A program made the translations under genes and the position numbers. Source: a virus. From it: a stretch of 64,000 nucleotides of DNA. This document shows, one piece after another, positions 1-64,000 of this stretch. The stretch is from IMG/VR virus record IMGVR_UViG_3300009873_000022, positions 607-64,606 of that record. The stretch is one strand, 5' to 3'. Position 1 is the first letter of the stretch; the number at the start of each line of letters is the position of its first letter. A model generated the notes under the pieces. It was not told the DNA's origin. It searched no databases and saw nothing but the letters and a program-made list of their open reading frames with translations.

Positions 1-417
1 TTGGACATCCTCCACTGTGCGCGCCTCTTTGCGGATCATCACCGCCAGCCTGCGCCTTTCTTGACACGCTTTTCCACGGCCGTTGCCACTGCCCCACTCA
101 TTTCGTGGACAACCCTCGCACGTCTTGTTCTGCTTCTTGATAGCCAGCTTGTGAGGCTTCATCCCCTCACCGTCCATGCTGAGCGCAAAGCAGCGTGGAG
201 TATTCGGCTTGTTCGGCTTGAATGCTCCTTTGTAGTACGAGTTCACGTACGAAAAGTCCAGGACGATCACATCAAGTGACCTGCCCTTGTTCTCGCCACC
301 GACCGTGAATCGGCGCTTTTGAATCGAAATCTTGTTGCCTCCTTTGCCCGCGCGTGATTTCTCGCGAGCTCTGGTCTTCTTGGCTTTCGCCTTCATTCGC
401 TCAAGGAATGTAGCCAT
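1..417 (-). CDS. hypothetical protein, 5'-partial in window (start ATG at 417, runs off window at 1); contains CxxC...C Zn-ribbon-like cluster (KTCEGCPRNEWGSGNGRGKAC)
   Basis: Manual reverse translation from ATG at 415-417 reads open to position 1 (139 codons). It is absent from the ORF track because there is no stop in the window. It has the same orientation as the downstream operon. Confidence 0.45.
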   Translation of the reverse strand, partial: MATFLERMKAKAKKTRAREKSRAGKGGNKISIQKRRFTVGGENKGRSLDVIVLDFSYVNSYYKGAFKPNKPNTPRCFALSMDGEGMKPHKLAIKKQNKTCEGCPRNEWGSGNGRGKACQERRRLAVMIRKEARTVEDVQ

Positions 418-427
418 TACGTATTCC

Positions 428-823
428 TCACTTCATGCTCCTGATGTTCAATCTCGTTGACTCAAAGATCTCCGTGCCTTCTATCTTCTGTCCCTCCTTC
501 AACCTATCCATATACGCTTTCTTAGAAATACGATTCTGAAACAGATCGTATGCCTTGTTGGCCACCACGTACTTGATGAACTGCTTGTGATTCTTGATCT
601 TCGGGTGCTTGTCGCGAACCACGCTAGACTTGAAGTGCATTCCGCTGGCCCCCTTCAACTTCTTCTTTGAGAAGAGGGCAAGCAGATGTTGTCCCATCTT
701 ATGACGGGCACTGCGCAGCTTGGCCGTTTCAGCATCCTTTTTTCTGATCAGCTTATCCAGTTCACCGTACTCGTCGATCAAGCCTCCCAGCTTAGTGCTT
801 GACTTGTCTGTCTTCTTTCGCAT
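428..823 (-). CDS. basic (K/R-rich) hypothetical protein
   Basis: The track ORF 428..955 overlaps 792..1328. The internal start MRKKTDK is preceded by GGAGAT, so it is the preferred start. Confidence 0.4.
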   Translation of the reverse strand: MRKKTDKSSTKLGGLIDEYGELDKLIRKKDAETAKLRSARHKMGQHLLALFSKKKLKGASGMHFKSSVVRDKHPKIKNHKQFIKYVVANKAYDLFQNRISKKAYMDRLKEGQKIEGTEIFESTRLNIRSMK

Positions 824-1328
824 TGATGATCTCCGTGAATTTCGATGTGAATTCGCTGAGCGCCCCCTCAACGGTCTCCTTGATTCTCCTATCAAGTTCC
901 TCTTTCTCAAGGATACCCTCGATGATGATCGCACGTATCTTGGCCATATGGCCACTGGCCCCTCCTGTCACCTTGGCCTCTGAGTTATCACGTAGCAGAC
1001 TTTCGTGCGCTGCAATGATGGTCATGATGACCAATGCTTCGTCCATTGAAGTGAGGGCCTCTTTCTTAGTACGAGCAGCTATCTCCTTTTCTTCTTTGGT
1101 GACCACATCAGAGTCTGCCAACTGCTCGACCTGACCATACAGGATACTCACTGGTCGCATGATGGTCGATGACAGTGTCTCGGTCAATGCTCCCATGAAC
1201 GCATGAATGGCGTACCAGTCATTGTCATCCTCTGGTACGAACCTGTGCTCCCTGTGCGCACAGGTATTCTTTGCACGATCGAGCCACTTGTCTGCGAGAC
1301 GCAGTAGTCTTTGTCCGGCTTCTTTCAT
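792..1328 (-). CDS. hypothetical protein
   Basis: 178-aa ORF in the minus-strand operon, with a stop/start overlap to the next gene. Confidence 0.45.
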   Translation of the reverse strand: MKEAGQRLLRLADKWLDRAKNTCAHREHRFVPEDDNDWYAIHAFMGALTETLSSTIMRPVSILYGQVEQLADSDVVTKEEKEIAARTKKEALTSMDEALVIMTIIAAHESLLRDNSEAKVTGGASGHMAKIRAIIIEGILEKEELDRRIKETVEGALSEFTSKFTEIINAKEDRQVKH

Positions 1329-1870
1329 TTCACTTTCCTCAGTTGTTCTAGGTCAATTTCTGGATGGCGGCGTTCACGAATGGCCCACCAGTCTGGAACC
1401 GAACTTGGAGCTTTCCACTTGGCGATGTGATACTTCTCGAAGAAGTAGTAGTCGCGATATGCCTCTACAGCATCATTCTGTCTGTACTGCTCTGGCATGC
1501 ACTGAGCGAATGGGCTCATTGCCTTGGCCTTCATGTTATGTGGCCGCTTTGTAAGCTGCCCCCACAGAGTGTGAGTATAGACGTGCTGTCCGTTGTATCG
1601 CTTACGATACTCATTCCCGAGATGCTTCATGAGTTCATGGAGCCATGTGTAGTTGCCATGACTGGCCCCTGCCCACAGTACGACCGGATGATTCTGATGC
1701 GTAGGGCGCAGAATTGCCGGGACAGTGCGCCTTGCATCCTCCGTTCCATCCAGCGTGTGATGCACGGTACACAGAATCTGTGCCGACTCCATGATCATTT
1801 TCACCACATGCTTGTCATTGTGATAGTGTGCCGCCAGCTCTGGGCTTCTGTCGAGTACGAAGATGTTCAT
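1325..1870 (-). CDS. hypothetical protein; the N-terminus (MNIFVLDRSPELAAHYH...ESAQIL) weakly resembles T4 DenV-type pyrimidine-dimer glycosylase (MTRINLTLVSELADQHL)
   Basis: 181-aa ORF. The resemblance is judged from memory of the T4 endoV N-terminus and was not verified. Confidence 0.45.
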   Translation of the reverse strand: MNIFVLDRSPELAAHYHNDKHVVKMIMESAQILCTVHHTLDGTEDARRTVPAILRPTHQNHPVVLWAGASHGNYTWLHELMKHLGNEYRKRYNGQHVYTHTLWGQLTKRPHNMKAKAMSPFAQCMPEQYRQNDAVEAYRDYYFFEKYHIAKWKAPSSVPDWWAIRERRHPEIDLEQLRKVK

Positions 1871-2253
1871 GATGTCACCACTTCAGGAATGGATAGTCCT
1901 GTCCTACTCAAGAGAGTCATGAATGTGTCCATGCTATGGTCAGGCCAGTTGGTATGAATGTACGACTCTTTCGTCTTGAAGTCGTAGTAGATCCCGAACT
2001 TGCAGCATCTGCCATGTACGTAATCCATACCGAGCAGACATCCAGTGCCCATGTAGTCCTCGGTGCTGCGCTTGGAAAACTTCTCTTTCTGACTTCGATA
2101 TCCCTCGACCAGCTTGGTCAGTGTTTCAATCGGAATGAGGCCTGGAATGAAGTGGATATGCCCGAGTCCGATCGGAGCTGAAAGGTTGTACACCTGCGCA
2201 ATCAGCGCGGTGACGTCGAATGATTCTGGAAGAATGATGCGGGTACTGTACAT
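1867..2253 (-). CDS. hypothetical protein
   Basis: The internal start MYSTR is preceded by the conserved AAGGAGATTATC-ATG element. The track ORF extends to 2298. Confidence 0.4.
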   Translation of the reverse strand: MYSTRIILPESFDVTALIAQVYNLSAPIGLGHIHFIPGLIPIETLTKLVEGYRSQKEKFSKRSTEDYMGTGCLLGMDYVHGRCCKFGIYYDFKTKESYIHTNWPDHSMDTFMTLLSRTGLSIPEVVTS

Positions 2254-2263
2254 GATAATCTCC

Positions 2264-2461
2264 TTACTCTTTGAGAAGTTTTCCAAGTAGAATTGCATCC
2301 ATTCGCATCAAGTCACGAATGGCTGCGTACTCATCGCTGCTGATTGAATCGACCTCTGGGCTTGAACAAAACTTTTCGTGCTTGAGAAAATCCTCCTTCA
2401 CCAACTTGAATAGATGTGCCTCCTCTTGGCGACGGAGGTCTACCGATCGCTGACTGCTCAT
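2264..2461 (-). CDS. small hypothetical protein
   Basis: 65-aa ORF packed between neighbours. Confidence 0.3.
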   Translation of the reverse strand: MSSQRSVDLRRQEEAHLFKLVKEDFLKHEKFCSSPEVDSISSDEYAAIRDLMRMDAILLGKLLKE

Positions 2462-2646
2462 GTGAACGCCGCGGTCTTTCGTGCTGTTTCCAGCGAAGTC
2501 ACCACGTCAGCGAGTGTGTCTGTGACATGCTCCAACATGCTGGCGGTCTGATCATTGACTCCGTTGATCTCCAATACATCATTGACACACGAATTGACCT
2601 TGTCTATCAAGGCTGTGATCGCCGCGTCTGCTGCCTGCTTGTCCAT
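2458..2646 (-). CDS. small hypothetical protein
   Basis: 62-aa ORF with start/stop overlaps. Confidence 0.3.
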   Translation of the reverse strand: MDKQAADAAITALIDKVNSCVNDVLEINGVNDQTASMLEHVTDTLADVVTSLETARKTAAFT

Positions 2647-2662
2647 GAAATACTCCTTGAGT

Positions 2663-3535
2663 CTACTTGTCGTCGCGAATACGTTTGAACCTGGGATGCC
2701 GTAATGATCCCTTCTCGGTGATCAGTTGGCACTGTACCTCAACCGTTCTACCTATGATGGTGTTCTTGCTGAACCTCTCCTTCCAAAATGTATCCCTCTG
2801 CTTGTCGGTCATGCCAGACACATTCACATTCCTCTTCTTGTACCTGACCACCAGTGCGCCGAGTGTTCCTTCGTACTTGCCACTGCCCTCCTTGAGGTCA
2901 GTTACTTGCACATCGACGCTGATCTCTTCCTTGATCTTCATCCAAGCGTGTGAACGAGTCGGAACCCAAGGCTTAGATAGATCCTTGATGATGCTACCTT
3001 CGTATCCACTACCGACATGCTCTCTGTTCAAACGGAGCGCATGATCGTGGTCCTCAACTTCACGCGGTTCGATCAGCTTGAAGTGCTTGTTTCGAGGAGC
3101 GCTCAGTGCCTTCAACTGTTCCTTTCGATGCCCTTGCTCTTTCTCGTCACCCTCCCCATAGAAGTAGTCAATGGGCATCACATGGAAGCAGTGGAATACT
3201 GCATCATCGGCTTGGTAGTTCTTGCGATGGATCGTGCCCGCTGAGTTGGCGAATGAACTACACACGATCTCACCGTCGAACATGGTTCCATTCTTGTACT
3301 CGTTGTACATATTGACCAATGCCATGTGAGCGGCCTCTACGTACAACTCAAGCTTCTTGAACATGAACCATTCACGACCGTTGCGGCTGTGAAACCTGAT
3401 ACCATGCTTTGGGTGATATAGAATGATACACCGAACTCCGTCAAGTTTCGGTTCGATGACCATGCTTTCCCAATCCTTGACGCGTTTCTGCTCGTACGTC
3501 TTGGCGAGCATCACTTCCTTTGGCCATGCGCTCAT
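2663..3535 (-). CDS. lig: ATP-dependent DNA ligase
   Basis: Nucleotidyltransferase motif I KxDG is present (EPKLDGVR). Motif IV is EGSIIK and motif V is WMKIK. The protein is 290 aa. Confidence 0.85.
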   Translation of the reverse strand: MSAWPKEVMLAKTYEQKRVKDWESMVIEPKLDGVRCIILYHPKHGIRFHSRNGREWFMFKKLELYVEAAHMALVNMYNEYKNGTMFDGEIVCSSFANSAGTIHRKNYQADDAVFHCFHVMPIDYFYGEGDEKEQGHRKEQLKALSAPRNKHFKLIEPREVEDHDHALRLNREHVGSGYEGSIIKDLSKPWVPTRSHAWMKIKEEISVDVQVTDLKEGSGKYEGTLGALVVRYKKRNVNVSGMTDKQRDTFWKERFSKNTIIGRTVEVQCQLITEKGSLRHPRFKRIRDDK

Positions 3536-3783
3536 TTGAGTCTCCCTGTGACAGTTCCAAGCACACTATTCAAGTTGCGCTGGTGATCAAGCCTGCGTCT
3601 TTCTGCCATGGAAACGGGAGGGCTACGCGATCCCTGCTGTAGATAACCATCTTGATAGGCGGTAGTGGCCCACGACGGCAGCCCCATGTCTTTGCCATAC
3701 ATGATGGAGTAGATTGACAGTTTGTGCCCGAGGGCGGCATCACGTTGCCCTGCGGCTCGGAACCATTTCTTTGCAAATCCCAT
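3532..3783 (-). CDS. hypothetical protein
   Basis: The start MGFAKK is preceded by the conserved AGGAGACTATC-ATG element. The alternative ORF 3570..3827 in another frame is rejected. Confidence 0.4.
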   Translation of the reverse strand: MGFAKKWFRAAGQRDAALGHKLSIYSIMYGKDMGLPSWATTAYQDGYLQQGSRSPPVSMAERRRLDHQRNLNSVLGTVTGRLK

Positions 3784-3932
3784 GATAGTCTCCTAGAAGA
3801 GAAAGAAAGCGTTGCAGTAGCCGCCAAAGCAAGCTACCGGCCTGTGAAGGATACGACTGAACAGCCACAGCCACTTCGTCAAGTCATCTTCAGTTTCGAA
3901 GACCAGAAACCAGTGACCGTTCCAACCTTTCT

Positions 3933-4139
3933 TCAGTCGCATACCTGTCTCCCGTTAGAATCCATACGTGGAGTGATGGCCCCTGCATACGTGCCAAGAT
4001 ACTGACAGCCTGTGCGCTTGTCGATGTAGAGATTCATGTTCTCAAGTTCACGCACTGTCTGTCGCGTTTCGATTGAGGGTGTGCTCTGTGTGCATCCAAC
4101 AAGTGATGCCATGATTGAAACGGCTGCTACGATCTTCAT
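3933..4139 (-). CDS. small putative lipoprotein (lipobox LVGC)
   Basis: The N-terminus MKIVAAVSIMASLVGC reads as a signal peptide plus lipobox. The protein is 68 aa. Confidence 0.4.
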   Translation of the reverse strand: MKIVAAVSIMASLVGCTQSTPSIETRQTVRELENMNLYIDKRTGCQYLGTYAGAITPRMDSNGRQVCD

Positions 4140-4657
4140 GTCTTGTTCCTCTTGAACTTCAGTTCCTCACGAATCAAGTCATCTACGTACTTATCTGCCT
4201 CATCCTTGTACACGTAGCATACTGGAGCATCGCCTGCGATGATACCCTCTTCGCGCAAGAACGCGTATCTGGCCGCATCACGCTGTGCTGACTCCAGTGC
4301 CTTGACCAACTCGTTACGACGAGCAATCTGTCTCTCCATGACAGTCCTCGCGTCGTCTAGCAATTGTTCAAGTTCGGCGTTGCGAGCGGTGATCTTTTCT
4401 GCGCCCTTCATTAGGTCGCCAATCTGTGCCGCCAGTGCTAGTTCTTTCTTGCTTGATGGACGATTCGCCATGCGATCAATGTGTCTGGACAACTGACGGA
4501 CCTCTGCTCCAAGCTCCGACTCGCGCTTGGTGAGTCGGTCGATCTCGTCGAGTAGTTGTAGCAGAAGATCGCCCTTGACAGCGGTCAGGTCCGCCATTTC
4601 ACGAAGCGCCGACAAGGTTTCCGCCTTGACTAACGGTTTAGATGTCAGGCCACTCAT
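4136..4657 (-). CDS. coiled-coil hypothetical protein
   Basis: 173-aa ORF rich in heptad-like Leu/Glu/Arg repeats, with GGAGAA upstream. Confidence 0.45.
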   Translation of the reverse strand: MSGLTSKPLVKAETLSALREMADLTAVKGDLLLQLLDEIDRLTKRESELGAEVRQLSRHIDRMANRPSSKKELALAAQIGDLMKGAEKITARNAELEQLLDDARTVMERQIARRNELVKALESAQRDAARYAFLREEGIIAGDAPVCYVYKDEADKYVDDLIREELKFKRNKT

Positions 4658-4860
4658 GACACGTTCTCCAATGAAAGAGCATTGCGAATACCGCGCCAGC
4701 TAGTATCAACGATTACCTCAGACTCGCCACGGGCATCGATGTACGCCAGCACTGCGTTCCAATGGACATACTCAAGAGTATAGAGCATCGGTGTATCTCT
4801 GTCGTGCGCAAAGCGCGTCGCAAACCAGATAGCCTTGCTACGCTCTGTTGTCCAACTCAA
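4654..4860 (-). CDS. small hypothetical protein
   Basis: 68-aa ORF with overlap coupling. Confidence 0.3.
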   Translation of the reverse strand: MSWTTERSKAIWFATRFAHDRDTPMLYTLEYVHWNAVLAYIDARGESEVIVDTSWRGIRNALSLENVS

Positions 4861-5300
4861 GCCGAGAGTACGCTCAGTCCGACGTACCCTCTGTAGAGTT
4901 TGAACACACCGCCCACAGCCTTTTCCACCTTACCGTAGGCATCCTTCTCGCGATGATACTTGAATCGCTTCAGGAAGAAGCCGCGATTGATGCCGGGGTT
5001 TTCTGCGTCGACCCACACTGCGCGCAGCATGATACGTGCTGTCTCACGCGGTAGATACTGCTCCACCCTTGCAAATGCCTCTGCCCTGTATGGGCGTTCG
5101 TGAAGCCAGATGTACTGCTCGTAGTCTTCGTCACGCAGAGCTTCCTCACAGGCTTCCTTCTTTACCTCAAGCGTCTTGTTCATGGTAGCTGCCAATTCTG
5201 GCACGTAGATGCCTACCAGCAACGGATGTCTGATGAAGGTGAGTCCACTACGACTGTGCTCAAGCGAGCCCTTCAGTTCCGGATGAAGCTCGACACTCAT
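4857..5300 (-). CDS. hypothetical protein
   Basis: 147-aa ORF with GGAG upstream. Confidence 0.45.
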   Translation of the reverse strand: MSVELHPELKGSLEHSRSGLTFIRHPLLVGIYVPELAATMNKTLEVKKEACEEALRDEDYEQYIWLHERPYRAEAFARVEQYLPRETARIMLRAVWVDAENPGINRGFFLKRFKYHREKDAYGKVEKAVGGVFKLYRGYVGLSVLSA

Positions 5301-5491
5301 TTGAATCGCTCCTTGATTTCTACACTGACTGTGTTATCGAACGTAAGGTAGACTACACCCTCGTGATCCACTGTCTGCCCGTAATAGGCATTATAGACAG
5401 GCCTGAATGTCTCACCATCAGCGAGACGTACCAGTATCTCGACCTCGTCAGTGAACGGCTGTAACATTCGAAGTAGATCTTCCTTTGTCAT
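5297..5491 (-). CDS. small hypothetical protein
   Basis: 64-aa ORF. Confidence 0.3.
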   Translation of the reverse strand: MTKEDLLRMLQPFTDEVEILVRLADGETFRPVYNAYYGQTVDHEGVVYLTFDNTVSVEIKERFK

Positions 5492-5781
5492 TTCGCTCTC
5501 CCCGATGTGAGGTGCCTGTACTCGTTGACGACATCGGCCATGTGAAGCTGCTCGATGATGTACTCGAACGGCACATGGAGCTGGTCAGCCACGCGAGCCA
5601 CGATGTCGTCGAACATCTGACACAGAACGTTCGCGTGATGCGGGCCAGACCACTCACCACCGTCAAAGGCAGCATCAGCTTCTGCGCCACGGAGCTGCTC
5701 CATGTACGCATCGTTGCGTTCCAGTACCTTGCGCATGATGCGCGGAACCTGCGGATTGAATGACAAGAAAGAAACAGCCAT
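5488..5781 (-). CDS. hypothetical protein
   Basis: The conserved AAAGGAGACTATC-ATG element lies upstream. The protein is 97 aa. Confidence 0.45.
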   Translation of the reverse strand: MAVSFLSFNPQVPRIMRKVLERNDAYMEQLRGAEADAAFDGGEWSGPHHANVLCQMFDDIVARVADQLHVPFEYIIEQLHMADVVNEYRHLTSGRAK

Positions 5782-5807
5782 GATAGTCTCCTTTGAGAGT
5801 TGATAAA

Positions 5808-6131
5808 TCAGACGTCGCCGCCAGTCTGAATGAAGCGCTCTGTATACTTGATGGCATCAATAGGACTGCTCTTCCGGAAATACAGAGTGATCCAATGTGT
5901 ATCGACGACTTCGCCAAAGTCTACTGGCCAGTAGCCACAGTTCGACATCGAACGAAGTAGCGTGGTGCACTCATCAGGGAATGGATCGCCTGGATCTCCC
6001 GGCACAAGTTTGACCGGCAGAATGATTACAAGCTCATCGCCGCCGATAAGCGTGCCATTCACCGAACTACACTTAAGGACCGTTCCCTCAGCTACGGCAC
6101 GCTCCCTGCGCGATTGATTGCGCTTACCCAT
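5808..6131 (-). CDS. hypothetical protein
   Basis: The conserved AAAGGAGACTATC-ATG element lies upstream. The protein is 107 aa. Confidence 0.45.
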   Translation of the reverse strand: MGKRNQSRRERAVAEGTVLKCSSVNGTLIGGDELVIILPVKLVPGDPGDPFPDECTTLLRSMSNCGYWPVDFGEVVDTHWITLYFRKSSPIDAIKYTERFIQTGGDV

Positions 6132-6247
6132 GATAGTCTCCTTTGAAGATCAGCCAAACAACCAGACAGATAACAAATGCGCACATACCGTGCCGACGAC
6201 GATACCAATGATGATCGGTACTGCACCACTCAACCACTCACGCCAGT

Positions 6248-7153
6248 TCATGCCGCCTTCCTTTCAATGAGTACCTGTACCTGCTTGATGGCAGCTTGGG
6301 CCATGCGTTCACTGAGTACATCAGCATTGATGACCACCAGAAGTTCTCCTCGCTCCTCGCATTCCTTGATGTATGGGCTAGTGACATGTGAGTTCGTGTA
6401 CCCCATATGCCCTTGACACACCCTTCCATCGTCATTGCACAGACGTGCCTTGAAGTTGTAGAAGCGATGCCAGCCCATGCAAGACTGCATAGCCAGTCTG
6501 TTCAGGTCAAGCGGCATGCTGCTGGACTTGGCAGTGAATGAGGTATGAACAGTGCTGGTAGTGGTGAAGACCTGATCGGCAGATGCCCCGACAGTTATCT
6601 CCACCGTGTAACCGGACTTCTGCAGCATGTCACACACTTTGTAGGCAGTAGCGGCACGCCAGATACTGGCCATTGCATCCACACTGCCAAGTCCACCGAT
6701 GTTGATGTAGACGTGTGCAGCCTTGCGCCTGACCTGATGCAGGTCACGACGAGTGTTGCTCCATGCCCTGTCAAGGTTGCCCTGATAGACAGCATGTATA
6801 TCAAGGTCACTGCCGTTGTCGGCCCGTACCCTTCTACGCTTGGTAGCTTGAGTGAGCGCTACCGGCAGCGTCTCGGGATTCAACGTGAGATGTGAGGCAG
6901 CGTACTTCACTGCACTCAACAGTTCCGGCCAGCCTTCCTTAACCTTCTGCTCGAACTCCTCGCCAGTGCGCACGGCAGGACCGTACCACTCACGACCACG
7001 AATTGAGGTCATTGGAATGGCAGTGCGCATCCGCGTTTGATTGATATCATTCTTCGGAGCATCCTTGAGAAGATCCTCGAATGAGGGATAGTGGATAACG
7101 TACTCCACTCGATTCGCGTAGGTACGCGACGGATACTTGCGTTCGATCTTCAT
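6248..7153 (-). CDS. hypothetical protein; possible partner of the adjacent AAA ATPase, with a position like CobT/VWA but no clear MIDAS motif
   Basis: 301-aa ORF translationally coupled to 7150..8391. Confidence 0.45.
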   Translation of the reverse strand: MKIERKYPSRTYANRVEYVIHYPSFEDLLKDAPKNDINQTRMRTAIPMTSIRGREWYGPAVRTGEEFEQKVKEGWPELLSAVKYAASHLTLNPETLPVALTQATKRRRVRADNGSDLDIHAVYQGNLDRAWSNTRRDLHQVRRKAAHVYINIGGLGSVDAMASIWRAATAYKVCDMLQKSGYTVEITVGASADQVFTTTSTVHTSFTAKSSSMPLDLNRLAMQSCMGWHRFYNFKARLCNDDGRVCQGHMGYTNSHVTSPYIKECEERGELLVVINADVLSERMAQAAIKQVQVLIERKAA

Positions 7154-8391
7154 GCTGTCACCTCATTCCTTGCGAGCATTGGCATAATGAGCGCCATTTC
7201 CTCAGCACTCCAGTCAGTGAAGTATGCTTGCTGCCAATCACCCTGCTTCCAGTCTGCCTGTTCAGTCATGTCGGCCAGATCCTTGATGGTGCGGGTTGAC
7301 ATGACGCGTCGCAGCGACTTCACGCGGATAGCCTCGCGCACTTTCCAAGCCCATTCAAGTAGCTTAGGATTGCCGATGGACTCCTCCACTTCCTTGCTGT
7401 AGTCCATGGTGATCATGCCAACACGGAACCGGTCGAGCGTGGCTGCGTCCAACTGATTGCGCCCGACATACATGGCATCAGCGCCATGACCATACGTGTT
7501 GGCTGCACCAATGGCCACGAAGTCCGGGTGACGCTTGACCAGTGGATTCTTGTACCGTTGCGGCAGGTAGAAACTGTCGTTGGCCAGTGCCTTGTTCAGG
7601 AAGGTGAGCAGGTTGGCATCTGCCGCATCCATCTCGTCGAACAGGAACACACCTCCATTCTCATACATCTTGATGAATGGCGATTCAACGTACTCGAACT
7701 GCCCAGACTTGCCAACTGGCAGGAGCCATCCAGTGAAAGCCGACTCACTGAGACCAGCAGAGCACGACTGATCGGCGAAGTCAAGCTTGAGGGCCTCGGC
7801 CAGTTTCGCTGCGAGGTACGTCTTGCCGCAGCCTGCGGGACCGACGAGCATGATGTTCTTGCGCGCAGCGCCAAGCTGTACCATGCGAGGGAATTCCTTG
7901 GGAAGGACTCCCTTGACCACTCTCGTCTTGCCCTTCTCTTTGATGACGAATGGCACTGCCTTTTCGGCCGCCTCACGCAGAGCAGTCTTGGCATCTTGCT
8001 TCAGGGTATCCTTGACCTTGTCAAGCGCCTCGAGTAGCCCGCTCATGTTCTTGTTGAACACGACCATGCCGTGCTCGTCGAGCTTGCTGCGACTGGACTC
8101 GATGACCTGCCCTACGATATCGTAGAGTTTCTCTTCCTGCGAGCCGACCACATTCTGAACACCGGTCTTGTGCAGGCAGATGGCGTCGTAGCCGCGCTGC
8201 GCCAGTTCAACATTCGCTTCGCAGATTTCCTTGAGGAACTTGCGTCGCAGCTCTTCAGACTTGAGCGTGGTCAAGCGATGCCTGACGCCCATGTAGTCCG
8301 CAAGCACATAGACCTGCGAATTGTGGAGATCCCCGTAGTTGAGGTCCTTGATGCTGGCCGGAAGGCCGCGTCCTTTCTTTGCAAAGCCCAT
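7150..8391 (-). CDS. MoxR/CobS-like AAA+ ATPase
   Basis: Walker A is LVGPAGCGKTYLAAKL and Walker B is VFLFDEMDAAD. The conserved AGGAGACTATC-ATG start context is present. Confidence 0.8.
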   Translation of the reverse strand: MGFAKKGRGLPASIKDLNYGDLHNSQVYVLADYMGVRHRLTTLKSEELRRKFLKEICEANVELAQRGYDAICLHKTGVQNVVGSQEEKLYDIVGQVIESSRSKLDEHGMVVFNKNMSGLLEALDKVKDTLKQDAKTALREAAEKAVPFVIKEKGKTRVVKGVLPKEFPRMVQLGAARKNIMLVGPAGCGKTYLAAKLAEALKLDFADQSCSAGLSESAFTGWLLPVGKSGQFEYVESPFIKMYENGGVFLFDEMDAADANLLTFLNKALANDSFYLPQRYKNPLVKRHPDFVAIGAANTYGHGADAMYVGRNQLDAATLDRFRVGMITMDYSKEVEESIGNPKLLEWAWKVREAIRVKSLRRVMSTRTIKDLADMTEQADWKQGDWQQAYFTDWSAEEMALIMPMLARNEVTA

Positions 8392-8415
8392 GATAGTCTC
8401 CTGTGAGAGGTTGAA

Positions 8416-8618
8416 TCAGCAACGAATTGAATCAAGCGCGCCTGTCCGTACCTTGTGACAGTCGCCCATGTCTGAAAAGTGGAACTCTACTACCTGCTGA
8501 GCGAGCAGATCGTATGCCTTGAAGGTTTCGTCCTCAAGGTCAAACGAGAGAAAGACAAAACGTGTCATTCTGTAGCCGGGATGCTTGAATAGATCACCGA
8601 TGGTGAATTTCTTCATGA
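8416..8618 (-). CDS. small hypothetical protein (first gene of the leftward operon)
   Basis: The internal start MKKFTIGD is preceded by CACAGGAGATTATC-ATG. The track ORF extends to 8679 without an RBS. Confidence 0.4.
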
Positions 8619-8639
8619 TAATCTCCTGTGAGATGCAGT

Positions 8640-9426
8640 AGCGAAAGACACTCGACATTGAATGCCCTTCGCACTGCACCCTCTGTATATCGAGGGTGAG
8701 TGTGTCCAGGTTTCGGCCCGTCAGGGCGGAGTCTTGCTGGACGATGTAGGTACTCTGCTTGCTTGTGCTGAGGTGTATTCAGCCGTTGACACACTAGGTA
8801 GGCTATCACGAAGACATGGCCATCATAGGTAAGCTGTCACGAAGACATGGCTATCGGGCGTGGACGTTGCGCAAACTTTCTTTCCCGTTGTAGTGCATTA
8901 TTCTAAGACGCTGCACCGACGTATCATCTAGTTGCATAGACTAGTGAACTTGCATGCACTGACCTTTACTCGGGCCGTTCGAGGTGCGCTAACTTGGGTT
9001 GCATGGGATGCGGTGGAACCTTGAACCGCTTTTTCTAGCTACCGTTTTCCCGGCAGCTCCCATTCCCGCGTTACAGGGTGCCACCCTAGCTAGTGCGCTT
9101 TGTCATGCGCCTTTGCCCGCTGCTCTCACCCGGTAGTTGGCTTGCCTTCCTTGGCCTACGTGGTGGCTGGTACGTGCTACCAGCGGCCCTAGTATGGCCT
9201 ACCCGGCAAGCGGGGGCAATATATAAGGTATAAGGCGCGAGGCCCACAGCGAGCCTAAATGCTTTTGGAATTCAACAACTTAGCCGCGCCCTACCCCAAA
9301 ACCGGGTAAATGGGCCGCTACCGGGTGCCGGGTAGCCTGCAACGGGCCAGTTTTGCGCAAGAAATTGGTTACTTTTTAACCATCTAATCTTGGTTACTTT
9401 TTAACCAATCTTTGGTTACTTTTTGT
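8640..9426. promoter_or_regulatory. ORF-free region of about 790 bp, presumed to hold the promoter and regulatory DNA for the leftward early operon and the terminator for the upstream operon; a possible structured ncRNA
   Basis: No ORF of 60 aa or more is present on either strand in this region. It has balanced GC and several inverted repeats, for example GCTACCGG-GTG-CCGGGTAGC near 9312. Confidence 0.5.
8797..8855. repeat. two 28-bp direct repeats (GGTAGGCTATCACGAAGACATGGCCATC and GGTAAGCTGTCACGAAGACATGGCTATC)
   Basis: The repeats are visible in the sequence with period 31 bp and lie upstream of the leftward operon. Confidence 0.7.
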
Positions 9427-9430
9427 TCAA
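9365..9430. repeat. three tandem copies (period 22-25 bp) of TTGGTTACTTTTTAACCA, each a short palindrome
   Basis: The copies are visible in the sequence and sit immediately after the stop of the FkbM-like gene. The third copy is degenerate. Confidence 0.75.
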
Positions 9431-10026
9431 TCACTCACCGGCACATACAGAGCATGTGTCTTGTCGCTATCAACGAGCTCATATCCATGACGCTCGAACC
9501 ACGAATGGAGATCACTGAGTGTCATTGAGTACATCTTTCGAAGAACGGCCGATGATACATCAATCACTATGACGGGCTTGTACTCCTTTATCATCTTCCA
9601 CGCTCCCCTCAGCGTTAGAAGCTCAGTTCCGTCGCCATGAATATGAATTATGTCGCAATGTGCCAACCGAAGCTCATCGAGCTCGATGCCCTCTATATCG
9701 CCGTCATCGTCCAGTACCAGATGAGAGATGCCGGATTTCTTCTCTGTCTTCAGAGAGTACTTCCCAGCCATGTCCATCACTGCCCTGCGCCATAGACATA
9801 CTGTGGTCGCGTAGCTCTTAGGACTCTGCGTCAGCCACAGTGAATAGAGCTTGGTGAATGCTTGGCCATGCTCAAATGAATGAACCTCTCCGAATCTTGA
9901 CCAGAATTCCCTTGACCACTCACCGTCTCCGGCTCCTATGTCAATAGCGCAATCCCTACCCTTCGTTCGATTGAGCGCCTCCTGGAGAATCCTTATCTCG
10001 GACTTTTCCTTTGAAGGGGATGACAT
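9427..10026 (-). CDS. FkbM-family methyltransferase (likely a sugar or hydroxyl O-methyltransferase)
   Basis: The motifs DIGAGDGEWS and CDIIHIHGDGTELLTLRGAWKMI match the FkbM pattern. The start is uncertain because the track ORF 9427..10098 overlaps the primase by 140 nt. Confidence 0.55.
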   Translation of the reverse strand: MSSPSKEKSEIRILQEALNRTKGRDCAIDIGAGDGEWSREFWSRFGEVHSFEHGQAFTKLYSLWLTQSPKSYATTVCLWRRAVMDMAGKYSLKTEKKSGISHLVLDDDGDIEGIELDELRLAHCDIIHIHGDGTELLTLRGAWKMIKEYKPVIVIDVSSAVLRKMYSMTLSDLHSWFERHGYELVDSDKTHALYVPVSD

Positions 10027-12118
10027 TCTGTGGGAGTTCTTGCTTGAAGCGTTTGAGCTTATCAAACCTGCGGAAGTGATCGACCCATTCTGCGTCATTT
10101 TTGGTACTCCATTCGTTTGCGTTCAACACTGCATACAGGGTAAGCGTACTGACATTGAGTCCATTTCGTATCTTCAGCCTTCTGTTCGGTACTCCCAGTC
10201 GCTTGAACACCACTCCCAGCGCATTCGGTGCCAGACTGGTTCTGGGCAATCTATGCTCTTCGACATATCGCGCCATGATCTGAACGATGCTGTCCATCTC
10301 GTACAGTTGAAGGTCAGGCAGCACCCCAGCAACCATAGTGAATGCCTCTGGAGCCTGCTTGAGTTTCGCGGCAAGCTCATCCATCGGATTCCTGCTGATG
10401 GCGATCATCTCATTCTTTGCTCTCGTGACTGGAGCATGCCCGTTGGGATTGAATTCAGTGAGATCGACGTGTTTGAGATGATTCAGTATCTGCGCTGCTC
10501 CATTCTCTTGGTCCAGCCATTTGTTGTATGCCTTGAAGAACTTCGCGCTCAGTGGGGTATCTGGTGCATTCACACTGAACACGCGCCTGTCTTTCTCGCT
10601 GATTGGCAGAGCATCACTGTGATTAGACGTAATGTACAGATTGGCATAGTTGCGCACTGTTCTGCTTGGCTGGTACTTCTCGCTCAGGTTGAGATCTTCA
10701 TTGGTGATGAATGAATTGAGCCGTCCCATGATGGACGCGCGCAGACTCTTCGAATAATTGACGTAGATCTCATCGATGAACACGAACTGACGTTCTGCAA
10801 TCCATCCATTGAACGAGCTTTCAATATCAGCGCCGTCTATGCGCCTGTAATTGTGTGGCCCGTACATCTGCTTGACGGGCTTTTCCACCAATGAGTTCTT
10901 TCCGATGCCGTGTCCGTATGAGTAGATGAATACAGCTTGCGCCAGCTTGGTCCCTACATGCTGCAATGGATAGGCGAACCACTGCATGAGCCACTTCTTT
11001 TCTGCATCGCGCAGATTGGACGTCAGATGATCGAACAACTCAAGCCACAGTACAGGCTCACCTTCTGCGGGCAGCAATTCAGGAGCCTGCCACGTATTCA
11101 CCACCTCAATTCCCTTGCCCTTCGGCCTGAACCTAGACTTCTTGCCCGGCTCATACACGACACCGTCTACGTCAGTTTCTGGCAGTCTACTCCTCATCCA
11201 TATGTCAATGGCAGGGACCATCTTCTTTGGATCTTCAGGTGATGGAACTCGGTATCTAGGACCGTACTCATTCAACAACTGAGCTCGCTCTCTGAATTTC
11301 TTGGCGATGACCGAGAAGTATTGACCCTGCTCCTTGACGAACACGAGCTCTTCATTCAAGGCCGATAGTGCATCTGCTCTACTGTCACTTCGTCGTGGGA
11401 GCTTCTCGAATGCTGCTCTGGCCTCTTTCGCAGACGTGAAGGTCGCCAGGTAATCATCGAGCCCGACCTTGACCTCGCCCTCTGCGCTCTCCAGATACAC
11501 AAAGCTCACGCTCTTGGGAGCAAGCGTGGCCAGTTCTGCGGACAGTTGATTCATGGCCAGACGAACGTGCTCGTTGTAGCTCAAATCACTGTCATAGCAG
11601 ATGTCTATTGCAGTGTGCTTCAGGTCAAACAGATTGAATTCTTCAAGGAGGGTGATCCCTCTCTTCTTAGATTTGAAGTTGAACACTCCGGCCAGTGCCA
11701 CAGTGGGAATTCCAGAAAGACAAGCCTTGATGGCCTTCTTCTCACCTTCTGTGATGCACAGGTACTTGAGCTTGATCTTCCCCGTCTGCTTGTCTATCGG
11801 CCAGTCATACAGCGGCGAGAAGTACAGGTGTGGAGCAGTGTTGGCGCGCTGATTGTACTTGAACGTACTCTTCTTGATATCACCTACCTTCCATCGTCCC
11901 TTCAGTAGTCTCAGTCTTGCGAAGTTGATCGGCTTCTTGTTGTGATCGAAGAATGGAATCTTGTACGCGCACGCTGTTCCGGCCTTCTTGACACCAAGGA
12001 ACTCCGCGATCTCCACGGAATTCATTGTCTTCAACTTCAGCTTCTTGGCGTGCTTCCACGGTATTCCACTTCTACGCAGGTCTGCCTTTAGCAGAGCGAG
12101 CGGTGATGGCGTTTTCAT
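9956..12118 (-). CDS. DNA primase/helicase (N-terminal Toprim-like primase, C-terminal SF3/D5-P4-type helicase)
   Basis: The Toprim-like motif is LCITEGEKKA. The P-loop is YSYGHGIGKNS. The protein is 720 aa. Confidence 0.8.
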   Translation of the reverse strand: MKTPSPLALLKADLRRSGIPWKHAKKLKLKTMNSVEIAEFLGVKKAGTACAYKIPFFDHNKKPINFARLRLLKGRWKVGDIKKSTFKYNQRANTAPHLYFSPLYDWPIDKQTGKIKLKYLCITEGEKKAIKACLSGIPTVALAGVFNFKSKKRGITLLEEFNLFDLKHTAIDICYDSDLSYNEHVRLAMNQLSAELATLAPKSVSFVYLESAEGEVKVGLDDYLATFTSAKEARAAFEKLPRRSDSRADALSALNEELVFVKEQGQYFSVIAKKFRERAQLLNEYGPRYRVPSPEDPKKMVPAIDIWMRSRLPETDVDGVVYEPGKKSRFRPKGKGIEVVNTWQAPELLPAEGEPVLWLELFDHLTSNLRDAEKKWLMQWFAYPLQHVGTKLAQAVFIYSYGHGIGKNSLVEKPVKQMYGPHNYRRIDGADIESSFNGWIAERQFVFIDEIYVNYSKSLRASIMGRLNSFITNEDLNLSEKYQPSRTVRNYANLYITSNHSDALPISEKDRRVFSVNAPDTPLSAKFFKAYNKWLDQENGAAQILNHLKHVDLTEFNPNGHAPVTRAKNEMIAISRNPMDELAAKLKQAPEAFTMVAGVLPDLQLYEMDSIVQIMARYVEEHRLPRTSLAPNALGVVFKRLGVPNRRLKIRNGLNVSTLTLYAVLNANEWSTKNDAEWVDHFRRFDKLKRFKQELPQNVIPFKGKVRDKDSPGGAQSNEG

Positions 12119-12136
12119 TTGAGTGACCCGCTCTGA

Positions 12137-12589
12137 TCATTGTGCCGCGTATTCTTTGTCGAAGTTGTCCAGCGCCTCTTCTATGGTGTAGCCGAATCCT
12201 GCGATGCCTTCCTGTAGATTCTCACCGCACACTGCGCACCACATATTCCCGTCTCTCTGTACCCGCAGATCATTGGGTCTGTTGGGTACAGGACGAGGCT
12301 GGTCTACCCCTTCCAGTCCCTTTGTAGTGTCACCTGCCCACTTGGCGAACGTGTCAATCTTGGTAGCGCGGCGCTCTGCTATGCTTCCCCAGTTCAAATC
12401 AAATGCCACAGTTACCACGTACATCGCCGCCAGAACGTCTGCCATTTCCTCCTCCATTCGCTTTGAAAGAGGCCCTCGCCCATCTGGGTGAGTATCGCCA
12501 TGATAGTACGCCAGTTTCTTTCCACAAACCTGCGTCAGTTCTCCGCACTCTTCAATGAGCTTCACAAGCCCCTTCGCTGTCAATGCCAT
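12137..12589 (-). CDS. mazG: MazG-like nucleoside triphosphate pyrophosphohydrolase
   Basis: The motif EECGELTQ...EEEMADVLAAMYVVTV is the MazG EExxE/D signature. The protein is 150 aa. Confidence 0.75.
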   Translation of the reverse strand: MALTAKGLVKLIEECGELTQVCGKKLAYYHGDTHPDGRGPLSKRMEEEMADVLAAMYVVTVAFDLNWGSIAERRATKIDTFAKWAGDTTKGLEGVDQPRPVPNRPNDLRVQRDGNMWCAVCGENLQEGIAGFGYTIEEALDNFDKEYAAQ

Positions 12590-12608
12590 GATTCAACTCC
12601 CTCTGTGT

Positions 12609-12860
12609 CTACCGTATGTCAGATTGCTTGCCCGTCCACAGTGATATCAATTCGTCGGCTTCTTCCCGGACCAAGATGCATTCACTCCCATCATCGAACG
12701 TGGCTACATAGTATGTGAGCTGTCCGCCGCAAATCGCCAGTGACAGTCCCAGCTTGTTCAGTGCGATGAATTCCCTGAGAGCATGTTTCTGCAGCTTCTC
12801 ACGAAACTCCGTCACTGTGCTCTTTGGCGTCAGATCAATTCTGGGAAGTCTTGGGTCCAT
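12609..12860 (-). CDS. hypothetical protein (first gene of the leftward replication operon)
   Basis: 83-aa ORF. Confidence 0.4.
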   Translation of the reverse strand: MDPRLPRIDLTPKSTVTEFREKLQKHALREFIALNKLGLSLAICGGQLTYYVATFDDGSECILVREEADELISLWTGKQSDIR

Positions 12861-13189
12861 GGTATCTCCGAATCCACGAATGTCTACCGGTCGCAGTTCG
12901 ATGAGTGTACCGTGGCGCTGTCATGGAGACCTGTTCATCCGGGCGAATGAGGACAGGAGGGAGCAAGAAATGACAGAGCCCTCACCGAACTGCGACAGCT
13001 AGACACTCGGAAGTCTGCTGACGATGAAAGACACTAAGAAAGATGGAGTCCCTTGATGCGAAGTGAGCGACTGCTGGTACATGGCCCACCTGCACGGGTT
13101 ACATGCTACACAGGGCAAAAGTGATTACAAGGCTGGCTTAAAAACCGGCCACATACAAAGGCTTAGGCGAATGTGTCGCAAAATACAGT

Positions 13190-13477
13190 GTAGTCAGTGT
13201 AGCCAGTCGCATTTTGAGTGACTGACTACGCGAAAAGTGACTAGTTTTGCAGTCTTTTGGTCTACTTTGTAGTCAGTGTAGTCAGTCATTCGACACAGAA
13301 AGTATATATATATCTATTTTATGGAATTATCATGTGCAGTGATATTTCCCAGTTACTTTTTACCCTTTTTGACTGACTACACTGACTACAAAGTGGAGCA
13401 AAGAGCCTAAAAACGAGGCCCGGCGATGTAGTCAGTCAACCAAAAAACGACTGACTACACTGACTACACTGACTACA
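13190..13477. repeat. array of a 9-mer GTAGTCAGT and its reverse complement ACTGACTAC, at least 10 copies including tandem doublets and a triplet, arranged around an AT-rich core (13300-13335)
   Basis: Copies are counted directly at 13190, 13221, 13269, 13278, 13372, 13381, 13427, 13451, 13460 and 13469. The central stretch is AGTATATATATATCTATTTTATGGAATTATC. Confidence 0.8.
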
Positions 13478-13489
13478 TTCACTTTTCGC

Positions 13490-14191
13490 TTGCAATCCCA
13501 ATATCTGGCCTGTATATACCGTGCGCATGGGCGGCTGAGCGGATATCACATCTGGTTCCACTCACCATCTTTCGCTTTCACTGCTGGCCTCCCATCACGT
13601 CTTTCAGTAGTGACCTCAGTAGATTCAGTTCAAAGCAGGAAACAATCTGTAGTGAAAGAACGACGGTCAAAACGAGAGAAAACGAAATCTCGTGATAGCG
13701 ACGTCCCTCTTTCATCTAAGACAGACAAATCCGCAGATAAACGCTCACTCCGCGCTCCCAACAAGCCTGGAGCGCTTACCCATAAAAAGCGACGTCACTT
13801 CTTGCGACTGCTCAGCAACGGAGTCACCGTGAGGGATGCGGCCAAGAAGATCGGCATCACCTCGGTATCCCTGTACGCTGCACGCAAGCGTGACGAGGAT
13901 TTCTCGCTCGCATGGGAAGAGGCATATGAACAAGGCACGGACCTCCTCGAGAAAGAGGCTGAGCGTCGTGCAATCAAGGGAGTCAAGGAGCCTGTATTCC
14001 ACCAAGGCAGAAAGATCGCGACTGTCCGCAAGTATTCGGATGTCTTGCTGATCTTCCTGCTCAAGGGACGTAGACCCGGCAAGTTCCGCGACAACGTCGA
14101 CATCACGTCTGGTGGAAATCCAATGGACAATGCGCTCAAGCAATTTGCTGAAGTCATTCGTAATGGAGCAGCGAGGTTGAAGGATGAGTAG
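13490..14191 (+). CDS. terS: terminase small subunit (Terminase_2/P27-like HTH)
   Basis: The motif LRLLSNGVTVRDAAKKIGITSVSLYAARKRDEDFSLAWEEA is TerS-like. The true start may be internal, for example GTG near 13653 after AGGAAA. Confidence 0.65.
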   Translation: MQSQYLACIYRAHGRLSGYHIWFHSPSFAFTAGLPSRLSVVTSVDSVQSRKQSVVKERRSKREKTKSRDSDVPLSSKTDKSADKRSLRAPNKPGALTHKKRRHFLRLLSNGVTVRDAAKKIGITSVSLYAARKRDEDFSLAWEEAYEQGTDLLEKEAERRAIKGVKEPVFHQGRKIATVRKYSDVLLIFLLKGRRPGKFRDNVDITSGGNPMDNALKQFAEVIRNGAARLKDE

Positions 14192-14672
14192 GCTGGCTGA
14201 ATTGGCAGGGTATACTCCCGCAACACTGCGCAACAGAGTCGCCATGCGCATAGAAAGGGAGCCAATGCTGCCCGCGCACGTAGCGCGCAGAAACAATGTG
14301 GCCCGAAAGAGACCGATGGTCACTAGGGCAGAGCTTCTGTCACTGATCACTACTCACAAGCTTGACTACGACAAGGTCGGTGAGATTCTCAGGATCAAAC
14401 CCTCTACGGTCAAGTATTACCTGCACATACATGGGATCTCTATTCGCTCGTTGCAGAGAGATCTAGGCATTGTCAAGAAGGACGCGCAACCTGTACCACA
14501 TCAGCCGATGACTGGGCTACCAATGCGGAACAAGGTCATTCGGTATTTAAATGAACGCCGTGACGGCGAGGTCAAAGAGATTGACTTCAGCGAGGCCGCA
14601 ATCGGCAAGTTCGGTACTCGGTTCACCAATCATGTATATCACGGGCGGAAGCTCACACTCGAGGACATCTGA
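14184..14672 (+). CDS. HTH DNA-binding protein
   Basis: 162-aa ORF with an ATGAGTAG start/stop overlap. A helix-turn-helix-like segment is ELLSLITTHKLDYDKVGEILRIKPSTVKYY. Confidence 0.45.
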   Translation: MSRLAELAGYTPATLRNRVAMRIEREPMLPAHVARRNNVARKRPMVTRAELLSLITTHKLDYDKVGEILRIKPSTVKYYLHIHGISIRSLQRDLGIVKKDAQPVPHQPMTGLPMRNKVIRYLNERRDGEVKEIDFSEAAIGKFGTRFTNHVYHGRKLTLEDI

Positions 14673-14674
14673 AA

Positions 14675-14893
14675 ATGGCAAAGGAAGAAAACACGGCATC
14701 GACGAAACTGGCTGACCTCATCGAGAAGGCCGAGGCAGCGGCAGCGCGACTGAACAAGGCAGTACAGGATGCAGCACTCGCTTCGAATGCAGAAGTGGAT
14801 GCGCGGAATGCACTCAATGCTGCTCAGCAGGCTGTCGATCAGGCAATGAACGAACTGAGGGACAGGTCTCCCTCTGGCACTCACTGGAAGTAA
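14675..14893 (+). CDS. small coiled-coil protein
   Basis: 72-aa ORF rich in A, E and Q. Confidence 0.35.
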   Translation: MAKEENTASTKLADLIEKAEAAAARLNKAVQDAALASNAEVDARNALNAAQQAVDQAMNELRDRSPSGTHWK

Positions 14894-14962
14894 CACGGGA
14901 GGATTCATGAGCGACGAACAAATCGAAAAGATGGTACAGGAAAAGGGCTTACGGCCCCGCGA

Positions 14963-15220
14963 GTGACAAAGGCTCGCATTGATTTCTTGGTGGATGGCGC
15001 ACAGCGACAGTTTCATGTGTTCCCTGGAACGACACTGACTGTTTGTTGCCTCACACTGCCAAATGGATTCTGTGTCACTGGCGAAAGCGCGGCAGCAAGT
15101 CCTGAGAATTTCGACCGTGAGATCGGTGAAAGGATTGCGCTTGAGAATGCCAAACATAAGGTCTGGGCACTCGAAGGCTACCTGCTGAAGCAGTCTCTGT
15201 ACTCGGCGTCGACGAACTGA
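14963..15220 (+). CDS. small hypothetical protein
   Basis: 85-aa ORF abutting terL. Confidence 0.35.
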   Translation: MTKARIDFLVDGAQRQFHVFPGTTLTVCCLTLPNGFCVTGESAAASPENFDREIGERIALENAKHKVWALEGYLLKQSLYSASTN

Positions 15221-16800
15221 TGACCGCAGCACGCAAGAAAGTCGAGGTCGGGCTATCGGTGCATGACCGCATCATAGCCGAGCCCATCGAATTCTTTGCG
15301 AAGGACATCCTTCAACTCAAGCGTTTGAAGGAAGATCTGCCGACAGTCAACTGGGGACTCTCCGATTTCCAAGTGGAGATCGTTGAGTCCCTTTTTGATG
15401 TGGCTCGCTTGAAACTTGGCATGCCCACCAAGTTCAATCACACTGGCAAGCCATGGATAACAGTGCGTTCTGGCCACGGTCCCGGTAAGACCTTCAGTGC
15501 TGCGCTCGTTGCACATTGCTTCAATGCAGCCTTCCCCGGCCGCATCATGGTGACTGCACCGAAGCTCAAGCAGGTAACGGACCGCATATTCCCTGAGTTC
15601 CGCAAGCTTCACATGCGAGCTCAACCTTGGTACAGGGAATTCGTAAAGGTAGAGGCGACACGCGTCACATGGGCAGGTGACCGCGACTGGTGCATGATCG
15701 CAGACTCTGCGACAGCCCCAGAAAACATAGCGGGCTCGCATCATATGTATCAGTTGGTGATTGTTGAAGAAGCGACTGGCGTGGACGAAAAGCTATTCCC
15801 CGTCATTGAGCAGGCACTCACCACCGGCAAGATCCAAGTGATGCTGATGATTGCCAATCCCACGAAACGACAGGGCACTTTTGCAGACTCTCACCTCAAA
15901 GAGAAGCTGCATAAGTATTACTATCGCATCCATGTCAACCCGGAAAACGTGCCGCGCGTGTCCCGTAGTTCCTTGGAGCGCCTCGCTGCCAAGTACGGCA
16001 AGGACTCCCCTGTATATAAGGTGCGCGGACAAGGCGAGTTCGCCACTGAGGACGAGCGTCAGTTGATCTCGCTTCAGTGGATCGTGGATGCGCGTAATAG
16101 GGATGAGATGAATGATGGCTCACTGCCCATGCTGCGTGTTTCCGTAGACGTCGCAGACGGCGGCGCGGCAGTGAGCTCAGTGGTTGTAGCTCGCCACTAC
16201 GCGACGCGCGTGACCATGCTCAAACGAAAGAGATATTCTTTCGAGTCAACTACGGGACTTGAGAAGCTGGCTAATGCAGCCGAGGCTATCTTTGTTGAGT
16301 ATGGAGGGAGGAAGGACAGCTCTGACGACTTTGTCGTTGACGCCAATGGCGTCGGCGCTGGCGTAGCTGGCGAGCTCATTAAGCGTGGATACAATGTAGT
16401 GACCTACAAGGGCGGCACGGAAAGCTCCAATCCCAAGCTCTGGAAGAACAAGCGTACTCAGTCATATCTGAATCTGCGCAATTTCTTCCGTGATGGCCTC
16501 GTGTCCTTTGATGAGGGATTCATCGATGAGCATGCCATCAATGAAGAGGGAATCTCGGAGTGGGATGACTACGAGGCTCAGTTGTGCGCTGTTCGTACGG
16601 TGGATAACAATGAGCGGCTTGAGGAAATAGAAACAAAGAAGGCTCTCGTCGTGCGCGTAGGCATGACACTAGATGACGCCGATGCGACTGCAATGCAGTT
16701 CACTGGCGCAGAGCCTTCTATCATACCGAACCCTGAGGGAACACCGAAGGAGTCTGACATGATGGTCGAATACAGCACGATTCTGGAGGGGCTGTTCTAA
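15220..16800 (+). CDS. terL: terminase large subunit
   Basis: Walker A is GHGPGKT and Walker B is LVIVEEATG. A C-terminal RNase-H-like nuclease region with acidic residues is present. The protein is 526 aa. Confidence 0.85.
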   Translation: MTAARKKVEVGLSVHDRIIAEPIEFFAKDILQLKRLKEDLPTVNWGLSDFQVEIVESLFDVARLKLGMPTKFNHTGKPWITVRSGHGPGKTFSAALVAHCFNAAFPGRIMVTAPKLKQVTDRIFPEFRKLHMRAQPWYREFVKVEATRVTWAGDRDWCMIADSATAPENIAGSHHMYQLVIVEEATGVDEKLFPVIEQALTTGKIQVMLMIANPTKRQGTFADSHLKEKLHKYYYRIHVNPENVPRVSRSSLERLAAKYGKDSPVYKVRGQGEFATEDERQLISLQWIVDARNRDEMNDGSLPMLRVSVDVADGGAAVSSVVVARHYATRVTMLKRKRYSFESTTGLEKLANAAEAIFVEYGGRKDSSDDFVVDANGVGAGVAGELIKRGYNVVTYKGGTESSNPKLWKNKRTQSYLNLRNFFRDGLVSFDEGFIDEHAINEEGISEWDDYEAQLCAVRTVDNNERLEEIETKKALVVRVGMTLDDADATAMQFTGAEPSIIPNPEGTPKESDMMVEYSTILEGLF

Positions 16801-19800
16801 TGGCTGGCACAGTTCCACCGATTGAAGAAGAACCGAAAGAACAACCTCTGGATCAGGTAACTACCTACGATCTGAGCAATCTCACATGGGGATTTGCTGG
16901 ATACAGGTACAATCCTGATGAGCTGGCATCCCGGCGTGGGCTCAAGATCTACCAGCAGATGCTCACTGATGAGCAGGTCAAGGCTGTCGTAGAGTTCAAG
17001 CTCGCTGCTATCTTGTCACGAGGATATCAATTCGTGTTCGACGGCTCGAAGCTCTCGCCCGAAAAGCAGGAGGAGCGCTCGTGTCTATTCCAGCACATAC
17101 TGCTCAAGATGCGCGGATCCTTCATGGATGCCCTCGAAGGAATTGCCTCTGGCAGAGAATATGGGTTCAGTATCACGGAAAAAGTGTACGGTGAAGTGAC
17201 GTACGACGGGTCTCCATATGTCGGCATCAATCAACTGCTGACCAGAGACCCGAGTTCATTCCTGTTCAAGACTGATGCCTATGGAAACCTCGTCGAGGTC
17301 AAGCAGCAAGTGACGGGGCAGCAGGAAGTGATCATTGACCAGAGTCGAATGATACACTATGTCCATGCGCCCAAGTGGGACGCAATCTACGGCAGAAGTG
17401 ACCTCCGCGCTGCTCATCGCTCGTGGTATGCGAAGGATAACCTCGTAAAGCTGGAACTAATGTATCTCGAGAAGTTCGGCGGTGGAACTGCTGTAGCCAA
17501 GCGCATGACAGATGATGCTCCACGTTCTGGCACTCCTGATCATGTTCAGTTAGAGTTCGCGATCAAGAACATCTCGTCACTGCGCTCCATCGTTCTTCCC
17601 AAGGGAGTTGAGCTAGAGATTCTGTACCCGAACGTGACCACTCAGTTCCGTGAGGCAATCACGTACCACGACCTCGCCATTGCGAAGGCTTTGCTGGTTC
17701 CTAATTTGCTGGGATTGTCACATACAGGGCAAACAGGCGCGTTCGCTCAGTCGCAGACTCAACTACAGGCTTTCTTTTGGACACTGAACACCGACGCCAA
17801 TCGCCTCGAAGAGTGCCTCAATGAGCAGCTGTTCAGAGACCTCGGTGATCAGAACTGGGGTGACGGAGACTATCCACGCTTCAAGTTCAAGAAGGCTGAT
17901 ATCGAGCATACCAAGTGGATCGTCGCTACATGGAAGGAGATGCTCAATATCAAGGCTGTTCTTCCCACTGAAGATGATGAGAAGTTCCTTCGTGAGCTCT
18001 TGGAGATGCCGGAACGCGATGAAAACAGTGTCATCCTTGAAAACCCTGTTGAGCTGCGCAAGGAAGAGGAAGCCAAGAAGGCTCAAGCTGATGCACTCGC
18101 TGCGCAGCAAGCTCAACAGCAAGGGCAGCAGGATGCAGTGAAGAAGGAGCTCGCCGATCAAAAGGCAGCGAGCGATGCGGCGCAGCAGGATGTCAAGAAG
18201 TTGCAGAGTGACCTAGCTGCACTGAAGGTCGAGTCTACTAAGGTTCAACCGATCACAGTTGATATAGTCAGGGCAGAAATGGAGGCCGCGCTTAGGAAGT
18301 TTGGTTACAATCCCGATCAACCACGTGATGGTCACGGTAGGTTCGGCGAGGGTGGAGGCAGTGATTCAGGTAAGGACCACGAAACTGAGTTGTATGAAAA
18401 GACCGGGGTAAGACTTCGCATCTCTACTGTAAAGACGGACAAGGACCGGGTAGAGGCTGTTTCAAAGGCTACGATGGAGGTCGTTTCATCATTAGCAGAA
18501 AATCCCGCCATTGGTACGGTTCTTCGTAGAGACGGAGTGACCATAGAGATAGTCGATGGAAAGACTATCATGAATGAAGCACATGGTACTCAATCATTTG
18601 CCTCGTACAATGAAGCCACTGGAACTATCAAAGTTGCTGCTGGATTGAATTTATCCGGCACCGCAGCGACTCCAAGTATTGGAAAGTTTAATGTGGGTAC
18701 AGATTTCCGTACAGTATTGGCCCACGAGATAGGACACGCAGTGAGCCGTCGTATAGCTGTAGACGCACTCAAAGCTGATCCAAATGCCCTCGTTGGCGCT
18801 GCACTGTATAAGTCACTTGGGTCATCCCGAATTGAAAAGGGAGTCAGTGGATACGCAGCAAAGAATGCTAGAGAATTCATGGCGGAAGCATTCGCCGCGT
18901 ACACACACCCTGGATACTCATCTTCAAAAGGTTTGCCAAAAGAAGTAGAGCATGTATTTGAACTCGCTGGAGTTGGCGCTGGGACACGTAAGTTTGACAC
19001 AGAAGTAGTCCCGCACGGCAAGCTCTATGGAGTCCCGCTCACTACGTTTCAGCGCGCTACGATGCGAGTCAACTTCCAGACCATCGAGCAGAAGACGAAT
19101 ACCTTCGCTGACTCTGCCGTGCGCAACCTCGCTGCCATAGTGGCGAAGGCCGCACGCAGAGCGCTTGGAGACGATGAAAACATGAAGAGTCTGTTGGACG
19201 ATGACCCCTCGGATGTCGCGGCAATAGACGTAGGGCAGGCAGACAAGAGCAAGTTGCGAGCGACATACCGTGATCTACTGAACCAGTCGTGGAAGCTTGG
19301 AGCCAATCTCGCGAACAACGAACTGGCCCGTGCACGAGGCAGTGAGTTCGTCAATGCCACGGCCAAGTTCGCAAGTCTGTTGGACAAGGCATCGCAGTAC
19401 TTTGATACCCAAGCGTTCCGCATGGCAGGCGACACCTCTGATCAGGTGCGCAAGACCATTCAGCAGGAACTTCAGAATGGCATCAAACAGGGCAAGCCAC
19501 TCACGGATGTTCGCGTCAACATATGGAACAGGCTCGTTACCAAGGGCATGACATCGCAGTCTGCCGTCAAAGATGTAGAGGATGACGATGCGGTGAATGA
19601 GGCACTAGACCTGCTCTGGGCAGATAGCGAAGCCGGAGCAGTGGCTTACTTGAATACTCTTGTTCGCACCAATACTTTCGAGGCGCTCAATGAAGCGAGG
19701 TATGCGCAGTTCACTGATCCTGAGCTTGGTGACTTTGTGGTTGCCTTACGCTATGCCGCAGTCCTCGATAGCTCAACGACCAACATCTGTGAAGAGATGG

Positions 19801-19961
19801 ATGGAAAAGAGTTCACCACGGACAACCCCATCTGGGATGAGTACCGACCACCGAATCATTTCAACTGCCGCAGCATCCTTGTGCCAATCACGGCGGTGGA
19901 TGGTTGGGATGGCAAAGAGTCACCGGAACCGAGCCTCTCGCCGCAGGAGGGATTCAAATGA
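16800..19961 (+). CDS. portal protein (Mu gp29/DUF935-like) fused to an HExxH metallopeptidase-like insert and a C-terminal MuF/SPP1 gp7 head-morphogenesis domain
   Basis: The protein is 1053 aa. A central A/Q-rich coiled coil is present. The HExxH motif is VLAHEIGHAV, followed by EFMAEAF. The C-terminal MuF motif is NICEEMDGKEF...PPNHFNCRSILVPI. Confidence 0.75.
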   Translation: MAGTVPPIEEEPKEQPLDQVTTYDLSNLTWGFAGYRYNPDELASRRGLKIYQQMLTDEQVKAVVEFKLAAILSRGYQFVFDGSKLSPEKQEERSCLFQHILLKMRGSFMDALEGIASGREYGFSITEKVYGEVTYDGSPYVGINQLLTRDPSSFLFKTDAYGNLVEVKQQVTGQQEVIIDQSRMIHYVHAPKWDAIYGRSDLRAAHRSWYAKDNLVKLELMYLEKFGGGTAVAKRMTDDAPRSGTPDHVQLEFAIKNISSLRSIVLPKGVELEILYPNVTTQFREAITYHDLAIAKALLVPNLLGLSHTGQTGAFAQSQTQLQAFFWTLNTDANRLEECLNEQLFRDLGDQNWGDGDYPRFKFKKADIEHTKWIVATWKEMLNIKAVLPTEDDEKFLRELLEMPERDENSVILENPVELRKEEEAKKAQADALAAQQAQQQGQQDAVKKELADQKAASDAAQQDVKKLQSDLAALKVESTKVQPITVDIVRAEMEAALRKFGYNPDQPRDGHGRFGEGGGSDSGKDHETELYEKTGVRLRISTVKTDKDRVEAVSKATMEVVSSLAENPAIGTVLRRDGVTIEIVDGKTIMNEAHGTQSFASYNEATGTIKVAAGLNLSGTAATPSIGKFNVGTDFRTVLAHEIGHAVSRRIAVDALKADPNALVGAALYKSLGSSRIEKGVSGYAAKNAREFMAEAFAAYTHPGYSSSKGLPKEVEHVFELAGVGAGTRKFDTEVVPHGKLYGVPLTTFQRATMRVNFQTIEQKTNTFADSAVRNLAAIVAKAARRALGDDENMKSLLDDDPSDVAAIDVGQADKSKLRATYRDLLNQSWKLGANLANNELARARGSEFVNATAKFASLLDKASQYFDTQAFRMAGDTSDQVRKTIQQELQNGIKQGKPLTDVRVNIWNRLVTKGMTSQSAVKDVEDDDAVNEALDLLWADSEAGAVAYLNTLVRTNTFEALNEARYAQFTDPELGDFVVALRYAAVLDSSTTNICEEMDGKEFTTDNPIWDEYRPPNHFNCRSILVPITAVDGWDGKESPEPSLSPQEGFK

Positions 19962-20353
19962 ATCGTAGGCAAGTACTGAAGTGGGCAGTTGCCGGCATCG
20001 TAGTCGCCGCGTCTGTTCCATATGTAGTGTATGGAAATGATCCGTACCTTGAGCTCGTTGATGCCAAGGGAAAGGTCGTTGCGCGAGTGTATGCGCGTGA
20101 CCCATCAGTGTATGCGGACCTGAGTGATGCACTCCATGGAACTGAATCAACGCACCTTGAGTTCATTTTCGAGTACGAAAACACGAATGGCAATCCTGTC
20201 AATCTGCGAAAGGCGGTATGGCGCAATTTGCCACATGATCTGGCCAAAGCACTGAAGCCGGAGCACGAGCTTGACACGCGTGGCCTCGTACTGTACCTCT
20301 ATGACAGGCTTCATCTGACGATACCTGTTGACGTAAGGAGCACGATTGTATGA
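19958..20353 (+). CDS. hypothetical protein with an N-terminal hydrophobic segment
   Basis: ATGA overlaps the portal stop. The N-terminus is MNRRQVLKWAVAGIVVAASVPYVV. Confidence 0.45.
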   Translation: MNRRQVLKWAVAGIVVAASVPYVVYGNDPYLELVDAKGKVVARVYARDPSVYADLSDALHGTESTHLEFIFEYENTNGNPVNLRKAVWRNLPHDLAKALKPEHELDTRGLVLYLYDRLHLTIPVDVRSTIV

Positions 20354-20679
20354 GCAGGACACTGGTAAGCGGAGCTCCCGTGCCTGAAGACGGCAGTCAC
20401 CGCGAGCTCAAGGAAAATGGGCAACAGAAAGACTATGTCGTGTTGTCTGCCGAGGAACGTGCGAAAGGATTTGTCAAGCCACTCCGCATGTCTTACAAAC
20501 ATGCATGTGGAACAGTGACCACAATGAACATTGCCATTGCAGAGACATACGCGCGCGACCCTCATTTCTACAGCGGTACGTTCTGCGCTCGATGCAAACG
20601 GCATCTTCCCTTGAAAGAATTCACATGGGTTCCGGACGGAGAATCTATGGATCCCGCACTACAGACGGTGAAGTCATGA
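20350..20679 (+). CDS. hypothetical protein
   Basis: 109-aa ORF, overlap-coupled. Confidence 0.4.
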   Translation: MSRTLVSGAPVPEDGSHRELKENGQQKDYVVLSAEERAKGFVKPLRMSYKHACGTVTTMNIAIAETYARDPHFYSGTFCARCKRHLPLKEFTWVPDGESMDPALQTVKS

Positions 20680-20960
20680 GTCAACCATTCATTGCACGCG
20701 TTCAGCAGCTGATACAGCAGCGCACAGATATGGAGATCGTGCAGACTGCCATTGATGTGATACAGAAGAACGCACTCAAGTCTACGGCAGCTACACTCAC
20801 ACTCGATGAAGTGGCATGGCTGGCGGCATTCATTGGCAAGGCAAGTTCTGGGGCGCGAGATGCAATGATGAAACGTGACGTGGCGGTTGATGAGAATGGA
20901 ACACGTGTAATCAACATCACGGCTGATGATAGCGTGAAAGCAGCAGATGGAGCAGGCTAA
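20676..20960 (+). CDS. hypothetical protein
   Basis: ATG at 20676 overlaps the upstream stop. The track ORF 20505 start lies inside the previous gene. Confidence 0.4.
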   Translation: MSQPFIARVQQLIQQRTDMEIVQTAIDVIQKNALKSTAATLTLDEVAWLAAFIGKASSGARDAMMKRDVAVDENGTRVINITADDSVKAADGAG

Positions 20961-22015
20961 TGGCCAAACAAATCAAAGGCGCTGAGATATTCAGTATCGG
21001 AACATGGAATGGACTCACCTTCACCGGTGAAGATATCGACAGCATGGTTTCGAGCTTCGATGCTCTTAGTCTAGCTGGCCGCATTCCACTCAAGCTGTCA
21101 CATGACGGCCCTGATGAACGCTTTGACCCGTTGACCAAGCTGTCAATGGGATGGGTGCAAAGAGTTTGGCGCGAAGGAACGCGCCTCATGGCGGACATGG
21201 AAGTTCCAGACGGAGTCGCAAAACTTATCAAGGAAGGATTCTTGAAGTTCGTTTCTGTTGAGCTACTCAAGGATGTTCAGGCGAGCACGCGGATTATCCC
21301 GTGGGTCCTGGATGCAGTAGCTCTGCTGGGGTCCGAGCAACCTGCCCTCGGTGTCCTCAGGGACCTTACATCGATCGACATGTCTCGAAGAACTGCATTC
21401 CAGTTCCGTGAGCGTGCGACGTTCAGGCGGGAAGTGTCATTTGATGGAGATCGTAAGCATATGGCAGACGATATTGACAAGACAGGGCAGGAGCGCATCA
21501 AGGAGCTGGAGAAGCAGCTCGATGAGGCTCGTGTCAAGGCCGCTGAGCGTGACGTGTTCGAACGGAAGGCCAAGGATCTGGAAGAGAAGAGCAAAAACGA
21601 AAAGGTTTCTGCTCATCGCGCCAAGATCAAGGAGAAGTTCGATACGGCCGTCACGGAGAAGCGTATTCAGCCGAAGATCCGTGAGCGGTTCTACTCGCGG
21701 TTCGAAATCGACAGTGACGATGTACTCAAGATCGGGCTCGATACGGTCGATGAGTACATTGCGGAGAACCCGAATCCGCTGGCACCGCGCGTGAATACGT
21801 TCGGTTCCAACGGTGACACGGTTGCCGTCGGTGCTACGGCAGATGCCGAGGCACTGAACAAGGCGCGCGAGCTGGTCCGGGCCAATGGTGGCAACGTCAA
21901 TGATCCGGAAGCGCTCATTCGTGCCGGTATCCAGCTCTTCCAGAGGGACCGAAACCTCGCGGAACGCTACCGCAACCTCCCGGCGGACTTTGCCGCTGGC
22001 TCACTGGATCGATAG
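20960..22015 (+). CDS. putative prohead protease/scaffold (Mu gpI-like), with a coiled-coil C-terminal half
   Basis: The call rests on position between portal/MuF and capsid. The scaffold-like repeat is KELEKQLDEARVKAAERDVFERKAKDLEEK. Confidence 0.5.
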   Translation: MAKQIKGAEIFSIGTWNGLTFTGEDIDSMVSSFDALSLAGRIPLKLSHDGPDERFDPLTKLSMGWVQRVWREGTRLMADMEVPDGVAKLIKEGFLKFVSVELLKDVQASTRIIPWVLDAVALLGSEQPALGVLRDLTSIDMSRRTAFQFRERATFRREVSFDGDRKHMADDIDKTGQERIKELEKQLDEARVKAAERDVFERKAKDLEEKSKNEKVSAHRAKIKEKFDTAVTEKRIQPKIRERFYSRFEIDSDDVLKIGLDTVDEYIAENPNPLAPRVNTFGSNGDTVAVGATADAEALNKARELVRANGGNVNDPEALIRAGIQLFQRDRNLAERYRNLPADFAAGSLDR

Positions 22016-22027
22016 GAGGTCCACGAG

Positions 22028-22402
22028 ATGTCTACCGAAGGAAAGTATGACGTTATCAACGTCCTCGCCGCACAGGACCTGACTGTCGCGGATGCTATCT
22101 ATCACGCCGTCACGTTCGGTGGTACGATTGCCCCGAACACGTCGCGTGTCGCTGGCGTTCTGCGGTCGAAGGCGAAGAGCGGTGAGCAGGCTTCAGTGGT
22201 CTATCAAGGCTTCACCAAGGTGATGGTCGGTGCTGCGGTCAGCACGCTCGGCTATCCGCTGACGGTGACAGCCTCTGGCTGGTTCATTGCGGCGAGCTCT
22301 GGTGGTGCTACGGTCGGTCGTGCTCTTGCCACTGCGGCATCGGGCGACCTGATCCCGGCATTCGTGGACTTCATGACCATTCCGGCTTGGCCCGGCGTTT
22401 AA
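22028..22402 (+). CDS. DUF2190-like head decoration/cement protein
   Basis: 124-aa protein rich in G, A and V, lying directly upstream of the major capsid gene. Confidence 0.5.
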   Translation: MSTEGKYDVINVLAAQDLTVADAIYHAVTFGGTIAPNTSRVAGVLRSKAKSGEQASVVYQGFTKVMVGAAVSTLGYPLTVTASGWFIAASSGGATVGRALATAASGDLIPAFVDFMTIPAWPGV

Positions 22403-22417
22403 GGAGGCGACTGAAAT

Positions 22418-23398
22418 ATGGGTACTTCAACAGGTCGCGATCTCCATATCGACGGGTATCTGTCGGAGATCGCTTTGAACTATCGCCCTCAGGGCATGAT
22501 CGGTGACATGATTGCTCCGATCGTGAACGTGGACAAAGAAACGAACGTCTACCCGATCTTCAATCGTGGTGAAGCGTTCGCTATCGAAGACACGTCGCGG
22601 TCTCGCAGTCAGGAAGCAAGGCGCGTCACGCGCTCTGTTTCCAGCGCGAGCTACGTCGCCAAGAACTACGCTCTGGCGTACGACTTGCCGATTGAAGATC
22701 GTGCCAACATGGACGCTGCTCTGCAGTTCGAATTGGAAGCTGGCGCTGGCCGGTATCTGCAGGACAAGCTGTTCCTTGATTGGGACCGTCGTGTCCTTTC
22801 TCTGGTTGGATCTGCCTCGAACGTCGCTACCGGGTTCCTCACTGGTAGTTCGTGGACGGCGGCTTCCAATCCTGGTGACCCGATCAGCATGATCTGGAAG
22901 GCAATGGAGCAGCAGCAGTCGCTGACCGCTCAGAAGCCGAACAGTCTGTTGTTCGGTTGGCGCGCATGGAATGCGTTCCGTCGTAACGTGAACGCTCGTA
23001 ACTTCGTTACTGGCACGAACAACGGCGGCGGCGCAGTCACGCGTCAGAATGCACAGGCCGCGTTCGAAGTGGACCGACTGATTGTCGCGGGTGCATTCTA
23101 CAACACGACGAACGAAGCGCAGGCTGCGGCACTCAGCAACAATCCGCTCCATGATGCGGTTCTGCTGTACTACGCTCCCCTGTCTCCGAGCCGTGAAACC
23201 CCGAGCTTCATGTACAGCTTCCGCTGGACGAATCCGCTGCTCGGTGTCCCGATGGCTGTCACTCGCTACCCGTACGACGCTCGTCGTCAGGTGGAAGGTG
23301 TGCAGGTTCAGTACTATCAGGACGAGAAGATCACTGGGTCTGAATATGGCGCGCTTCTGCTCGGCGTCGGCTCGGCTCAGGCGAACGGCCTCACCTGA
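22418..23398 (+). CDS. major capsid protein
   Basis: 326-aa ORF after scaffold and decoration, with a strong RBS GGAGG. A terminator follows. Confidence 0.7.
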   Translation: MGTSTGRDLHIDGYLSEIALNYRPQGMIGDMIAPIVNVDKETNVYPIFNRGEAFAIEDTSRSRSQEARRVTRSVSSASYVAKNYALAYDLPIEDRANMDAALQFELEAGAGRYLQDKLFLDWDRRVLSLVGSASNVATGFLTGSSWTAASNPGDPISMIWKAMEQQQSLTAQKPNSLLFGWRAWNAFRRNVNARNFVTGTNNGGGAVTRQNAQAAFEVDRLIVAGAFYNTTNEAQAAALSNNPLHDAVLLYYAPLSPSRETPSFMYSFRWTNPLLGVPMAVTRYPYDARRQVEGVQVQYYQDEKITGSEYGALLLGVGSAQANGLT

Positions 23399-23447
23399 TC
23401 TGTCGAGGGTGTTGATGCCATGACGTTGACGGCGTTCACGATAGTTG

Positions 23448-23482
23448 GTTCCCCGCTTGCTGGCGTGGACGCCGTCCTTTTT
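23448..23482 (+). terminator. rho-independent terminator after the capsid gene
   Basis: The GC hairpin is GGCGTGGACGCCGTCC, followed by TTTTTTT. Confidence 0.6.
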
Positions 23483-23504
23483 TTGAGTAACATAGGAGGC
23501 TGAG

Positions 23505-23798
23505 ATGAGTACCGTGAAAAAGAAGGTAGTGAAGGAGAAGTTGGTCAAGATGCCGGACTGGTTGAATGGGATCAAGCTGGTCGGTGACGTACTCGTCATT
23601 CCGACAAGTGTATTTGATGTCAGGAAGGTGACATCACAGGATGCAGTGAGTCAGAGCACTGTGTCTGTGCATTTCGAGGTGACCAAGAAGCCCACCCTCA
23701 TTACAGGAGTGGCAAGCGGGTCTATATCACCAGAAGAAATGCGCAGGTTCGCCAGCATGCTTCCCAATACTTACGCATCTCGGCCCTTTGGTCTCTGA
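23505..23798 (+). CDS. hypothetical protein
   Basis: 97-aa ORF with RBS AGGAGG. Confidence 0.45.
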   Translation: MSTVKKKVVKEKLVKMPDWLNGIKLVGDVLVIPTSVFDVRKVTSQDAVSQSTVSVHFEVTKKPTLITGVASGSISPEEMRRFASMLPNTYASRPFGL

Positions 23799-23812
23799 TA
23801 AGGAGAAATACA

Positions 23813-26800
23813 ATGGAAATCGTCATTCACAGTCTTGGCATGCCCTTCAATGGGGAAACGATCGCGAAGCGCTCGCTCGGTGGATCTGAGTCTGCGGCAT
23901 ACTATCAGGCGGTAGAGTTGGCAAAGCGAGGGCATCGTGTCACCGTATTCAGCACAATTTCTCTGCAGGAACAGGGAGAATGGGACGGTGTTCGGTATTG
24001 CAGTGCCGGAGAAGTGACACAAGAGGCTCCGCTGGGGTCTTTGTTCACGTTCTATGCGCAGCATACTCCGCATGACGTGCTCATCATTCAGCGTCACCCA
24101 ATGGCTTTCCATTGGCGCTGGAACAGTAAGATCAACATCCTTCAATTGCATGATCTCGCATTATTCCGTAGTGCGGGAATGGTAAATCATGGAATGTGGC
24201 AGGTTGACTACGTCACGTGCGTGAGCGAATGGCACAAGAAACAGGTATCTGAGGTTTACGGACTTGATCCAGACTTCGTGTCTGTGGTTCCTAATGGTGT
24301 AGACCCAGCACTGTACGTGGCCGAAGCAGATTGGAGTGGTAAGGAAAATCTGTGGGAAAACATTCAACGTGCCGCAGAGTCTGGTGAAACATTCAATATG
24401 TTGTACCAGTCACGCCCCGAACGTGGATTGGAACACCTATTGCGTCCAGGTGGCATCATGGATCGTCTGAAGGATACCAAAGCGACTCTATGGTATTGCG
24501 GGTATGATAATACCGTACCGCAGATGGTTAACTTCTATGATCAATTGAACTCGTGGGGTGAGGCACTACCGAATGTAGTGAACATTGGAGCACTGACCAA
24601 GGCGCAACTGGCTTCCGTACAGAAAGTCAGTGACTTGCTTATCTACCCAACAGAATTCGAAGAAGTTTCGTGCATCACGGCGATGGAGGCCATGCATGCC
24701 GGACTTCCACTGCTGACCAGTGAGTGTGCGGCCCTTCCGGAAACTTGCAAAGATAGCGGAACGTTTCTGATCCCACTCAAGGATGGACAGGCAGATGAGG
24801 ACGGATTTGTCAGTGCTGTGCGCGGATTTCTGAGTGGCGCAGGGCCAAAAGACAGCAAGGAAAAGCAACTTGAAGCGGCCAAGACGCGCACGTGGGTGAA
24901 TGCAGTTGATGTGTTGGAATCAGCTATCGAGGCAGCATTCAATCGTCGTCGAGGATCGGCGGCGCGTGATCTACGTCACATGATTGACCACAGTGACGCG
25001 ATGCTGGCGCAGGACCGAGAAATGGTGTATGCACCGTCCGAACCAAATGCCATCGCAGATGCGGCAAGAAATGAACTTGTAACCAAGTATGCATTCGCAA
25101 ATTCAACGGAAGCATACAAGGAACACTATGACAAACATCAGTCTAGGTACTACGATGATCACGAGGACAAGGTCATTGGTGAGGATGTTACTGGTAGCAC
25201 TCGTTTCAGGGGCGTCGCTGGGCTGATTGCCAATGAAGCAGCTAAGAAGCCGTCATTCAGGATGCTAGATTACGGATGTGCACATGGTCACTACCTGATT
25301 CCCATCGCCAAGGCTTATCCAGGATCTCGATTCACTGGTATTGATATCAGTGAACGGGCAATAGCAGCAGCTACGAAGTGGATGGTCCGTGACAATGTTT
25401 CTAATGTCCAGCTCTATCAGGGTAATCAGGATCTACTACGGGACCTTAACCGCCTGTGTCCATTCAAGTTACCCGCTCTTGGTGAGGATGCGTGGAATGT
25501 TGATCCGACCACTGGCAATGCTGTTCGAAATGTATTGAACAGGGAATCTCAGCGTGATCTGTTCGATATCATTCTTGCGGGAGAAGTCCTAGAGCATGTC
25601 GCTGACCCGTTCATGCTGCTCAGTGCGCTTCGTGATCTGTTGAAGCCTGATGGTCTCTTGATCATCACTACTCCTACAGGAAAGTGGGAATGGACAGGGC
25701 GTAGCGAGTTCCGTAAGGCTAGAGAGCATCTGTGGCATTTCGAAAAACAGGATATCCGAGACATCTGTGGCAAGAATGATGTTCAGATTCTTTGTGCCCC
25801 GGCTTCTCACGATATAACCGGTGAGGCCCTCGGATCGTGGGTCTGGGGAGTTCGACCGGTCTATCCGTTTGGTGGCATTGACATGAGGCGCAAGTTTGAA
25901 CAGCTCGCCCCTCGTGAAACAGTTTCGGCATGTTTGATTGTCAAGGACGGTGAGTCGACACTTCGCAAGTGTCTGCTATCGTTCATTGATTATGTCGATG
26001 AAATCATTGTGGCCATTGACCCAGATACGAAGGACAATACCAATGGCGTTCTACAAGAAATCATCAAAGAGTACCCGCTAGTGCCCATCAAGTCATTGTC
26101 GGGAGTGGTAGCAATGCGTGAAGGATTCGCGGCAGCACGGAATCTTACTCTCGATCACGCATGTGGCGATTGGGTATTGTGGGTAGACGCAGACGAAGAA
26201 ATCTCACAGCCTTGGGAAATGTGGAAGTATCTGCGTCCTAGCCAGCATCGCGCGTTTGGATTCAAGCAAATTCACTATTCTGCTCGCCCTGCGCAGGTAC
26301 TGACGGAAGACTTGCCGTGCCGACTCATTCGCCGTCGTGATTCTATTCGCTTTCATGGGTTTGTCCATGAACATCCAGAGGAAAAGCAGGGTGAGGCAAT
26401 CAAGTATTCCACCATTCGCGACGACATGCAGTTCTTGCACGGTGGATACGTGGACGAGGCCACTCGCCGCGCACGGTTCCGAAGAAACTTACCTCTCCTC
26501 ATGCGCGACATCAAAGAGAATCCTGACCGCAAGATCAACAAGTTCTTGTATCTTCGTGACATAGCACAGAGTCTCGCGTTTGAACACGAGCAAACAGGTG
26601 GTGTCGTTCTTGAGACACAACCTGAGCGAGCAAAAAAGGGCACCGAAATCTGGGAGAAGATGCTAGAGGATGAGAACAGTCCCACCAGAATGCTGATTGA
26701 TTCGCTTCAGTATTACTCTTTGTGTGTAGAGGTGCTAAGTGGTGGAGGAGGCATCGAAGCTGAGATATCACTTGGTTGTGCTGTTCAGGGAATCCCAAGT

Positions 26801-26914
26801 CTGGCTGCTCGCGTACAGGCAAAGGGAAGGTTCCTTACGCGAGATCATTTTTTCCGTCTGAGTAATCGTATTCAACAGGAGGCTACTAAGCACTATGAGT
26901 CAAGGTATCTTTAA
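23813..26914 (+). CDS. trifunctional glycosyltransferase (GT4/GT-B) - class I SAM methyltransferase - glycosyltransferase (GT2/GT-A) polyprotein
   Basis: The GT4 N-terminus is GGSESAAYY...GHRVTVFS. The GT4 C-terminus is EEVSCITAMEAMHAGLPLL. The methyltransferase motif I is MLDYGCAHG and the post-I motif is LLKPDGLLIIT. The GT2 domain has SACLIVKDGESTL...WVDADEEI with a DxD. Confidence 0.8.
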   Translation: MEIVIHSLGMPFNGETIAKRSLGGSESAAYYQAVELAKRGHRVTVFSTISLQEQGEWDGVRYCSAGEVTQEAPLGSLFTFYAQHTPHDVLIIQRHPMAFHWRWNSKINILQLHDLALFRSAGMVNHGMWQVDYVTCVSEWHKKQVSEVYGLDPDFVSVVPNGVDPALYVAEADWSGKENLWENIQRAAESGETFNMLYQSRPERGLEHLLRPGGIMDRLKDTKATLWYCGYDNTVPQMVNFYDQLNSWGEALPNVVNIGALTKAQLASVQKVSDLLIYPTEFEEVSCITAMEAMHAGLPLLTSECAALPETCKDSGTFLIPLKDGQADEDGFVSAVRGFLSGAGPKDSKEKQLEAAKTRTWVNAVDVLESAIEAAFNRRRGSAARDLRHMIDHSDAMLAQDREMVYAPSEPNAIADAARNELVTKYAFANSTEAYKEHYDKHQSRYYDDHEDKVIGEDVTGSTRFRGVAGLIANEAAKKPSFRMLDYGCAHGHYLIPIAKAYPGSRFTGIDISERAIAAATKWMVRDNVSNVQLYQGNQDLLRDLNRLCPFKLPALGEDAWNVDPTTGNAVRNVLNRESQRDLFDIILAGEVLEHVADPFMLLSALRDLLKPDGLLIITTPTGKWEWTGRSEFRKAREHLWHFEKQDIRDICGKNDVQILCAPASHDITGEALGSWVWGVRPVYPFGGIDMRRKFEQLAPRETVSACLIVKDGESTLRKCLLSFIDYVDEIIVAIDPDTKDNTNGVLQEIIKEYPLVPIKSLSGVVAMREGFAAARNLTLDHACGDWVLWVDADEEISQPWEMWKYLRPSQHRAFGFKQIHYSARPAQVLTEDLPCRLIRRRDSIRFHGFVHEHPEEKQGEAIKYSTIRDDMQFLHGGYVDEATRRARFRRNLPLLMRDIKENPDRKINKFLYLRDIAQSLAFEHEQTGGVVLETQPERAKKGTEIWEKMLEDENSPTRMLIDSLQYYSLCVEVLSGGGGIEAEISLGCAVQGIPSLAARVQAKGRFLTRDHFFRLSNRIQQEATKHYESRYL

Positions 26915-27452
26915 TAAGCTTCGTAAGGCAGCTGCTGAGGCACTCAGGGGCAAGGAGCCTGCTGAGTCTTCGATCCCGGTAATCGGGTTGTGGGACGTCG
27001 AGGTATTCCGTGAAGACGGTACCATTGAACGAAAGCAACTCAAGAATACCGTGACTGTCGTTGGACTGAACCGCATTGCTAATCGTGCGGTGCAGGGTAC
27101 TGGTACGTCGCCGTTCTACGTGCTCGCTATTGGCACGGCGACGGCCGCCCCTGCACTCACTGATTCACAGTCGAGCCTCGGCGAGGTTTCTCGTAAGTCT
27201 TCGACAGTGACGGGCGCTAGCGCACAGTCTCGTGAGTGGATTTTCCTCGTGGCTACATGGGGCGGGTCCGCCGATGGTATCACTTCTGTAGCACTGGCAT
27301 CTGCCGGTCTTTCCGACAATCCAAGTTCACTGGCTACGTCTGTGCTCGCTAATCGCGTGAACGGCCTCGGTGTAACGCTGGCAAACAGTGACCTTCTTTC
27401 ACTCACATGCCGAATTCGTGTTGGTTCGCACGATACGGCACACACTACCTAA
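26895..27452 (+). CDS. hypothetical protein (possible structural protein or substrate)
   Basis: 185-aa protein rich in S, T and A, lying between the glycosyltransferase polyprotein and the radical SAM gene. Confidence 0.45.
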   Translation: MSQGIFNKLRKAAAEALRGKEPAESSIPVIGLWDVEVFREDGTIERKQLKNTVTVVGLNRIANRAVQGTGTSPFYVLAIGTATAAPALTDSQSSLGEVSRKSSTVTGASAQSREWIFLVATWGGSADGITSVALASAGLSDNPSSLATSVLANRVNGLGVTLANSDLLSLTCRIRVGSHDTAHTT

Positions 27453-27462
27453 CGGAGGAACA

Positions 27463-28188
27463 GTGTTTACTCTTCGTCATATTCATCAGGTCGAGATTAC
27501 GTCGCGGTGCAATTTGCGATGCAAATACTGTGTCCATCCAAAGATGGTGCGGCCTAAGCAAGACATGAGCGAAGAGCACTTCTTATTGTCTTTGAAGTGG
27601 GCTCGGTTCTTTATGGATAGAGGAGGCCACCGAGAGCTGAATTTAGCTGGCATCGGAGAGTCGACGATGCACCCTGACTTTGTTCGCTGGTTATTCTTAG
27701 CACGAGAGCAGCTAGGAGATGACGTGAAGCTGGTACTGGCTACTAATGGGCTTCTGGTCACGGATGAACTTGCTAGGGCGATAGCTCCTGCAAGACCTCA
27801 CGTCTACGTCTCACTGCATCGCCCTGAGAAAGCAGGCCCCGCCGTGGCGGCTCTAGACAGAGTTGGAATATTAGCTGGAGTATCCAATGATCCGTCTATT
27901 GCCGCCACGGATTGGGCTGGTCAAGTCTCATATGCTGGTCTAATGACTCTACCGGGCAGACCTTGTCCGTGGGTGACGAATGGATGGGGGATTGTATTAT
28001 CTGATGGAAGGCTGACTCGCTGTTCTTTTGACGGTATTGGAGTAGGTGTGATCGGCACCATTGAGGATGATCTTGAGGAGCTGAGTACCGCTCCATACGA
28101 ACTTTGCAAGACATGCGATCAGAACGTCGGAGTTCCAGGTTTCTTTCAGCAACGTATTCACGGGGAGGAGAAAATCAATGCTGCGTAA
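27463..28188 (+). CDS. small radical SAM enzyme with a C-terminal twitch/SPASM-like Cys cluster
   Basis: The CxxxCxxC motif is SRCNLRCKYC. C-terminal cysteines lie in CPW...CSF...CKTCD. A GTG start at 27463 after GGAGGA is preferred over the track start 27388, which overlaps the upstream gene. Confidence 0.7.
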   Translation: MFTLRHIHQVEITSRCNLRCKYCVHPKMVRPKQDMSEEHFLLSLKWARFFMDRGGHRELNLAGIGESTMHPDFVRWLFLAREQLGDDVKLVLATNGLLVTDELARAIAPARPHVYVSLHRPEKAGPAVAALDRVGILAGVSNDPSIAATDWAGQVSYAGLMTLPGRPCPWVTNGWGIVLSDGRLTRCSFDGIGVGVIGTIEDDLEELSTAPYELCKTCDQNVGVPGFFQQRIHGEEKINAA

Positions 28189-28753
28189 TCTTTTGGTGTC
28201 AATGATGCTACTTCTTTGTGGAGTAGCACATGCTGGTGTAGCGAACATCTCATGGACCAATGCCACGACGAATACGGATGGTTCGCCTATCCCAACTACC
28301 TGCACGACATCGCCGTGTGGAAAGCTCGTACAGTCTGTTGTTGAGTATGGTACGTGCAATGGGACCAATGTGTTCGGTACTAAACAAGGTGAGATCACAG
28401 TGACGGCACCTGCGAACACTACTCCTGTCAATATGGTCGTAGTGCAGATGTACTGCTTCCGTGTATTTCATCGCAATGACTATACAGTAGCATCTGATAT
28501 GTCGAACGTCGGTAGCAAGGACAATGTGCCGCCGAAACCGAATGCTCCTGGTGTGATGACCATTTCAGGTCTTACAGTGTTTCAAGTGATTGGATCACCT
28601 AACAAGTTCGCACTGATTCCAGTAGGAACTGCCCCGCCAGATACGAAATGCGACGCAACTCAGTCCGTCAACGGTCGCTATGCCGTTCCTCGTGAATCAG
28701 TGTCTTGGTTTGGATCGGTACGACCGCAGGTGGTGGTCGCTGAATGTGGCTGA
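28178..28753 (+). CDS. secreted protein with a signal peptide and many N-x-S/T sequons, FN3/Ig-like
   Basis: The signal peptide is MLRNLLVSMMLLLCGVAHAG. Sequons seen are NIS, NAT, NGT and NTT. Confidence 0.5.
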   Translation: MLRNLLVSMMLLLCGVAHAGVANISWTNATTNTDGSPIPTTCTTSPCGKLVQSVVEYGTCNGTNVFGTKQGEITVTAPANTTPVNMVVVQMYCFRVFHRNDYTVASDMSNVGSKDNVPPKPNAPGVMTISGLTVFQVIGSPNKFALIPVGTAPPDTKCDATQSVNGRYAVPRESVSWFGSVRPQVVVAECG

Positions 28754-28829
28754 AAAAGCTGTGGTGGCTCCTGCTAGAGCTGCTTGGCAAAGATGGTCCT
28801 GGTACTCCTGAAAACTTTGAGGTGACGAA

Positions 28830-29135
28830 ATGAGATTCAATTGGAAAATGCCTACGACGCGCGAGAGTGGTCGCCCGCAACGTATTGAAGATCTTGCCGG
28901 ATACGATCTTCGAATGAAGGTAGAGGGCGCACCAGATTTCGTGTCCGTGTACGAGCCCGGTCCGGCAGACACGACATGCGTGCTTGATATCACGGATGTT
29001 GGCACGTACGAGTTTGAGCTCTATGCTGTCGGAAAGAACGGTAAGACAAGTCTTGCCCCCGCGCGTGCCAGCTTCGTTATCCCCGATGTCTCTGCTCCTG
29101 GTACGCCCGGTGAATTCTTAGTGACGCTGGTTTGA
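28830..29135 (+). CDS. Ig/FN3-like domain protein
   Basis: 101-aa ORF with a beta-sandwich-like composition. Confidence 0.4.
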   Translation: MRFNWKMPTTRESGRPQRIEDLAGYDLRMKVEGAPDFVSVYEPGPADTTCVLDITDVGTYEFELYAVGKNGKTSLAPARASFVIPDVSAPGTPGEFLVTLV

Positions 29136-29172
29136 TTAAGTTCATCAAGTCATGAAGGGAACTGGATAACTA

Positions 29173-29901
29173 ATGGCCTTCCGTGATTCAGTCGTAACGT
29201 CTGGAACCACCGGGGGAAGCCCGTCTGACGTGGCTGTCACTACTCCGACCATCGTCGCTGGTGACAGGCTCTACTGTTTCATTTGCGCTGACTCCCCTTC
29301 GGCAACGATTGATGACGTTCCTTCTGGATGGACGTTAATCGACTCCGCTCAAGGGGCCTCTCCTGACGGCCATCTGTACGCGCTATACGAGAAGCTCGTG
29401 GCGAGTGGGTCGGAAGGCGCGTCGCAGACATGGAGCTTCGATAGTTCGAGTGTTAGGTGGATGGCGATTATGGCTTCGTGGTCAGGACGCCACGCAACCA
29501 ACGCGCCTTCCTTCGCTACCGAAACGTACAACACGTCGTCGAATACGTCGCCTATTTCCCTGTCCGGGTCTAGTGGAACCGCTGCAGCGGGCGATGACAT
29601 CGCGCTTTTTATCGGCTACGACCAGACAGTCTCGACTGCTACTTGGACAACGGCAAGCTATTCGAGCAGCCTGACAGAGCAAGAAGATAGCAACCCGATT
29701 ATATGGCTTTCTGCGGCGCTCGCTACTCGCGATAGCGTCGGTGCTGGCGCGTTTGGCACAATAACAGCGACCGGCACCCGATCAGGAAGCGGTAATGCGG
29801 GCTATCTGATGTATGCGCTTGCCATTCCGGCAGCCCCGGGCGGCGGAAGTGACGGCGATACTGCCACGGTTGAAAAGTATAAACTGAGGATCGCAGCATG
29901 A
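29173..29901 (+). CDS. hypothetical fibre or decoration protein
   Basis: 242-aa ORF. It ends in TVEKYKLRIAA, a motif shared with the next gene. Confidence 0.45.
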   Translation: MAFRDSVVTSGTTGGSPSDVAVTTPTIVAGDRLYCFICADSPSATIDDVPSGWTLIDSAQGASPDGHLYALYEKLVASGSEGASQTWSFDSSSVRWMAIMASWSGRHATNAPSFATETYNTSSNTSPISLSGSSGTAAAGDDIALFIGYDQTVSTATWTTASYSSSLTEQEDSNPIIWLSAALATRDSVGAGAFGTITATGTRSGSGNAGYLMYALAIPAAPGGGSDGDTATVEKYKLRIAA

Positions 29902-30578
29902 GCAGAAACGTAGTAGACTCAGATACGTTCACTAGTTCAATTGACGCGAGCTGGGACAATGGTGTTGGCGGTACGCATCTTGGCGTTTGGGTGACAGGTG
30001 GGTACGTGCGCCCGAACTCGACTAGTGAAGCCGGGTACTTGATGCGCAATACTGGCACGTACGGCGCAGACCAGTACAGCCGTGTGACGCTGCAGACGCT
30101 GGCCTCTGGGGCCAATGAGCTTCATGCAGGAGTGTACAGCAACACTACCGACTATCAGAAGTACGATGCGTTCTTAATTGGCAATCCTGCTGACGTGAAG
30201 TACGGCATTTTCAAGGCCGCTGCCGGTGGAAGCGGTAACATGCTGATACAGTCAGACGGAACGAATGGAACGAGCGACATCCCCGGTGAGGCCGGTACTG
30301 CCGGTTGGATTCTGACACTGGAAGTGTGGGACAATGGCGACGGTACGCGAACGTTGAAGTTGTACACCGATGAGGGCAGTGGCGATGTGCTTCGCTTGCA
30401 AGTCGTTGATAATGGTACCATTGGTGGTGCGGTCATTACTTCTGGCCGTCCCATGTGTGGCGTTTACGCTCCAGGATCCGTTTCCAATGCGCAACTTTCG
30501 GCATGGGAAGGAGGCAATTTGACCACAGACCAAGGAGGCACAGTGGAGAAGTATCGCGTTACGAGGATCAAGGCATGA
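29898..30578 (+). CDS. hypothetical fibre or decoration protein, beta-sandwich-like
   Basis: 226-aa ORF. It ends in TVEKYRVTRIKA. Confidence 0.45.
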   Translation: MSRNVVDSDTFTSSIDASWDNGVGGTHLGVWVTGGYVRPNSTSEAGYLMRNTGTYGADQYSRVTLQTLASGANELHAGVYSNTTDYQKYDAFLIGNPADVKYGIFKAAAGGSGNMLIQSDGTNGTSDIPGEAGTAGWILTLEVWDNGDGTRTLKLYTDEGSGDVLRLQVVDNGTIGGAVITSGRPMCGVYAPGSVSNAQLSAWEGGNLTTDQGGTVEKYRVTRIKA

Positions 30579-31489
30579 CCAAGCTTCGCGTCATTCGTCG
30601 CGGTTCAAGTAACGTGTATATCCCTCCAACGGGAGGAACGGTTACGCGGCTGTTCACCGACGATTGCAGCGGCACGGACCCTGCAACGCTGTGGACTATT
30701 TCCGACGATCTTGGTAGCGGGTTGGATGCTCCGGGCGGCGAGTACGTACCCTACGCCGGGCAGGACTGGCATCTGATCGATCTGCACTACACGCAGATGG
30801 GCGTGAGCTTCCGCAACGAAGTGACGACGAAGTCGCAGGGGGCATGGAATGGTAGGACTGCATTTGACACAGAGTATTGGTACCGTCTCAGCATTAGACT
30901 ACCTGGTCCAAGTGACCCGAATGGATACCCGGAGTGGATTACCAGCTATCCAGATGCGTATTACGAAATTTTGACGCAGTGGCACGACAGTGCCCCGCGT
31001 ACTGCGGGATATAGTGCCAACCCGATTGCCACGCTATCTGTCGATTCACCAGCCGGTGCTTCTGCGCGGTGGAAGTTTCTAGCTCGCGGATATGGTGGTG
31101 GTGCTGGTGGACCAAGTGGGTTCAGCACGACTGGCAGCGTTGATCTTGGAGCATGGGCCGACGACCTCGGCACGGAAGTGGTCTTTGTATTCCGTTTTCG
31201 CTATGCATGGGCCACACAGACTGGGTTCGTCGAGGTGTGGAAGAATGGTGTCAAGATGGTATCCCAGTTTGATATGTATCTCGCTTACTATCAAGCTGAT
31301 GGATGGGCTCCGTATTGGAAAGCTGGCATTTACCATGGATGGGCAAACAGCCAGTCCGGTGCTCCGACTCCTCTTGGTCCTACGCGTCGTACGCATTTGA
31401 AGCGAGACTATCGTATGTGCACGGTAGCGGGTAATCCTGCTGTCCCCGTTGGAACTGACAATACCGGCTATCTGGATATGACAACATGA
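30575..31489 (+). CDS. putative polysaccharide lyase (PL7/alginate-lyase-like jelly-roll) depolymerase
   Basis: QWH is present as ILTQWHD, and YWKAGIYHG resembles the PL7 Q(I/V)H and YFKAGxY motifs. The start MTKLRV overlaps the upstream stop with ATGA. Confidence 0.45.
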   Translation: MTKLRVIRRGSSNVYIPPTGGTVTRLFTDDCSGTDPATLWTISDDLGSGLDAPGGEYVPYAGQDWHLIDLHYTQMGVSFRNEVTTKSQGAWNGRTAFDTEYWYRLSIRLPGPSDPNGYPEWITSYPDAYYEILTQWHDSAPRTAGYSANPIATLSVDSPAGASARWKFLARGYGGGAGGPSGFSTTGSVDLGAWADDLGTEVVFVFRFRYAWATQTGFVEVWKNGVKMVSQFDMYLAYYQADGWAPYWKAGIYHGWANSQSGAPTPLGPTRRTHLKRDYRMCTVAGNPAVPVGTDNTGYLDMTT

Positions 31490-33828
31490 CTAGCTATGTT
31501 GGAGCAGGCTTTGGCGTCACTACGGCTGTGCTACCAGCACACCAAGTGGATGACTTGATGCTCGCGTTCGCATACCGAGATGGCAGCAACACGCCACCTG
31601 GATTGTCTCCGGATGGATGGACTTCTGTAGTTAATTCAGGGGCTAACACTAATTCAATTAGACTAGGCTGGCTCAGGGCTAGCACGACTGGACATATAAG
31701 TGGAGTGTGGTCAAACGCTACGACACTGATTGTCAATGTGTATCGCCCGAATTCTGGATATCTACTCCGAGTAGGTAACTTCATAGTCAATGGTGGCGCG
31801 TCTAGTGCTGCCGTGTATCCGACGTTATCATTGCTAGATGTGAACAGCAAGTCATGGGTCGTGGCTTTCGCAGGGCATAGAAGTACAAATACTAATTTGC
31901 AGAATGCTCCAACAAGCATGACCATGCGGGCTAGTTCGGTAGATGCCACTGACGAGGGAGCTAGCTTTGACACTAATGGTGCAATGACCGCATGGAATGT
32001 GAGCAGCGTTGCGCTTGGTGGCACCGCATCAGGTTGGCGAGCCGTTGTACAAGAGATAGTAGAGTACCCTGTGAAGGTAGCTCAGGTGGAGAGCACCATC
32101 GTTCCAACCGAGCCCGGATTCACCGTCATTAATGTTGATGTAGTCAGGACGACTAATGTCCCCAGTGTGGAAGATGCGATAGCAAAGATTGGAAGATGGA
32201 TTCACAATGTAGACAGCACAATAGTTGTAACTGAAGCGTCAGTAGAGAGCACTACTGATACGACTGCTACTACAGTAGATGCCATTTCTACGGATGATAA
32301 CTATGTGAAGCTGCTTTCTAAGCTTCTAGCGGACGCTACTGTCATAATAGATGAGGTTTCGTCATCGTACATACCGGGTGGTGGCGGTGGGCCTACGGTT
32401 TCTGTACTTACAGATTTAGTCAGTATCGTAGATGAAGCATTGAGCATAGCTAGATATCTGCGCATAACTCAGGACTTGTTGACCCTAGACACTCCTGTCT
32501 TAGAAACAGACACTAGTCTGGTTGCTGTAGCTACTGATATTAGTGATGTCACTGATACTGTAACTAAGTGGCAAATTAGGCTTCTGCAGAGCGCTGCCGT
32601 TCTAGTCGATGCACTGTCTTCAGTTCTTACTGGCAGTGGTACCGTCCAGACTAAAGTTCTGGAAAGTGCGCTGGATGTGATAGATGTCTTAGTGAAGTCA
32701 CTTAGGGCATTGCGAGAGGAATCTATATCTGCAGTTTCAGAGGGACCACTCGAAAGGGTGTTTGACTACACTCAAGAGAGCAGTGTGGTATTAGACACTC
32801 CATCACTAGAGAGCTTCAGTTTCTTGGAGGCTAGGGCCTCGTCATCACCTGAAGTCAATGATGGCACAGTCAGCTTTGTGAGGTATGCGCGTGTTGCAGA
32901 GAGTTTATCTGTACTGATTGATTCGTTATCATCTTCTTTGCAACAGTCTGGAACTGTCAATACATCTGTTCTGTCATCTACTGTGACAGTAATAGACCAA
33001 CTTCTTAGAAGTTTGATGGATGTTCGAGAGGTAACTTCGGAGTTGGTGCTATCTGATTCGTCAGTCATGTGGTCTACGCTGAATAGGTTAGCTGAGTCAC
33101 TGGTAGTCTTGATCGATGAGGTAGTAAGTAGCACTATAGTTAGTGGAGGACTGTACGTCAAGACTCTTGAAGATATGATAACAGTGGTGTCTCAGATAAA
33201 CAAGATTCTAATCCTGCTGAGAGACGACAGTTCGCCTGTGACAGATAGCCCATTGATAAAGGCTCTGAGCATAGTCTCACAGAGTACAGTCGATGCAGTA
33301 TCTGAGGCAGTGACACGGCTAAGGTTCACACGCCTGTTGACCGATGAGTTAACTGCGTTCGATGATCTGGTTTACTACACACTAGGAATTCAGGTAAGAA
33401 CTCTTACCAGTGCCATCACGGTGTATGATGAGTTGGTGCAGGCTCTTTCGGCAGCTCGGCTATCTAGTGATGGCCTTCTGATAGTAGACTCTTTGTCTGG
33501 TCCACTACTTCGTGGTCGCATAATGGCTGACGACGTAATCGCATTCGATGCAGTGGTCACGACAGTGCTGCGTCAGTATGCATTCACGTCTGAGAGTCAG
33601 GTGACGCTGGACGACTCTGTTGTATCAATTCTTCGTGTTCGTAGAATACTTGATTCCATAGCTCTAACGGTAGATGACATCGTTTCAAATGTGTACCAGT
33701 TCTTTCTCACATATGGTGTCACCGTACCGAAGATATCGTTGTCTGTAGATACCATCAAGCTGCGCATGTTGCCAGCTGCAATACTAGGAATGCGCAGTGA
33801 CACCATTCGACTCAGTGTAGGAGCCTAG
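31486..33828 (+). CDS. fibre protein with internal repeats of about 45 aa
   Basis: 780-aa ORF. Three or more copies of a repeat like L(V/I)DxLSSxL..SGTV.T.VL.S...VID.L..SL lie between aa 360 and 565. Confidence 0.55.
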   Translation: MTSYVGAGFGVTTAVLPAHQVDDLMLAFAYRDGSNTPPGLSPDGWTSVVNSGANTNSIRLGWLRASTTGHISGVWSNATTLIVNVYRPNSGYLLRVGNFIVNGGASSAAVYPTLSLLDVNSKSWVVAFAGHRSTNTNLQNAPTSMTMRASSVDATDEGASFDTNGAMTAWNVSSVALGGTASGWRAVVQEIVEYPVKVAQVESTIVPTEPGFTVINVDVVRTTNVPSVEDAIAKIGRWIHNVDSTIVVTEASVESTTDTTATTVDAISTDDNYVKLLSKLLADATVIIDEVSSSYIPGGGGGPTVSVLTDLVSIVDEALSIARYLRITQDLLTLDTPVLETDTSLVAVATDISDVTDTVTKWQIRLLQSAAVLVDALSSVLTGSGTVQTKVLESALDVIDVLVKSLRALREESISAVSEGPLERVFDYTQESSVVLDTPSLESFSFLEARASSSPEVNDGTVSFVRYARVAESLSVLIDSLSSSLQQSGTVNTSVLSSTVTVIDQLLRSLMDVREVTSELVLSDSSVMWSTLNRLAESLVVLIDEVVSSTIVSGGLYVKTLEDMITVVSQINKILILLRDDSSPVTDSPLIKALSIVSQSTVDAVSEAVTRLRFTRLLTDELTAFDDLVYYTLGIQVRTLTSAITVYDELVQALSAARLSSDGLLIVDSLSGPLLRGRIMADDVIAFDAVVTTVLRQYAFTSESQVTLDDSVVSILRVRRILDSIALTVDDIVSNVYQFFLTYGVTVPKISLSVDTIKLRMLPAAILGMRSDTIRLSVGA

Positions 33829-33829
33829 C

Positions 33830-34114
33830 ATGAGGATAGAAGTACATGAGCGGATCGCAGGCACTACGATTGTGCCGACATGGGTTAATTCTGGCCCTGA
33901 TCCGTCCTTCATAACCAGCATATTGCGTACCGGCAGTGAGACTGTCGTCAGTACCGCCACTCCCGTTAGCAGTGGACCCAGCAACTACTTTGCCATCCAC
34001 GCACTTCCCACGACACCGAATGTGTGGTACGTGAATGAGTGGATTGCTTACATCTCAGCCAGTACGTACGTCTCTAGACAATATGTCAAGGCAGTAAAGC
34101 CGGAGGTCTACTGA
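33830..34114 (+). CDS. hypothetical protein
   Basis: 94-aa ORF. Confidence 0.35.
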   Translation: MRIEVHERIAGTTIVPTWVNSGPDPSFITSILRTGSETVVSTATPVSSGPSNYFAIHALPTTPNVWYVNEWIAYISASTYVSRQYVKAVKPEVY

Positions 34115-34115
34115 T

Positions 34116-34541
34116 ATGGGCGCGTATACGAATTGGGGATTGGTGGCTGGTAGATATCCTACCGTGGCTACCTCTAGGACAGAGGCCGATGCTGAGGACA
34201 ATTTCATTGCAGGAGCCGAGGGAGAAATCAATTCAAGGTTGGCTACGAAGTACACTACTCCGTTCTCAACTGTTCCCGCTCTAATAACTGATTTGGCAAC
34301 AGATCTGACGTACGTCAAATTGCGTCACTACACCAAGGATGTCAAGGGTGTCGCGGACCACATAGAATCTATCTTCAAGGGGCTCCTTGATGGTACAATA
34401 ACCCTGACTGAAGGTGAGTCATCCGGAGGCAACGAGGCTTATATCAATGAGACCTACCATTCTGCCTTTGGGCTTGACGACCCTGTAGAATGGAGTAGAG
34501 ATCAGGATCAGCTTGCTGAAGAGTCGGATGCGAGGCTCTGA
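34116..34541 (+). CDS. putative head-tail connector/adaptor
   Basis: The call rests on position, and the protein is 141 aa. Confidence 0.4.
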   Translation: MGAYTNWGLVAGRYPTVATSRTEADAEDNFIAGAEGEINSRLATKYTTPFSTVPALITDLATDLTYVKLRHYTKDVKGVADHIESIFKGLLDGTITLTEGESSGGNEAYINETYHSAFGLDDPVEWSRDQDQLAEESDARL

Positions 34542-35029
34542 TGGCAATCAAGTACTCATCATTCTCGTCTGTCAATCAGCAGCCATTCAGGTTGACGGCC
34601 GAGTTCAATCCTGCCAAGCTGACCGCGAAGCTAGAGGCACTGGCACGGCGACTCAAGACCTACAGGCGCACAGCTAATATCGCTGTGTCAACGCAATTGT
34701 ATGCGTGGACCATAAAGAATTTCGATACTGAAGGAAGCTCATTCGGTGGATGGAAGGCGCTGCGTCCCGCTACCGTGAAAGCAAAGAAACGTGAGGGCAA
34801 AGAAAAGATTCTAGTGAGAACCGGAGCGCTCCGTGCGTCGTTCTTGCCTTTTCACAGTGATGATAATGCGGGTATTGGCACAGAACTTGAGTATTCCGTC
34901 TATCATGAGAATGGTGTTCCGAGTAGAAATTTGCCGAAACGTCCAATGCTTCCGCCTAGAAAGGTAGTGCTAGATATCGGAATGAAGGTCTATCAGTTCT
35001 ACATCGACAAAGCGATTAAACAGTCATGA
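34541..35029 (+). CDS. virion morphogenesis protein (Mu gpG/Phage_tail_S-like)
   Basis: The pattern W..L.P.....K...GK.ILV.TGALR.S....GN..GIGT...Y...H..G.....LP.RP recalls Mu G. Confidence 0.55.
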   Translation: MAIKYSSFSSVNQQPFRLTAEFNPAKLTAKLEALARRLKTYRRTANIAVSTQLYAWTIKNFDTEGSSFGGWKALRPATVKAKKREGKEKILVRTGALRASFLPFHSDDNAGIGTELEYSVYHENGVPSRNLPKRPMLPPRKVVLDIGMKVYQFYIDKAIKQS

Positions 35030-35490
35030 ACATCATACCGCTAGACGTTGCATTGGTGGCCAGTACGATACAAGATATCCTTCGTACATCTGATGATATC
35101 GGTGGAAGGTCTGTACCGGTGACACGCGGATCTCCACCTGATGATTCCGCCATCACCGAGAATGGATGGGTAGGTATCTATCCTGAATCTGTGTCTTACC
35201 AGCCTAGGACCCTAGGTATTGCCACAGGGTTCATGTCGTATGAGGCGCGAATAAATCTGGTCGTCAGATACATGCACTTGTCTAACCCTGAGGAACTTGA
35301 GGATGCCCTCGAAGAACTAGTGCATTCTGTTGTAAAGGTTCTACTGACCAACGCTACGCTGTCCGGCACAGTCGAGGCCATGTCGCTTGGTCAAGTCAGT
35401 TACAGTGACTACGGAAACAGCACGGTCGGGTTCACACAGACAGCCATTCTATCATTCACATTCACGGGTTCAACTGAAATCATTGACTAG
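35026..35490 (+). CDS. putative tail completion protein
   Basis: 154-aa ORF with an ATGA overlap. Confidence 0.4.
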   Translation: MNIIPLDVALVASTIQDILRTSDDIGGRSVPVTRGSPPDDSAITENGWVGIYPESVSYQPRTLGIATGFMSYEARINLVVRYMHLSNPEELEDALEELVHSVVKVLLTNATLSGTVEAMSLGQVSYSDYGNSTVGFTQTAILSFTFTGSTEIID

Positions 35491-35504
35491 GAGGGAGTAC
35501 TTAA

Positions 35505-36500
35505 ATGAGCTATGGTGCGCAAGTAAAGATTGGTATCGCTCGGCAGTTGAACACGGGATCTTACGTGTCTGCTGCTGGTTCGTTTCATCAGTTCGCGTTT
35601 CTTTCGGATGACATCGGTGCAGAATTTTCCGAAGTCATCAGTGAGAACCTGATTGGAAGGTTCGAGCAGGGTGCGAGTTACCCTGGACCGCAGAATGTGG
35701 CTGGTACACTGACATTCGAACTGACTCCGAGAAACATCGGTGCTGCACTGGCCGCAACGGTGAATCACAGCCCGTCGTCTGTATCGTCGGGCAGTATCCG
35801 CACTGTGACGTTCTTGCCGACAACGGCAGACTTCGATTCTACACTGGTGAAGTCTCCGTTCAGTGTCTACAAGCAATTCACTGACTCTACGTCGGCAGAA
35901 CTGTTCTACGATGCTCAGTTCGCCCAGATGCAACTTACTCTTTCACAGGGTGCACTGACCCGCGGTTCAGTGACTGTCGTTGGTGGCAAGCGCCTTCCCA
36001 CTGGTATCGGCAGTCTTGCTGTTATTCCCGTGGCTGCCGATGTTACGCGTCACTTTCCATGGAATGTCGCTTCCATCAGCTGGAACGGTACTGGCGTGTC
36101 GAACATGTCAGAACTGACGATCAGTCTCAATGATCCGATCCAGCCGCTGTACGCCATCAACAACTCGCTCGAACCCTCGAAGTTCGCGCGTAGTGGGTTC
36201 CGTGAAGTGACGGTCAATGGTACGATCTATTTCAATGACCGAGTGTTGTTCAATGACACTACCACGGGCACGCAGCGCCGGCTCATCATCACGCTGATTA
36301 ATACCAGAACGGCCATTCAGTCTGGATACTACGATACGCTTCAGATTGATATTCCGCAGGTTCTGCTGACTGAAATGAAGCCGTCGGTCAGTGGTCCTGG
36401 TGAGCAGTCAGTGTCGTTCACGGGGCGCGCTACACTGGACCCGAGCAGCAACTACGCGATTCAGTTCATTCTTGTCAACACCTGGACGGCCGGGTACTGA
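35505..36500 (+). CDS. putative major tail (tube) protein
   Basis: 331-aa ORF with RBS GGAGGGAG, directly upstream of the chaperone and tape measure genes. Confidence 0.55.
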   Translation: MSYGAQVKIGIARQLNTGSYVSAAGSFHQFAFLSDDIGAEFSEVISENLIGRFEQGASYPGPQNVAGTLTFELTPRNIGAALAATVNHSPSSVSSGSIRTVTFLPTTADFDSTLVKSPFSVYKQFTDSTSAELFYDAQFAQMQLTLSQGALTRGSVTVVGGKRLPTGIGSLAVIPVAADVTRHFPWNVASISWNGTGVSNMSELTISLNDPIQPLYAINNSLEPSKFARSGFREVTVNGTIYFNDRVLFNDTTTGTQRRLIITLINTRTAIQSGYYDTLQIDIPQVLLTEMKPSVSGPGEQSVSFTGRATLDPSSNYAIQFILVNTWTAGY

Positions 36501-36518
36501 GTAACTTGGGAGGATCTA

Positions 36519-36818
36519 ATGAGCAATTATGTACGGACATCTACGGTCGAAGTTGAGTTTGATGGTGATAAGTTGACTGCGACCATCAAGGCTCTTGAAC
36601 TCGGTGATCTATTGAAGGTACAGAGCATCGATACTGAAGTTGATTTTCTGCAGTGGGCGCGAGAAGCCCTGCCGAAGTACATCAAGGTTGATGGACTGCG
36701 CGATGCTGCTGGAACAGACCTCACGATCGAAGATGTCTGCACTTCGGCATACTTCCTGCCACTAATGCTTGAGTTAGGCGGTCACCTTACAGAGACAGCC
36801 AAGCTCAAGCGCCCTTAG
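36519..36818 (+). CDS. putative tail assembly chaperone
   Basis: 99-aa ORF between the tube and tape measure genes. Confidence 0.45.
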   Translation: MSNYVRTSTVEVEFDGDKLTATIKALELGDLLKVQSIDTEVDFLQWAREALPKYIKVDGLRDAAGTDLTIEDVCTSAYFLPLMLELGGHLTETAKLKRP

Positions 36819-36841
36819 AAGCCCAGCGAGCCATTGCAGTA

Positions 36842-37075
36842 GTGGTCGCTGGGTACGTGACAGCAAAGGAATGGGAAGTAGTTGAGGGTGGAATGGAAAT
36901 GGCCGCATGGAAGCGGCTTTGGAATAGCTGCCATGCATGGGTGATGGGATGTCCTGTCAGGATTGCGTGGCCAGACAATGGTTCCACACTGGAGCAACCA
37001 GCAATAGCTGTACACTTGTTCGAGTTGATCTCAGTGGCAATGATTAAGGAGGCCGTGAAGTCACGTGGCAAATAA
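36842..37075 (+). CDS. small ORF in the -1 frame relative to the chaperone, between the chaperone and the tape measure gene (GTG start)
   Basis: The frame is open from 36779. No canonical slippery heptamer was found, so a programmed frameshift is unproven. Confidence 0.25.
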   Translation: MVAGYVTAKEWEVVEGGMEMAAWKRLWNSCHAWVMGCPVRIAWPDNGSTLEQPAIAVHLFELISVAMIKEAVKSRGK

Positions 37076-38936
37076 CGTAATCGAAATCTTGCTAAGGGCG
37101 AAGGATGAAACATCTAGCGTCCTTGGCAAGTTCAAAAGCCAACTGCTCAGTGTCAAAGGATTGGTCGCTGGGCTGTTTCTTGGTGGAATTGCTGCGAAGT
37201 TCACGCAGGAGACCATCGGTGCAGAACAGGCCCTGTCGCAGCTTCGAAATGCTCTTCAGAATGTAGGAGCTGCGGCAGGGGTCACGGAAGAGCAGCTTCT
37301 TGCACAGGCGGCAGCTCTTCAGAAGGTCACGCGATTCTCTGATGATGCTGTCCAAGAAACGCAGACTCTTCTGCTGCGGATGGGATTGACTGGAAAGACT
37401 CTAGTTGATGTCACAAAGGCATCTACCAATCTTGCCGAGGCCATGAAAATGGACCTCAGTGGCGCTGCTCGCATTCTGGGCAGGGCCATTGAGGATCCAG
37501 CCCGTGGCATGCTGATTCTGCGCCGATATGGAATCAATTTCAGCGAGTCTCAAAAGCAACTGATCAAAGACCTGAAGGAGACTGGTGATAAGGCTGGTGC
37601 ACAGGCAATCATTCTTAGCGAACTCGAAAAACGATTCAAGGGCGCTGCCGAGGCCGGTGGAAATACGCTAGGAGGAGCACTGGCCAAGTTGAAGAATGCC
37701 TTCGGTGACTTGTTTGAAGCTGGAGAAAAGGACACAGGAAAGGTCGTAGCAGGGCTAAACAAAATAACAGAGGCTCTTCAAGACCCGGCAACCAAGACCG
37801 CCATTGATACGCTTGCTAGCGGGTTCTCCACCCTATTCTCTGTAATAGTAAAAGGTGCTGCGTCTGGGGTCAATGGTATAGAGAAGCTCATCGAAGGGAC
37901 ACGTAGATACAATGAGCTACAGGGTAAGATTGCCATGCTTCGTGATCCTATACAGGGTCCTTCGCAGTGGCTCCGTGACAATGGGTTCAGTGGACCATCA
38001 ACTCGCGGTGGTAGAAGGAACAGAAGTACATCATCTGTCGCGAGTATTGAAGAGGGTCCGGCAGGTGCAATAAGACCACTTCTTGAAGAGTTCCAAATCT
38101 TCGGGGCTGCTGCCAAAGGGATTGCGAGTGAGGACGTCATTGGAAACTACATGGATGGCCTCGAGAAAGAGACCAGAACCAATGTCGAGTCAATCAGTGG
38201 GCAACTCGATGAGTTTCGCGCGAAGCTCGATGTCCTAGTTTCTGGTGGTCCGGGCGGTGGAGGAAAGCTATCTAAAGAAGAGGCAAAGAAGCGGTGGGAA
38301 GAGCGATTCGATGAGTTGATCCCGGCCTTCGACATACAGAAGATCAGGGAAATGAAGAAGCCTCTTGAGACAGGGCTGAGTGAGCTATCTCAGTTCAGTA
38401 TCGGAGTATTCAGGAGAATGGGCGAGAGTATCTCGCAGTCCTTCAGTGACGCATTGTATGAAGGGAAGTTCTCAATGCAGACCCTCAAGGACATTGTGCG
38501 CAGGTCGCTCTCTGACATTGGTGCAACCATTCTTTCAAGTGGGATCAAAGAAGCCTTCGCCAGTTTGTTCAAGGGAAGCTCATCTGCCACGGGAAGTAGC
38601 AGTGGAGGAATATGGTCCTCGATCATATCTGGAATAGGAGCCGCATTCGGATTCAAGGCGGGTGGTGGACGGATCGATGGTCCGACTTGGGTCGGTGGAG
38701 AGTTAGTAGCTCCGAGTGACAGCGCACATGTCTACAATGCTAGTCAACTGGCGTTCATGGGTGCTGGAGGCGGGTCTAGTGTCAACTACTCTCCAGTCTA
38801 CAACATCACCATCGAAGCGAAAGACGCAGAGGATACTAAAGCCAAGATGGCCGAGTATCTCGAGAGAAGGCTGGCGGAAGAAAGGCAGGAATTGGCACGT
38901 GACATGCGCCGCAATGGTATTGGAGTTCTTAAATGA
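37065..38936 (+). CDS. tail tape measure protein
   Basis: The protein is 623 aa. The N-terminus has hydrophobic and coiled-coil segments and G-rich regions typical of tape measure proteins. Confidence 0.75.
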   Translation: MANNVIEILLRAKDETSSVLGKFKSQLLSVKGLVAGLFLGGIAAKFTQETIGAEQALSQLRNALQNVGAAAGVTEEQLLAQAAALQKVTRFSDDAVQETQTLLLRMGLTGKTLVDVTKASTNLAEAMKMDLSGAARILGRAIEDPARGMLILRRYGINFSESQKQLIKDLKETGDKAGAQAIILSELEKRFKGAAEAGGNTLGGALAKLKNAFGDLFEAGEKDTGKVVAGLNKITEALQDPATKTAIDTLASGFSTLFSVIVKGAASGVNGIEKLIEGTRRYNELQGKIAMLRDPIQGPSQWLRDNGFSGPSTRGGRRNRSTSSVASIEEGPAGAIRPLLEEFQIFGAAAKGIASEDVIGNYMDGLEKETRTNVESISGQLDEFRAKLDVLVSGGPGGGGKLSKEEAKKRWEERFDELIPAFDIQKIREMKKPLETGLSELSQFSIGVFRRMGESISQSFSDALYEGKFSMQTLKDIVRRSLSDIGATILSSGIKEAFASLFKGSSSATGSSSGGIWSSIISGIGAAFGFKAGGGRIDGPTWVGGELVAPSDSAHVYNASQLAFMGAGGGSSVNYSPVYNITIEAKDAEDTKAKMAEYLERRLAEERQELARDMRRNGIGVLK

Positions 38937-39934
38937 GTACACAACTTATTCCGCCGTGGATTATTCCGTTGACGGAGGACTATGAGTATCCGGATGATGG
39001 TACGCTTCTTCATCGTTCGCAGTTCGCTCCTGGTCTGACTCAGCGTCAAAGCTATGGTGACCCGAGACTCAAGCTCTCACGCAAACATGTAGTTCGCGGT
39101 GAGGAGATGGGGGTTCTGGCCTCTGTTCTAAAGAGTGCGAAGGGTTCATTCGAGTCGGTATATTCACGCGTACACAGAACTCGTCGTGGGTCTTTTCCTA
39201 CAGCAGAGCTTCTGTTGAACCCGTACTTTGCCAATGGAACTACTGATTGGGCATCATCCAATGCAAATTTGGTACTCAGTGTAGCCGATAGGACATTGCG
39301 CGGAACTCGCGCTGGCGTTGCCGCTGACTATACCATACGTCCAGGGTCATTCACTACGATATCTGGCGCCTGCTACTTTGCACGACTGATTTCTCAGTCT
39401 GGTAAGGGAGCAATGGACTACAGACTTCAGTTCGGCACTACTGCCGGAGGAGCTGAACTATCGGCCACGGCGGCAGATATAACTTCAGCAGGAATGAAGA
39501 CCCTCTATGCTGTGGCAACTGGAACGACCACTCACTTCAGCATCTTAGATGGTAACACTAGCCGCTCTATTGGAGACTTCCAAGAGTTTCTGTATGTCAG
39601 TGTTTCAAGATGCATCATGGTCAATGGGGCAGGCCAGACCGGTAACGCATTGAATGTAGATGGCCTGCCTGTTTCTACAGCTGGTCTACTTCTTAGGGAT
39701 GACCCTATCGAAATCAATGGCGAATTGAAATTCTGTTCCACGTCATTAAATAGTGATTCATCTGGCGCAGGGTATCTGCAATTCACTCCGGCCCTCGTGC
39801 GGTCTCCTGAAGACAACGACCCCATCGTCGTTCACATGCCAATGGCTAAGTTTCTTGCTTCCAACTACCGAGAGTCGAACAAGTACGGGTTGCAACTTGA
39901 CATCGAGTATGACCTGGAGCACATCTACGAATGA
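38933..39934 (+). CDS. minor tail protein
   Basis: 333-aa ORF downstream of the tape measure gene. Confidence 0.45.
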   Translation: MSTQLIPPWIIPLTEDYEYPDDGTLLHRSQFAPGLTQRQSYGDPRLKLSRKHVVRGEEMGVLASVLKSAKGSFESVYSRVHRTRRGSFPTAELLLNPYFANGTTDWASSNANLVLSVADRTLRGTRAGVAADYTIRPGSFTTISGACYFARLISQSGKGAMDYRLQFGTTAGGAELSATAADITSAGMKTLYAVATGTTTHFSILDGNTSRSIGDFQEFLYVSVSRCIMVNGAGQTGNALNVDGLPVSTAGLLLRDDPIEINGELKFCSTSLNSDSSGAGYLQFTPALVRSPEDNDPIVVHMPMAKFLASNYRESNKYGLQLDIEYDLEHIYE

Positions 39935-40557
39935 CGCGAAATACAGCCGCCGCCGTAACCTCTGCGTCTAGCTTGCCGGTAGTACGCTATCGCATTCTAT
40001 GCGAGATAGATTCGCTGACCGGTGGAACGCTGAGAATGTCGAATGGAAATGAGTTCATCAGGTTCAATAGTAACACCTACTCACCGCTTGGAACCTTGGC
40101 CAGCATGGACAAGGTCCAGGAGGATTCAGAGATCTATCCTCGTGCAGTGAGATTGAAGCTTGCTGCCGTTCAGTCTGCGCAGATAGTGGATTTGATTAAT
40201 GAAACGTACTTCAACAAGCCAGTGCGCCTGTATCGCACTTTCTTGACTGACTCCTACACGGTAGTCAGCACACCTGAGCCTCTATTCAGTGGATTCGTGA
40301 ACATGGCCAGATTCAATACTGGCGATAAGGAATCTTACTTCGAGATAGAGGTAGAGAGCAGGTTGATCAGGCAACCTCGTGTGAGGTACTTCACCAGAGA
40401 AGTACATCAATTTGTCATGGGCTACAGTGGGGACACCTTCTTTGATCTTGTTCCGATGATTCCATTGACCAAGGCTAATTGGGGCGGGCATAACATCAAT
40501 GTCAATAAGAATCCCATGCCCGCATATGACGATCCTTACTGGGACCAATACGTATGA
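39931..40557 (+). CDS. minor tail protein (distal tail, L-like position)
   Basis: 208-aa ORF. Confidence 0.45.
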   Translation: MTRNTAAAVTSASSLPVVRYRILCEIDSLTGGTLRMSNGNEFIRFNSNTYSPLGTLASMDKVQEDSEIYPRAVRLKLAAVQSAQIVDLINETYFNKPVRLYRTFLTDSYTVVSTPEPLFSGFVNMARFNTGDKESYFEIEVESRLIRQPRVRYFTREVHQFVMGYSGDTFFDLVPMIPLTKANWGGHNINVNKNPMPAYDDPYWDQYV

Positions 40558-40958
40558 GATACGAAGACTGGCAAACAAGATTTTGGATGGAATTGGACCG
40601 CGCCAAGATCAGGCGATGGCAGTGGGGAGTCCATGATTGCGTATCCTTCGCAGCTCGAATGGCTGATGTCATCTCCGATAGGGATTATGCAGCACTGAAG
40701 TCGTCCATACAATGGAACACACCGAAACAAGTTGCTGAGTTACTGAAGGCTAAGCCCTTGAAAGAGTTGATAGAAGGTGTACTTGGGCCATCAATGGATT
40801 GGAGATTCGCCAAGCATGGCGACTTGGTCATTGCGACCGATGAGTCTAGTGCCGAAGTACTGACAGTCCATGATGGCAGTCGTCTATTGTGTGCCGATAA
40901 GATCGGGTACTGCATAGTAGACATCAAGTACGCGGCATGCGCCTGGAGGGTGATCTAA
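40554..40958 (+). CDS. tail-associated protein with a possible NlpC/P60-like Cys-His (lambda gpK-like position)
   Basis: The motif GVHDCVSFAARM is present. The protein is 134 aa. Confidence 0.35.
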   Translation: MRYEDWQTRFWMELDRAKIRRWQWGVHDCVSFAARMADVISDRDYAALKSSIQWNTPKQVAELLKAKPLKELIEGVLGPSMDWRFAKHGDLVIATDESSAEVLTVHDGSRLLCADKIGYCIVDIKYAACAWRVI

Positions 40959-43156
40959 TGCCTCAATTCATTGCCGCTGCCGCAGTATGGCTCATCGAAG
41001 CCGGAATTCCGGCTGCGGTCGTTACTTTCGCTGCGAATGTCTTTGTGTATGCATCCACGACATACATTCTAGGCAGAGTGAATCAGGCTTTAGCGCCCAA
41101 GCAGCGCGGACAGTCTGGGAATGCCGCCGTCGCAGAGGGTATGGAAATATCCTACTACGACTCTGGCGCTGGGCTTCGTATCATCTATGGGCGAGTTCGT
41201 GTCGGTGGAATGGAAACAATTCCTCCATTCACGTCTGGAGACAACTACGAGTATCTGCACAAGGTACTGACCATTGCAGGACACGAGGTAGACTCTTTCT
41301 ATGGCGCTCAGTTCAACACTAACACCATCGATGTGAGAAGTCTTCAACCGATGGCGTTCACTACCAGCGATGGGCAGGTGAACTTTGGTACCTATCAGAA
41401 CAATGCATGGATCAGGCTTTCACGCGGTACGTCTACTGACTCAGCGGATGCCATTCTCTGCAGCGTCGATTCTGCGACATATGGGTTGGCGCGCGGTAGG
41501 GGAATAGCCAAGGCTAGGGTGTCATTCAAATACACTGACACACTGTGGCGAACGGGCGTTCCAGAATGTACCTTCGTAGTGCAGGGAAAGCGATGCTACG
41601 ACCCAAGACTGGATTCATCTCCGGGCGCTGATCCGACTAATCCAAGCTATGCAGCCTGGACCTCAAACGGAGTACTACATACCGTAGACTATCTGATGAG
41701 TGAGTACGGTGGTGGCTACTCTAGCTCTGATATCGACTGGACTCTAGTCGTGATTGCGGCGAACACCGCAGATGAAGCAGTCAATATTCCAGGGTCTACT
41801 ACACAACCTCGGTACACCTTCAATGGGCTCATTGATGCATCTGCATCATTCACTGATAACTTGAAGACCTTGGTTAATTCCTACCTTGGAAGGTTGACAT
41901 TCACTGGGGGCAAGTGGCGGGTCTACGCGGGTAGCTGGCAGACTCCGTCCACGTCGATTGACTACACGGACTTCATCTCGCCTGTCGGTATCACGTTTGA
42001 AAACGGCAGACAGCGTCGCTTCAGCAGAATGTCGGTCTGGTACGTAGACCCTTCTCGCAACTGGCAACGAGTGCAGTGCTACCCGCGATATAACTCCACG
42101 TATGCCACTGCAGACTTTGAAACCATCGATGCAGAAATAGAGCAACTAGCAACCACGAGCGAGTACGAGGCACAGCGGAAGGGTGAGTTCTTGCTGCGCG
42201 CATCGCGAAACCAAGTGACGGTCACTGGCCGTCTTCCTCCTCGCATGCAGAACATCGCATTGTGGGATACGGTCACCCATACTTGGGGCGCGATTGGATG
42301 GGCATCAAAGACCTTCAGGGTCACTGCGATTGATATGAATGTCGATGCGTCTCTTGACGTAGTGCTTCTTGAAGAACAGTCTGGAGATTGGACTGATCTA
42401 GCGGCCGGGGACTACAATTCTGCATCCACTGCCGCAATCCCCAGCATCAATCCTACATCACCAAGTGAACCGCAGAATGTGGCTGCATACGGTCTTGGAG
42501 GGGCCATCCTGATTGACTGGGATGATCCCATCATTCGTCCCATAGGTACTAGGTACCGAGTGTTCCTTGGGAACAGCAACTATCCAATAGGAGCACAGGT
42601 CTGGGACGGTGATGTCACGAAGGCTATAATGTATCGTGACACTACTTCTCCAGCTTACTTCTGGGTTCAGGCATATGCTGGGGATCAAGAGAGTCTGATT
42701 GCACCGAGCACGTACGGGATTGGAGCCGCTGCTTCTGTACTGATTGGAGTCAACTCACCGGTAGTGCCGTCCTCCATACCTCCATCCCCGCCGACCATCA
42801 CTGGTGTTTCTAACTTCCAGATGCCATATGCAGTCGGTGGAACACTGGGATATGCCGACTATGCCATTGGCGATGACCCTTCTGTACAGGCGTCTGGCAT
42901 CGGTACGTTCAGCTATCAGTGGAGTGTCTTCTCGCTGACAGCGAGGCCTAGGGGATTCCTTAACTCTGTCTATGTACTACCTAACTCTGCACTGACCATA
43001 TCTGGCGTCAACAGCAATAGACCAGTCATGTATGTGTCTACTCAAATGGGAATTTCCTCATACAGTTACATCAATGGCGGTGTGAAAGTTTTGGTATCTA
43101 ACGCTGGTGGGACGGCAGTCAATACTACTATGACTCTGTCATTCTGGAGAAAGTGA
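40937..43156 (+). CDS. central tail fibre/host-specificity (J-like) protein
   Basis: 739-aa ORF after the small tail proteins. Confidence 0.55.
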   Translation: MRLEGDLMPQFIAAAAVWLIEAGIPAAVVTFAANVFVYASTTYILGRVNQALAPKQRGQSGNAAVAEGMEISYYDSGAGLRIIYGRVRVGGMETIPPFTSGDNYEYLHKVLTIAGHEVDSFYGAQFNTNTIDVRSLQPMAFTTSDGQVNFGTYQNNAWIRLSRGTSTDSADAILCSVDSATYGLARGRGIAKARVSFKYTDTLWRTGVPECTFVVQGKRCYDPRLDSSPGADPTNPSYAAWTSNGVLHTVDYLMSEYGGGYSSSDIDWTLVVIAANTADEAVNIPGSTTQPRYTFNGLIDASASFTDNLKTLVNSYLGRLTFTGGKWRVYAGSWQTPSTSIDYTDFISPVGITFENGRQRRFSRMSVWYVDPSRNWQRVQCYPRYNSTYATADFETIDAEIEQLATTSEYEAQRKGEFLLRASRNQVTVTGRLPPRMQNIALWDTVTHTWGAIGWASKTFRVTAIDMNVDASLDVVLLEEQSGDWTDLAAGDYNSASTAAIPSINPTSPSEPQNVAAYGLGGAILIDWDDPIIRPIGTRYRVFLGNSNYPIGAQVWDGDVTKAIMYRDTTSPAYFWVQAYAGDQESLIAPSTYGIGAAASVLIGVNSPVVPSSIPPSPPTITGVSNFQMPYAVGGTLGYADYAIGDDPSVQASGIGTFSYQWSVFSLTARPRGFLNSVYVLPNSALTISGVNSNRPVMYVSTQMGISSYSYINGGVKVLVSNAGGTAVNTTMTLSFWRK

Positions 43157-43710
43157 TGGGAATCGTAAGGGATTTAAACGAACTTGGAATACTGGCCTCC
43201 CAGATTTCTGGGCAGTTGGTAGACGGGCAGATTGCCTCACTGTCAGGAAGTAAGATAAACTCTGGCACCGTCGCCGCTGCCTACATTGATTCTGCCATTG
43301 CCAGACTTGCTTCGCCTGCATTCACCGGTACACCTACCACACCGGATGTCGCAAGTGTAGATGCGTCGACAAAGATCGCCAACACTAATTTCGTCAACCC
43401 GACACGCAACTTCACGGCATCGAGCGGAAGCTACGTGTTCGCCAACGGATTCAAAATTTGTTGGGGATATCAGTATCAAGGCGATCATGGTGGCGGTGGC
43501 TTCGGTGGCGCCAATGGCTCAATCAATTTCGATGGTGGCTTCACTACTGGCATTCTCGGACTGGTCGCGACCATCTATGACGCGAATGCAACCGCCAGCA
43601 TCATTCTCAATACGTACAACTGGTCGCAGTCTGGTTTTTATTGGGCCACATCAGAAATGGCTGCAATCACGCAAGACTACTACATCATGTACATTGCTCT
43701 TGGGTACTGA
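43153..43710 (+). CDS. tail fibre-associated protein
   Basis: 185-aa ORF with a G-rich region. Confidence 0.4.
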   Translation: MMGIVRDLNELGILASQISGQLVDGQIASLSGSKINSGTVAAAYIDSAIARLASPAFTGTPTTPDVASVDASTKIANTNFVNPTRNFTASSGSYVFANGFKICWGYQYQGDHGGGGFGGANGSINFDGGFTTGILGLVATIYDANATASIILNTYNWSQSGFYWATSEMAAITQDYYIMYIALGY

Positions 43711-43712
43711 TC

Positions 43713-44174
43713 ATGATTATCACGCTGACACGCGACGCGAATCAACCATCAACAGACTGTACGCTCGGGGTCATGCTGGTTAATGAACGAAAGTTCTTCA
43801 CGATGGAACGACCATGGATACCAGAGTCTACCGGTGTCGGCATTGCCGGTCAGCCTTACCTGTCGTGCGTATCTACCGGAACTTACCGTCTAGAGCGCAG
43901 AGAAACTGAGGCGCGTGGAAAGCACTGGATGCTGTATGCCCCGACTCTCGGAGTCTACCGTTATCCACAAGATGTACCGGCAGGAGTTCACGGGCGCAGC
44001 CTCATCTTGATCCACGCTGCCAACTATGCCGAAGAACTGCATGGCTGCATTGCTCCTGGAAAGACTCGCTTCAAAAGCGAAGGCAGGTGGATGGTAACAG
44101 AATCTCGCGCCGCCATGAATGAGCTGCGCACTCTTCTTGGAAATCAGTTGGACTTAATCTTGGAGATAAAGTGA
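43713..44174 (+). CDS. YkuD-like L,D-transpeptidase-fold protein (putative cell-wall-active lysis enzyme)
   Basis: The motif H-x12-LHGCIAPG fits the L,D-transpeptidase H...HGC signature. The start MIITLTRD follows the upstream stop. Confidence 0.45.
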   Translation: MIITLTRDANQPSTDCTLGVMLVNERKFFTMERPWIPESTGVGIAGQPYLSCVSTGTYRLERRETEARGKHWMLYAPTLGVYRYPQDVPAGVHGRSLILIHAANYAEELHGCIAPGKTRFKSEGRWMVTESRAAMNELRTLLGNQLDLILEIK

Positions 44175-44629
44175 TGTTGAAACTAATGGAAGCCTTATCA
44201 AAAGTCGTTCCATTCATTGCCGGGCTTCTTCCCGATCCAGACGCTACTCATGAGGAGCTTCACGTGTGGAGACTTAGAATTGTATTCTGTCAGATCTTTG
44301 CCTTCATAGTCATGCTTAGTCTTTCTGGTATAGCCTATGTGGCCTTCACGACATTTGTGTCTGCCGATGAATTAGACTTGAAGATACAAAAGGCTGTCAA
44401 GCCAATCGAGATGAAGGTAGATTCATTGGATGTATTGGTCAGGCAGCAACTCGCTGTCACTCTTTCTACACAAATCCGAGACGCACGCAGACGGTGGTGT
44501 GCCGCACCGATAGACTCAATGGATAGAGAGCGCACTCAACAGGACATTGACAGGCTTCAGGATGAATACTACAGGGTCAAGGGCGAAAGATATTCTGTGC
44601 TGCCTTGTGCAGAACTCAATGGGAGGTAA
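44171..44629 (+). CDS. membrane protein (1 TM), possibly holin- or antiholin-related
   Basis: The TM segment is IVFCQIFAFIVMLSLSGIAYVAFTTFV. Confidence 0.4.
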   Translation: MMLKLMEALSKVVPFIAGLLPDPDATHEELHVWRLRIVFCQIFAFIVMLSLSGIAYVAFTTFVSADELDLKIQKAVKPIEMKVDSLDVLVRQQLAVTLSTQIRDARRRWCAAPIDSMDRERTQQDIDRLQDEYYRVKGERYSVLPCAELNGR

Positions 44630-44631
44630 TC

Positions 44632-44832
44632 ATGTGGTCTAGCATCTGGGCATTTTGGGTTGGACACGGAACGAAGGTTCTGGGTTTTCTTTCTGGTACC
44701 ATCGCGGCCGTAGCTGGTGTCGGCGGGTTGATCCCTGATCGTCATCTCAAATACTACATGGCTGTCATTGCAGTCCTGACGTTCTGGCGCGGTTTCTTCA
44801 ATAGTGCGCAGAACAAGGATGGTGGAGTATGA
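44632..44832 (+). CDS. putative holin (2 TM)
   Basis: ATG follows GGGAGG. Two hydrophobic helices are present. The protein is 66 aa. Confidence 0.5.
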   Translation: MWSSIWAFWVGHGTKVLGFLSGTIAAVAGVGGLIPDRHLKYYMAVIAVLTFWRGFFNSAQNKDGGV

Positions 44833-45308
44833 CTGACCTATCAAAGATCCTGATTGGATGTGTGGCCTTGATACTACTATTGGCAGGGTCATATGGAAAA
44901 GGAAGAAGTGACGGCGCTGCCATTGAGCGGAACAAGTTCAATGAGGTATCAATCGCGCAGAAGGTGCGCATCGAAGAACTGGAGAAGCGACAGGCAAGAA
45001 TCTCAGAGGAGAAGGACAATGAGTGGAGTGGAAAAGTGCGCGAGCTCAATGTGCGCATTGATGCTCTCAGCAATCTTGATATCGAGCCTATCAGGCTGTG
45101 TGTCCCGCGTCGTAGCATCGGACCCTCCGAAGTTCCCGCCACTGCCAGAAGCGGTGACGGAGGAGGTTCCAACGAAGGACATGGTTTGTTGGCTGGGGGA
45201 GATATTAGGCAGGACCTCTTGGTGTACGCAAAACAATGCGAATCAATGAGACAGAGGTTGGCCATTGCCCAGAAGTGGGCTTACGAGGTGAGTAGAGAAC
45301 AGAAGTGA
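44829..45308 (+). CDS. i-spanin (Rz-like): N-terminal TM plus a coiled-coil periplasmic domain
   Basis: The N-terminal TM segment is ILIGCVALILLLAG, followed by heptad repeats. Confidence 0.6.
   Translation: MTDLSKILIGCVALILLLAGSYGKGRSDGAAIERNKFNEVSIAQKVRIEELEKRQARISEEKDNEWSGKVRELNVRIDALSNLDIEPIRLCVPRRSIGPSEVPATARSGDGGGSNEGHGLLAGGDIRQDLLVYAKQCESMRQRLAIAQKWAYEVSREQK
45019..45249 (+). CDS. o-spanin (Rz1-like lipoprotein) embedded in the +1 frame of the i-spanin gene
   Basis: The RBS is GAGGAGAAGG. The lipobox is LSGC, followed by proline-rich PPKFPPLPEA. Confidence 0.55.
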   Translation: MSGVEKCASSMCALMLSAILISSLSGCVSRVVASDPPKFPPLPEAVTEEVPTKDMVCWLGEILGRTSWCTQNNANQ

Positions 45309-45344
45309 GAAGGAGGGCCGCGAGTTACCACGGCCCTCACTTCA
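45309..45344. terminator. bidirectional hairpin between convergent lysis and leftward-arm transcription units
   Basis: The hairpin is GAGGGCCGcgagttaccaCGGCCCTC, with an 8-bp stem. Confidence 0.45.
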
Positions 45345-45345
45345 T

Positions 45346-45651
45346 TCAAGCCAGATGCACTTGACTAAGTTCCAAGCCATTCATGTCTGCGACGATTTGT
45401 CGATATCGAAGTACTTCGGCATCCATCGCACTTACCATAGCCTCCCAGTACTCGACCTCCGTCATGACTCCCTTCTTGATGAGAAGCTGTACCAGTCCTG
45501 AGTGCTGAACCATTGCAGAGTTCACTCCTACTCGAAGATGCTTTGGCTCTTGATCCTTGCTTCTAGGCATGGAGGCCACTCCAGATTGCATGGCGTGACA
45601 CAGTTCGTTGTACCGTTGCATCAGCTGCGATAGCTTCACTACGTCTTCCAT
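45346..45651 (-). CDS. hypothetical protein
   Basis: The start MEDVV overlaps the SPFH stop as ATGA. The track ORF extends to 45723. Confidence 0.4.
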   Translation of the reverse strand: MEDVVKLSQLMQRYNELCHAMQSGVASMPRSKDQEPKHLRVGVNSAMVQHSGLVQLLIKKGVMTEVEYWEAMVSAMDAEVLRYRQIVADMNGLELSQVHLA

Positions 45652-46610
45652 CACTTTACTCCTGTGCTGAAAAATGGGATGGGAAGGCTGGCGTTGTACT
45701 GCTGTGGCAGTTGACCGTTCCACCGCTCAGCCTTGGTCTGCTCAACCTGAATGCGCAGCACTTCGAGCACATCCTTGTTCTGCTGAAGCGCGGCGTTCTG
45801 GATCTTCATGGCATCTGCCTTTGCAGTGGCATTCTTCAAGGTGGCATATGCCTCGCCGTCAGCAGTGGCCCTTACTGCAGACGCCTCTGCTTCTGCAATG
45901 GCAACCTTCTGCTTCTGTTCAGCTTCGACGGTCTTCAGCTTGTTCTCAGCACCGAGGCGAAGCTGCTCTTGTGTCACCTTGTCATTGATGGCGTCCATGT
46001 ACGACTTGCTGAATGCAAAGTTGCGCATATCGATGTTGACTACCTGTGCGCCATACAGGGCCAGCTTCTGCCCTAGCGCAGCATAGATATCTGACGATAC
46101 CGCTGCTCGTTTCGCAATGAGATCAGGTGCAGTGTACTTCGCAGTCACGGCCTTGAAGATTTCCTGTGCGGCTGTTTGCACGTAGCTGGAAAGATCACCG
46201 TCGTGTGAGTACTTCTCATAGACCTCCGCGACCTTGTCTGGGCTGATGGAGTAACGAACTGTCAGACTGACTGTCACTGGCTGCGTGTCAGAGGTTGAGC
46301 CGTTTGCATTCTCAATATCAGCTTGCTCAGCACGAACATTGAACAGCGCAATCTTCTGCCACGGAGGAAGGATAGCCAGCCCTTCCTGTTCAATGCCAAC
46401 GATCTTTCCGAATTGAGTCACTACACCACGACTTCCCGTTGGAACAGAATAAAATGGCCACAGAATACTGATCGCGATGAGTATCGCTATGGTAATCAGT
46501 ACGTCCCTGATGATGGCCGTAAAGTTCACCTCTGTGACTACCCTTGCTGGCCCTCTTCCGAATGCGTCTTCGATTGTCTTTGTCTTGGTGTATCTGTCTT
46601 TGATGCTCAT
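45651..46610 (-). CDS. SPFH/band-7 (prohibitin/HflKC-like) membrane protein
   Basis: An N-terminal TM segment is followed by an SPFH core and a C-terminal A/E-rich coiled coil. Confidence 0.75.
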   Translation of the reverse strand: MSIKDRYTKTKTIEDAFGRGPARVVTEVNFTAIIRDVLITIAILIAISILWPFYSVPTGSRGVVTQFGKIVGIEQEGLAILPPWQKIALFNVRAEQADIENANGSTSDTQPVTVSLTVRYSISPDKVAEVYEKYSHDGDLSSYVQTAAQEIFKAVTAKYTAPDLIAKRAAVSSDIYAALGQKLALYGAQVVNIDMRNFAFSKSYMDAINDKVTQEQLRLGAENKLKTVEAEQKQKVAIAEAEASAVRATADGEAYATLKNATAKADAMKIQNAALQQNKDVLEVLRIQVEQTKAERWNGQLPQQYNASLPIPFFSTGVK

Positions 46611-46617
46611 GCTTCCC

Positions 46618-47259
46618 TCAGAATAGTTTGAACGTTATGAACCCGTTTTTCCAGAATGATGCCGATCCATCTTCTTGTACAGGCGTCTCCGGTACCTCGA
46701 AATCGAAATGATACTCTTTATCTAGTAACCTCCTTGCCTTGGTCAAGCCTCTGTATGCAGTGAGCATGGCCAGCCTCTTGTTATGTAGATCTCGTTTGGC
46801 AACATCATACATGGACAGCAGAGGATGATCAGCATTCTTTTTCTTAGCTGCCTTTTCCAACTTCTTCAGATGTTTTCTGGCTGCCGCATTCGTGTCTAGA
46901 TCGCCCTCAACCCTCTCGATATTCTGCTCTACAATGAGGATCACATGGTTGAGAAAGTCTGCATCCTCGTTCCCCAGAACTTGCCTCAACGCTTCGGTCA
47001 CTATCTGGCGAATGATCAAGTGCGCGTACTCTTCTCTAGATAGGCTTTTCTTTGTTTCTCCTTCTTTGTCATACCGATCCCTCTTTTCTGGGTCACTCAG
47101 TATTTCATAGGCGCGATTGATCTCTGCCATCTTTTCATTCGCGTCACTGCTCTTGTTTCTATCCGGATGATAGTGAGATGACTTTCTTCGGAAGGCTTTT
47201 CGTATCTCATCCTGTGTGGCATTGGGTCTGACGCCCAAGATTTCATACAGACTAGCCAT
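46618..47259 (-). CDS. DnaJ (J-domain) co-chaperone-like protein
   Basis: The J domain is [31 protein letters not shown], with the HPD motif. Confidence 0.75.
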
Positions 47260-47443
47260 AGATTTCTCTCATGCCCATGTACCAGATATAGACCAGAGAC
47301 GGAATGACCCACAGAACTAGCCATGCTACCGCAGACCAGAAAATCACTTTTCCAGGAACAGAATCCGGATTAGACATCCCTTGATAGTACCCAAGCATGA
47401 TCATGCCGCCCACTATCCCTATCATTAGCATGCCCGCTATCAT
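47252..47443 (-). CDS. small membrane protein (2 TM)
   Basis: 63-aa hydrophobic ORF. Confidence 0.4.
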
Positions 47444-47856
47444 GGACCCTCCTTCACCACGTGTGAGGCGAGAATGACACTGATCACATCGTGAGGGCTG
47501 ACCCCGGCCACGGTCGCTATCTCCTGCATCTTCTTGGTCAGTTGATCATTCAACCTGATTGGAACAGCAATAGAACTGATTTCAACATCAGACTTGTCTT
47601 CCGCTTCAATCCGCCTCTCAATCTCCCTGTTGAGGCGTCGTGTCTCTTCGCGCTTCTGCTCCTCTTCTTCGGTAGCCAGAGTAGCTTTGATTGCCTCTGC
47701 CAAAGTAGTGATGGCGACAAAGAGTTCTTCGCGTGGAAGCCTCTTCGTGACATTGGCCAGCCAGTCTCTCAATTCAATCATGTCCAAGGGCGTCCCAGGA
47801 CTCCATTGAAACGTGGTGCTCATATCTTGTTCCTCTCTTCGGCTCTTGTATTCCAC
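47440..47856 (-). CDS. hypothetical protein with a possible RHH-like C-terminus
   Basis: 138-aa ORF. Confidence 0.35.
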   Translation of the reverse strand: MEYKSRREEQDMSTTFQWSPGTPLDMIELRDWLANVTKRLPREELFVAITTLAEAIKATLATEEEEQKREETRRLNREIERRIEAEDKSDVEISSIAVPIRLNDQLTKKMQEIATVAGVSPHDVISVILASHVVKEGP

Positions 47857-48182
47857 ATCTTGACGGCTAGCTCTTTCGTGTCATGAAAGCCACAGTGCGC
47901 TCCGCATCCTTTTCCGTACTGCGCATCACAGATGATTGTGAATGCTTTACGGTGTAGTCTATCATTGCCATATAGTTCGTCGCTTGAGATAAGCACGAGT
48001 GTATCGTCTTTGCCACAGAACGGACAGGGCGGATAGGAATGTAGAGTCACTACCCTTTCAATCTCACCTCTTACCCTTTCTATTTCCTTGACCAACTTTG
48101 ACGGTGGACATACCAGCGCGATATCAGTCAGTTCGCGGCGAAGGCGGCTAAGGTGTGGCTCCGCTGATTTCAGATTAATCAT
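47820..48182 (-). CDS. Lar-family restriction-alleviation-like Zn-ribbon protein
   Basis: CPFCG and CGAHCG are present. The C-terminal KMWNTR resembles the Lar-family WNxR. Confidence 0.5.
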   Translation of the reverse strand: MINLKSAEPHLSRLRRELTDIALVCPPSKLVKEIERVRGEIERVVTLHSYPPCPFCGKDDTLVLISSDELYGNDRLHRKAFTIICDAQYGKGCGAHCGFHDTKELAVKMWNTRAEERNKI

Positions 48183-48508
48183 TTGTCTCTCCTGAGGTAG
48201 ACTCGCGCACCGACTGAAATAGAATTGATTCCCTTGTCAATTCCAGTAGAGAGTGATGACATGTGGGAGGCCTCCAATGAAAGATGCACCTTGCCGAACT
48301 TGGGTACATCTACTGGAGTTTCCCACCCTAGGGTCACTCGACCATATGGATTTGCGGACCTGTCTGAAATCCGTGAGAACTTCGTAGTCTCGATCACGCC
48401 ATGCTTGGTAGCATTGACCGAAGTGACTGTTTCAATTCGTGGCAATGATACATCGAGGATTGAAAGGTTCGTTTCCAGGTACAGGCAGCACAGCAGAGCT
48501 TCCATCAT
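48179..48508 (-). CDS. hypothetical protein
   Basis: 109-aa ORF. Confidence 0.35.
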   Translation of the reverse strand: MMEALLCCLYLETNLSILDVSLPRIETVTSVNATKHGVIETTKFSRISDRSANPYGRVTLGWETPVDVPKFGKVHLSLEASHMSSLSTGIDKGINSISVGARVYLRRDK

Positions 48509-48735
48509 ACTCTCCTAACCGACGGTAGTGGCACAGACTGATTCCACTTCTCTTCTTTCATCAACCTCTTTACGATGTTGGTCGCAGACTCCGGACTTTC
48601 TGCGACGTAGGTTGCGTAGTCAGTCGGGTTCCCATACCCCTCATTCCGTGAAAAATCTTTTTCGTGTGTAGTGATAACCCATCCATTAGATGCTTGGCGA
48701 ATTTCGATTACTCTGATTACAGGCTTATCCGACAT
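48505..48735 (-). CDS. hypothetical protein
   Basis: 76-aa ORF. Confidence 0.35.
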   Translation of the reverse strand: MSDKPVIRVIEIRQASNGWVITTHEKDFSRNEGYGNPTDYATYVAESPESATNIVKRLMKEEKWNQSVPLPSVRRV

Positions 48736-49045
48736 TTGAATTCTCCAGTTTTGAACTCAGTTCATTAATCACTTTAGCCGCATCTTCAAGTTTTCCCATT
48801 GACTCTACTAGTGCTGCTCTAGTCGCTACCAGTATGACCTCCAGTAGTCCTACGGCAAGAATGGTCACTGCATTGATTCCGAACAACAGAGCCACTAGAA
48901 AATCACCGTGGCCTACGGAAACTCCTGCACCGAATATGAACAGCAGAGCTATCAGAACCGATGGAGTATGTGGTCTTGCCTTCATACGAATTTTCCCCCT
49001 TCTGCAAACTTTCCATACGGGAGATTGAATTCCTGATGGCTCCAC
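48725..49045 (-). CDS. membrane protein
   Basis: 106-aa ORF with several hydrophobic helices. Confidence 0.4.
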   Translation of the reverse strand: MEPSGIQSPVWKVCRRGKIRMKARPHTPSVLIALLFIFGAGVSVGHGDFLVALLFGINAVTILAVGLLEVILVATRAALVESMGKLEDAAKVINELSSKLENSNVG

Positions 49046-49284
49046 ACCTCACCCATGATTCGGTCACTGTTGAGCATGACGAAGAATGCACCTAGCCATT
49101 CCTCTCGTTTCTTCAGTGCCTTCCTTCGAAGTGCGATTGGCCGATTAGAGTCAAGACACTTGGCATGATGGACGTTAGAGTACCAGACTGACAGAATCAA
49201 TCCGGTCAAACTGGCCAGTGCCATGTTCTCATCGTATGCTATTCCCTTTCGTGTCTTGCGAATTTCGGTTTGCAGCTCCTTCAC
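48982..49284 (-). CDS. hypothetical protein
   Basis: 100-aa ORF that overlaps the next ORF, so the start is uncertain. Confidence 0.3.
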   Translation of the reverse strand: MKELQTEIRKTRKGIAYDENMALASLTGLILSVWYSNVHHAKCLDSNRPIALRRKALKKREEWLGAFFVMLNSDRIMGEVWSHQEFNLPYGKFAEGGKFV

Positions 49285-49449
49285 TATCTCGACTATCCAC
49301 GCGACCTAGTCAGTACTTGAGTGACCCTTGTACTTTCCTTTCGTTCGTGGTGGAGTAGAGTGCTTCTGTATCAGCTCCTCACATCTCTCTACCCATTCTC
49401 TGACTGATTTTCTCTTCATGGCGTCCTCTGTTTGGTGGCCCTGCCAGTG

Positions 49450-49760
49450 GCCTCGCCGCGCCTAGCACATAGCGCGGCAGGCTGGCAAGCAATTTAACAA
49501 TAATTCAACCCGGCCCCGGCTGGCCCTGCCTGCCCCGGCCCACATGCCCCGGCCCAAGCCCCGCGAGCTCTGGCGCGAGCCCCATGGGCCCCGGCTGGCC
49601 TATTACCTGCCCCGGCTGGCCCCGGTTTGCCAGCCCTGCCCCGGCTGGCCTGCCCCGGCTGGCCCTGCCCGGTTTGCGCAACCTGCCAGCCTGTAGCGGC
49701 CCGTGGTGGGCCGTGGGGCCTAATAACAGCGGGGGCACCAAGCCCTGTGAGCCCCAAGCA
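49450..49760. repeat. GC-rich intergenic repeat block with at least 5 copies of TGCCCCGGCTGGCC and G-tracts on the minus strand, preceded by the hairpin GCCGCGC...GCGCGGC
   Basis: The block is visible in the sequence, and its local GC is far above the roughly 50% of the rest of the window. The collagen-like ORFs called here are artefacts. Confidence 0.7.
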
Positions 49761-50085
49761 GCCCGCTACAATCCGGGCAGGCACTCGGGTCACGCGGCTT
49801 GTCAACGTTCATGGCGGCGGACTGCTCCATGTTTTGCCGGATGCGCTCCTGAGTTTCCCTTTCCTCAAGGATCTCAATGTACTTCTGGAGATAGTGCTGT
49901 GCCTTCTTCAGATCCTCGATTCCATTTTTCTTTTTGTGACGGAACACATACTTGGTGATGTTCCCTTGGAAGTAGTCGAGATTGAAGATATTCACTACAT
50001 CCCAGTGTTCAATGCCTCCGGTCTGATAGTGACTACCACCGACTTGAGTTTCGTTTGCCTTACTTGTAGACTGGCCAACCATGAT
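49720..50085 (-). CDS. DUF3310-like protein
   Basis: The motif GGSHYQTGGIEHWDV is present. The internal start MVGQ avoids overlap with the HD gene. Confidence 0.4.
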   Translation of the reverse strand: MMVGQSTSKANETQVGGSHYQTGGIEHWDVVNIFNLDYFQGNITKYVFRHKKKNGIEDLKKAQHYLQKYIEILEERETQERIRQNMEQSAAMNVDKPRDPSACPDCSGLLGAHRAWCPRCY

Positions 50086-50629
50086 AGGTCTCCTGTACCA
50101 AAGCGAGTGAGTAACGGGCCTCGAAGGCCATGCTGAATACCTCATAGAGCCACTTGGTCTGCTCATTGATATCCATGAGTCCACGTTCGCGTATGGCAGT
50201 GAGTCCATTCATGGCAACCGTGGCCATGATTCTGTTTCCACTGTCTACCTCCTCCATTGAGAAGATCACCAGCTCCATGATGTCACAGAATTTAAGTACG
50301 CGCTTCTCAATGCCACTCAGCTCCGTGTGCATACTGAATTCATTCTTGATCCGCTCCTCGACTACGCGAAGCGCTGACTCGAGTTCTGGGTGACGCCACT
50401 TGACCGGAGATGGAACATCACCAGTGATCCCCTCTGGTGCGTCATGGTACAGTGCTGCTCGCCACAGTGCTTTCGATGCGGTCGGTAGCACAATATCAAT
50501 CAATGCCAGTATCCCGAACGTGTGCTCACCAACTGTCTGTTGATGCACAGGAGGAAGAGTGTGAAGCCGCTTTACTCTGGCAACCACTCGCATCAACTTC
50601 AGCCTGTCGAATTCTTGTTTACCGTACAT
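50060..50629 (-). CDS. HD-domain phosphohydrolase (YfbR-like 5'-deoxynucleotidase family)
   Basis: H...HD...D is present as HTFGILALID...YHDAPEGITGD. Confidence 0.7.
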   Translation of the reverse strand: MYGKQEFDRLKLMRVVARVKRLHTLPPVHQQTVGEHTFGILALIDIVLPTASKALWRAALYHDAPEGITGDVPSPVKWRHPELESALRVVEERIKNEFSMHTELSGIEKRVLKFCDIMELVIFSMEEVDSGNRIMATVAMNGLTAIRERGLMDINEQTKWLYEVFSMAFEARYSLALVQETYHGWPVYK

Positions 50630-50630
50630 G

Positions 50631-51665
50631 TCAACCTCCCTTCACAGACATTCTGCGCTGAAGCCATTCAATGCAGGCGATCTTCCAGTCTTCCGCCTTG
50701 CAGTGTGCAGCCAGATGGTTGATTGCCTCTTGGGTTTGTCCGGCCTTGTGCATGTCCCACGCCAGTTGAATGGGGAAGAAGACATCCAGGAAGTACGAAT
50801 CATAGTGCCCACACTGTTCCCTGTGCGCGCCTTCCATCACTTCTAGCAGTTGGAACAACCACTCTTCCCATCTTGTGCCATTGATCAATGGGTACGGCTT
50901 GATGTTCTGTGTGGCGTACCTATCCACGCTCGCCGGGCTGGACCGCACCTTCAACCATGCGTCCTGTTGAGTGTAGACATGAAAGCTGTCGCTCACTTGG
51001 ATGTATGACCCTACCTCTACGCGCAAGGCGCGAGCCACGAATTCTTGAATGGTGCTGAACTGTACTGCGTTCGCTCCGTATGCTCCCCAGATGGCGTCGT
51101 TGCTGCGGCAGCTTACCGTGATGTTCAACCTTCCATCGCGCAACTTGAAGAAGATCAGATCATTGCACGGGATATCCTTCGAATTAGCCCCGAGGTCTGC
51201 AATTGGATCCCAGATGGCCACCACTGCGCGACGAGTATCTGGATCGTCACCAAGAAGTCTGATGACGCGACGGAGCTGATCAATTCCATGGAATGCCCTG
51301 ATTCGAAAGCCGTAAGCTCCGTGGAATGTCTCTCCATTGTCACTGTACTCAGACATCTTCTTGTTATAGCGAGTCAGTGTCGCTACGTCATTGCGCCCAT
51401 CGATGATCCACAGAGCCTCCATGAAATGGAAAAACGGATTCGCGTCTCTTTCTGGCGAAAAGAGCACACGCTCATCCGGTCGCAGGTACTCTGTAATCCA
51501 CAGACCCTTGTACTCCGCTGTCTCCATTCCACGGGGAGATATCACCCTCCAATTCTCCGAGTCTTGAATGGCCTCGACCGCACTGATCCTGAGATTGTTC
51601 AGTGCCTGATTCACATTTCTTACCACGACTGATCTAATCACTTCTTTCTCCTTTTGATTTCCCAC
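50631..51665 (-). CDS. thymidylate synthase-family enzyme (ThyA or dUMP hydroxymethylase; Cys nucleophile retained with His replaced by Asn)
   Basis: The protein aligns by eye to ThyA. LWIIDGRND aligns to LWFLQGDTN. AYGFRIRAF aligns to VYGKQWRAW. DPDTRRAVVAIWDP aligns to DPDSRRIIVSAWN. IPCNDLIFF aligns to APCHAFFQF. RSNDAIWGAYGAN aligns to RSCDVFLGLPFN, and the uracil-specific Asn is kept. Confidence 0.8.
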   Translation of the reverse strand: MGNQKEKEVIRSVVVRNVNQALNNLRISAVEAIQDSENWRVISPRGMETAEYKGLWITEYLRPDERVLFSPERDANPFFHFMEALWIIDGRNDVATLTRYNKKMSEYSDNGETFHGAYGFRIRAFHGIDQLRRVIRLLGDDPDTRRAVVAIWDPIADLGANSKDIPCNDLIFFKLRDGRLNITVSCRSNDAIWGAYGANAVQFSTIQEFVARALRVEVGSYIQVSDSFHVYTQQDAWLKVRSSPASVDRYATQNIKPYPLINGTRWEEWLFQLLEVMEGAHREQCGHYDSYFLDVFFPIQLAWDMHKAGQTQEAINHLAAHCKAEDWKIACIEWLQRRMSVKGG

Positions 51666-52648
51666 GGTCTAAGTACAACTTCTGACAGCGTCCTTATCTT
51701 GGTAGCGCCATCAACGGCCGTTCTATCACTGCCGGTAGGCATTCTCAATTCTTTCTTGCCCTTCTTGTCGGGTAGCAGCCCAACACGGTATGACTTGGCA
51801 TCACACACGTTGCACGGCTTCAACGAAGCTCTGTCACCTTGCATCAAGAATCTTCTTGCCGCCATGAACTCATTACCGTTCCACACGGCATCGAGGCCGT
51901 CCTTCACGATGTTTCCACACTGATATACGCCGCGCCAGTCATTACAGCAGATGGCCACTTCTCCATCCCATCGAATGGATAACTCACGGAATGGCTTCGC
52001 GCATCTGGCCTTCAACGGTTCTTTCAGTCCGGGGGAGCCAGAGCCGCAATGATTGTTCAGTGTCGAGTGTGTCCCGGCCTGCGCTACACTGATATCCTGT
52101 ACGCGAATGAATACTCGCGCCTTGTGCCCGTATCTGTTGTGTGGTGACCAGTCCTTTTCTTGTGGATAGGCATGTACTTCGAACACGTTTGAATCGAACG
52201 ATGAGAATTGTTCTGTGTTCGAAAACAGAATCGGGTCAATCTTGTCCTTGATCTTCACATACTCATAGGCATCGAATGCAAATACATTCAAGCCTGCATC
52301 AAACAGCTCTCTCAATGACTCGAACACTCCGGGTGGACGCAATAGCCCACCACCATTGGATGTCATCATCAACTGTACATTCGGCAGATACCTGCGGAAT
52401 GCCTTGACGATCTTGATGTAGTTAGGGTTCATCGTCGGTTCGCCATGCATTGCGAACTCAATGCGAGGATTCCACCCTGCCTCTGCAATCTGACCAGCGA
52501 TACTCTTGGCAGTAGCCACGGTCATGAACTTGAAATTCTTCTCCTTCTGTGTGCGGATACCCTGTAGCCCACAGAAGTCGCAATAGAGGTTGCAGCCCTC
52601 ACTGAGTTCCACCTGTACGGCGAACGGAGCTTCTTGTCTGTACTTCAT
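51638..52648 (-). CDS. radical SAM enzyme with a SPASM-like C-terminal domain
   Basis: The CxxxCxxC motif is EGCNLYCDFCG. The C-terminus has CCNDWRGVYQCGN...CNVCD. Confidence 0.8.
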   Translation of the reverse strand: MKYRQEAPFAVQVELSEGCNLYCDFCGLQGIRTQKEKNFKFMTVATAKSIAGQIAEAGWNPRIEFAMHGEPTMNPNYIKIVKAFRRYLPNVQLMMTSNGGGLLRPPGVFESLRELFDAGLNVFAFDAYEYVKIKDKIDPILFSNTEQFSSFDSNVFEVHAYPQEKDWSPHNRYGHKARVFIRVQDISVAQAGTHSTLNNHCGSGSPGLKEPLKARCAKPFRELSIRWDGEVAICCNDWRGVYQCGNIVKDGLDAVWNGNEFMAARRFLMQGDRASLKPCNVCDAKSYRVGLLPDKKGKKELRMPTGSDRTAVDGATKIRTLSEVVLRPWEIKRRKK

Positions 52649-53673
52649 TTCAACATCTCCTCTATGTACATCTGACCGACCAGCTTGGGATCGTGCTCTC
52701 TCAGCAGTCTGTACCCATGATGTACGATCTCTCCAATCGAAGACCTGCGCAGTGGCAGTCCATTCAGTATGGCAGACACATTGAACGCCAGTTCACTTGG
52801 CCCATTGACTGGGATTACGTGCCTCCACTTTCGTAGCTCACCATTGTATCGGAACCAGTCGTAGTGCATGATGTTGACACATCCAGCATCCATGGCCTCC
52901 ATCTGCGCGTACTGTGTGCCACCTCCATCATCTGGAAACCATGTCATGTCCACGTTCACCGTAGCTGCCGCAGCCAATCTCACTGGAGCATCAAAAGTCA
53001 TGGGATACTGAAAGGTCTTACCACTCTGCTGAAAGACATCACCGTATTTCGCTTCGAGTTGCTTGGTGTACATGCGAAATTCAGCGCCCAGAAGCTTCAC
53101 CCTGTACTGTGGCTCGAGCATCCTGTTTGCCTCCAGCACGATCCTCGGGCGTTTGACACTGGCAATTCGCGCAATGGATATCGCTTCATTTCTCCTGCGA
53201 ATCTCAGGAAACGGACCAGCACGCATGTATGGATGTGGAATCCACACTGCGTCCTTGTAGAAGTGCCGTATCGTTGGACGGATACAGATGGGCCGCGTTG
53301 CCAGTTTGGTGACCTTTCCCAAATGATCGTAGATCGTGAATTCATTTGGGTCATGAATGACGGTGCGCATACCATCGGCCATCAAGCGCATGATCATATC
53401 TGGAGGAGTGAGGTACTTGGAATTCGCCGGTGATCCCATCACGGTAGGCATGTCTTTGACTATGGTCCTAGCCTCGCTGAATGTGATGTTCCTGTATTTC
53501 ACTCCTTCATACTGTGCAAAGTTTCGTAGCCTCTCTGGCGGTTCGCCACGAGGTTTGACACGAAGTATCACGGGTTCGTGTCCAGCGGCTTCGAACGCTT
53601 TGAACAAGTGCGCAGTGAACGTGGATGTTCCGCCTCCAAGGTACGGGCGAAAGAAGAATATTCCTACTTTCAT
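52645..53673 (-). CDS. GT-B fold glycosyltransferase, possibly DNA-modifying (the N-terminus recalls T4 alpha-glucosyltransferase)
   Basis: MKVGIFFFRPYLGGGTSTF...AAGHEPVILRV is compared with the T4 AGT N-terminus MRICIFMARGLEGCGVTKF...GHEVTLV as recalled from memory. Confidence 0.45.
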   Translation of the reverse strand: MKVGIFFFRPYLGGGTSTFTAHLFKAFEAAGHEPVILRVKPRGEPPERLRNFAQYEGVKYRNITFSEARTIVKDMPTVMGSPANSKYLTPPDMIMRLMADGMRTVIHDPNEFTIYDHLGKVTKLATRPICIRPTIRHFYKDAVWIPHPYMRAGPFPEIRRRNEAISIARIASVKRPRIVLEANRMLEPQYRVKLLGAEFRMYTKQLEAKYGDVFQQSGKTFQYPMTFDAPVRLAAAATVNVDMTWFPDDGGGTQYAQMEAMDAGCVNIMHYDWFRYNGELRKWRHVIPVNGPSELAFNVSAILNGLPLRRSSIGEIVHHGYRLLREHDPKLVGQMYIEEMLK

Positions 53674-53792
53674 CTATGGGCTCCCAGCGATATCGCCTTA
53701 CAATGAACACACTGGTAGACACCACCCTTGAGATGATTGAACTTGAACTCCCATTTGCAGTTAAGGAATAGACACCTGATTGAGTACCTCAT
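53670..53792 (-). CDS. possible 40-aa Zn-ribbon microprotein, translationally coupled (ATGA overlap)
   Basis: The sequence MRYSIRCLFLNCKWEFKFNHLKGGVYQCVHCKAISLGAHR has CxxxxC...CxxC. The longer track ORF 53670..53918 overlaps the upstream gene. Confidence 0.25.
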   Translation of the reverse strand: MRYSIRCLFLNCKWEFKFNHLKGGVYQCVHCKAISLGAHR

Positions 53793-54664
53793 ATGATCCC
53801 TTCCCCTTTCAACTTGCTCACGTTCAATTGCAACTCGAAATTGAAATGCGGCAACTCGTACGGAAAAGCCTTGCGCCAATTGATACGAACATCGGTGCGT
53901 TCTTTCATTCCTTCCCACGATGTAGCACCGATCACTTTCTTTCGAACAACGGTTACGTACTTGGGATGCGCATCACGCAGCATGTGTGCCGCCTTGGCCT
54001 GTGTCTCTTCGTTACGGTAGATACTGCACCCTCCCTTCATATTAGACCCGGTCTGGTTCCAGCAGTAGTCGTAGACACAGGCATTTGGAATTCCACGCTC
54101 AAGAAGCGACAATGTCACGTGAAAGTCCTCCATGACCCTGTACTCATCGAACCTTAGCCCGGTCTTGGCAAACTCTTTGATGTTGAACCCATGAACATTG
54201 TTGATGCGCGTACACCATCTGTAAGGGCTTAGATAGTGTGATGAATCTACACGGCTAGACAACCCTGTCTGCACGATTCCCATGCTGAGTGGCCTGACCA
54301 TCATGTAGAGCATGTGCCTCATGTCAGGTGCAGTGGCCTTCACTAGTTTGATGGCTCTTGGTCTTTCTCTACGGTAGAAGTAGAGGTCGTCATCGAACAT
54401 CAGAGCATACTTGGTAGGGCAATGATCAAGTATCCACTGTCTGGTCTTGCCAATCCCCTTCTTTGATATACCCAAGACCTTGAATAGTGAATTTGGGTGA
54501 TGCTGTCTGTATTCAGATACCTCATCAATTGGCACTACGACCCTGACCTTGCCAGCCTCTGAAAGTTCTACTGGCATGGCATAGAACGTTCGCACATCTG
54601 CGGCCCTACCCCTACTGGGAATGTAGATGGTAGTGTCTTCCATCAACTCTTCGTACGAACTCAT
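53789..54664 (-). CDS. putative GT-A fold glycosyltransferase (DxD-like MFDDDLYFY)
   Basis: The N-terminus IYIPSRGR is Rossmann-like and an acidic DDD motif is present. The protein is 291 aa. Confidence 0.4.
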   Translation of the reverse strand: MSSYEELMEDTTIYIPSRGRAADVRTFYAMPVELSEAGKVRVVVPIDEVSEYRQHHPNSLFKVLGISKKGIGKTRQWILDHCPTKYALMFDDDLYFYRRERPRAIKLVKATAPDMRHMLYMMVRPLSMGIVQTGLSSRVDSSHYLSPYRWCTRINNVHGFNIKEFAKTGLRFDEYRVMEDFHVTLSLLERGIPNACVYDYCWNQTGSNMKGGCSIYRNEETQAKAAHMLRDAHPKYVTVVRKKVIGATSWEGMKERTDVRINWRKAFPYELPHFNFELQLNVSKLKGEGII

Positions 54665-54672
54665 GAGTGCTC

Positions 54673-55662
54673 CTATAATGGTAACTCGTGCTGTAGTGTC
54701 CCCACTCCTGTCGGTGTGAAAAGACTGCGCGGCCTTCCCTCACCATTCTTGACGCGCATGTACTTGTCGAACTCGCAGAGTGAATGTTCAATCTCTCGCA
54801 TCTCGAATGGAAGTTCCGTTCCACGTGCATGTGCTTTGGAGTATACGAACATGTTGAACCAACTCCCCTGTATCAGAAGATCTCGCATGACAGCATTGTA
54901 ATCAATCTTCCTGTACTTCTTGGTCTTTGGACGTTCAGCGCTGCCAGTCAGCAATCGATGAATGCCGCGCTTCGCACCGGGTCCGGGGTTGGCCCATGAC
55001 TCACTGTCAATGTTCTTGGCAAGGACCCTAGTGTACCTTAGATCACACGCTATCTCATATGCAACGAATGGCCCAATGGTATAGATCTCGCTCAGTGCCT
55101 CGACTGCCTTTTCCATTGAGCGATGATTCGCTATCTGCGCCGCCAGTTCATCGCGCTTTTCAAAGAGTTCCTGTAGTGCCTCACATATGACAACGATCTT
55201 TGACTCCTTTCGCCCGCCAGATGTAACGATGTACGCGCCAGTGAATATCTGCTTTCCCTCTGCTTTTCGTTTCTCCAGAATCTTGATGGCACGATCTTTG
55301 ACCCACAGGTTCTTCGACCACTTTCCCTTGGTGAGTTCGCTACGTGGTAGCCCAAAGAACAGAGCATCGTAGGTCTCTGGCCAATTGAACAGTCGAAACA
55401 TGGCACAGTGGAAGATGATATCACCATCGGTCATTTCCTTACCGCGACCGAGAAGACGTACGAACCGGTCTACCCAAGCGAGTGTCACACGGTCAAGTTG
55501 CCTGAATACATTGGTGAACTTGTATTTGGACAGTATCTTGTCCTTAGTGTATGGTGGGGACCTCTTCTCTACGAATCTGCGTAGATAGATTGAATGACGC
55601 TCATTGATGAAATACCAGAATGTCTTCAATTGAGTTTTCCGGTACGCAATCTTATCGGCCAT
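54673..55662 (-). CDS. hypothetical protein in the DNA-modification-like cluster
   Basis: 329-aa ORF with no recognisable motif by eye. Confidence 0.45.
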   Translation of the reverse strand: MADKIAYRKTQLKTFWYFINERHSIYLRRFVEKRSPPYTKDKILSKYKFTNVFRQLDRVTLAWVDRFVRLLGRGKEMTDGDIIFHCAMFRLFNWPETYDALFFGLPRSELTKGKWSKNLWVKDRAIKILEKRKAEGKQIFTGAYIVTSGGRKESKIVVICEALQELFEKRDELAAQIANHRSMEKAVEALSEIYTIGPFVAYEIACDLRYTRVLAKNIDSESWANPGPGAKRGIHRLLTGSAERPKTKKYRKIDYNAVMRDLLIQGSWFNMFVYSKAHARGTELPFEMREIEHSLCEFDKYMRVKNGEGRPRSLFTPTGVGTLQHELPL

Positions 55663-55719
55663 GAAATTCTCCTTGACGGTGAGGAGGCAGTTTATACGAT
55701 ACTGCCAAACGTTCCAGGA

Positions 55720-56721
55720 TTAGGCGGCGACCTTGACGTAGCCGTTAGCCACGAGCCAGCTCACGTATCCCTTCATCTTCTTCTCAGGGATGTCATGCTG
55801 CTTCTTGGCCAGACGAACAGCCTTGCCGTAGCTGGTCTTGGAGCCAATGACAGACTGTGCCTGCTCGCGCACTCCACCTTTGAATGCCTTGACCGTAGAA
55901 AGCATGGTTTCTTCAGTCAGCTTGGTGCGCTTGCTGCGCTCCTTCTTCTCCTTCTTTTCGGTAGCAGGGGCATCATCAGAACTCCGCTTCTTCTTTTTCT
56001 TTGCAGGAGCCTCCTCGCTGACCTTCTCCTTTTTCTTCTTGGAAACCTTTTCTTCTGACGGCTTGCTCTTCTCAGACTTGCTCATCTTCGTACTCCTATC
56101 TCTTGGTGCGACCGGCCAGATCTTCAACGTTTCGTCCCGGTCTTTAAGTTTGAAACGAACGTCGTTGTCATCGGAAACAACTCCGAGGACGCGATGCATC
56201 ATGTACTCTACGGTGTGAAATGCCTTGGTGTATGTTTGTGTCTTTACCTTTTTGCCAAGCCCTCCTGCAATAAGTCGGTTGAGATCGTCCCATGAAAACT
56301 GTGCCAGTGTTGTCTGTATCTCATACACGAAATTCGAATCATTGTACGCATCCTTTTCCGTGCGCATGTACACGGGTATGGATGGCGTCCATCTCTTATC
56401 GTTGTTCTTGTCCTTTTCGTAATCAGCAATCTTTTCATTGATGATCTTGACGTAGCGGGCCAAGAACTTCTTTCCATTGATGGCGCTGCGCGGTATGGTT
56501 TCCCTGAGTTCACGCCTGAATGTCATTGCTGCAGAGTGTGGATCCTCCTTGGTATTCTTGTAGTTTTCCTTTCGATTCTTCTTTTCTTCCTCGCGCTTCT
56601 TTGCGTTCTTTGCGTACCGCTTGAGATCCTTGTCAGTGGACGGTACGAATGCGGGAGTGGTACTTGCCTCTGATGTCTTGGACTTTTTCTTTGAGAGTGA
56701 GTCTTTCTTTTCCTTTACCAT
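55720..56721 (-). CDS. lysine-rich histone H1-like DNA-binding protein
   Basis: Poly-K/E tracts such as KKKEKVSEEAPAKKKKKRS are present. The C-terminus has a winged-helix-like globular segment of about 70 aa. Confidence 0.55.
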   Translation of the reverse strand: MVKEKKDSLSKKKSKTSEASTTPAFVPSTDKDLKRYAKNAKKREEEKKNRKENYKNTKEDPHSAAMTFRRELRETIPRSAINGKKFLARYVKIINEKIADYEKDKNNDKRWTPSIPVYMRTEKDAYNDSNFVYEIQTTLAQFSWDDLNRLIAGGLGKKVKTQTYTKAFHTVEYMMHRVLGVVSDDNDVRFKLKDRDETLKIWPVAPRDRSTKMSKSEKSKPSEEKVSKKKKEKVSEEAPAKKKKKRSSDDAPATEKKEKKERSKRTKLTEETMLSTVKAFKGGVREQAQSVIGSKTSYGKAVRLAKKQHDIPEKKMKGYVSWLVANGYVKVAA

Positions 56722-58186
56722 AGCGTTTCTCCATTGCCTTTAACAGTGACCGTTGAGTCTTGTCTTTCGAGTGCAGTGAATCGACCATGATTTCATCGAC
56801 AGTTCCCTGCGCTATGATCCGATAGACGATCACTCTGCGCTTCTGACCCTGTCGCCATATTCGCCTTATGAACTGTTCATAGTTTTCCAAGTTCCAGGTT
56901 AGCGAAAAGAATATAACGATGCCTCCCCTGCCCTCCTGCAGATTGAGGCCATGCGCTATGCTGTCTGGTTGCCCTGCCATGCCCGGCAGAGTGCCTTTGT
57001 CCCATTGTCGTAGATACTTCTCTACCTCTTTATCCTTGGTGTGTCCACCAATGAATGGAATGTCCTTGAACTGTGGCGCATGCTTTGCGAAGTATCGCTT
57101 CATACGCTCCATGTCGTGCCTGAACTCATACGCTATCAGTGCGGGCTCACCGTTCAGTTCCTCCAGAAGATCGACTAGTTCCTCGCACTTAGCGTCATGT
57201 ATCTTACGCCATTTCTTGCGTGGCTTTAGTGGGTTCTCATTGACTATCTCGCCCGTCTCAGAGTAGAACGCTCCGCCATTGGCTATCTGACGCAGTTTTC
57301 CAGACGCCACGGCAGCGTTCGCTGCCACGATGTCACCTTCATTGTACTCAAGCACGAATTCCTTTTCCATCTTTCGATACGTGGCCATGGACTTATCATC
57401 AAGCTGCACATACCGATCCACGTAAGTGAGTGGCGGAAGATCCAACTTCTCATCACCGAAACGAAGTATCAGGTGCCTGATGCGCCTGAACATCCTCTTC
57501 TTCGCGCCACGCTGAAGTTCCCAGGCATATCCCATGTACCCGGAGGGATAGAAGTATTCATTCCTGAATGCGGTGATGTACGGCCCGAAGGCCTCACCTA
57601 GGTCTAACGTGTATATCTGACCGAACAATCCCATCAATCCGTTTGGGGCTGGAGATCCAGTCATGATGTACCTTCTATCGAAGAACTTCAAGATACTCTT
57701 TAGAGTACGGAATCTCACCGTATTGGTGTGTCGTAGCTTGCTGGACTCATCTACTGCCAGCATCACACGTTTTCCACGCTTGAACCACTTCTTCTGGCGC
57801 TTCAACCAAGGCAACCCCTCGTAGTTCATCAGACGGATATCTGCATCCTTGTACAGGGCATCTTCTTTCTTTCCTCCGTGAACTATGGAGTACTTGAACT
57901 TCCGCGTATCCCGCCACTTCGATATTTCTTTTGGCCACACATTCAGGATGATCCTGCGCTTTGCCAAGACCATCAATTCATCAACTATCCCAAGCGACTT
58001 GAGTACCTTGAAGATCATCAAGATGATCATGGTCTTCCCAAGACCAGGAGCCAAGAAGAATCCAGCGGCAGGGTTTTCAACTCCGTGCGCGATGCATTCT
58101 TCTTGATAGTCTTTCGGTACGAACCTTGGCCATTTCGATTTCTTTCTCAAGGAGTGAGAGGGCCTCCGCCGCGCTATCGACTTCAT
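56633..58186 (-). CDS. SNF2-family helicase
   Basis: Motif I is APGLGKT. Motif II is LAVDESSKL. Motif VI is QGQKRRVIVYRIIAQGTVDE. Confidence 0.8.
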   Translation of the reverse strand: MKSIARRRPSHSLRKKSKWPRFVPKDYQEECIAHGVENPAAGFFLAPGLGKTMIILMIFKVLKSLGIVDELMVLAKRRIILNVWPKEISKWRDTRKFKYSIVHGGKKEDALYKDADIRLMNYEGLPWLKRQKKWFKRGKRVMLAVDESSKLRHTNTVRFRTLKSILKFFDRRYIMTGSPAPNGLMGLFGQIYTLDLGEAFGPYITAFRNEYFYPSGYMGYAWELQRGAKKRMFRRIRHLILRFGDEKLDLPPLTYVDRYVQLDDKSMATYRKMEKEFVLEYNEGDIVAANAAVASGKLRQIANGGAFYSETGEIVNENPLKPRKKWRKIHDAKCEELVDLLEELNGEPALIAYEFRHDMERMKRYFAKHAPQFKDIPFIGGHTKDKEVEKYLRQWDKGTLPGMAGQPDSIAHGLNLQEGRGGIVIFFSLTWNLENYEQFIRRIWRQGQKRRVIVYRIIAQGTVDEIMVDSLHSKDKTQRSLLKAMEKRYGKGKERLTLKEKVQDIRGKYHSRIRTVH

Positions 58187-58424
58187 ATGTCTTGTGTCCC
58201 AACTTCTTCAGTTGCCTGTGTCTGTAGTCCTGTAGCGGTTCAGATTCTGTATCTGTTCTTTTGAACTCGAACAGTACGGTAGTCCCATACTTAGCAAGAA
58301 CGAGCTGGTCATTGAACCCGTTGCTACCGTAGGCTCCCTTCGTCTGCATCTTGTACGCGATGTATCCTTTCCTGCGCACGGCCCGAACGAACTTGTTCTC
58401 CTCTATTCGTTCGGGCTTGCTCAT
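58077..58424 (-). CDS. VRR-NUC domain nuclease
   Basis: D...LFEFKR together with the PD-(D/E)xK-like core matches the VRR-NUC family. The protein is 115 aa. Confidence 0.6.
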   Translation of the reverse strand: MSKPERIEENKFVRAVRRKGYIAYKMQTKGAYGSNGFNDQLVLAKYGTTVLFEFKRTDTESEPLQDYRHRQLKKLGHKTYEVDSAAEALSLLEKEIEMAKVRTERLSRRMHRARS

Positions 58425-58627
58425 ACGTCCTCACCAGACAGTTTTCGCAACCAGTTCAACTGCGCATATGACACAGAGCAATCCATGCCGAATCTTCCAA
58501 ACCTGTGCACCATGTCATCAACGAACTTGATGGCAGCCTCTGATACCGCCCCTTTCTCTGCCGCGTCAAGCAGCTCTTCGACTTCACTGACTGTCGCGTA
58601 ATGATCTTTGAATTGTGTCTTGCTCAT
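58421..58627 (-). CDS. small hypothetical protein
   Basis: 68-aa ORF. Confidence 0.35.
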   Translation of the reverse strand: MSKTQFKDHYATVSEVEELLDAAEKGAVSEAAIKFVDDMVHRFGRFGMDCSVSYAQLNWLRKLSGEDV

Positions 58628-59301
58628 GACATCACCTTCTTCCAGTGCTTACAGGTTCCACCCGGTTGACTGCTGCGGTGGGAACACCACTTACATGAAT
58701 TGATTGACGGTGTGGGTAGAAACTTCCTCTCACTCATCAGCCGCTTTCCCTCGCCTATCCAGTGTCGCGTGAGAATCTTCAGTTCTGAGTCTGTGAATGA
58801 CAGCTTCATGGTATCACCGCTATCAATGTACCAGAACTCTACCTCGGCACCATCACTCCTTGGAAACTTGATCTTCGATGTGATCGCCCCGAGTTCAGCC
58901 TGCTGTGTCCATTCAGGCCAGATCTTGCCAGTCTTGTAATCGATATACAACACTGGCGCGTTTCGAGGAGGAACGACAGCATCGCTCTTGCTTACGAACT
59001 GCCCTTGGTACTCTTTCGCCGGTTTGAAATCAAGATCGAAGTTCCAGTACTCTTCTGCCACGGGAGTAGCGGCCTTCAAGCCCTTGAACTCATACTCGAA
59101 CAGTTTCAGATCCTCTGGAACAGACTTGATGGCTCCCTTGACATATGCCTCAGCCATCTTATGAATGGCATCACCGCGCAGCATGGCTGGCCCTGGAGGT
59201 TGTCGAATCTTGTCAATGTACGAAAGCTTCACTGCGTACAGGCACTTCTTGGATTGCGCCCATAGCGAGTATGACCATCGCTTCAGTTGATACTCTTTCA
59301 T
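58624..59301 (-). CDS. Cas4/RecB-like PD-(D/E)xK exonuclease with a 4-Cys cluster
   Basis: An N-terminal Cys is present, with the motif IDYKTGK and the C-terminal cluster CKWCSH...GTCKHW. The start MKEYQ follows GGAGG. The track ORF extends to 59487. Confidence 0.6.
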   Translation of the reverse strand: MKEYQLKRWSYSLWAQSKKCLYAVKLSYIDKIRQPPGPAMLRGDAIHKMAEAYVKGAIKSVPEDLKLFEYEFKGLKAATPVAEEYWNFDLDFKPAKEYQGQFVSKSDAVVPPRNAPVLYIDYKTGKIWPEWTQQAELGAITSKIKFPRSDGAEVEFWYIDSGDTMKLSFTDSELKILTRHWIGEGKRLMSERKFLPTPSINSCKWCSHRSSQPGGTCKHWKKVMS

Positions 59302-59312
59302 TGAACCTCCAA

Positions 59313-59885
59313 TTAGAATACGCGCTTCCACCACGGACGATTCACATACTGCATGATTTGAATCAAGTGACGCGCCTGATTTTTCGCATCGTCGAGCGCG
59401 TCGTGCGATGTCCCGTAGTACGTTGCCTTGACATCTCGGTTCAGTGCATACATGGTACGGTGACACATCACGTCTTTGTACGACCACAGTACAGGCAGCT
59501 CACATGCTCGAAGAGCATTCTGCACAATCGGAATGTCGAATGCCGCGCCCATGCTCCAGACTCTGATTCGATCAGTTGGCTCATTCTTCCGTGAACGCAG
59601 CCAATCATTGAACCGCCACAGCATAGAATGGAGGGCCTCTGGATCCCTCATCCATCCCATCTTTGCCTCTGCTGACTGAGTCTTCCACCAGTCAATGGTC
59701 TTCTGATCGAAGTGCAGCCCTGCGCGCATGTTACTGCCGGGGGTAGCGTTTCCCTTGAACTCATCTCCCAGTGTTCCCTTGCCAAAGTCCATTGTCACTG
59801 CCGCCAGTGAAACCACTGCCGCGTTTGATTGCAGACTCATGGTCTCTGTGTCGATCATCACTTCAATGAATTTATCCACTCTCAT
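59313..59885 (-). CDS. DnaQ-like DEDD 3'-5' exonuclease
   Basis: Exo I is VMIDTET and the Exo III-like motif is YGTSHDALDDA. Confidence 0.7.
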   Translation of the reverse strand: MRVDKFIEVMIDTETMSLQSNAAVVSLAAVTMDFGKGTLGDEFKGNATPGSNMRAGLHFDQKTIDWWKTQSAEAKMGWMRDPEALHSMLWRFNDWLRSRKNEPTDRIRVWSMGAAFDIPIVQNALRACELPVLWSYKDVMCHRTMYALNRDVKATYYGTSHDALDDAKNQARHLIQIMQYVNRPWWKRVF

Positions 59886-60220
59886 TCTCCTCTGAGTACA
59901 TTCAGTGCCATCAGTGTCATGATCTCTGCCGTGGTAGGTCTTCGTCCCTTGGCACCACCGATTCGCTCGGCAATTCGCTTCTCCGCCATTGAAAGATACA
60001 CGATTGCCTCCTTGACATGAGAGGCATACTTGACCAAGTCCTGTGTCGAGGTTCCTTTTCGATTCGAAGCCTTCTTGGCATGGCGATACACGAACTCCTT
60101 AGATACCTTGTGTGTCTCGGCAATTTCTTCGGTCGGCAACCCGTTTTCAACGTCATGGACCACATTCGCAATTAGTGTAGGGTTTGCACGCTTGAAACGC
60201 TTGATTCTCTTGATCTTCAC
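59882..60220 (-). CDS. HTH protein (sigma region-4-like or transcriptional regulator)
   Basis: The helix-turn-helix-like segment is LPTEEIAETHKVSKEFVYRHAK. Confidence 0.4.
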   Translation of the reverse strand: MKIKRIKRFKRANPTLIANVVHDVENGLPTEEIAETHKVSKEFVYRHAKKASNRKGTSTQDLVKYASHVKEAIVYLSMAEKRIAERIGGAKGRRPTTAEIMTLMALNVLRGE

Positions 60221-60423
60221 TTCTTGCTCCCTTTCTTACCTGACAGCATGCTCTGCAGACGCTCATCGTACAACTTGAGCTTTTCACGGCGAACCATCAT
60301 TTGTGCGGGGCTTCGCTTGCTCCAGTAGTAGAAACTCGAACGGCATGTCGGACACACATCAAGCCGTGACAACGGCCCAATGGTATTGGAACATGATGGA
60401 ATGATACACGCCCGGACTTTCAT
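60217..60423 (-). CDS. Zn-ribbon protein
   Basis: CIIPSC...CPTC is present. Confidence 0.4.
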   Translation of the reverse strand: MKVRACIIPSCSNTIGPLSRLDVCPTCRSSFYYWSKRSPAQMMVRREKLKLYDERLQSMLSGKKGSKK

Positions 60424-60435
60424 TGTTGATTTCCT

Positions 60436-61323
60436 TTATCGTTTAATGAACTCTTTCATACGAATTGTTCTTACGGCCAAAGCTGCTGCAATGCTGCGAA
60501 CCATATCTGGTGAGGCAGCTACTCTATCGAGAGACGGTAAGCTATTTGACATCCCCTTACGCGTAATCAATGATGCACTGTCCATTACTACCCTAGCCCC
60601 ATCAGATCTATATGGCTGCAATAGACTGTACCTAATGGTTCTGTTCAGAGCCTCATAGACTAGCTTAAATATCGCTGGGTCTAATGAAAACTCAGTCTGT
60701 AATGGGCCACCATAGTTGATAGAATCGTAATAGCTATCGATTGAATTCTCAGTCCCCATCTTAAAGATAAATCCAAACATCAACATGACATTCATCCATG
60801 CGGCCATAGCTCTGTTAACACTTTTCCCCGGAAACATTTCCTTGAACTGTGCATACATACGCATCGTTTCTGATGTTTCTCTGCCGCGCTGGAGGTTATA
60901 GATTATGCCTGCTTTTCTAAACGCTCCTCCAATAATGAAAGCCATTAGTATATCAGCTACGACTCTCGGGTTATTAGTCTGAAGATCGGCGAGTACGAAG
61001 GACACTGGATATTCAACTGGCCAACTCTGCATCACAGTTACTAAATCCCCGGGAACAACTATTACACCCTTCTTGCGAAGAATATCTACAACTTTTGGAT
61101 TACGCTCTATTGCTACTAAACAGTGATCCTTATACTTCTTCTTCAGTGCCACACTCCGATCTATATCCCTAGTTCCAGGTAGATATAGAATCAGAGCATC
61201 GTGCTTGTTAGGTGCATGCTTCTCAACTATATTCCAGCAAGTTCTTCTCCAATGATCCTTGGTATAGTTATCATACTCTACAGCATCGATAGTTTCTACC
61301 TTGTTCATTTTGCCCTCGCCCAT
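60436..61323 (-). CDS. hypothetical protein in an AT-richer segment
   Basis: 295-aa ORF whose local GC is visibly lower than its surroundings. Confidence 0.45.
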   Translation of the reverse strand: MGEGKMNKVETIDAVEYDNYTKDHWRRTCWNIVEKHAPNKHDALILYLPGTRDIDRSVALKKKYKDHCLVAIERNPKVVDILRKKGVIVVPGDLVTVMQSWPVEYPVSFVLADLQTNNPRVVADILMAFIIGGAFRKAGIIYNLQRGRETSETMRMYAQFKEMFPGKSVNRAMAAWMNVMLMFGFIFKMGTENSIDSYYDSINYGGPLQTEFSLDPAIFKLVYEALNRTIRYSLLQPYRSDGARVVMDSASLITRKGMSNSLPSLDRVAASPDMVRSIAAALAVRTIRMKEFIKR

Positions 61324-63197
61324 GAAAAATCAGACACCTTCGGATCAGCAAGCATCGGAACATTGAACTCCATATCACACATGGCATCTGCAATCCGCCT
61401 GCCGTGCGCAGCACTAGGGGCCATGCACACTAGCTCGTCATGCACCTGCAATGCAATGCGCGCGTCTGGCACCTGCTGGAACACATTGATCATGCCTTGC
61501 TTGGTCACGTCTGCCGCGGACGGTTGAATGAGATAATTGAGCATCTTGTACTCGAAGCTCATCCAGAACTCTTCGCCGGTATGCTTGTTCCTCAGATACT
61601 TTGGTTCCTCGCAGAAGTACTCACGACCTCCCCATGTGGTCAATGGCTTTCCACGACGCTCAAGGTCCTTGAGCTCATCAATTAGGCCCTTGATTCCTGG
61701 AACAGCCTGCAGAATGCCGTCACGCACCTTCTTGGCAGTGTTCTTGTCCAAACCCATGCCGTGAGCCAGCTTATCCAAGCCCATGCCGTAGATCAGACCG
61801 AACACCGTCACCTTGATGGCCTTTCGAGGAATATCAATTCCCAGAATCTTGCCTACCAGAACGCGGCAGAAGTCGTGGACGTCCAACTTCGGGTTATCAC
61901 GGTATGCCTTCATCAACACACCTCTTTCGAAGTGTGCCAGCAACCTGAGTTCTTGTTGATTGTAGTCAACTGTGATCAGAACAGAGTCTTCATCAGGGAT
62001 GATGAAGTCACGCAACCCAATGAAGTCATAGCCGTGCTGATCCTTGGCCCATAACTGCATCAGCAGCAACGTATCCTTGTTCTTTGAATCCTCCACATTG
62101 CCAGCCACGTTCTGGAAGTTCGGATCGTACGATGACATTCGACCGCTGCGCGCTCCACCGCCTCCTTCATCGGTCTTGTTCCTTACTTGGTTGAAGCGCG
62201 GTAGAACCCGACCATGTGTCAATTCAGCCTGTTCAATCCACGGAATGATGAATGAGCTCGTGTACTTCTTGATGACTGAATGGATGGCCAGCAAATCGAG
62301 CAGCCGCTTGTCGTTGCAGGTAGCCTTCAAGTTCTCTACCTTCGTACTTACCTTGCCAGTCGGAGTCTTGATGATTGAATCCAGCTTGTTACTGGCGATC
62401 AATGCCTTGGCCAGTTGCGCACCGCTGTCTACATTGAACCGCTTCTTGACATCAGGGTTGTCCATATCACCAGGACTGATGCGAAGCCTCTTGCATATCC
62501 TTCGAACGAGGTCCTTGTCCATCTTCTCGAAGACATGCAGACACTCTTTCAGTCTATCCATGTCTACCCGAACACCGCTGCGCTCCATCTCCAATGTGAT
62601 TGGAGTAAGTGCCAGTTCGCGCCTGTACGCTGGCAGCATTCCACGGTCTGCTATCTCTGGCCGTATTTTGTCCCACAGACGGTACGTCCTATCAACGTCA
62701 CCTATAGCATACGGACCAAGGATGCTTGGAGGGCACTTCCACATATGCTCGCCCCAGCTACTCGGCTTTCGCTTTGCCTCAGGGATGTTGGACAGCACCC
62801 AATCCTTCACTCGGTCTGACTCTTCTGGCGGCATGTCCAGATACACTTCAGCCAGTGGCTTCAGTGCCAAAGTCTCTTCGTGTGGGTTCTGCAGGAATGA
62901 TAGATACAGAGTGTCCTCCACCGTTGATGGTGGCGAAAGCCCCCAGTGAGTCTCTATCACATCTGTATCGAATGAGTTGTTGTGAAACACAACGGGCATT
63001 CCAGACCTGTAGATGTCCTTCACTACCTCTCTGGCAGTGCCGACGCTACAGTTGTTTCCCTCTGTATGCCCGAATGCATAGTACTTCTTGTTCCCCAAGA
63101 GATCTCTGACTGCCACTCCCACTGGAACCGGTGGATAGTACGGGCGCGACTCGATTGACTTGGTTTCGAGGTCGACAGTATATGCGGCCTGTTTCAT
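61305..63197 (-). CDS. DNA polymerase I (family A) with an N-terminal 3'-5' exonuclease
   Basis: Exo I is VDLET and Exo II is HNNSFD. Pol motif A is DYNQQELR, motif B is KVTVFGLIYGMG and motif C is QVHDELV. Confidence 0.85.
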   Translation of the reverse strand: MKQAAYTVDLETKSIESRPYYPPVPVGVAVRDLLGNKKYYAFGHTEGNNCSVGTAREVVKDIYRSGMPVVFHNNSFDTDVIETHWGLSPPSTVEDTLYLSFLQNPHEETLALKPLAEVYLDMPPEESDRVKDWVLSNIPEAKRKPSSWGEHMWKCPPSILGPYAIGDVDRTYRLWDKIRPEIADRGMLPAYRRELALTPITLEMERSGVRVDMDRLKECLHVFEKMDKDLVRRICKRLRISPGDMDNPDVKKRFNVDSGAQLAKALIASNKLDSIIKTPTGKVSTKVENLKATCNDKRLLDLLAIHSVIKKYTSSFIIPWIEQAELTHGRVLPRFNQVRNKTDEGGGGARSGRMSSYDPNFQNVAGNVEDSKNKDTLLLMQLWAKDQHGYDFIGLRDFIIPDEDSVLITVDYNQQELRLLAHFERGVLMKAYRDNPKLDVHDFCRVLVGKILGIDIPRKAIKVTVFGLIYGMGLDKLAHGMGLDKNTAKKVRDGILQAVPGIKGLIDELKDLERRGKPLTTWGGREYFCEEPKYLRNKHTGEEFWMSFEYKMLNYLIQPSAADVTKQGMINVFQQVPDARIALQVHDELVCMAPSAAHGRRIADAMCDMEFNVPMLADPKVSDFSWARAK

Positions 63198-63424
63198 TCG
63201 TGAATCTCCTCGATACCGTACTCATGTCTTTCGCGCAGATACCGCAGTCTATTGAAACGCCGGTGCAACCTGAAGATGACCTGCTTCCTTCGCTTATTGG
63301 CCAACTCTTCATCGAGCATCTTGCCAATCTGCTTTTCAGTCAGGCCATTTCTGCTGGCTAGTGTAGACACGGTATCCTGGTACGAAAGTTCTGTGATCTT
63401 CGTGGGCTTCTTTTTCCTCTTCAT
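63194..63424 (-). CDS. small DNA-binding-like protein
   Basis: The start MKRKKKPT follows GGAGG. The track ORF extends to 63484. Confidence 0.4.
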   Translation of the reverse strand: MKRKKKPTKITELSYQDTVSTLASRNGLTEKQIGKMLDEELANKRRKQVIFRLHRRFNRLRYLRERHEYGIEEIHE

Positions 63425-63436
63425 TGAACATCCTCC

Positions 63437-63508
63437 AAAGGGGACACAGCCCTTGCCCGAGTCGAGCTGTGTCCCCATCTTCACTTGACGATAATCACTT
63501 CGTAGTGA
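63437..63508. terminator. two hairpins (GGGGACACAG...CTGTGTCCCC 10-bp stem, and AATCACT-acgaa-AGTGATT) between the acidic-protein gene and the next gene
   Basis: The inverted repeats are visible. A short T-run follows on the minus strand. Confidence 0.45.
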
Positions 63509-64000
63509 TTACTTCTTGCCCTTCTTGGCAAACCGCGACTTCGCCGGGGCCTTCTTGGCTGGCTTCTTTGCCGGGGCCTTCTTGGCTGGCTTCTTTGCCG
63601 GGGCTTTCTTGGCTGCACCCTTCTTGCCCTTCTTCACGGGCTTCTCATCCTCATCGTCCTCATCCTCGTCGTCCTCATCCTCATCCTCATCATCCTCGTC
63701 GTCCTCATCCTCATCGTCCTCATCGTCCTCATCGTCCTCATCGTCCTCATCGTCCTCGTCCTCGTCCTCGTCCTCATCGTCCTCATCGTCCTCGTCCTCG
63801 TCCTCGTCCTCATCCTTCTTGCTCTTCTTGCCCTTCTTCACGGGCTTCTCATCCTCATCGTCCTCGTCCTCGTCGTCCTCGTCCTCATCCTCATCCTCAT
63901 CCTCATCCTCGTCTTCGTCTTCGTCTTCGTCTTCGTCTTCGTCTTCGTCTTCGTCTTCGTCTTCGTCTTCGTCTTCGTCTTCGTCTTCGTCTTCGTCTTC
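63509..64000 (-). CDS. poly-acidic (Glu/Asp repeat) protein with a C-terminal H1/AlgP-like AKKPAKK tail; 5'-partial, open through the window end
   Basis: Read on the minus strand from the window end, the sequence is (ED)n...EKPVKKGKKSKK-(D/E)n-EKPVKKGKKGAAKKAPAKKPAKKAPAKKPAKKAPAKSRFAKKGKK*. The track start at 63841 is a GTG inside a longer open frame. Confidence 0.55.
   Translation of the reverse strand, partial: EDEDEDEDEDEDEDEDEDEDEDEDEDEDEDEDEDEDEDEDEDDEDEDDEDEKPVKKGKKSKKDEDEDEDEDDEDDEDEDEDEDDEDDEDDEDDEDDEDEDDEDDEDEDEDDEDEDDEDEKPVKKGKKGAAKKAPAKKPAKKAPAKKPAKKAPAKSRFAKKGKK
63906..64000. repeat. perfect hexanucleotide tandem repeat (GTCTTC)n of about 15 units, running to the window edge, encoding (Asp-Glu)n on the minus strand
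   Basis: The repeat is visible in the sequence. Confidence 0.9.

Follow-up and report, generated by a model that had tools for sequence, protein, structure and literature searches.

Chlorovirus PBCV-1 encodes A064R, a protein of 638 aa composed of a GT-A rhamnosyltransferase (D1), a second rhamnosyltransferase (D2) and a class I methyltransferase (D3). The enzyme assembles the terminal portion of the glycan carried by the viral major capsid protein and also methylates it. A stand-alone chlorovirus methyltransferase, A061L, adds a further methyl group to the same glycan part (PMC9614988). Mycobacteriophages are described as glycosylating the C-termini of capsid and tail-tube proteins in the cytoplasm with glycosyltransferases of their own (PMC12619734, PMC12363180). 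Examples are Che8 gp110, Corndog gp38 and Myrna, and the glycan shields the virions (Freeman et al., 2023, as quoted in PMC12363180 and PMC12619734). Among cellular enzymes, GmaR is the O-GlcNAc transferase of Listeria flagellin, and SunS and ThuS are S/O-glycosyltransferases of glycocins. These enzymes are soluble and transfer directly from a nucleotide sugar to a protein or peptide.

The window analysed here comprises 64,000 nucleotides of the IMG/VR virus record IMGVR_UViG_3300009873_000022 (positions 607 to 64,606). The head module and its neighbouring genes are encoded on the plus strand. A head maturation protease/scaffold (20960..22015; phrog_976, E 7e-21), whose place in the gene order is kept in related loci, is followed by a cement or decoration-type head protein of 124 aa (22028..22402; phrog_673, E 1.5e-12) found in 72 related loci. 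The match of the latter to Pfam Phage_cement_2 stays under the curated cutoff (E 7e-4). The major capsid protein (MCP) of 326 aa (22418..23398) matches phrog_1005 (E 3e-57). The slot behind its gene is occupied by a 97-aa ORF (23505..23798) without a family match in Pfam or PHROGs; relatives fill this slot with other small, unrelated ORFs. The gene of a tri-domain fusion enzyme of 1033 aa (23813..26914) starts 14 nt past the end of this ORF, so that it follows the capsid gene as the initial annotation had stated. The genes of the late operon are tightly packed, with gaps of -20 to +106 nt.

The initial annotation had recognized a GT-B glycosyltransferase, a methyltransferase and a GT-A glycosyltransferase with a DAD motif in the fusion enzyme, and Pfam domains and invariant motifs bear this out. 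Residues 23-166 match Glyco_transf_4 (PF13439, 50 bits, cutoff 28.5), and residues 217-326 match Glyco_trans_1_4 (PF13692, 32.7 bits, cutoff 27) and Glycos_transf_1 (PF00534, 26.9 bits, cutoff 26.4). Methyltransf_23 covers residues 464-660 (PF13489, E 3e-20, 73 bits, cutoff 27), and Glycos_transf_2 residues 705-801 (PF00535, E 2.6e-11, 44.2 bits, cutoff 23.3). The layout comprises a GT4 domain of the GT-B type (~1-380), a class I SAM methyltransferase (~450-660), a GmaR/SunS-like GT2 domain of the GT-A type (~690-915) and a C-terminal helical region up to residue 1033. Across 24 homologues with 52-62% identity, no variation occurs in the EX7E motif of the GT4 domain (E284..E292), in motif I of the methyltransferase (D486-YGCAHG) and in the DAD motif of the GT2 domain (D792-A-D794). 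Pfam scores and motifs place the three domains in the retaining GT4, the class I SAM-dependent methyltransferase and the inverting GT2 families, respectively. Full-length homologues form more than 120 clusters. Some carry inteins, inside the GT4 EX7E motif or inside the GT2 domain, as would be predicted for a highly conserved, needed gene.

A profile of the 24 homologues obtained 49 matches in the PDB. The best match of the GT2 domain was GmaR (81 bits, E 5e-22), followed by SunS (66 bits, E 2e-17) and a ThuS-like enzyme (50 bits), while the next GT-A enzyme reached 33 bits. Residues 8-201 of the 204 residues of GmaR were aligned, including the DxD motif (GDWILWLDADEEV vs GDWIVAIDADECV). The matches to GmaR and SunS span the catalytic GT-A domain only, leaving the peptide-binding parts of both unmatched. 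The top NCBIfam model was the SunS family TIGR04195, with 46.3 bits against a cutoff of 350 and model positions 54-268 of 421. Membership in this family was rejected, as the match is confined to the catalytic domain, and the sequence identifies the fusion enzyme as a relative rather than a member. The GT4 domain matched an MshA-like enzyme (1.5e-13) and others of the MshA, RfaG and GlgA type. The methyltransferase domain matched OvsM (3e-14); the nearest solved structures, OvsM, OvoM and PKMT1, are small-molecule or protein N-methyltransferases.

Protease, cement protein, capsid protein and fusion enzyme form an invariant gene block in this order. The MCP gene ends less than 3 kb upstream of the fusion gene in 61 of 63 full-length loci. 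A scan seeded with the MCP, and hence unbiased as to the presence of the fusion enzyme, located the enzyme downstream in 41 of 42 loci. Its gene belongs to the core of the head genes in a large lineage of uncultivated siphophages known from metagenomes. A variable cassette follows, bounded downstream by a conserved 94-aa protein (family-7, 36 loci) and the head-tail adaptor (together 33830..34541). The adaptor, a 141-aa protein at 34116-34541, matches phrog_195, and its homologues carry Pfam Phage_Mu_Gp36. In 10 of 69 loci the fusion gene leads directly to the adaptor, without any of the accessory genes described below (p185, fibre, radical SAM), so that head proteins are its sole constant partners. 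No phage locus lacks the protease, the cement protein or the MCP, and this holds for no other partner. Three homologues (L007, L008, L015) lie in non-phage chromosomal surroundings, indicating that the enzyme needs no capsid-protein neighbour. Some related loci harbor extra stand-alone methyltransferases. Neither the core status of the fusion enzyme nor the chlorovirus precedent had been noticed in the initial annotation.

The position in the head operon, the conservation throughout the lineage and a GT2 domain most similar to protein/peptide glycosyltransferases make virion glycosylation the best-supported reading of these sequences. The fusion enzyme is proposed to be a self-contained glycan builder of the head module, most likely glycosylating a virion protein in the cytoplasm (probability roughly 0.55) and most likely giving the virus particle a coat made of a methylated sugar chain. 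Its synthesis would be late and coincide with that of the capsid proteins. Initially, the DxD-dependent C-terminal GT-A domain would attach a sugar from a host nucleotide sugar to a Ser/Thr of a head protein. Subsequently, the N-terminal GT4 domain (GT-B, EX7E) would lengthen the glycan, and the central class I SAM methyltransferase would methylate and perhaps cap it. Donor sugars and the order of steps are inferred, and O-methylation of the sugar by the methyltransferase domain is an assumption. About 40% of these phages supplement the module with one small radical SAM enzyme of the predicted twitch type or with two of them, which probably serve further tailoring, as do the stand-alone methyltransferases of some phages.

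Glycosyltransferases of the GT4 and GT2 families are standard parts of polysaccharide synthesis, and the MshA, RfaG and GlgA types matched by the GT4 domain fit an activity, late in infection, on the LPS, the capsule or some other surface glycan of the host envelope rather than on virion proteins. Receptors could be masked against the loss of progeny on debris, or superinfection could be blocked. The homologues on bacterial chromosomes without phage genes point in the same direction, as does the JGI label of the homologues, 'glycosyltransferase involved in cell wall biosynthesis'. Phage genes for the remodelling of host surface glycans are, however, usually accessory and located near the integration or lysogeny region, whereas the fusion gene is core and lies between the capsid and head-tail connector genes. 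No membrane segment, flippase, polymerase or lipid-carrier enzyme was found alongside in the loci, and the GT2 domain resembles soluble glycosyltransferases of proteins and peptides more closely than it does generic GT2 enzymes. An envelope target is considered unlikely. Virion-protein glycosylation remains the best reading because the GT2 domain is closest to GmaR, SunS and ThuS.

DNA is a frequent target of phage glycosyltransferases (PMC12619734; bioRxiv 10.1101/2023.12.21.572611), and this phage hypermodifies its DNA, as shown by a gene cluster at 50631-55662 that encodes a 5-hmdU kinase together with a TAGT-like glycosyltransferase and a radical SAM-SPASM protein. Base glycosylation and methylation by the fusion enzyme ahead of packaging is nevertheless very improbable. 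The DNA-modification cluster is separate, lies on the other strand and has a glycosyltransferase and a radical SAM enzyme of its own, while the fusion gene is located in the head operon. None of the fusion-enzyme domains matched the TAGT or T4 AGT/BGT families in Pfam or in the PDB profile search.

For virion glycosylation, the MCP is the leading candidate acceptor because protease, cement protein and MCP alone are found in every phage locus. Its C-terminal tail, ...GVGSAQANGLT, is by inference the leading candidate site. The MCPs of phages with the fusion enzyme end in ...VNSST, ...VTSST or ...GVGSAQANGLT, and that of KPP23, a distant relative without the enzyme, ends in ...AGIVQ. The C-terminal Ser motif varies, two MCPs (L120 and L126) ending in ...SCA, and it may simply be structural. 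The cement protein is another candidate. Where present, p185 is a possible second acceptor.

The p185 gene (26895..27452) overlaps the fusion-enzyme stop by 20 nt and is translationally coupled. Its product of 185 aa contains 34% S+T+A, in line with the S/T/A-rich protein noted earlier at this place, and ends in a disordered, conserved tail with the motif GSHDxxH(S/T)T. Its single Cys is unconserved. It is the next gene after the fusion enzyme in 52 of 69 loci and is accessory. A fibre/baseplate anchor-domain fold and the co-occurrence with a fibre gene in related loci indicate that p185 is a structural, virion fibre-anchor-like part, which could also be a modification substrate. The fibre-like protein of 780 aa (31486..33828; phrog_36177, E 2.6e-27; phrog_13352, 'minor tail protein') belongs to a family of 45 loci that travels with p185. 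Its gene falls outside the interval initially annotated (23813-29135).

Two further ORFs had been described as FN3/Ig-like, for which Pfam, NCBIfam, PHROGs and PDB sequence searches gave no support. The first, p191 (28178..28753; 191 aa, 7 Cys), has a Sec-like, hydrophobic N-terminus ending in AHA. Four N-x-S/T sequons are present, but sequon richness is at chance level (mean of 2.36 in composition shuffles, P = 0.19). No family match was found in Pfam, PHROGs or NCBIfam, and the PDB sequence search gave only a weak lectin match (E 0.015). The family occurs in 7 loci only, as sporadic cargo and not as a conserved module member. The second, p101 (28830..29135; 101 aa), is an orphan ORF without family assignment; it had no match in Pfam, PHROGs, NCBIfam or PDB and was not detected in related loci. 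Bacterial N-linked glycosylation of the PglB/HMW1C type was considered and rejected, since the scanned proteins of the module and its surroundings include no such enzyme and the p191 sequons do not exceed chance.

The radical SAM enzyme of 241 aa (27463..28188) starts at ATG 27463, the same point as its homologues, and matches PF04055 (E 2.7e-13, 50.9 bits, cutoff 29.5), which places it in the superfamily. The cluster motif C16-x3-C20-x2-C23, the C-terminal residues C168/C187/C215/C218 and the signature G182-x4-C187 are invariant in 30 homologues. Enzymes of the twitch/SPASM subclass bind one (twitch) or two (SPASM) auxiliary [4Fe-4S] clusters through a C-terminal domain with a CX(n)GX4C signature. 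BtrN, ChlB, anSME and SkfB, all twitch/SPASM enzymes, are the top fold matches, while the Pfam SPASM model (PF13186) gave no match. A twitch-type enzyme with a BtrN-like fold and putative cluster binding is predicted, in agreement with the four C-terminal Cys and BtrN likeness proposed at the outset. It could abstract a hydrogen atom from the glycan, as in the sugar-carbinol oxidation of BtrN and SpeY, or from a protein side chain.

Protein maturation independent of any glycan, by an anSME-, SkfB-, CteB-, SuiB- or epimerase-like reaction, is a possible if less probable alternative concerning the radical SAM step only. It would introduce a cross-link, a formylglycine or a D-residue into a head or fibre protein. 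The best NCBIfam matches are SPASM-type protein/peptide maturases, none reaching a curated family cutoff, and the gene is surrounded by structural genes, in some loci lying upstream of the protease gene and apart from the glycosyltransferase. MCP and cement protein, however, contain no Cys and that of p185 is unconserved, so that Cys thioether or Cys-type formylglycine chemistry is unlikely on these proteins. Neither a RiPP recognition element nor a small precursor gene is conserved beside the radical SAM gene. The best matches in sequence (SpeY) and fold (BtrN) are both carbinol dehydrogenases, a type that oxidizes a secondary alcohol of a sugar or cyclitol, and the gene co-occurs with typical glycan-tailoring enzymes, namely extra methyltransferases. 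The radical SAM enzyme, a probable tailoring enzyme, is itself accessory. Homologues occur in the same head module, but in only about 40% of the loci, at varying positions, sometimes as two paralogues and without association with p185. The view of 23813-29135 as one coupled system does not hold: the radical SAM gene changes its place within the module and is missing from about 60% of the related head modules, p191 and p101 are no conserved parts, and p185 is structural.

In 50,697 INPHARED phage records, tblastn detected no full-length relative of the fusion enzyme (best coverage 34%), and no paper on such a fusion in phages was found. As far as checked, the fusion is new for phages outside actinophages, as the initial annotation had supposed. 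A methylated sugar coat on the virion is barely documented in phages beyond the mycobacterial ones. It is conceivable, though doubtful, that a whole and widespread environmental siphophage lineage obligatorily sugar-coats its capsid by a single modular GT-MT-GT enzyme whose conservation equals that of the capsid protein, with subsets diversifying the glycan or cross-linking the shell by dedicated miniature twitch radical SAM enzymes. This would represent the first radical SAM chemistry on the surface of a virus particle.

Multidomain enzymes with methyltransferase and glycosyltransferase parts are known from cells. WsaE of Geobacillus stearothermophilus is a methyl-rhamnosyltransferase of the S-layer glycan, and WbdA/WbdD follow the polymerase-terminator logic of O-antigen synthesis; both systems act on lipid-linked intermediates. 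A methyl-capped glycan for a surface protein lattice provides a lead from these systems. The radical SAM enzyme resembles BtrN (~250 aa), SpeY and anSME in size, partial TIM-barrel core, short C-terminal Cys-rich domain, G-x4-C signature and one auxiliary cluster, predicted here, but differs in identity (18-21%) and in its location in a phage head module. Unlike GmaR, SunS and ThuS, the fusion GT-A is joined to a GT4 and a methyltransferase domain, and the homology covers the catalytic domain only. Mycobacteriophages employ separate single-domain enzymes in particular clusters with actinobacterial hosts, without a fused methyltransferase or a radical SAM enzyme, whereas the fusion enzyme is core throughout its lineage. 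Head-operon context and core status are the contextual indications of such virion self-glycosylation here. A064R is a close functional precedent by analogy. Both enzymes are viral single polypeptides that combine two glycosyltransferase domains with a single SAM methyltransferase domain, and the stand-alone methyltransferases in some loci recall A061L. The order of domains and their families differ (GT-GT-MT without GT4 vs GT-MT-GT). A relationship in sequence was not observed, with no A064R chain among the 49 PDB profile matches. A064R extends an N-glycan with proven activity in a eukaryotic giant virus, whereas the activity of the fusion enzyme is predicted and belongs to a tailed phage.

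The structural module of the window, a segment of a phage genome, lies on the plus strand at about 14.2-44.6 kb. It comprises a terminase (15220-16800), a 1053-aa portal/Mu-F fusion (16800-19961), a head protease (20960-22015), a cement-type protein (22028-22402) and the major capsid protein (MCP; 22418-23398). The fusion has a portal domain at residues 15-461 and a Mu-F/SPP1 gp7-like minor head domain at about 860-1035; in relatives, Portal_Mu and Phage_Mu_F occur together on one product of about 790 aa. Genes for a head-tail adaptor, a tail completion protein, the tube, the tape measure and a lambda-J-like tip follow further 3' on the same strand. The site of interest is located between the MCP and the connector genes, and all ORFs of the initial annotation were recovered at their positions. 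A scan of the window for tRNA genes yielded none. A Gram-negative host is suggested solely by MAG bin labels and the lambda-J-like central tail fibre. Just past the tail and lysis region, the minus strand encodes an SPFH/Band 7 protein (45651-46610) and a DnaJ-domain protein (46618-47259).

A 1033-aa polypeptide is encoded at 23813-26914. Its description as a fusion of a GT-B glycosyltransferase, a class I methyltransferase and a GT-A glycosyltransferase with a DAD motif is borne out by Pfam matches above the curated cutoffs: Glyco_transf_4 plus Glycos_transf_1 / Glyco_trans_1_4 (residues 23-326), several class I methyltransferase families (464-660, best E-value 3e-20) and Glycos_transf_2 (705-801). 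The GT4 EX7E pair (E284, E292), the methyltransferase motif I (D486-YGCAHG) and the GT2 DAD motif (D792, D794) are invariant in an alignment of 24 homologues sharing 52-62% identity, which argues that all three activities are under selection. Inteins interrupt four homologues (P0054, P0070, P0084, P0107). Three of them carry the insertion exactly within the EX7E motif, after S286 and with C287 as +1 residue; the fourth has its intein in the GT2 domain, near residues 790-849. Such placement is typical for conserved, needed genes. A profile of the 24 homologues was searched against PDB sequences. The GT2 domain matched best to GmaR, the flagellin O-GlcNAc transferase of Listeria (E-value 5e-22, 81 bits, entire catalytic domain aligned), followed by SunS (2e-17) and a ThuS-like enzyme (8e-13), while the next GT-A enzyme reached just 33 bits. 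MshA-like retaining enzymes were matched by the GT4 domain, OvsM and OvoM by the methyltransferase domain. The top NCBIfam model, the SunS family, scored 46 bits against a cutoff of 350 bits. By sequence, the GT2 domain is a relative of protein and peptide glycosyltransferases that stands outside the SunS family proper.

Full-length homologues of the tri-domain enzyme form more than 120 clusters in a large protein database (49-61% identity, contigs of 30-64 kb), and at least 205 relatives are present in IMG/VR. Full-length copies in GTDB genomes are on MAG contigs only. None of the 50,697 deposited phage genomes in INPHARED bears the fusion; protein searches of this collection returned single-domain matches with a coverage of at most 34%, and it holds no DNA near-identical to the window. 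For a synteny survey, the head proteins of the window were compared with the ORFs of 153 fetched loci, and counts were made on 86 full-length loci. The MCP gene ends within 3 kb upstream of the enzyme in 61 of the 63 loci whose upstream flank spans 3 kb or more, and all 61 keep the order protease, cement protein, MCP, enzyme. Among 69 loci with at least 1 kb downstream, the enzyme gene is directly followed by a homologue of the 185-aa protein p185 in 52 and by the head-tail adaptor in 10. In relatives, the region from the enzyme or p185 up to the pair of a 94-aa protein and the adaptor (33830-34541 in the window) forms a variable cassette that measures 0-8 kb. For a second scan, unbiased for the enzyme, an MCP alignment served as the seed. 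Of 42 loci with sufficient flank, 41 have the enzyme downstream of the MCP, and the remaining one ends inside radical SAM genes. The enzyme therefore belongs to the core of the head module in this MCP lineage.

Three full-length tri-domain homologues are more distant (36-38% identity; L007, 9995-13036; L008, 5105-8377; L015, 2018-5380). The first two have a long upstream flank and lie amid ordinary bacterial genes (PanE, FAD-linked oxidase, HicAB pairs), in L007 a ketopantoate reductase, a xylose-isomerase-like TIM barrel, an FAD-linked oxidase and two HicAB pairs. The third copy probably has a non-phage chromosomal context as well. Thus, the fusion exists outside phage heads too. For the phage enzyme, modification of envelope polysaccharide is an improbable alternative. 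The MAG CAZOXD01, source of a chromosomal copy, also harbors a phage-type copy on the 117-kb contig CAZOXD010000001.1, possibly a prophage.

From sequence relationships and analogy, we favor cytoplasmic glycosylation of a head protein as the role of the phage enzyme. Protease, cement protein, MCP and enzyme represent the constant gene set, and the domain of the initiating type is similar to soluble enzymes that transfer sugars directly onto proteins. Capsid glycosylation is also established as a phage-encoded process in mycobacteriophages (PMC12363180, PMC12619734) and as a virus-encoded process in chlorovirus (PMC9614988). The GT2 domain would initiate on Ser/Thr of the head protein, the GT4 domain would then extend the glycan, and the methyltransferase domain would methylate it. 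Acceptor, donor and chemistry alike are what we infer, with the MCP as the most economical candidate acceptor. The MCPs of enzyme-bearing phages terminate in short Ser-containing tails (...VNSST, ...VTSST, ...GVGSAQANGLT; in fuller form ...LLLGVGSAQANGLT and ...FLLTAVNSST), which extend further than the MCP of KPP23, a distant relative that lacks the enzyme. They echo the C-terminal glycosylation sites of mycobacteriophages; since the tail motif is not invariant, the resemblance is suggestive only. A DNA substrate for the tri-domain enzyme is very improbable. The window phage probably carries hypermodified thymidine, judging from gene content. On the minus strand, 50631-55662 is occupied by a thymidine (5-hmdU) DNA hypermodification cluster. 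Its genes encode a thymidylate-synthase-like product (50631-51665), another radical SAM enzyme, larger than the first and equipped with a Pfam SPASM domain (51638-52648), a 342-aa protein of no assigned function, a protein resembling TET-associated glycosyltransferases (53789-54664) and a 5-hmdU DNA kinase (54673-55662, E-value 3e-61).

The p185 ORF (26895-27452) overlaps the enzyme stop codon by 20 nt. Its product has hundreds of homologues and matches a PHROG annotated as tail fibre. An AF2 model (pLDDT 78) consists of an N-terminal helix, a beta-sandwich and a disordered, conserved tail; its fold matches the anchor domains of fibres or baseplates. The tail motif R-x-R-x-GSH(D/N) is extended to ...HST or ...HTT in the clade of the window, where p185 ends in ...RVGSHDTAHTT. 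A gene for a fibre-like protein resembling p780 (31486-33828) co-occurs with p185 in 19 of 20 loci. Fold, PHROG match and co-occurrence characterize p185 as a structural fibre-anchor protein. A role as obligatory enzyme substrate was rejected on account of this fold and of at least 10 loci lacking p185; as a secondary acceptor, p185 may be glycosylated on its floppy Ser/Thr tail.

The radical SAM enzyme of the head module starts at ATG 27463 (27463-28188, 241 aa), where its homologues start as well. These form more than 1000 clusters of 225-255 aa with about 60% identity. C16/C20/C23, C168/C187/C215/C218 and G182-x4-C187 are invariant. The twitch, BtrN-like assignment of the initial annotation is a fair description: BtrN scored best by fold (16.4), ahead of ChlB (15.9), anSME (14.9), SkfB (14.0), SuiB (13.6), CteB (13.5), MoaA (13.5) and BlsE (13.3), and the best PDB match by sequence is SpeY, a twitch radical SAM dehydrogenase. 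Judged by these scores, relatives that act on sugars and relatives that act on proteins cannot be told apart, and the two substrate types are about equally likely. Homologues are located in the same head module at varying positions, before the protease, between MCP and enzyme, or after p185. The suggested obligatory coupling to the tri-domain enzyme or p185 does not hold: a radical SAM gene occurs anywhere in the locus in 33 of 86 loci, and its presence is independent of p185 (2 x 2 table, 7/13/7/7). A protein maturase acting independently of the glycan is a possible alternative role. MCP and cement protein have no cysteine and the single cysteine of p185 is not conserved, which makes Cys-based thioether or Cys-type formylglycine chemistry on these proteins less probable; sactipeptide-like thioether cross-linking of the cysteine-free capsid proteins is unlikely.

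A second, paralogous twitch radical SAM gene was found in 15 loci, among them L003, L004, L074, L085, L086, L095, L097, L098, L106, L116, L117, L147, L150 and L156. Its product (about 229 aa, motif REIHEIELSSxCNLACxYCPHP) adjoins a window-type enzyme. Extra stand-alone class I methyltransferases adjoin in a few loci with paralogous pairs; L147 has one between its two radical SAM genes. Two stand-alone methyltransferases are encoded between MCP and enzyme in L134 and L135. A protein family adjoining the radical SAM gene in L112 and L116 (f34, 174-179 aa) appeared sulfotransferase-like by eye and had no Pfam match. We regard the radical SAM enzymes and the additional methyltransferases as probable optional tailoring enzymes.

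The p191 gene (28178-28753) lies in the middle of the structural operon and overlaps the radical SAM stop by 11 nt. The protein has 7 Cys and a Sec-type signal peptide (MLRNLLVSMMLLLCGVAHA/G); export is unexpected for the product of a gene located among virion genes. N-glycosylation of sequon-rich proteins had been considered. The four N-x-S/T sequons of p191 are at chance level (mean of 2.36 in shuffles of its own sequence, P = 0.19 for at least four), and neither an N-glycosylation enzyme nor an oligosaccharyltransferase was found, so this proposal was dropped. The p191 family is confined to 7 loci, and the member in L004 has a carbohydrate-binding Malectin domain. p101 (28830-29135) has no homologues in related loci. 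An FN3/Ig assignment of both proteins lacks support at the sequence level, as Pfam, PHROGs, NCBIfam and PDB returned no family or solved-structure match. Three consecutive orphan ORFs with 4-nt overlaps follow at 29173-31489 (p242, p226 and p304; 242, 226 and about 304 aa), without family match or homologue in related loci. BLASTP detected no paralogy among p191, p101, the three orphans and p780.

If the enzyme acts as sequence and position suggest, capsid glycosylation would be a built-in, lineage-defining trait of hundreds of uncultivated phages from many environments. Enzyme-bearing phages were binned with MAGs of Gammaproteobacteria, Flavobacteriaceae, SAR324, Zixibacteria and Desulfocapsa. 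It would matter for particle stability, for adsorption to surfaces and mucus, for grazing, and for how defence or immune systems recognize these phages. The enzyme is a compact putative glycan synthase with three activities, amenable to tests in E. coli. With about 230 aa, the twitch radical SAM enzymes rank with the smallest members of their class, and their defined set of genomic partners offers a tractable path to a new radical SAM reaction.

A literature search retrieved no paper on the tri-domain fusion or on a head-module radical SAM enzyme. To our knowledge, mycobacteriophages are essentially the only phages in which the phage's own enzymes have been demonstrated to glycosylate the virion; there, the modification alters antibody recognition. 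This system is the closest phage precedent; in contrast to the fusion, its enzymes are separate and not core genes. The closest functional precedent is A064R of PBCV-1, which combines a pair of glycosyltransferase domains with a methyltransferase domain in one polypeptide. A064R completes and methylates the MCP glycan with the help of a stand-alone methyltransferase. Domain order and domain families differ from those of the phage enzyme, and a sequence relation was not detectable in the PDB profile search. Viral self-glycosylation of the capsid is known in kind. Notable here are the enzyme as a core gene across a large uncultivated phage lineage and its association with miniature twitch radical SAM enzymes.

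Follow-up and report, generated by a model that had tools for sequence, protein, structure and literature searches.

A predicted class-C J-domain protein and a host-like SPFH protein among the accessory genes of an uncultured phage

Behind the lysis genes of the phage studied here lies a tightly packed block of ten minus-strand genes, which converges on the plus-strand lysis cassette and meets it at the gene for an Rz-like spanin (Table 1). The DNA analysed, referred to below as the window, is a stretch of 64,000 nucleotides; the phage, with a genome of ~64.6 kb, is uncultured, and so is its host. It is a novel phage, probably with a virulent lifestyle. Its terminase is at most 36% identical to that of any phage isolate, and this over a partial length only, and megablast with the block as query returned no DNA relatives among 50,697 phage records. 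The proteins scanned from the annotated part of the genome include no integrase, which leaves a temperate lifestyle without support.

The initial annotation had placed a leftward accessory block after the lysis genes, at 45651-48182, and had assigned to it an SPFH/Band-7 protein, a J-domain protein, small membrane proteins and a Lar-like zinc ribbon. Its position was described correctly, the features named then all lie on the minus strand, close to the coordinates given if not exactly there, and the three family calls are borne out by Pfam (PF01145, PF00226 and, marginally, PF14354). Of the small membrane proteins one remains within these coordinates, tm63, since the other open reading frame is best read as encoding the soluble protein g127. 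The extent, by comparison, was underestimated: a further gene, g101, follows downstream, and four coupled genes precede the Lar-like gene upstream.

Table 1. Features of the accessory block and its flanks (positions in the window; aa, amino acids)
Feature	Position	Strand	Remarks
g151, lysis-cassette protein	44174-44629		151 aa
Rz-like spanin gene	44829-45308	+	end of the lysis cassette
GC-rich hairpin	45314-45339	.	GAGGGCCG-N10-CGGCCCTC; read from the sequence; in the 37-nt gap between the spanin gene and g101
g101, soluble ORFan	45346-45651	-	101 aa; AGGAG ribosome-binding site; last gene of the leftward operon
SPFH319, prohibitin-type SPFH/Band-7 protein	45651-46610	-	319 aa; Pfam PF01145, PHROG 200
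J213, class-C J-domain protein	46618-47259	-	213 aa; PF00226
tm63, ORFan membrane microprotein	47252-47443	-	63 aa; two hydrophobic helices (hydropathy); GGAGG ribosome-binding site
g127, soluble acidic helical protein	47440-47823	-	127 aa; start taken at an internal ATG overlapping the stop codon of Lar120
Lar120, Lar-family zinc ribbon (marginal match)	47820-48182	-	120 aa; PF14354, PHROG 599
g108, coupled ORFan	48179-48505	-	L205 homologue 29% identical
g76, coupled ORFan	48505-48735	-	L205 homologue 54% identical
g86, coupled ORFan, two hydrophobic helices	48725-48985	-	L205 homologue 38% identical
g100, coupled ORFan	48982-49284	-	L205 homologue 73% identical
Direct-repeat array	49505-49740	.	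76% G+C; six copies of the 14-nt unit GGCCCCGGCTGGCC; between g100 and the DUF3310 gene

The block genes are real and tightly, that is translationally, coupled. Nine of the ten are preceded by a ribosome-binding site of the GGAG/GAGG type, neighbours either overlap by 1-11 nt or are spaced by 7 nt (the ATG of g101, for example, overlaps the stop codon of the SPFH gene by 1 nt), and an independent gene caller run on the source contig produced the same gene calls. A scan for promoters and terminators found no excess within the block, and scans of the window with Rfam and for tRNAs revealed no RNA features. The GC-rich hairpin between the two convergent gene sets is a candidate bidirectional terminator, which the consensus terminator scan missed because it lacks a T-run.

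Upstream, the block continues into a long leftward unit that runs from DNA polymerase A and a helicase through a thymidine-hypermodification cluster (5-hmdU DNA kinase, TAGT glycosyltransferase, radical SAM and a ThyA-like enzyme) to YfbR-like and DUF3310 genes; next comes a repeat array rich in G+C, with the accessory genes last. The array forms the upstream edge of the accessory block and is possibly a regulatory or iteron region; an array of similar composition, built from a different unit, occupies the matching position in a sister phage, L205.

L205 shares the synteny of the window, and its core genes are 62-88% identical. Among 5.8 billion proteins, the lineage consisted of the window and L205 only, and searches of IMG/VR and of JGI metagenomes with the well-conserved 151-aa lysis-cassette protein g151 gave no further members. 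Conservation in the lineage, as used below, therefore means two genomes plus one distant relative, L089. The four upstream genes g108, g76, g86 and g100 are conserved in this sense, standing in the same order in L205, and none has a family hit. The protein g127 has a counterpart of 144 aa at the same position in L205 (7570-8004; BLASTP E=8e-9) and nothing above the Pfam cut-off; by our own reading, its C-terminus has the look of a ribbon-helix-helix. Neither g101 nor tm63 gave a family hit in Pfam, PHROG, PADLOC or NCBIfam, and g101 was not found in L205.

It is at the operon end that the two genomes diverge. In L205, the J-protein gene is followed by one for a 67-aa two-helix protein and then by one for a Band-7 protein, which is 26% identical to SPFH319, compared with 43-88% identity for the flanking genes of the two phages, and which comes from another subfamily, one that has a small membrane partner of its own. 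The L205 pair of small membrane protein and SPFH protein recurs as a cassette in two further contigs, L286 and L287. The small membrane proteins of the window (tm63) and of L205 have no detectable relation and sit at different positions. The finding of two different SPFH cassettes in one slot argues that the SPFH and J genes are perhaps less independent of each other than our preferred explanation, given below, holds.

SPFH319 matches PF01145 (E=5.6e-31, 108.4 bits against a cut-off of 23.6, residues 55-237) and PHROG 200 (E=7e-44). It has a single hydrophobic stretch at residues ~27-59 with a peak Kyte-Doolittle value of 2.5, and since a lipobox cysteine is missing, this stretch is taken as an N-terminal anchor rather than as part of a lipoprotein signal; the charges that flank it do not decide the orientation in the membrane. 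The C-terminal segment (~215-300) is rich in Ala, Glu, Gln and Lys and aligns with prohibitin over residues 215-285 of SPFH319. Among solved chains, prohibitins (9urz, 8rrh; E ~1e-16 to 1e-14) and HflK come closest. SPFH319 thus has the Band-7 domain, the single N-terminal anchor and the prohibitin-aligned C-terminal segment, reaching to ~285, in common with the prohibitin and HflK-HflC scaffolds (9urz, 8rrh, 7vhp), but it is phage-encoded and comes as a single gene instead of an HflK/HflC pair. By homology, it probably forms or joins a predicted ring or cage on the inner membrane, the prohibitin-aligned segment being the sole hint of such an oligomeric assembly.

Several more specific identities were considered for this gene and set aside. 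SPFH319 is not an HflK or HflC equivalog, as it scores 46.7 and 45.5 bits with TIGR01933 and TIGR01932, where the cut-offs are 159.4 and 134.4, and the block holds one SPFH gene and not the paired hflK-hflC arrangement. An SPFH-NfeD operon is likewise dismissed, there being no NfeD hit by Pfam in any block protein. Control of lysogeny of the HflK/C type was a further candidate role; it would call for a temperate phage, and the proteins scanned include no integrase.

Judged by its relatives, SPFH319 is a family member of host origin. Over its core, it shares 80-82% identity with chromosomal genes of Steroidobacteraceae, of other gammaproteobacterial metagenome-assembled genomes and of Betaproteobacteria. 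There are 189 bacterial-genome matches, and the 80 of them retained for comparison are 67-80% identical and lie among housekeeping genes. Copies that are 51-74% identical are found at 43 unrelated viral loci; bacterial and viral copies intermix, and the nearest relatives of the window copy are bacterial. Across these 43 viral loci and the 80 bacterial loci retained of the 189 the SPFH gene has no conserved neighbour. In the other viral contigs it is surrounded by assorted replication and recombination genes and no lysis genes, and none of the other block genes occurs at any of the 43 loci. On these comparisons, the SPFH gene is mobile host-like cargo that travels without the rest of the block. 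Phage prohibitins as such are already known under the annotation "prohibitin family protein". The PHROG 200 proteins of Burkholderia phage CSP3, Escherichia phage Skarpretter and Faecalibacterium phage FP_Toutatis belong to the same family and are likewise encoded by stand-alone accessory genes in early or replication regions, but they are only 27-32% identical to SPFH319, far below the cellular genes. As for function, adsorption or DNA entry has been put forward as a speculation in one paper (PMC13239085), and the papers found on phage SPFH or prohibitin proteins either call the role unclear or offer a guess only.

The J-domain call rests on a strong match of J213 to PF00226 (E=3.3e-25, 88.4 bits, cut-off 27.8), with the J domain at residues 1-68 and up to 68% identity to the J domains of cellular DnaJ proteins. 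The initial annotation had made the reading of this protein dependent on a functional HPD motif, and the motif is indeed intact (residues 31-33) and invariant in three family members. A DnaJ of class A or B (DnaJ, CbpA) is excluded, because J213, unlike the cellular DnaJ of contig L202, has neither the PF00684 zinc finger nor the PF01556 C-terminal domain and hits PF00226 only. When J213 was searched against 5.8 billion proteins, all matches were confined to the J domain, and for the C-terminal domain a single real relative was found among 1.84 billion representative proteins, namely the L205 protein P0122, which is 43% identical to J213 over the full length. A more distant homologue (30%, full length) sits at the same operon end in L089, where ThyA, YfbR and a further 256-aa open reading frame that lay outside the profile scan precede it. 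With so few homologues, deeper alignments could not be built for J213 or g127, and both were modelled from single sequences with AlphaFold; the J213 model is all-helical and of low confidence (pLDDT 52.5), that of g127 reached a pLDDT of 55.3, and both values are too poor for a fold search. From its sequence relatives, J213 appears to be a lineage-conserved class-C co-chaperone and to represent a new family, nearly an orphan one, of phage J-proteins in class C. The canonical J domain makes recruitment of DnaK a sound expectation, and J213 most likely docks on the DnaK of the host and stimulates its ATPase.

The closest functional analogue of J213 would be Rki (ORF057w) of Escherichia phage RB43, the first phage-encoded J-domain protein to be characterised (PMC3486835). 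Rki binds DnaK and stabilises sigma-32, the protease involved being FtsH, and its function on the DnaK ATPase was tested by swapping its J domain into DnaJ or by ATPase assay (PMC3486835). Both proteins combine an N-terminal J domain of ~70 aa, with the HPD motif, and a C-terminal part of ~150 aa that has almost no relatives; both are of class C, without G/F region, zinc finger or DnaJ C-terminal domain; and both are encoded among early accessory ORFans. They are nonetheless not homologues over their length, for BLASTP aligns the J domains only (residues 6-69; 38% over 64 aa), leaving two unrelated C-terminal domains. Of the two J domains, that of J213 is much nearer to the cellular DnaJ consensus, with 88 bits in Pfam compared with 25 bits for Rki. 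The fusion-prone downstream neighbour of Rki, 058w, was considered as a possible SPFH protein and is not one.

Lar120 is a less clear case. It covers positions 4-58 of the 58 in PF14354 with 29.2 bits, a margin of 0.6 over the cut-off of 28.6, stays below the cut-off of NCBIfam TIGR03655 (33.1 bits against 39.6) and matches PHROG 599 with E=6.6e-7. The motifs reported initially are all present, CPFCG at residues 53-57, CGAHCG at 93-98 and WNTR at 110-113, except that WNTR is not the C-terminus, as seven residues follow. Cysteines at 53, 56, 85, 93 and 97 fit the four-cysteine zinc ribbon pattern (CPFCG ... C...C), which is preceded by an N-terminal extension of ~50 aa. A word-indexed search of 5.8 billion proteins with Lar120 found only Lar120 itself, the phage records gave two weak hits (E=0.03-0.08), a search of solved structures returned no relative, and no Lar-like gene was found in L205. 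Given this borderline family match, Lar120 is best taken as a putative divergent member of the Lar family that is specific to the source phage. In this family, the Rac prophage protein Lar of E. coli K-12 (PF14354, TIGR03655) is the only one known to relieve type I restriction and to enhance modification (PMC2993543). Rac Lar and Lar120 share CPFCG, a W-N-x-R motif towards the C-terminus and, between these, a further group of cysteines that includes CGA, whereas the N-terminal extension, a 7-residue insertion in the second cysteine pair and the marginal score set Lar120 apart. Like Rac Lar, Lar120 may modulate type I restriction-modification; the anti-restriction role proposed for it earlier is a reasonable guess from the family match, made on a marginal score.

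What these genes have in common is their place more than their history. The block consists of ordinary accessory genes that were acquired separately, and it is not a conserved anti-defence island. With moderate confidence, we take it to be the distal and variable portion of a long leftward unit of early/middle transcription, and its genes to have separate histories. On this explanation, J213 would engage the host DnaK and its ATPase, while the client or the location would be determined by the helical C-terminal domain that is private to this protein. SPFH319, a host-derived prohibitin-type membrane scaffold, would form or join a ring or cage like those that surround FtsH-type proteases and organise microdomains of the membrane, and its expression would alter membrane proteostasis during infection. 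Lar120 may act on type I restriction-modification, the remaining genes are ORFans, and the leftward unit would end at the hairpin facing the lysis cassette. The sole recurrent pairing in the lineage is that of the J-protein gene and, after it, an SPFH gene at the operon end.

In E. coli, sigma-32 is handed to the membrane protease FtsH by DnaK and DnaJ, and SPFH cages of the HflK/C type gate FtsH. J213 and the SPFH protein might thus be two parts of one module on the DnaK/FtsH axis of membrane proteolysis, in which the phage J-protein, by diverting DnaK, and an extra SPFH cage, by sequestering FtsH, would stabilise the heat-shock factor or labile phage proteins. The slot of J gene followed by SPFH gene is kept in the window and L205 despite the change of SPFH subfamily, which looks like a non-orthologous replacement; in a third, unrelated viral contig (L033) the gene directly after an SPFH gene encodes a protein that carries a J domain at its C-terminus; the nearest solved relatives of SPFH319 include the FtsH modulator HflK; and Rki acts on sigma-32 stability through DnaK, with FtsH as the protease. 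Yet the pairing is not general, as none of 80 J-domain viral loci has an SPFH gene within 6 kb and only one of the 43 SPFH viral loci has a J domain nearby. Isolated phages with J-proteins of the L033 type have no SPFH neighbour, nor is the RB43 neighbour of Rki an SPFH protein, and a bacterial adjacency of the two genes in L202 was discarded, since the neighbour there is a cellular full-length dnaJ and such cases are as frequent as chance predicts. Furthermore, the operon end may be no more than a hot spot for insertions, and the SPFH domain, should it be periplasmic, could not directly contact a cytoplasmic J-protein. A general linkage of J and SPFH genes is therefore rejected, and what survives is the limited one, the order J then SPFH at the operon end that the window and L205 share. 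We consider a module of this kind unlikely. More doubtful again is its fuller form, in which the lineage would keep a two-gene device that re-wires the DnaK-FtsH circuit of the host, with a private J adaptor for DnaK that stays and an interchangeable SPFH cage that is swapped between subfamilies, one of them copied from a host prohibitin-type gene.

Operon ends with small ORFans are a common site of anti-defence genes, and the block had at first been viewed as a single island for host takeover and anti-defence, in which the Lar-like protein would counter type I restriction, the SPFH protein and the microproteins would counter membrane-based abortive infection, and the J-protein would chaperone anti-defence clients. 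The location of the block, the Lar-family profile match and the presence in the same operon of the thymidine-hypermodification cluster, itself an anti-restriction strategy, all agree with such a view. What makes a dedicated island quite improbable is the behaviour of its parts: the SPFH gene travels alone at 43 loci and is a close copy of a cellular gene from a housekeeping context, not a phage-specific inhibitor; the Lar-like gene is absent from L205 and was hence not inherited with the rest of the block; and J-SPFH adjacency is not general. PADLOC-DB gave no defence or defence-associated match for eight of the nine block proteins scanned (g100 was left out), and the sole hit, for g127, was insignificant (E=0.009, 0 stretches). 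The literature searched contains no link between phage SPFH proteins and anti-defence, and nothing was found that ties the SPFH protein to abortive-infection systems.

It is very improbable that the SPFH protein, together with the neighbouring microprotein, serves the phage's own cycle at the membrane, such as lysis timing or superinfection exclusion, and not host proteostasis, since the SPFH gene, although it adjoins and converges on the lysis cassette, although it is paired with a small two-helix membrane protein in L205, L286 and L287 and although adsorption or DNA entry has been suggested (PMC13239085), lies on the opposite strand to the lysis genes in the early/middle arm, keeps company with replication and recombination genes elsewhere, and has unrelated, differently placed small membrane partners in the window and L205.

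Our preferred explanation, a variable operon end with separately acquired genes, introduces no new kind of system, and with phage and host both uncultured the direct experimental payoff is limited. SPFH and J genes are uncommon in isolated phages, in line with the initial annotation: tblastn finds matches to the SPFH query in 190 and to the J query in 66 of 50,697 phage records, with another 92 records for a second J architecture. Dozens of unrelated phages have acquired this SPFH subfamily, which speaks for a generic function on the host side that is of use to many of them. The presence of an SPFH gene in the slot after a conserved J gene in both members of the lineage, with different subfamilies, suggests a testable pairing with DnaK-dependent processes. 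Furthermore, with this locus a near-orphan family of phage J-proteins of class C joins Rki, until now the one characterised example.

The accessory block comprises ten closely packed minus-strand genes, read from 49284 to 45346, in which neighbours overlap by 1-11 nt or are separated by a gap of 7 nt; nine of the ten have ribosome-binding sites of the GGAG/GAGG type. An independent gene caller returned the same genes on the source contig, and a consensus scan detected no excess of promoters or terminators within the block. Between its end and the stop codon of a convergent gene for an Rz-like spanin lies a gap of 37 nt, within which an 8-bp GC hairpin is located. With the ORFs, the independent gene calls and the convergent spanin in agreement, the minus-strand block of the initial annotation is confirmed with small corrections: genes do lie at 45651-48182, but the block reaches further on both sides, and of the several membrane microproteins proposed there, just one (tm63) is present. 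What had been a 138-aa ORF is better interpreted as the soluble 127-aa protein g127.

Positions of the features discussed (window coordinates unless a contig is named)
Feature	Position	Strand	Remarks
g100	48982-49284	minus	1st in transcription order
g86	48725-48985	minus	2nd; two hydrophobic helices
g76	48505-48735	minus	3rd
g108	48179-48505	minus	4th
Lar-like protein (Lar120)	47820-48182	minus	5th; 120 aa
g127	47440-47823	minus	6th; 127 aa, acidic and helical
tm63	47252-47443	minus	7th; 63 aa, two hydrophobic helices
J-domain protein (J213)	46618-47259	minus	8th; 213 aa
SPFH/Band-7 protein (SPFH319)	45651-46610	minus	9th; 319 aa
g101	45346-45651	minus	10th, last
Rz-like spanin gene	44829-45308		convergent with block
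ORF nested in spanin gene	44893-45249	plus	another frame
14-nt repeat array	49505-49740		76% G+C
5-hmdU DNA kinase	54673-55662	minus	E=3e-61
TAGT glycosyltransferase	53789-54664	minus	
Radical SAM/SPASM enzyme	51638-52648	minus	
ThyA-like enzyme	50631-51665	minus	
CobS/MoxR-like AAA ATPase	7150-8391	minus	PHROG 249 ('porphyrin biosynthesis'), E=3e-56
67-aa two-helix protein and L205-type SPFH	L205 8642-9679; L286 354-1351; L287 5780-6762		
Repeat array of sister phage	L205 6195-6330		
g127 homologue	L205 7570-8004		144 aa

In the peptide of the ORF nested in the spanin gene, a lipobox (LSGC) precedes a proline-rich segment. The peptide resembles an Rz1-type outer-membrane spanin encoded inside an Rz-like gene, in support of the lysis-cassette assignment.

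The window makes up most of a 64.6-kb contig, for which no close relative was found among isolated phages. On the plus strand, terminase, structural, tail and lysis genes occupy the interval of about 13.5 to 45.3 kb. Upstream of the block, the minus strand starts with DNA polymerase A, an exonuclease, a PD-(D/E)XK nuclease and an SNF2 helicase. These are followed by a thymidine-hypermodification set (50631-55662) made up of the 5-hmdU DNA kinase, the TAGT glycosyltransferase, the radical SAM/SPASM enzyme and the ThyA-like enzyme, and then by a YfbR-like HD phosphohydrolase and a DUF3310 protein. This set makes it probable that the phage DNA is hypermodified; DNA hypermodification is an anti-restriction strategy. 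No integrase turned up among the proteins scanned. Given these early/middle genes upstream, the block is the distal end of the early/middle arm. The gene for the CobS/MoxR-like ATPase also lies in the early arm, among genes for a primase, a ligase and a DNA-binding protein.

Arm and block are separated by the repeat array and about 220 nt without a convincing gene. The array, flanked by the DUF3310 gene on one side and the first accessory ORF on the other, contains six copies of the direct repeat GGCCCCGGCTGGCC, for whose core motif 0.23 matches are expected by chance, and it could represent iterons or a regulatory region at the head of the block. One gene caller rendered the array as a 77-aa Gly/Pro/Arg-rich ORF. 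In the sister phage contig L205 the corresponding position is taken by an array that is similar in composition and built from another unit.

SPFH319 matches Pfam Band_7 (E=5.6e-31) and PHROG 200 (E=7e-44). Its closest solved relatives are prohibitins, then HflK; it scores far under the HflK/HflC equivalog cut-offs, and it has a single N-terminal hydrophobic anchor and no lipobox. J213 matches Pfam DnaJ (E=3.3e-25), with the HPD motif at residues 31-33, and in a Pfam scan it showed neither the zinc finger nor the C-terminal domain known from DnaJ and CbpA; it is accordingly a class-C J-protein. Behind an acidic linker, J213 shares with its relative P0122 from L205 an aromatic/hydrophobic tail (window 46618-46660; INPFKATMFKF in P0122), which might be a docking or membrane-binding peptide. 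Lar120 exceeds the Pfam cut-off by 0.6 bits, misses that of NCBIfam and matches PHROG 599 (E=6.6e-7). It carries CPFCG, a second cysteine cluster and a W-N-x-R motif, the latter not at the C-terminal end where the initial annotation had placed it (as WNTR), together with an N-terminal extension of about 50 aa and an insertion within the second cysteine pair. The similarity between g127 and its L205 homologue (E=8e-9) is confined to the ends. Their conserved C-terminus, IAVPIRLNDQLTKKMQEIATVAGVSPHDVISVILA, recalls DNA-binding proteins of the ribbon-helix-helix type by its strand-helix-helix pattern; this resemblance has no profile support, and confidence in the AF2 model is low.

A search of 5.8 billion proteins with J213 gave matches to the J domain only, and P0122 was the one real relative that a full HMMER scan recovered for its C-terminal 148 residues among 1.84 billion representatives. 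By its gene content, L205 is a true sister phage, with identities of 68% for the ThyA-like, 88% for the YfbR-like and 68% for the DUF3310 protein, 73% for g100, 54% for g76, 38% for g86 and 29% for g108, as well as 62% for the spanin, 85% for a 151-aa lysis-cassette protein and 73% for DUF5675. The shared genes keep one order: in L205, homologues of g100, g86, g76, g108 and g127 are followed by the J gene (product 43% identical), a 67-aa two-helix protein, a 276-aa Band-7 protein and the convergent spanin. The L205 block has no Lar-like gene, and Lar120 therefore is a private gain or loss. A more distant relative, L089 (ThyA-like 44%), encodes a full-length J213 homologue (30% identity, E=1e-22) as the last gene before convergent late genes, and neither an SPFH nor a Lar-like gene is found at this locus. 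With its homologues in L205 and L089, J213 is thus the part of the block that the lineage has conserved.

The Band-7 protein of L205 is only 26% identical to SPFH319, as compared to 43% and 62% for the products of the genes on either side, and it belongs to a different subfamily. In three otherwise different viral contigs the 67-aa protein directly precedes an SPFH gene of the L205 type. The two form a conserved cassette, which recalls operons of a small partner plus SPFH but is devoid of an NfeD domain. This 67-aa partner and tm63 are unrelated and lie on opposite sides of the J gene. Sister phages thus carry differing SPFH cassettes in one slot, right after the J gene, and because SPFH genes are so rare in phages (190 of 50,697 records), pure coincidence is unlikely. 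The pattern suggests that an SPFH function has been selected for, either in this lineage or in its host.

Scanning IMG/VR yielded 43 viral loci with a protein 51-74% identical to SPFH319, none of which contained homologues of other block or flanking genes. ORF clustering of these loci revealed no conserved neighbour, the surroundings being mixed early genes (Erf, RecE, primases, ligases, methyltransferases). A scan of one genome per species gave 189 bacterial matches, of which 80 were kept (67-80% identical), nearly all from Gamma- and Betaproteobacteria (Steroidobacteraceae, Burkholderiales, Rhodocyclaceae, Nevskia and others). Housekeeping genes surround these copies, for instance those for efflux components, poly(A) polymerase and amidohydrolases, with no fixed neighbour at the 80 loci. 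Over the conserved core, the ten sequences nearest to SPFH319 are all bacterial (80-82%), and viral and bacterial copies are intermixed, with a bacterial nearest neighbour for 19 of the 43 viral sequences. Given the absence of shared neighbours and this intermixing, the gene is a cellular prohibitin-type gene, carried as stand-alone cargo by many unrelated phages. Its G+C content of 52% resembles that of the phage and not that of typical donor loci (63%), so that the transfer was not recent.

There is no general pairing of J and SPFH genes. None of 80 viral loci retrieved by J domain has an SPFH gene within 6 kb, and just one of the 43 viral SPFH loci has a J-domain protein. In this unrelated contig (L033 6001-7500), an SPFH gene 64% identical to that of the window is directly followed by the gene for a 205-aa J-domain protein whose architecture differs, the J domain being C-terminal (PHROG 9210 type). 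This architecture occurs in 92 records of isolated phages (Gordonia, Microbacterium, Synechococcus, Erythrobacter, haloviruses), without an SPFH neighbour. The single J domain among the 80 bacterial SPFH loci is a full-length cellular dnaJ, at about chance frequency. Likewise, the gene adjoining that of the RB43 J-protein Rki, fused to it in some relatives, was considered and is not SPFH. The linkage is real only within the two-member lineage, plus the one unrelated case.

Beyond the domains, gene order, coupling and evolutionary patterns established here for the block, family knowledge suggests how its products may act. J213 would dock on host DnaK via the HPD loop, and its private helical domain would set the client or place to which DnaK goes, comparable to Rki, which diverts DnaK and stabilises sigma-32 (PMC3486835). 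SPFH319 would enter the inner membrane and form or join a prohibitin/HflK-like ring that controls membrane-protease access or organises a microdomain. Lar120 may promote the modification carried out by type I systems or reduce their restriction, in the manner of Rac Lar (PMC2993543). An appealing unifying idea, though one we regard as unlikely, is that the DnaK-FtsH axis is the target of J213 and the SPFH protein alike. Less probable still is the anti-defence island proposed in the initial annotation. None of the nine block proteins scanned (g86 to g101) matched a PADLOC model.

J-proteins and prohibitins of phages both have precedents, in descriptions or annotations, and the Lar family is often annotated in phages. 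The novelty is modest and consists of a class-C family of phage J-proteins that is nearly orphan, of clear evidence for the repeated capture of a cellular gene in the case of one phage SPFH subfamily, and of an SPFH gene beside the J gene, its slot conserved and its subfamily swapped.

Follow-up and report, generated by a model that had tools for sequence, protein, structure and literature searches.

A BtrN-like radical SAM enzyme and a clade 1 aGPT-Pplase in a phage operon predicted to replace thymine with glycosylated 5-hydroxymethyluracil

The M6/YuA/ViI-type system of thymidine hypermodification reportedly comprises, in the work of Lee et al. of 2018 and 2021, a dUMP hydroxymethylase, 5-HMUDK, a clade 2 aGPT-Pplase/AADT and tailoring enzymes, and the Pplase clades themselves are said to have been defined by Iyer et al. 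in 2013. One M6 protein, gp53, is a radical SAM enzyme (rSAM) in thymidine hypermodification and another, gp55, is dispensable in vitro (PMC8989533). On hmC, the AGT and TAGT of T6 jointly build a disaccharide (PMC13390438). Glycosylated 5-hydroxymethylpyrimidines also occur in the phage TET/JBP (5mYOX)+TAGT/GT and kinetoplastid base J pathways, for which no mention of a radical SAM enzyme was found in the literature searched.

Here we analysed a window of 64.0 kb, taken from a 64.6-kb contig of an uncultured phage without a close cultured relative (best match of its PolA, 37% identical; no match of the operon region to GenBank phages by megablast). The original prediction of a leftward operon was borne out by an ORF check, in which all seven ORFs were found at 49720-55662 on the minus strand, running in one direction and near-contiguous. 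Spacing between the genes is a gap or overlap of at most 8 nt, with the exception of a 115-nt gap at 53674-53788, and promoter or terminator signals inside the operon did not rise above shuffled background. A GC-rich tract at 49500-49750 had no excess of RNA structure (z −0.21) and no Rfam match. The genes of the operon, followed by two weakly assigned genes elsewhere in the window, are:

54673..55662, minus strand: aGPT-Pplase clade 1 (HMUDK_hel; PF18723), hereafter Pplase1
53789..54664, minus strand: TAGT, GT-A-like (PF20691 1.2e-17, phrog_842 1.4e-45)
52645..53673, minus strand: GT-B fold glycosyltransferase, GT4-like (model and Foldseek)
51638..52648, minus strand: BtrN-like radical SAM enzyme with a Twitch-like (truncated SPASM) auxiliary-cluster domain (Pfam Radical_SAM and SPASM)
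50631..51665, minus strand: thymidylate-synthase-fold enzyme (TS homologue), predicted dUMP hydroxymethylase (Thymidylat_synt 5e-21, phrog_5131 1e-104)
50060..50629, minus strand: HD-domain YfbR-like 5'-deoxynucleotidase (PF12917 1.5e-13)
49720..50082, minus strand: DUF3310/SaV-like protein (PF11753 2e-12)
12137..12589, minus strand: MazG-like NTP pyrophosphohydrolase, weak assignment (phrog_4856 1e-8)
9427-10098: FkbM-like gene, weak assignment (phrog 3e-13, Pfam below cut-off)

The operon resembles the M6-type system in the clade of its TS homologue and in carrying an HD nucleotidase, a DUF3310 protein and a clade 1 Pplase, in the order of M6 gp55...gp58-gp59-gp61; both have a radical SAM enzyme, and post-replicative modification of hmU, as in M6, is predicted for the window. 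It differs in having no 5-hmdU DNA kinase, clade 2 Pplase or PLP enzyme, in having two glycosyltransferases where M6 has amino-acid transfer machinery, and in its rSAM, which is unrelated to gp53.

An independent gene call places the likely true start of the TS homologue so as to give 336 aa (50631-51641). The PCN motif, which stands in place of the P-C-H of ThyA, and the uracil-specifying Asn originally read in this protein are present as C167-N168 and N199, both kept in 23 homologues, and the catalytic Cys, Arg, His and Tyr of ThyA are conserved. The Asn lies at +9 from RSxD, as in the homologues from hmU phages, whereas that of ThyA lies at +8, and the position of ThyA Trp80 is deleted. Identity is 44% to M6 gp58, 34% to the protein of SPO1-like phi18, 33% to the ViI-like protein and 22% to E. 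coli ThyA; the closest relatives are those of known hmU phages (M6, SPO1-like, ViI-like), with which the C-N signature is held in common. All seven matching NCBIfam ThyA equivalog models scored below cut-off, the best being TIGR03283 (100 bits; cut-off 174.55). Among PDB entries the best match is the CMP hydroxymethylase MilA (1e-29; ThyA 5e-12), but MilA and T4-like dCMP hydroxymethylase have Asp at the specifying position where the window protein and its 23 homologues have Asn, and the predicted base is therefore uracil. Sequence alone cannot rigorously separate ThyA from dUMP hydroxymethylase; we predict the latter activity.

The GT-A-like protein, noted at the outset for its DxD motif, is a TAGT by both PF20691 (65 bits; cut-off 27.5) and phrog_842, with a conserved D91-D92-D93. 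All Pfam matches of the GT-B protein are sub-threshold, and its fold is supported by the model (pLDDT 94.9) and by Foldseek, in which numerous GT4 enzymes of the PDB and T4 alpha-glucosyltransferase matched it at a probability of 1.00. GT4 enzymes and the T4 structures 1xv5, 1y8z and 1ya6 did so with E ~1e-10 and TM 0.67-0.73, and T4 AGT-DNA complexes were among the top matches, so the likeness to T4 alpha-glucosyltransferase that had been suspected holds at the level of the two-Rossmann GT-B fold. As in T-even phages, T6 above all, genes for an AGT-like GT-B and a TAGT accompany one for a TS-fold enzyme, here a putative hydroxymethylase, that would act before replication; unlike there, the kinship to AGT is one of fold and family only (11-15% identity), the predicted base is uracil, and the rSAM and Pplase1 are extra. 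The GT-B protein has 81 metagenomic homologues. GT-B adjoins TS or TET/JBP in 79 loci, a context that makes action on 5-hydroxymethylpyrimidine in DNA its candidate function. A neighbouring family (c21) was also considered as a glycosyltransferase, which was not demonstrated (hhalign probability <1%, Pfam 0.025).

The strongest marker in the operon had been overlooked: the 329-aa protein first listed as an unknown is identifiable as PF18723 (3e-61, above the gathering score). Pplase1 has an HhH DNA-glycosylase-like fold, the nearest solved fold being that of 5-PmdU glycinyltransferase, and an invariant E292-H293-S294-L295-C296. It retains E-x-x-x-C and GPF motifs, and with them the catalytic Cys and putative metal-ligand Glu of clade 2; an hhalign comparison with a single clade 2 sequence is weak (E 0.14) and was used for motif correspondence only. 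The known chemistry of Pplases requires a phosphorylated substrate. A tblastn search with M6 gp54, run on the window and on 35 + 79 related loci, gave no match to 5-HMUDK, and M6 gp51 likewise gave none to a clade 2 Pplase in the window or related loci, clade 1 alone being present. A Walker A scan of the called genes in the window returned a sole motif, in an AAA_5 ATPase (7150-8391), and no other P-loop kinase candidate was seen there. The literature searched defines no function for clade 1 aGPT-Pplases.

Across these approximately 110 metagenomic phage loci, Pplase1, GT-B and TS recur together as a core. Of 42 TS-type loci 41 have Pplase1, against none of 14 TET/JBP-type loci, and in 31 of 46 loci it directly adjoins GT-B. 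In 14 loci GT-B lies next to TET/JBP without Pplase1, which indicates that GT-B can act as a terminal glycosyltransferase. The TS homologue is tightly linked to PF18723 and TAGT in dozens of phages, and sister loci (L029-L034) have the same rSAM and glycosyltransferase families beside TET/JBP, once also with ParB. A sugar-nucleotide enzyme, namely a cytidylyltransferase that includes a PMI cupin domain, is found in some related loci; the window holds no other sugar-nucleotide genes.

The original description of the rSAM as SPASM-type is right as to its Pfam matches (Radical_SAM 1e-9, SPASM 4e-12) but not as to its cysteines, since the full seven-Cys SPASM motif, for two auxiliary clusters, is absent and the C-terminal domain is Twitch-like with five conserved Cys (C216, C234, C235, C279, C282). 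The CX3CX2C motif (C19, C23, C26) is invariant in 33 sequences. The best PDB match is BtrN (1.2e-9), a 2-deoxy-scyllo-inosamine dehydrogenase and Twitch rSAM, in an alignment that spans both domains including Twitch. BtrN likewise combines CX3CX2C with a C-terminal four-Cys auxiliary-cluster domain, although the relationship is distant (E 1e-9) and the gene context wholly different. The suggestion that a radical SAM enzyme is in itself new to such systems has to be narrowed, as M6 gp53 is already known; what stands is that the window enzyme belongs to a separate, BtrN-like family. A glycosyltransferase adjoins the rSAM in 25 of 36 loci, the rSAM is once fused to TAGT (L027), and it occurs with TET/JBP T-dioxygenases and TAGT in loci that have neither TS nor Pplase1; it follows that the rSAM is partnered with the step of glycosylation and not with Pplase1. 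Because 19 loci with TS, Pplase1 and GT-B have no detected rSAM homologue, the core pathway does not require the enzyme, which is an optional add-on beside a glycosyltransferase. The family counts 1373 protein clusters in metagenomes, but in a set of 185,579 species genomes just 2 MAG contigs carry it; it is phage-restricted.

The HD 5'-deoxynucleotidase-like and DUF3310 proteins were both correctly named at the start. The former is 29% identical to M6 gp59, with which it is syntenic, and the latter 47% identical to M6 gp61; its gene call gives 120 aa (49720-50082), in an ORF that stays open to 50208. It matches several PHROGs labelled 'nucleotide kinase' (for example phrog_236, 7e-26) and is possibly such a kinase, a role suggested by those labels and by T7 gp1.7. 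The MazG and FkbM genes placed in the other arm fared less well, being weakly supported themselves and weakly linked to the pathway. The MazG-like protein (Pfam MazG 0.015, below cut-off) is only a possible accessory. Since BLAST finds no similarity between the FkbM-like gene and the FkbM genes beside rSAM in other loci, the former was dropped and is not counted in the system.

Most likely, then, the operon replaces thymine with 5-hydroxymethyluracil and afterwards adds sugars. Both homology and the comparison of loci back the core of the original prediction, that hmU is made at the nucleotide level, T nucleotides are removed by a nucleotidase and an NTPase, and a sugar is added after replication. 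From gene identities, folds, motifs and co-occurrence we infer all substrates and the order of steps in the scheme that follows, a two-stage hypermodification of thymidine, with hmU made before replication, glycosylated on DNA and then tailored through a radical reaction, which we regard as probable. In the first stage the TS homologue would convert dUMP to 5-hm-dUMP, which the DUF3310 protein may phosphorylate; the pool of thymidine nucleotides would be drained by the YfbR-like HD nucleotidase, perhaps with help from the distant MazG-like protein; and the family A polymerase of the phage would insert hmU instead of T. In the second stage the GT-B, with its T4 AGT-like fold, and the GT-A TAGT would glycosylate the 5-hydroxymethyl group, a step drawn in parallel to the disaccharide synthesis of T6. 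A 5-hydroxymethylpyrimidine in DNA would be glycosylated here as in the TET/JBP and base J pathways, but with hmU supplied from the nucleotide pool rather than by oxidation of T in DNA. The BtrN-like enzyme would then tailor the sugar, most likely by oxidising one of its carbinol groups to a ketone or by a radical rearrangement of a related kind. Pplase1 would flip out the 5-substituted uracil for attack of Cys296 on C6, like clade 2 enzymes, and would do so without the usual DNA kinase. More tentatively, at somewhat under an even chance, we propose that the rSAM acts on the sugar once it is joined to hmU in duplex DNA, or on the linkage between the two, and that Pplase1 performs Cys-C6 chemistry on non-phosphorylated, glycosylated hmU, which together would yield a chemical class unseen in any DNA.

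The rSAM might instead work on a free nucleotide-sugar, and not on DNA, to supply the glycosyltransferases with an unusual donor. BtrN, like several further Twitch rSAM enzymes, uses small, carbohydrate-like substrates, and the cytidylyltransferase with its PMI cupin domain in some related loci points the same way; the TAGT-rSAM fusion and the restriction to phages, however, are compatible with both readings, and the lack of other sugar-nucleotide genes in the window speaks against a free sugar, a reading that we judge unlikely. It is also conceivable, if a degree less credible, that GT-B and Pplase1 form an activation/transfer pair equivalent to 5-HMUDK and clade 2 Pplase. GT-B would add a sugar or sugar-phosphate leaving group to the hydroxymethyl, Pplase1 would displace it via an exocyclic methylene, bringing in a different nucleophile, and tailoring of the product would fall to the rSAM and TAGT; the final base would therefore not be simply a glycoside. 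The adjacency of the two genes, the retained clade 2 Cys and Glu and the finding of HMUDK and Pplase2 in none of the approximately 110 loci are in keeping with such a pair, as is locus L059, which combines Pplase1 and GT-B with an M6 gp53-like rSAM and PLP enzymes and in 15 kb of which no kinase or Pplase2 was detected. Yet L059 is a single locus, seen over 15 of the 44.9 kb of its contig, and the IMG/VR kinase scan, which detects only relatives of at least 70% identity, says nothing on that contig; a glycoside is moreover a poor leaving group, and GT-B does without Pplase1 next to TET/JBP in the 14 loci above.

Two further readings concern the TS homologue. That it is a true ThyA, with the glycosyltransferases and rSAM modifying something other than DNA, for instance a phage protein or glycans of the host envelope, would agree with the conserved catalytic residues and the Thymidylat_synt match. 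We consider this very improbable given the scores below every ThyA equivalog cut-off, the identity of 22% to ThyA versus 44% to the M6 homologue, and linkage to PF18723, TAGT and, in sister loci, TET/JBP, all of them DNA-base modification families. Scarcely any weight falls on a cytosine pathway, in which a dCMP hydroxymethylase would lead to glycosyl-hmC as in T-even phages: MilA is the best solved-structure match and TAGT and AGT-like enzymes are known from hmC systems, but the specifying residue is Asn rather than Asp and the nearest relatives come from hmU phages.

On the preferred reading of glycosylated hmU, the cluster predicts a widespread pathway, the rSAM family alone exceeding 1300 protein clusters. 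With Iyer et al. 2013 left aside, this rSAM family and the orphan base-flipping enzyme lie outside any described DNA-modification pathway. The operon offers a genomic way into the clade 1 aGPT-Pplase, which here lacks the kinase and the clade 2 enzyme that usually accompany it, and all parts of the operon are small single genes, open to synthesis and to testing on 5-hmdU DNA. Phage DNA hypermodifications determine cutting by restriction enzymes and CRISPR nucleases and are a source of DNA-labelling enzymes. The radical SAM family is new and apparently dedicated to DNA-linked sugars; if it does act on DNA, it would follow M6 gp53 as, to our knowledge, the second such family with a demonstrated part in making a DNA modification.

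All seven of the minus-strand ORFs described in the original prediction were found, and they form a single tight co-directional block in which neighbouring genes overlap or lie no more than 8 nt apart, except at a single 115-nt gap:

55662-54673, minus: Pplase1 (aGPT-Pplase clade 1, PF18723)
54664-53789, minus: TAGT, a GT-A-like TET-associated glycosyltransferase
53673-52645, minus: GT-B glycosyltransferase
52648-51638, minus: radical SAM protein (rSAM)
51665-50631, minus: thymidylate synthase (TS) homologue
50629-50060, minus: HD protein
50208 or 50082 (start) to 49720 (end), minus: DUF3310 protein

The window is nearly all of a 64,606-bp contig carrying the identical GT-B protein, and a second, independent gene call on the identical contig gave the same genes (TS, 336 aa; DUF3310, 120 aa). 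No promoter or terminator match in the operon rose above shuffled background. Near-identical DNA was not found among GenBank phages, and among isolates none has a family A polymerase more than 37% identical to that of this uncultured phage. Directly upstream of the cluster lies a 333-aa Lys-rich protein (55720-56721, minus) without a Pfam, PHROG or NCBIfam match, which was undetected in most related loci.

The TS homologue matches Thymidylat_synt (5e-21) and phrog_5131 (1e-104), but no NCBIfam ThyA equivalog model scores it above the curated cut-off. Among solved structures it is nearest to the CMP hydroxymethylase MilA (1e-29 versus 5e-12 for E. coli ThyA). Its top matches among isolated phages are M6 gp58 (43% identical, with 98% of the length aligned) and proteins of SPO1-like phi18 and ViI-like phages, all from phages whose DNA contains hmU (5-hydroxymethyluracil) or hmU-derived bases (PMC8989533). 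In a six-way alignment, identities to the window protein were 44% for M6, 34% for phi18, 33% for Maynard, 25% for a T4-like dCMP hydroxymethylase and 22% for E. coli ThyA. The residue following the catalytic Cys is Asn in all four hmU-phage-type proteins, His in ThyA and Thr in dCMP hydroxymethylase. The pyrimidine-specifying residue is Asn in the window protein and Asp in MilA and dCMP hydroxymethylase; this Asn is one residue farther from RSxD than in ThyA, an insertion common to the hmU-phage proteins. C167, N168 and N199 are kept in 23 homologues. Since Asn at the specifying position confers uracil specificity, as established by mutagenesis (ThyA N177D; T4 gp42 D179N), we read the protein, by clade assignment, as a predicted dUMP hydroxymethylase. 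The PCN motif and Asn noted originally are both present; of the two identities then offered, ThyA is disfavoured by the NCBIfam cut-offs.

The GT-A-like gene encodes a TAGT (1.2e-17; phrog_842, 1.4e-45) that keeps the DDD motif. All Pfam matches to GT-B were sub-threshold; its structural model (pLDDT 94.9) matched GT4-type enzymes and T4 alpha-glucosyltransferase (E ~1e-10, TM 0.67-0.73), the latter including its complexes with DNA bearing an HMU base, in line, at fold level, with the resemblance to the T4 enzyme proposed earlier. The HD protein is YfbR-like (1.5e-13) and the DUF3310 protein belongs to the SaV-like family, with M6 counterparts gp59 and gp61, respectively; many DUF3310 families bear the PHROG label "nucleotide kinase".

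The rSAM contains CX3CX2C. Pfam calls its C-terminal domain SPASM, as proposed, although the conserved Cys of that domain number just five. Its sole clear solved relative is BtrN (1.2e-9, both domains aligned), a Twitch-type dehydrogenase of 2-deoxy-scyllo-inosamine; comparison with the M6 radical SAM gp53 gave no similarity. The family comprises 1373 clusters in metagenomes, and just two matches among 185,579 species genomes, both on MAG contigs.

IMG/VR scans anchored on rSAM and GT-B yielded 35 and 79 loci, respectively, and homologues of M6 5-hmdU DNA kinase gp54 and clade 2 Pplase gp51 were absent from all of them. Pplase1, GT-B and TS recur as the minimal module, and PolA and HD often come next. 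In the GT-B set, Pplase1 occurs in 41 of 42 TS-containing loci versus none of 14 containing TET/JBP dioxygenases, and it directly adjoins GT-B in 31/46 cases. rSAM is optional (23 of the 42 TS loci), with a glycosyltransferase as its neighbour in 25/36 cases; at L027 (3324-5063), as Pfam confirms, TAGT and a BtrN-like rSAM are fused into one protein of 579 aa. The neighbourhood otherwise varies, with genes for an FkbM methyltransferase, a cytidylyltransferase that carries a PMI cupin domain, a dCTP deaminase and a sulfotransferase-like protein among those seen. In high-GC loci L029-L034 the rSAM family adjoins TET/JBP dioxygenases and TAGT-like genes, and once ParB, in agreement with recently described phage T-dioxygenases (PMC13229309). 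In that one case, L034 (8001-11415), rSAM is grouped with a TAGT-like glycosyltransferase, a TET/JBP dioxygenase and a protein with a ParB N-terminal domain, an arrangement consistent with the ParB-dependent class of T-dioxygenases plus an rSAM.

From these folds, motifs and linkages we infer the substrates and products of a pathway in which hmU would be made as 5-hm-dUMP and later incorporated into DNA, while the HD enzyme, and perhaps a tentatively assigned MazG-like protein (12137-12589), would deplete thymidine nucleotides. GT-B and TAGT would then glycosylate hmU on DNA; in T6, AGT and TAGT build a disaccharide on hmC (PMC13390438). Because rSAM accompanies glycosyltransferases whatever the hmU source, and in one locus forms a single protein with TAGT, it most likely acts on the sugar, whether on DNA or as donor. 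The reaction we favour, by analogy with BtrN, oxidizes a sugar carbinol.

Pplase1 goes with the TS route, not with glycosylation as such, and still has the catalytic machinery seen in clade 2 transferases. Together with GT-B it may substitute for clade 2 Pplase and kinase, as suggested by the gene content of L059 (IMGVR_UViG_3300033148_005555), where the order is Pplase1, GT-B, an M6 gp53-like rSAM (split by an intein with Hint/Intein_splicing matches, 8058-10631), two PLP enzymes, TS and HD, and where neither kinase nor clade 2 Pplase was detected within 15 kb. Alternatively, and speculatively, Pplase1 might reduce residual hmU to T, an idea drawn from the borohydride result obtained with gp51 (PMC8989533).

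Five perfect repeats of the 11-mer CCAGCCGGGGC lie within 150 bp just downstream of DUF3310 (49513-49662, minus), inside a GC island of 74-82% (~49500-49800); the window holds no further exact copy, the chance expectation being 0.6 with one mismatch allowed. The repeats look like an iteron or operator array. Neither excess RNA structure nor an Rfam match was found in this region, where a gene caller predicts a 77-aa Gly/Pro-rich ORF. An SPFH/Band 7 gene and a DnaJ-domain gene adjoin one another where the leftward arm ends (45651-47259, minus). In the other early arm, a DUF7192 protein (301 aa) is paired with a MoxR-like AAA_5 ATPase (413 aa; both within 6248-8391, minus). Apart from this ATPase, no called gene of the window has a Walker A motif. 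A 110-aa ORF (63509-63841, minus) with ~60 consecutive Asp/Glu and then a basic Lys/Ala/Pro-rich tail may encode a DNA mimic or histone-like protein.

Full-text literature searches, whose coverage stopped short of Iyer et al. 2013, found no paper on this gene combination; in the main survey of phage DNA glycosyltransferases, enzymes associated with thymidylate synthase are noted and radical SAM is nowhere mentioned. The system behaves like a hybrid of M6/ViI thymidine hypermodification and T-even or TET-phage glycosylation. It differs from the former in lacking the defining kinase and clade 2 Pplase, and from the latter in its predicted modified base and in the addition of rSAM and Pplase1. 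The window also encodes a homologue of Lar, which is a restriction-alleviation protein (47820-48182, minus; PF14354, 1e-6), which would give the phage a second anti-restriction function beside DNA modification.
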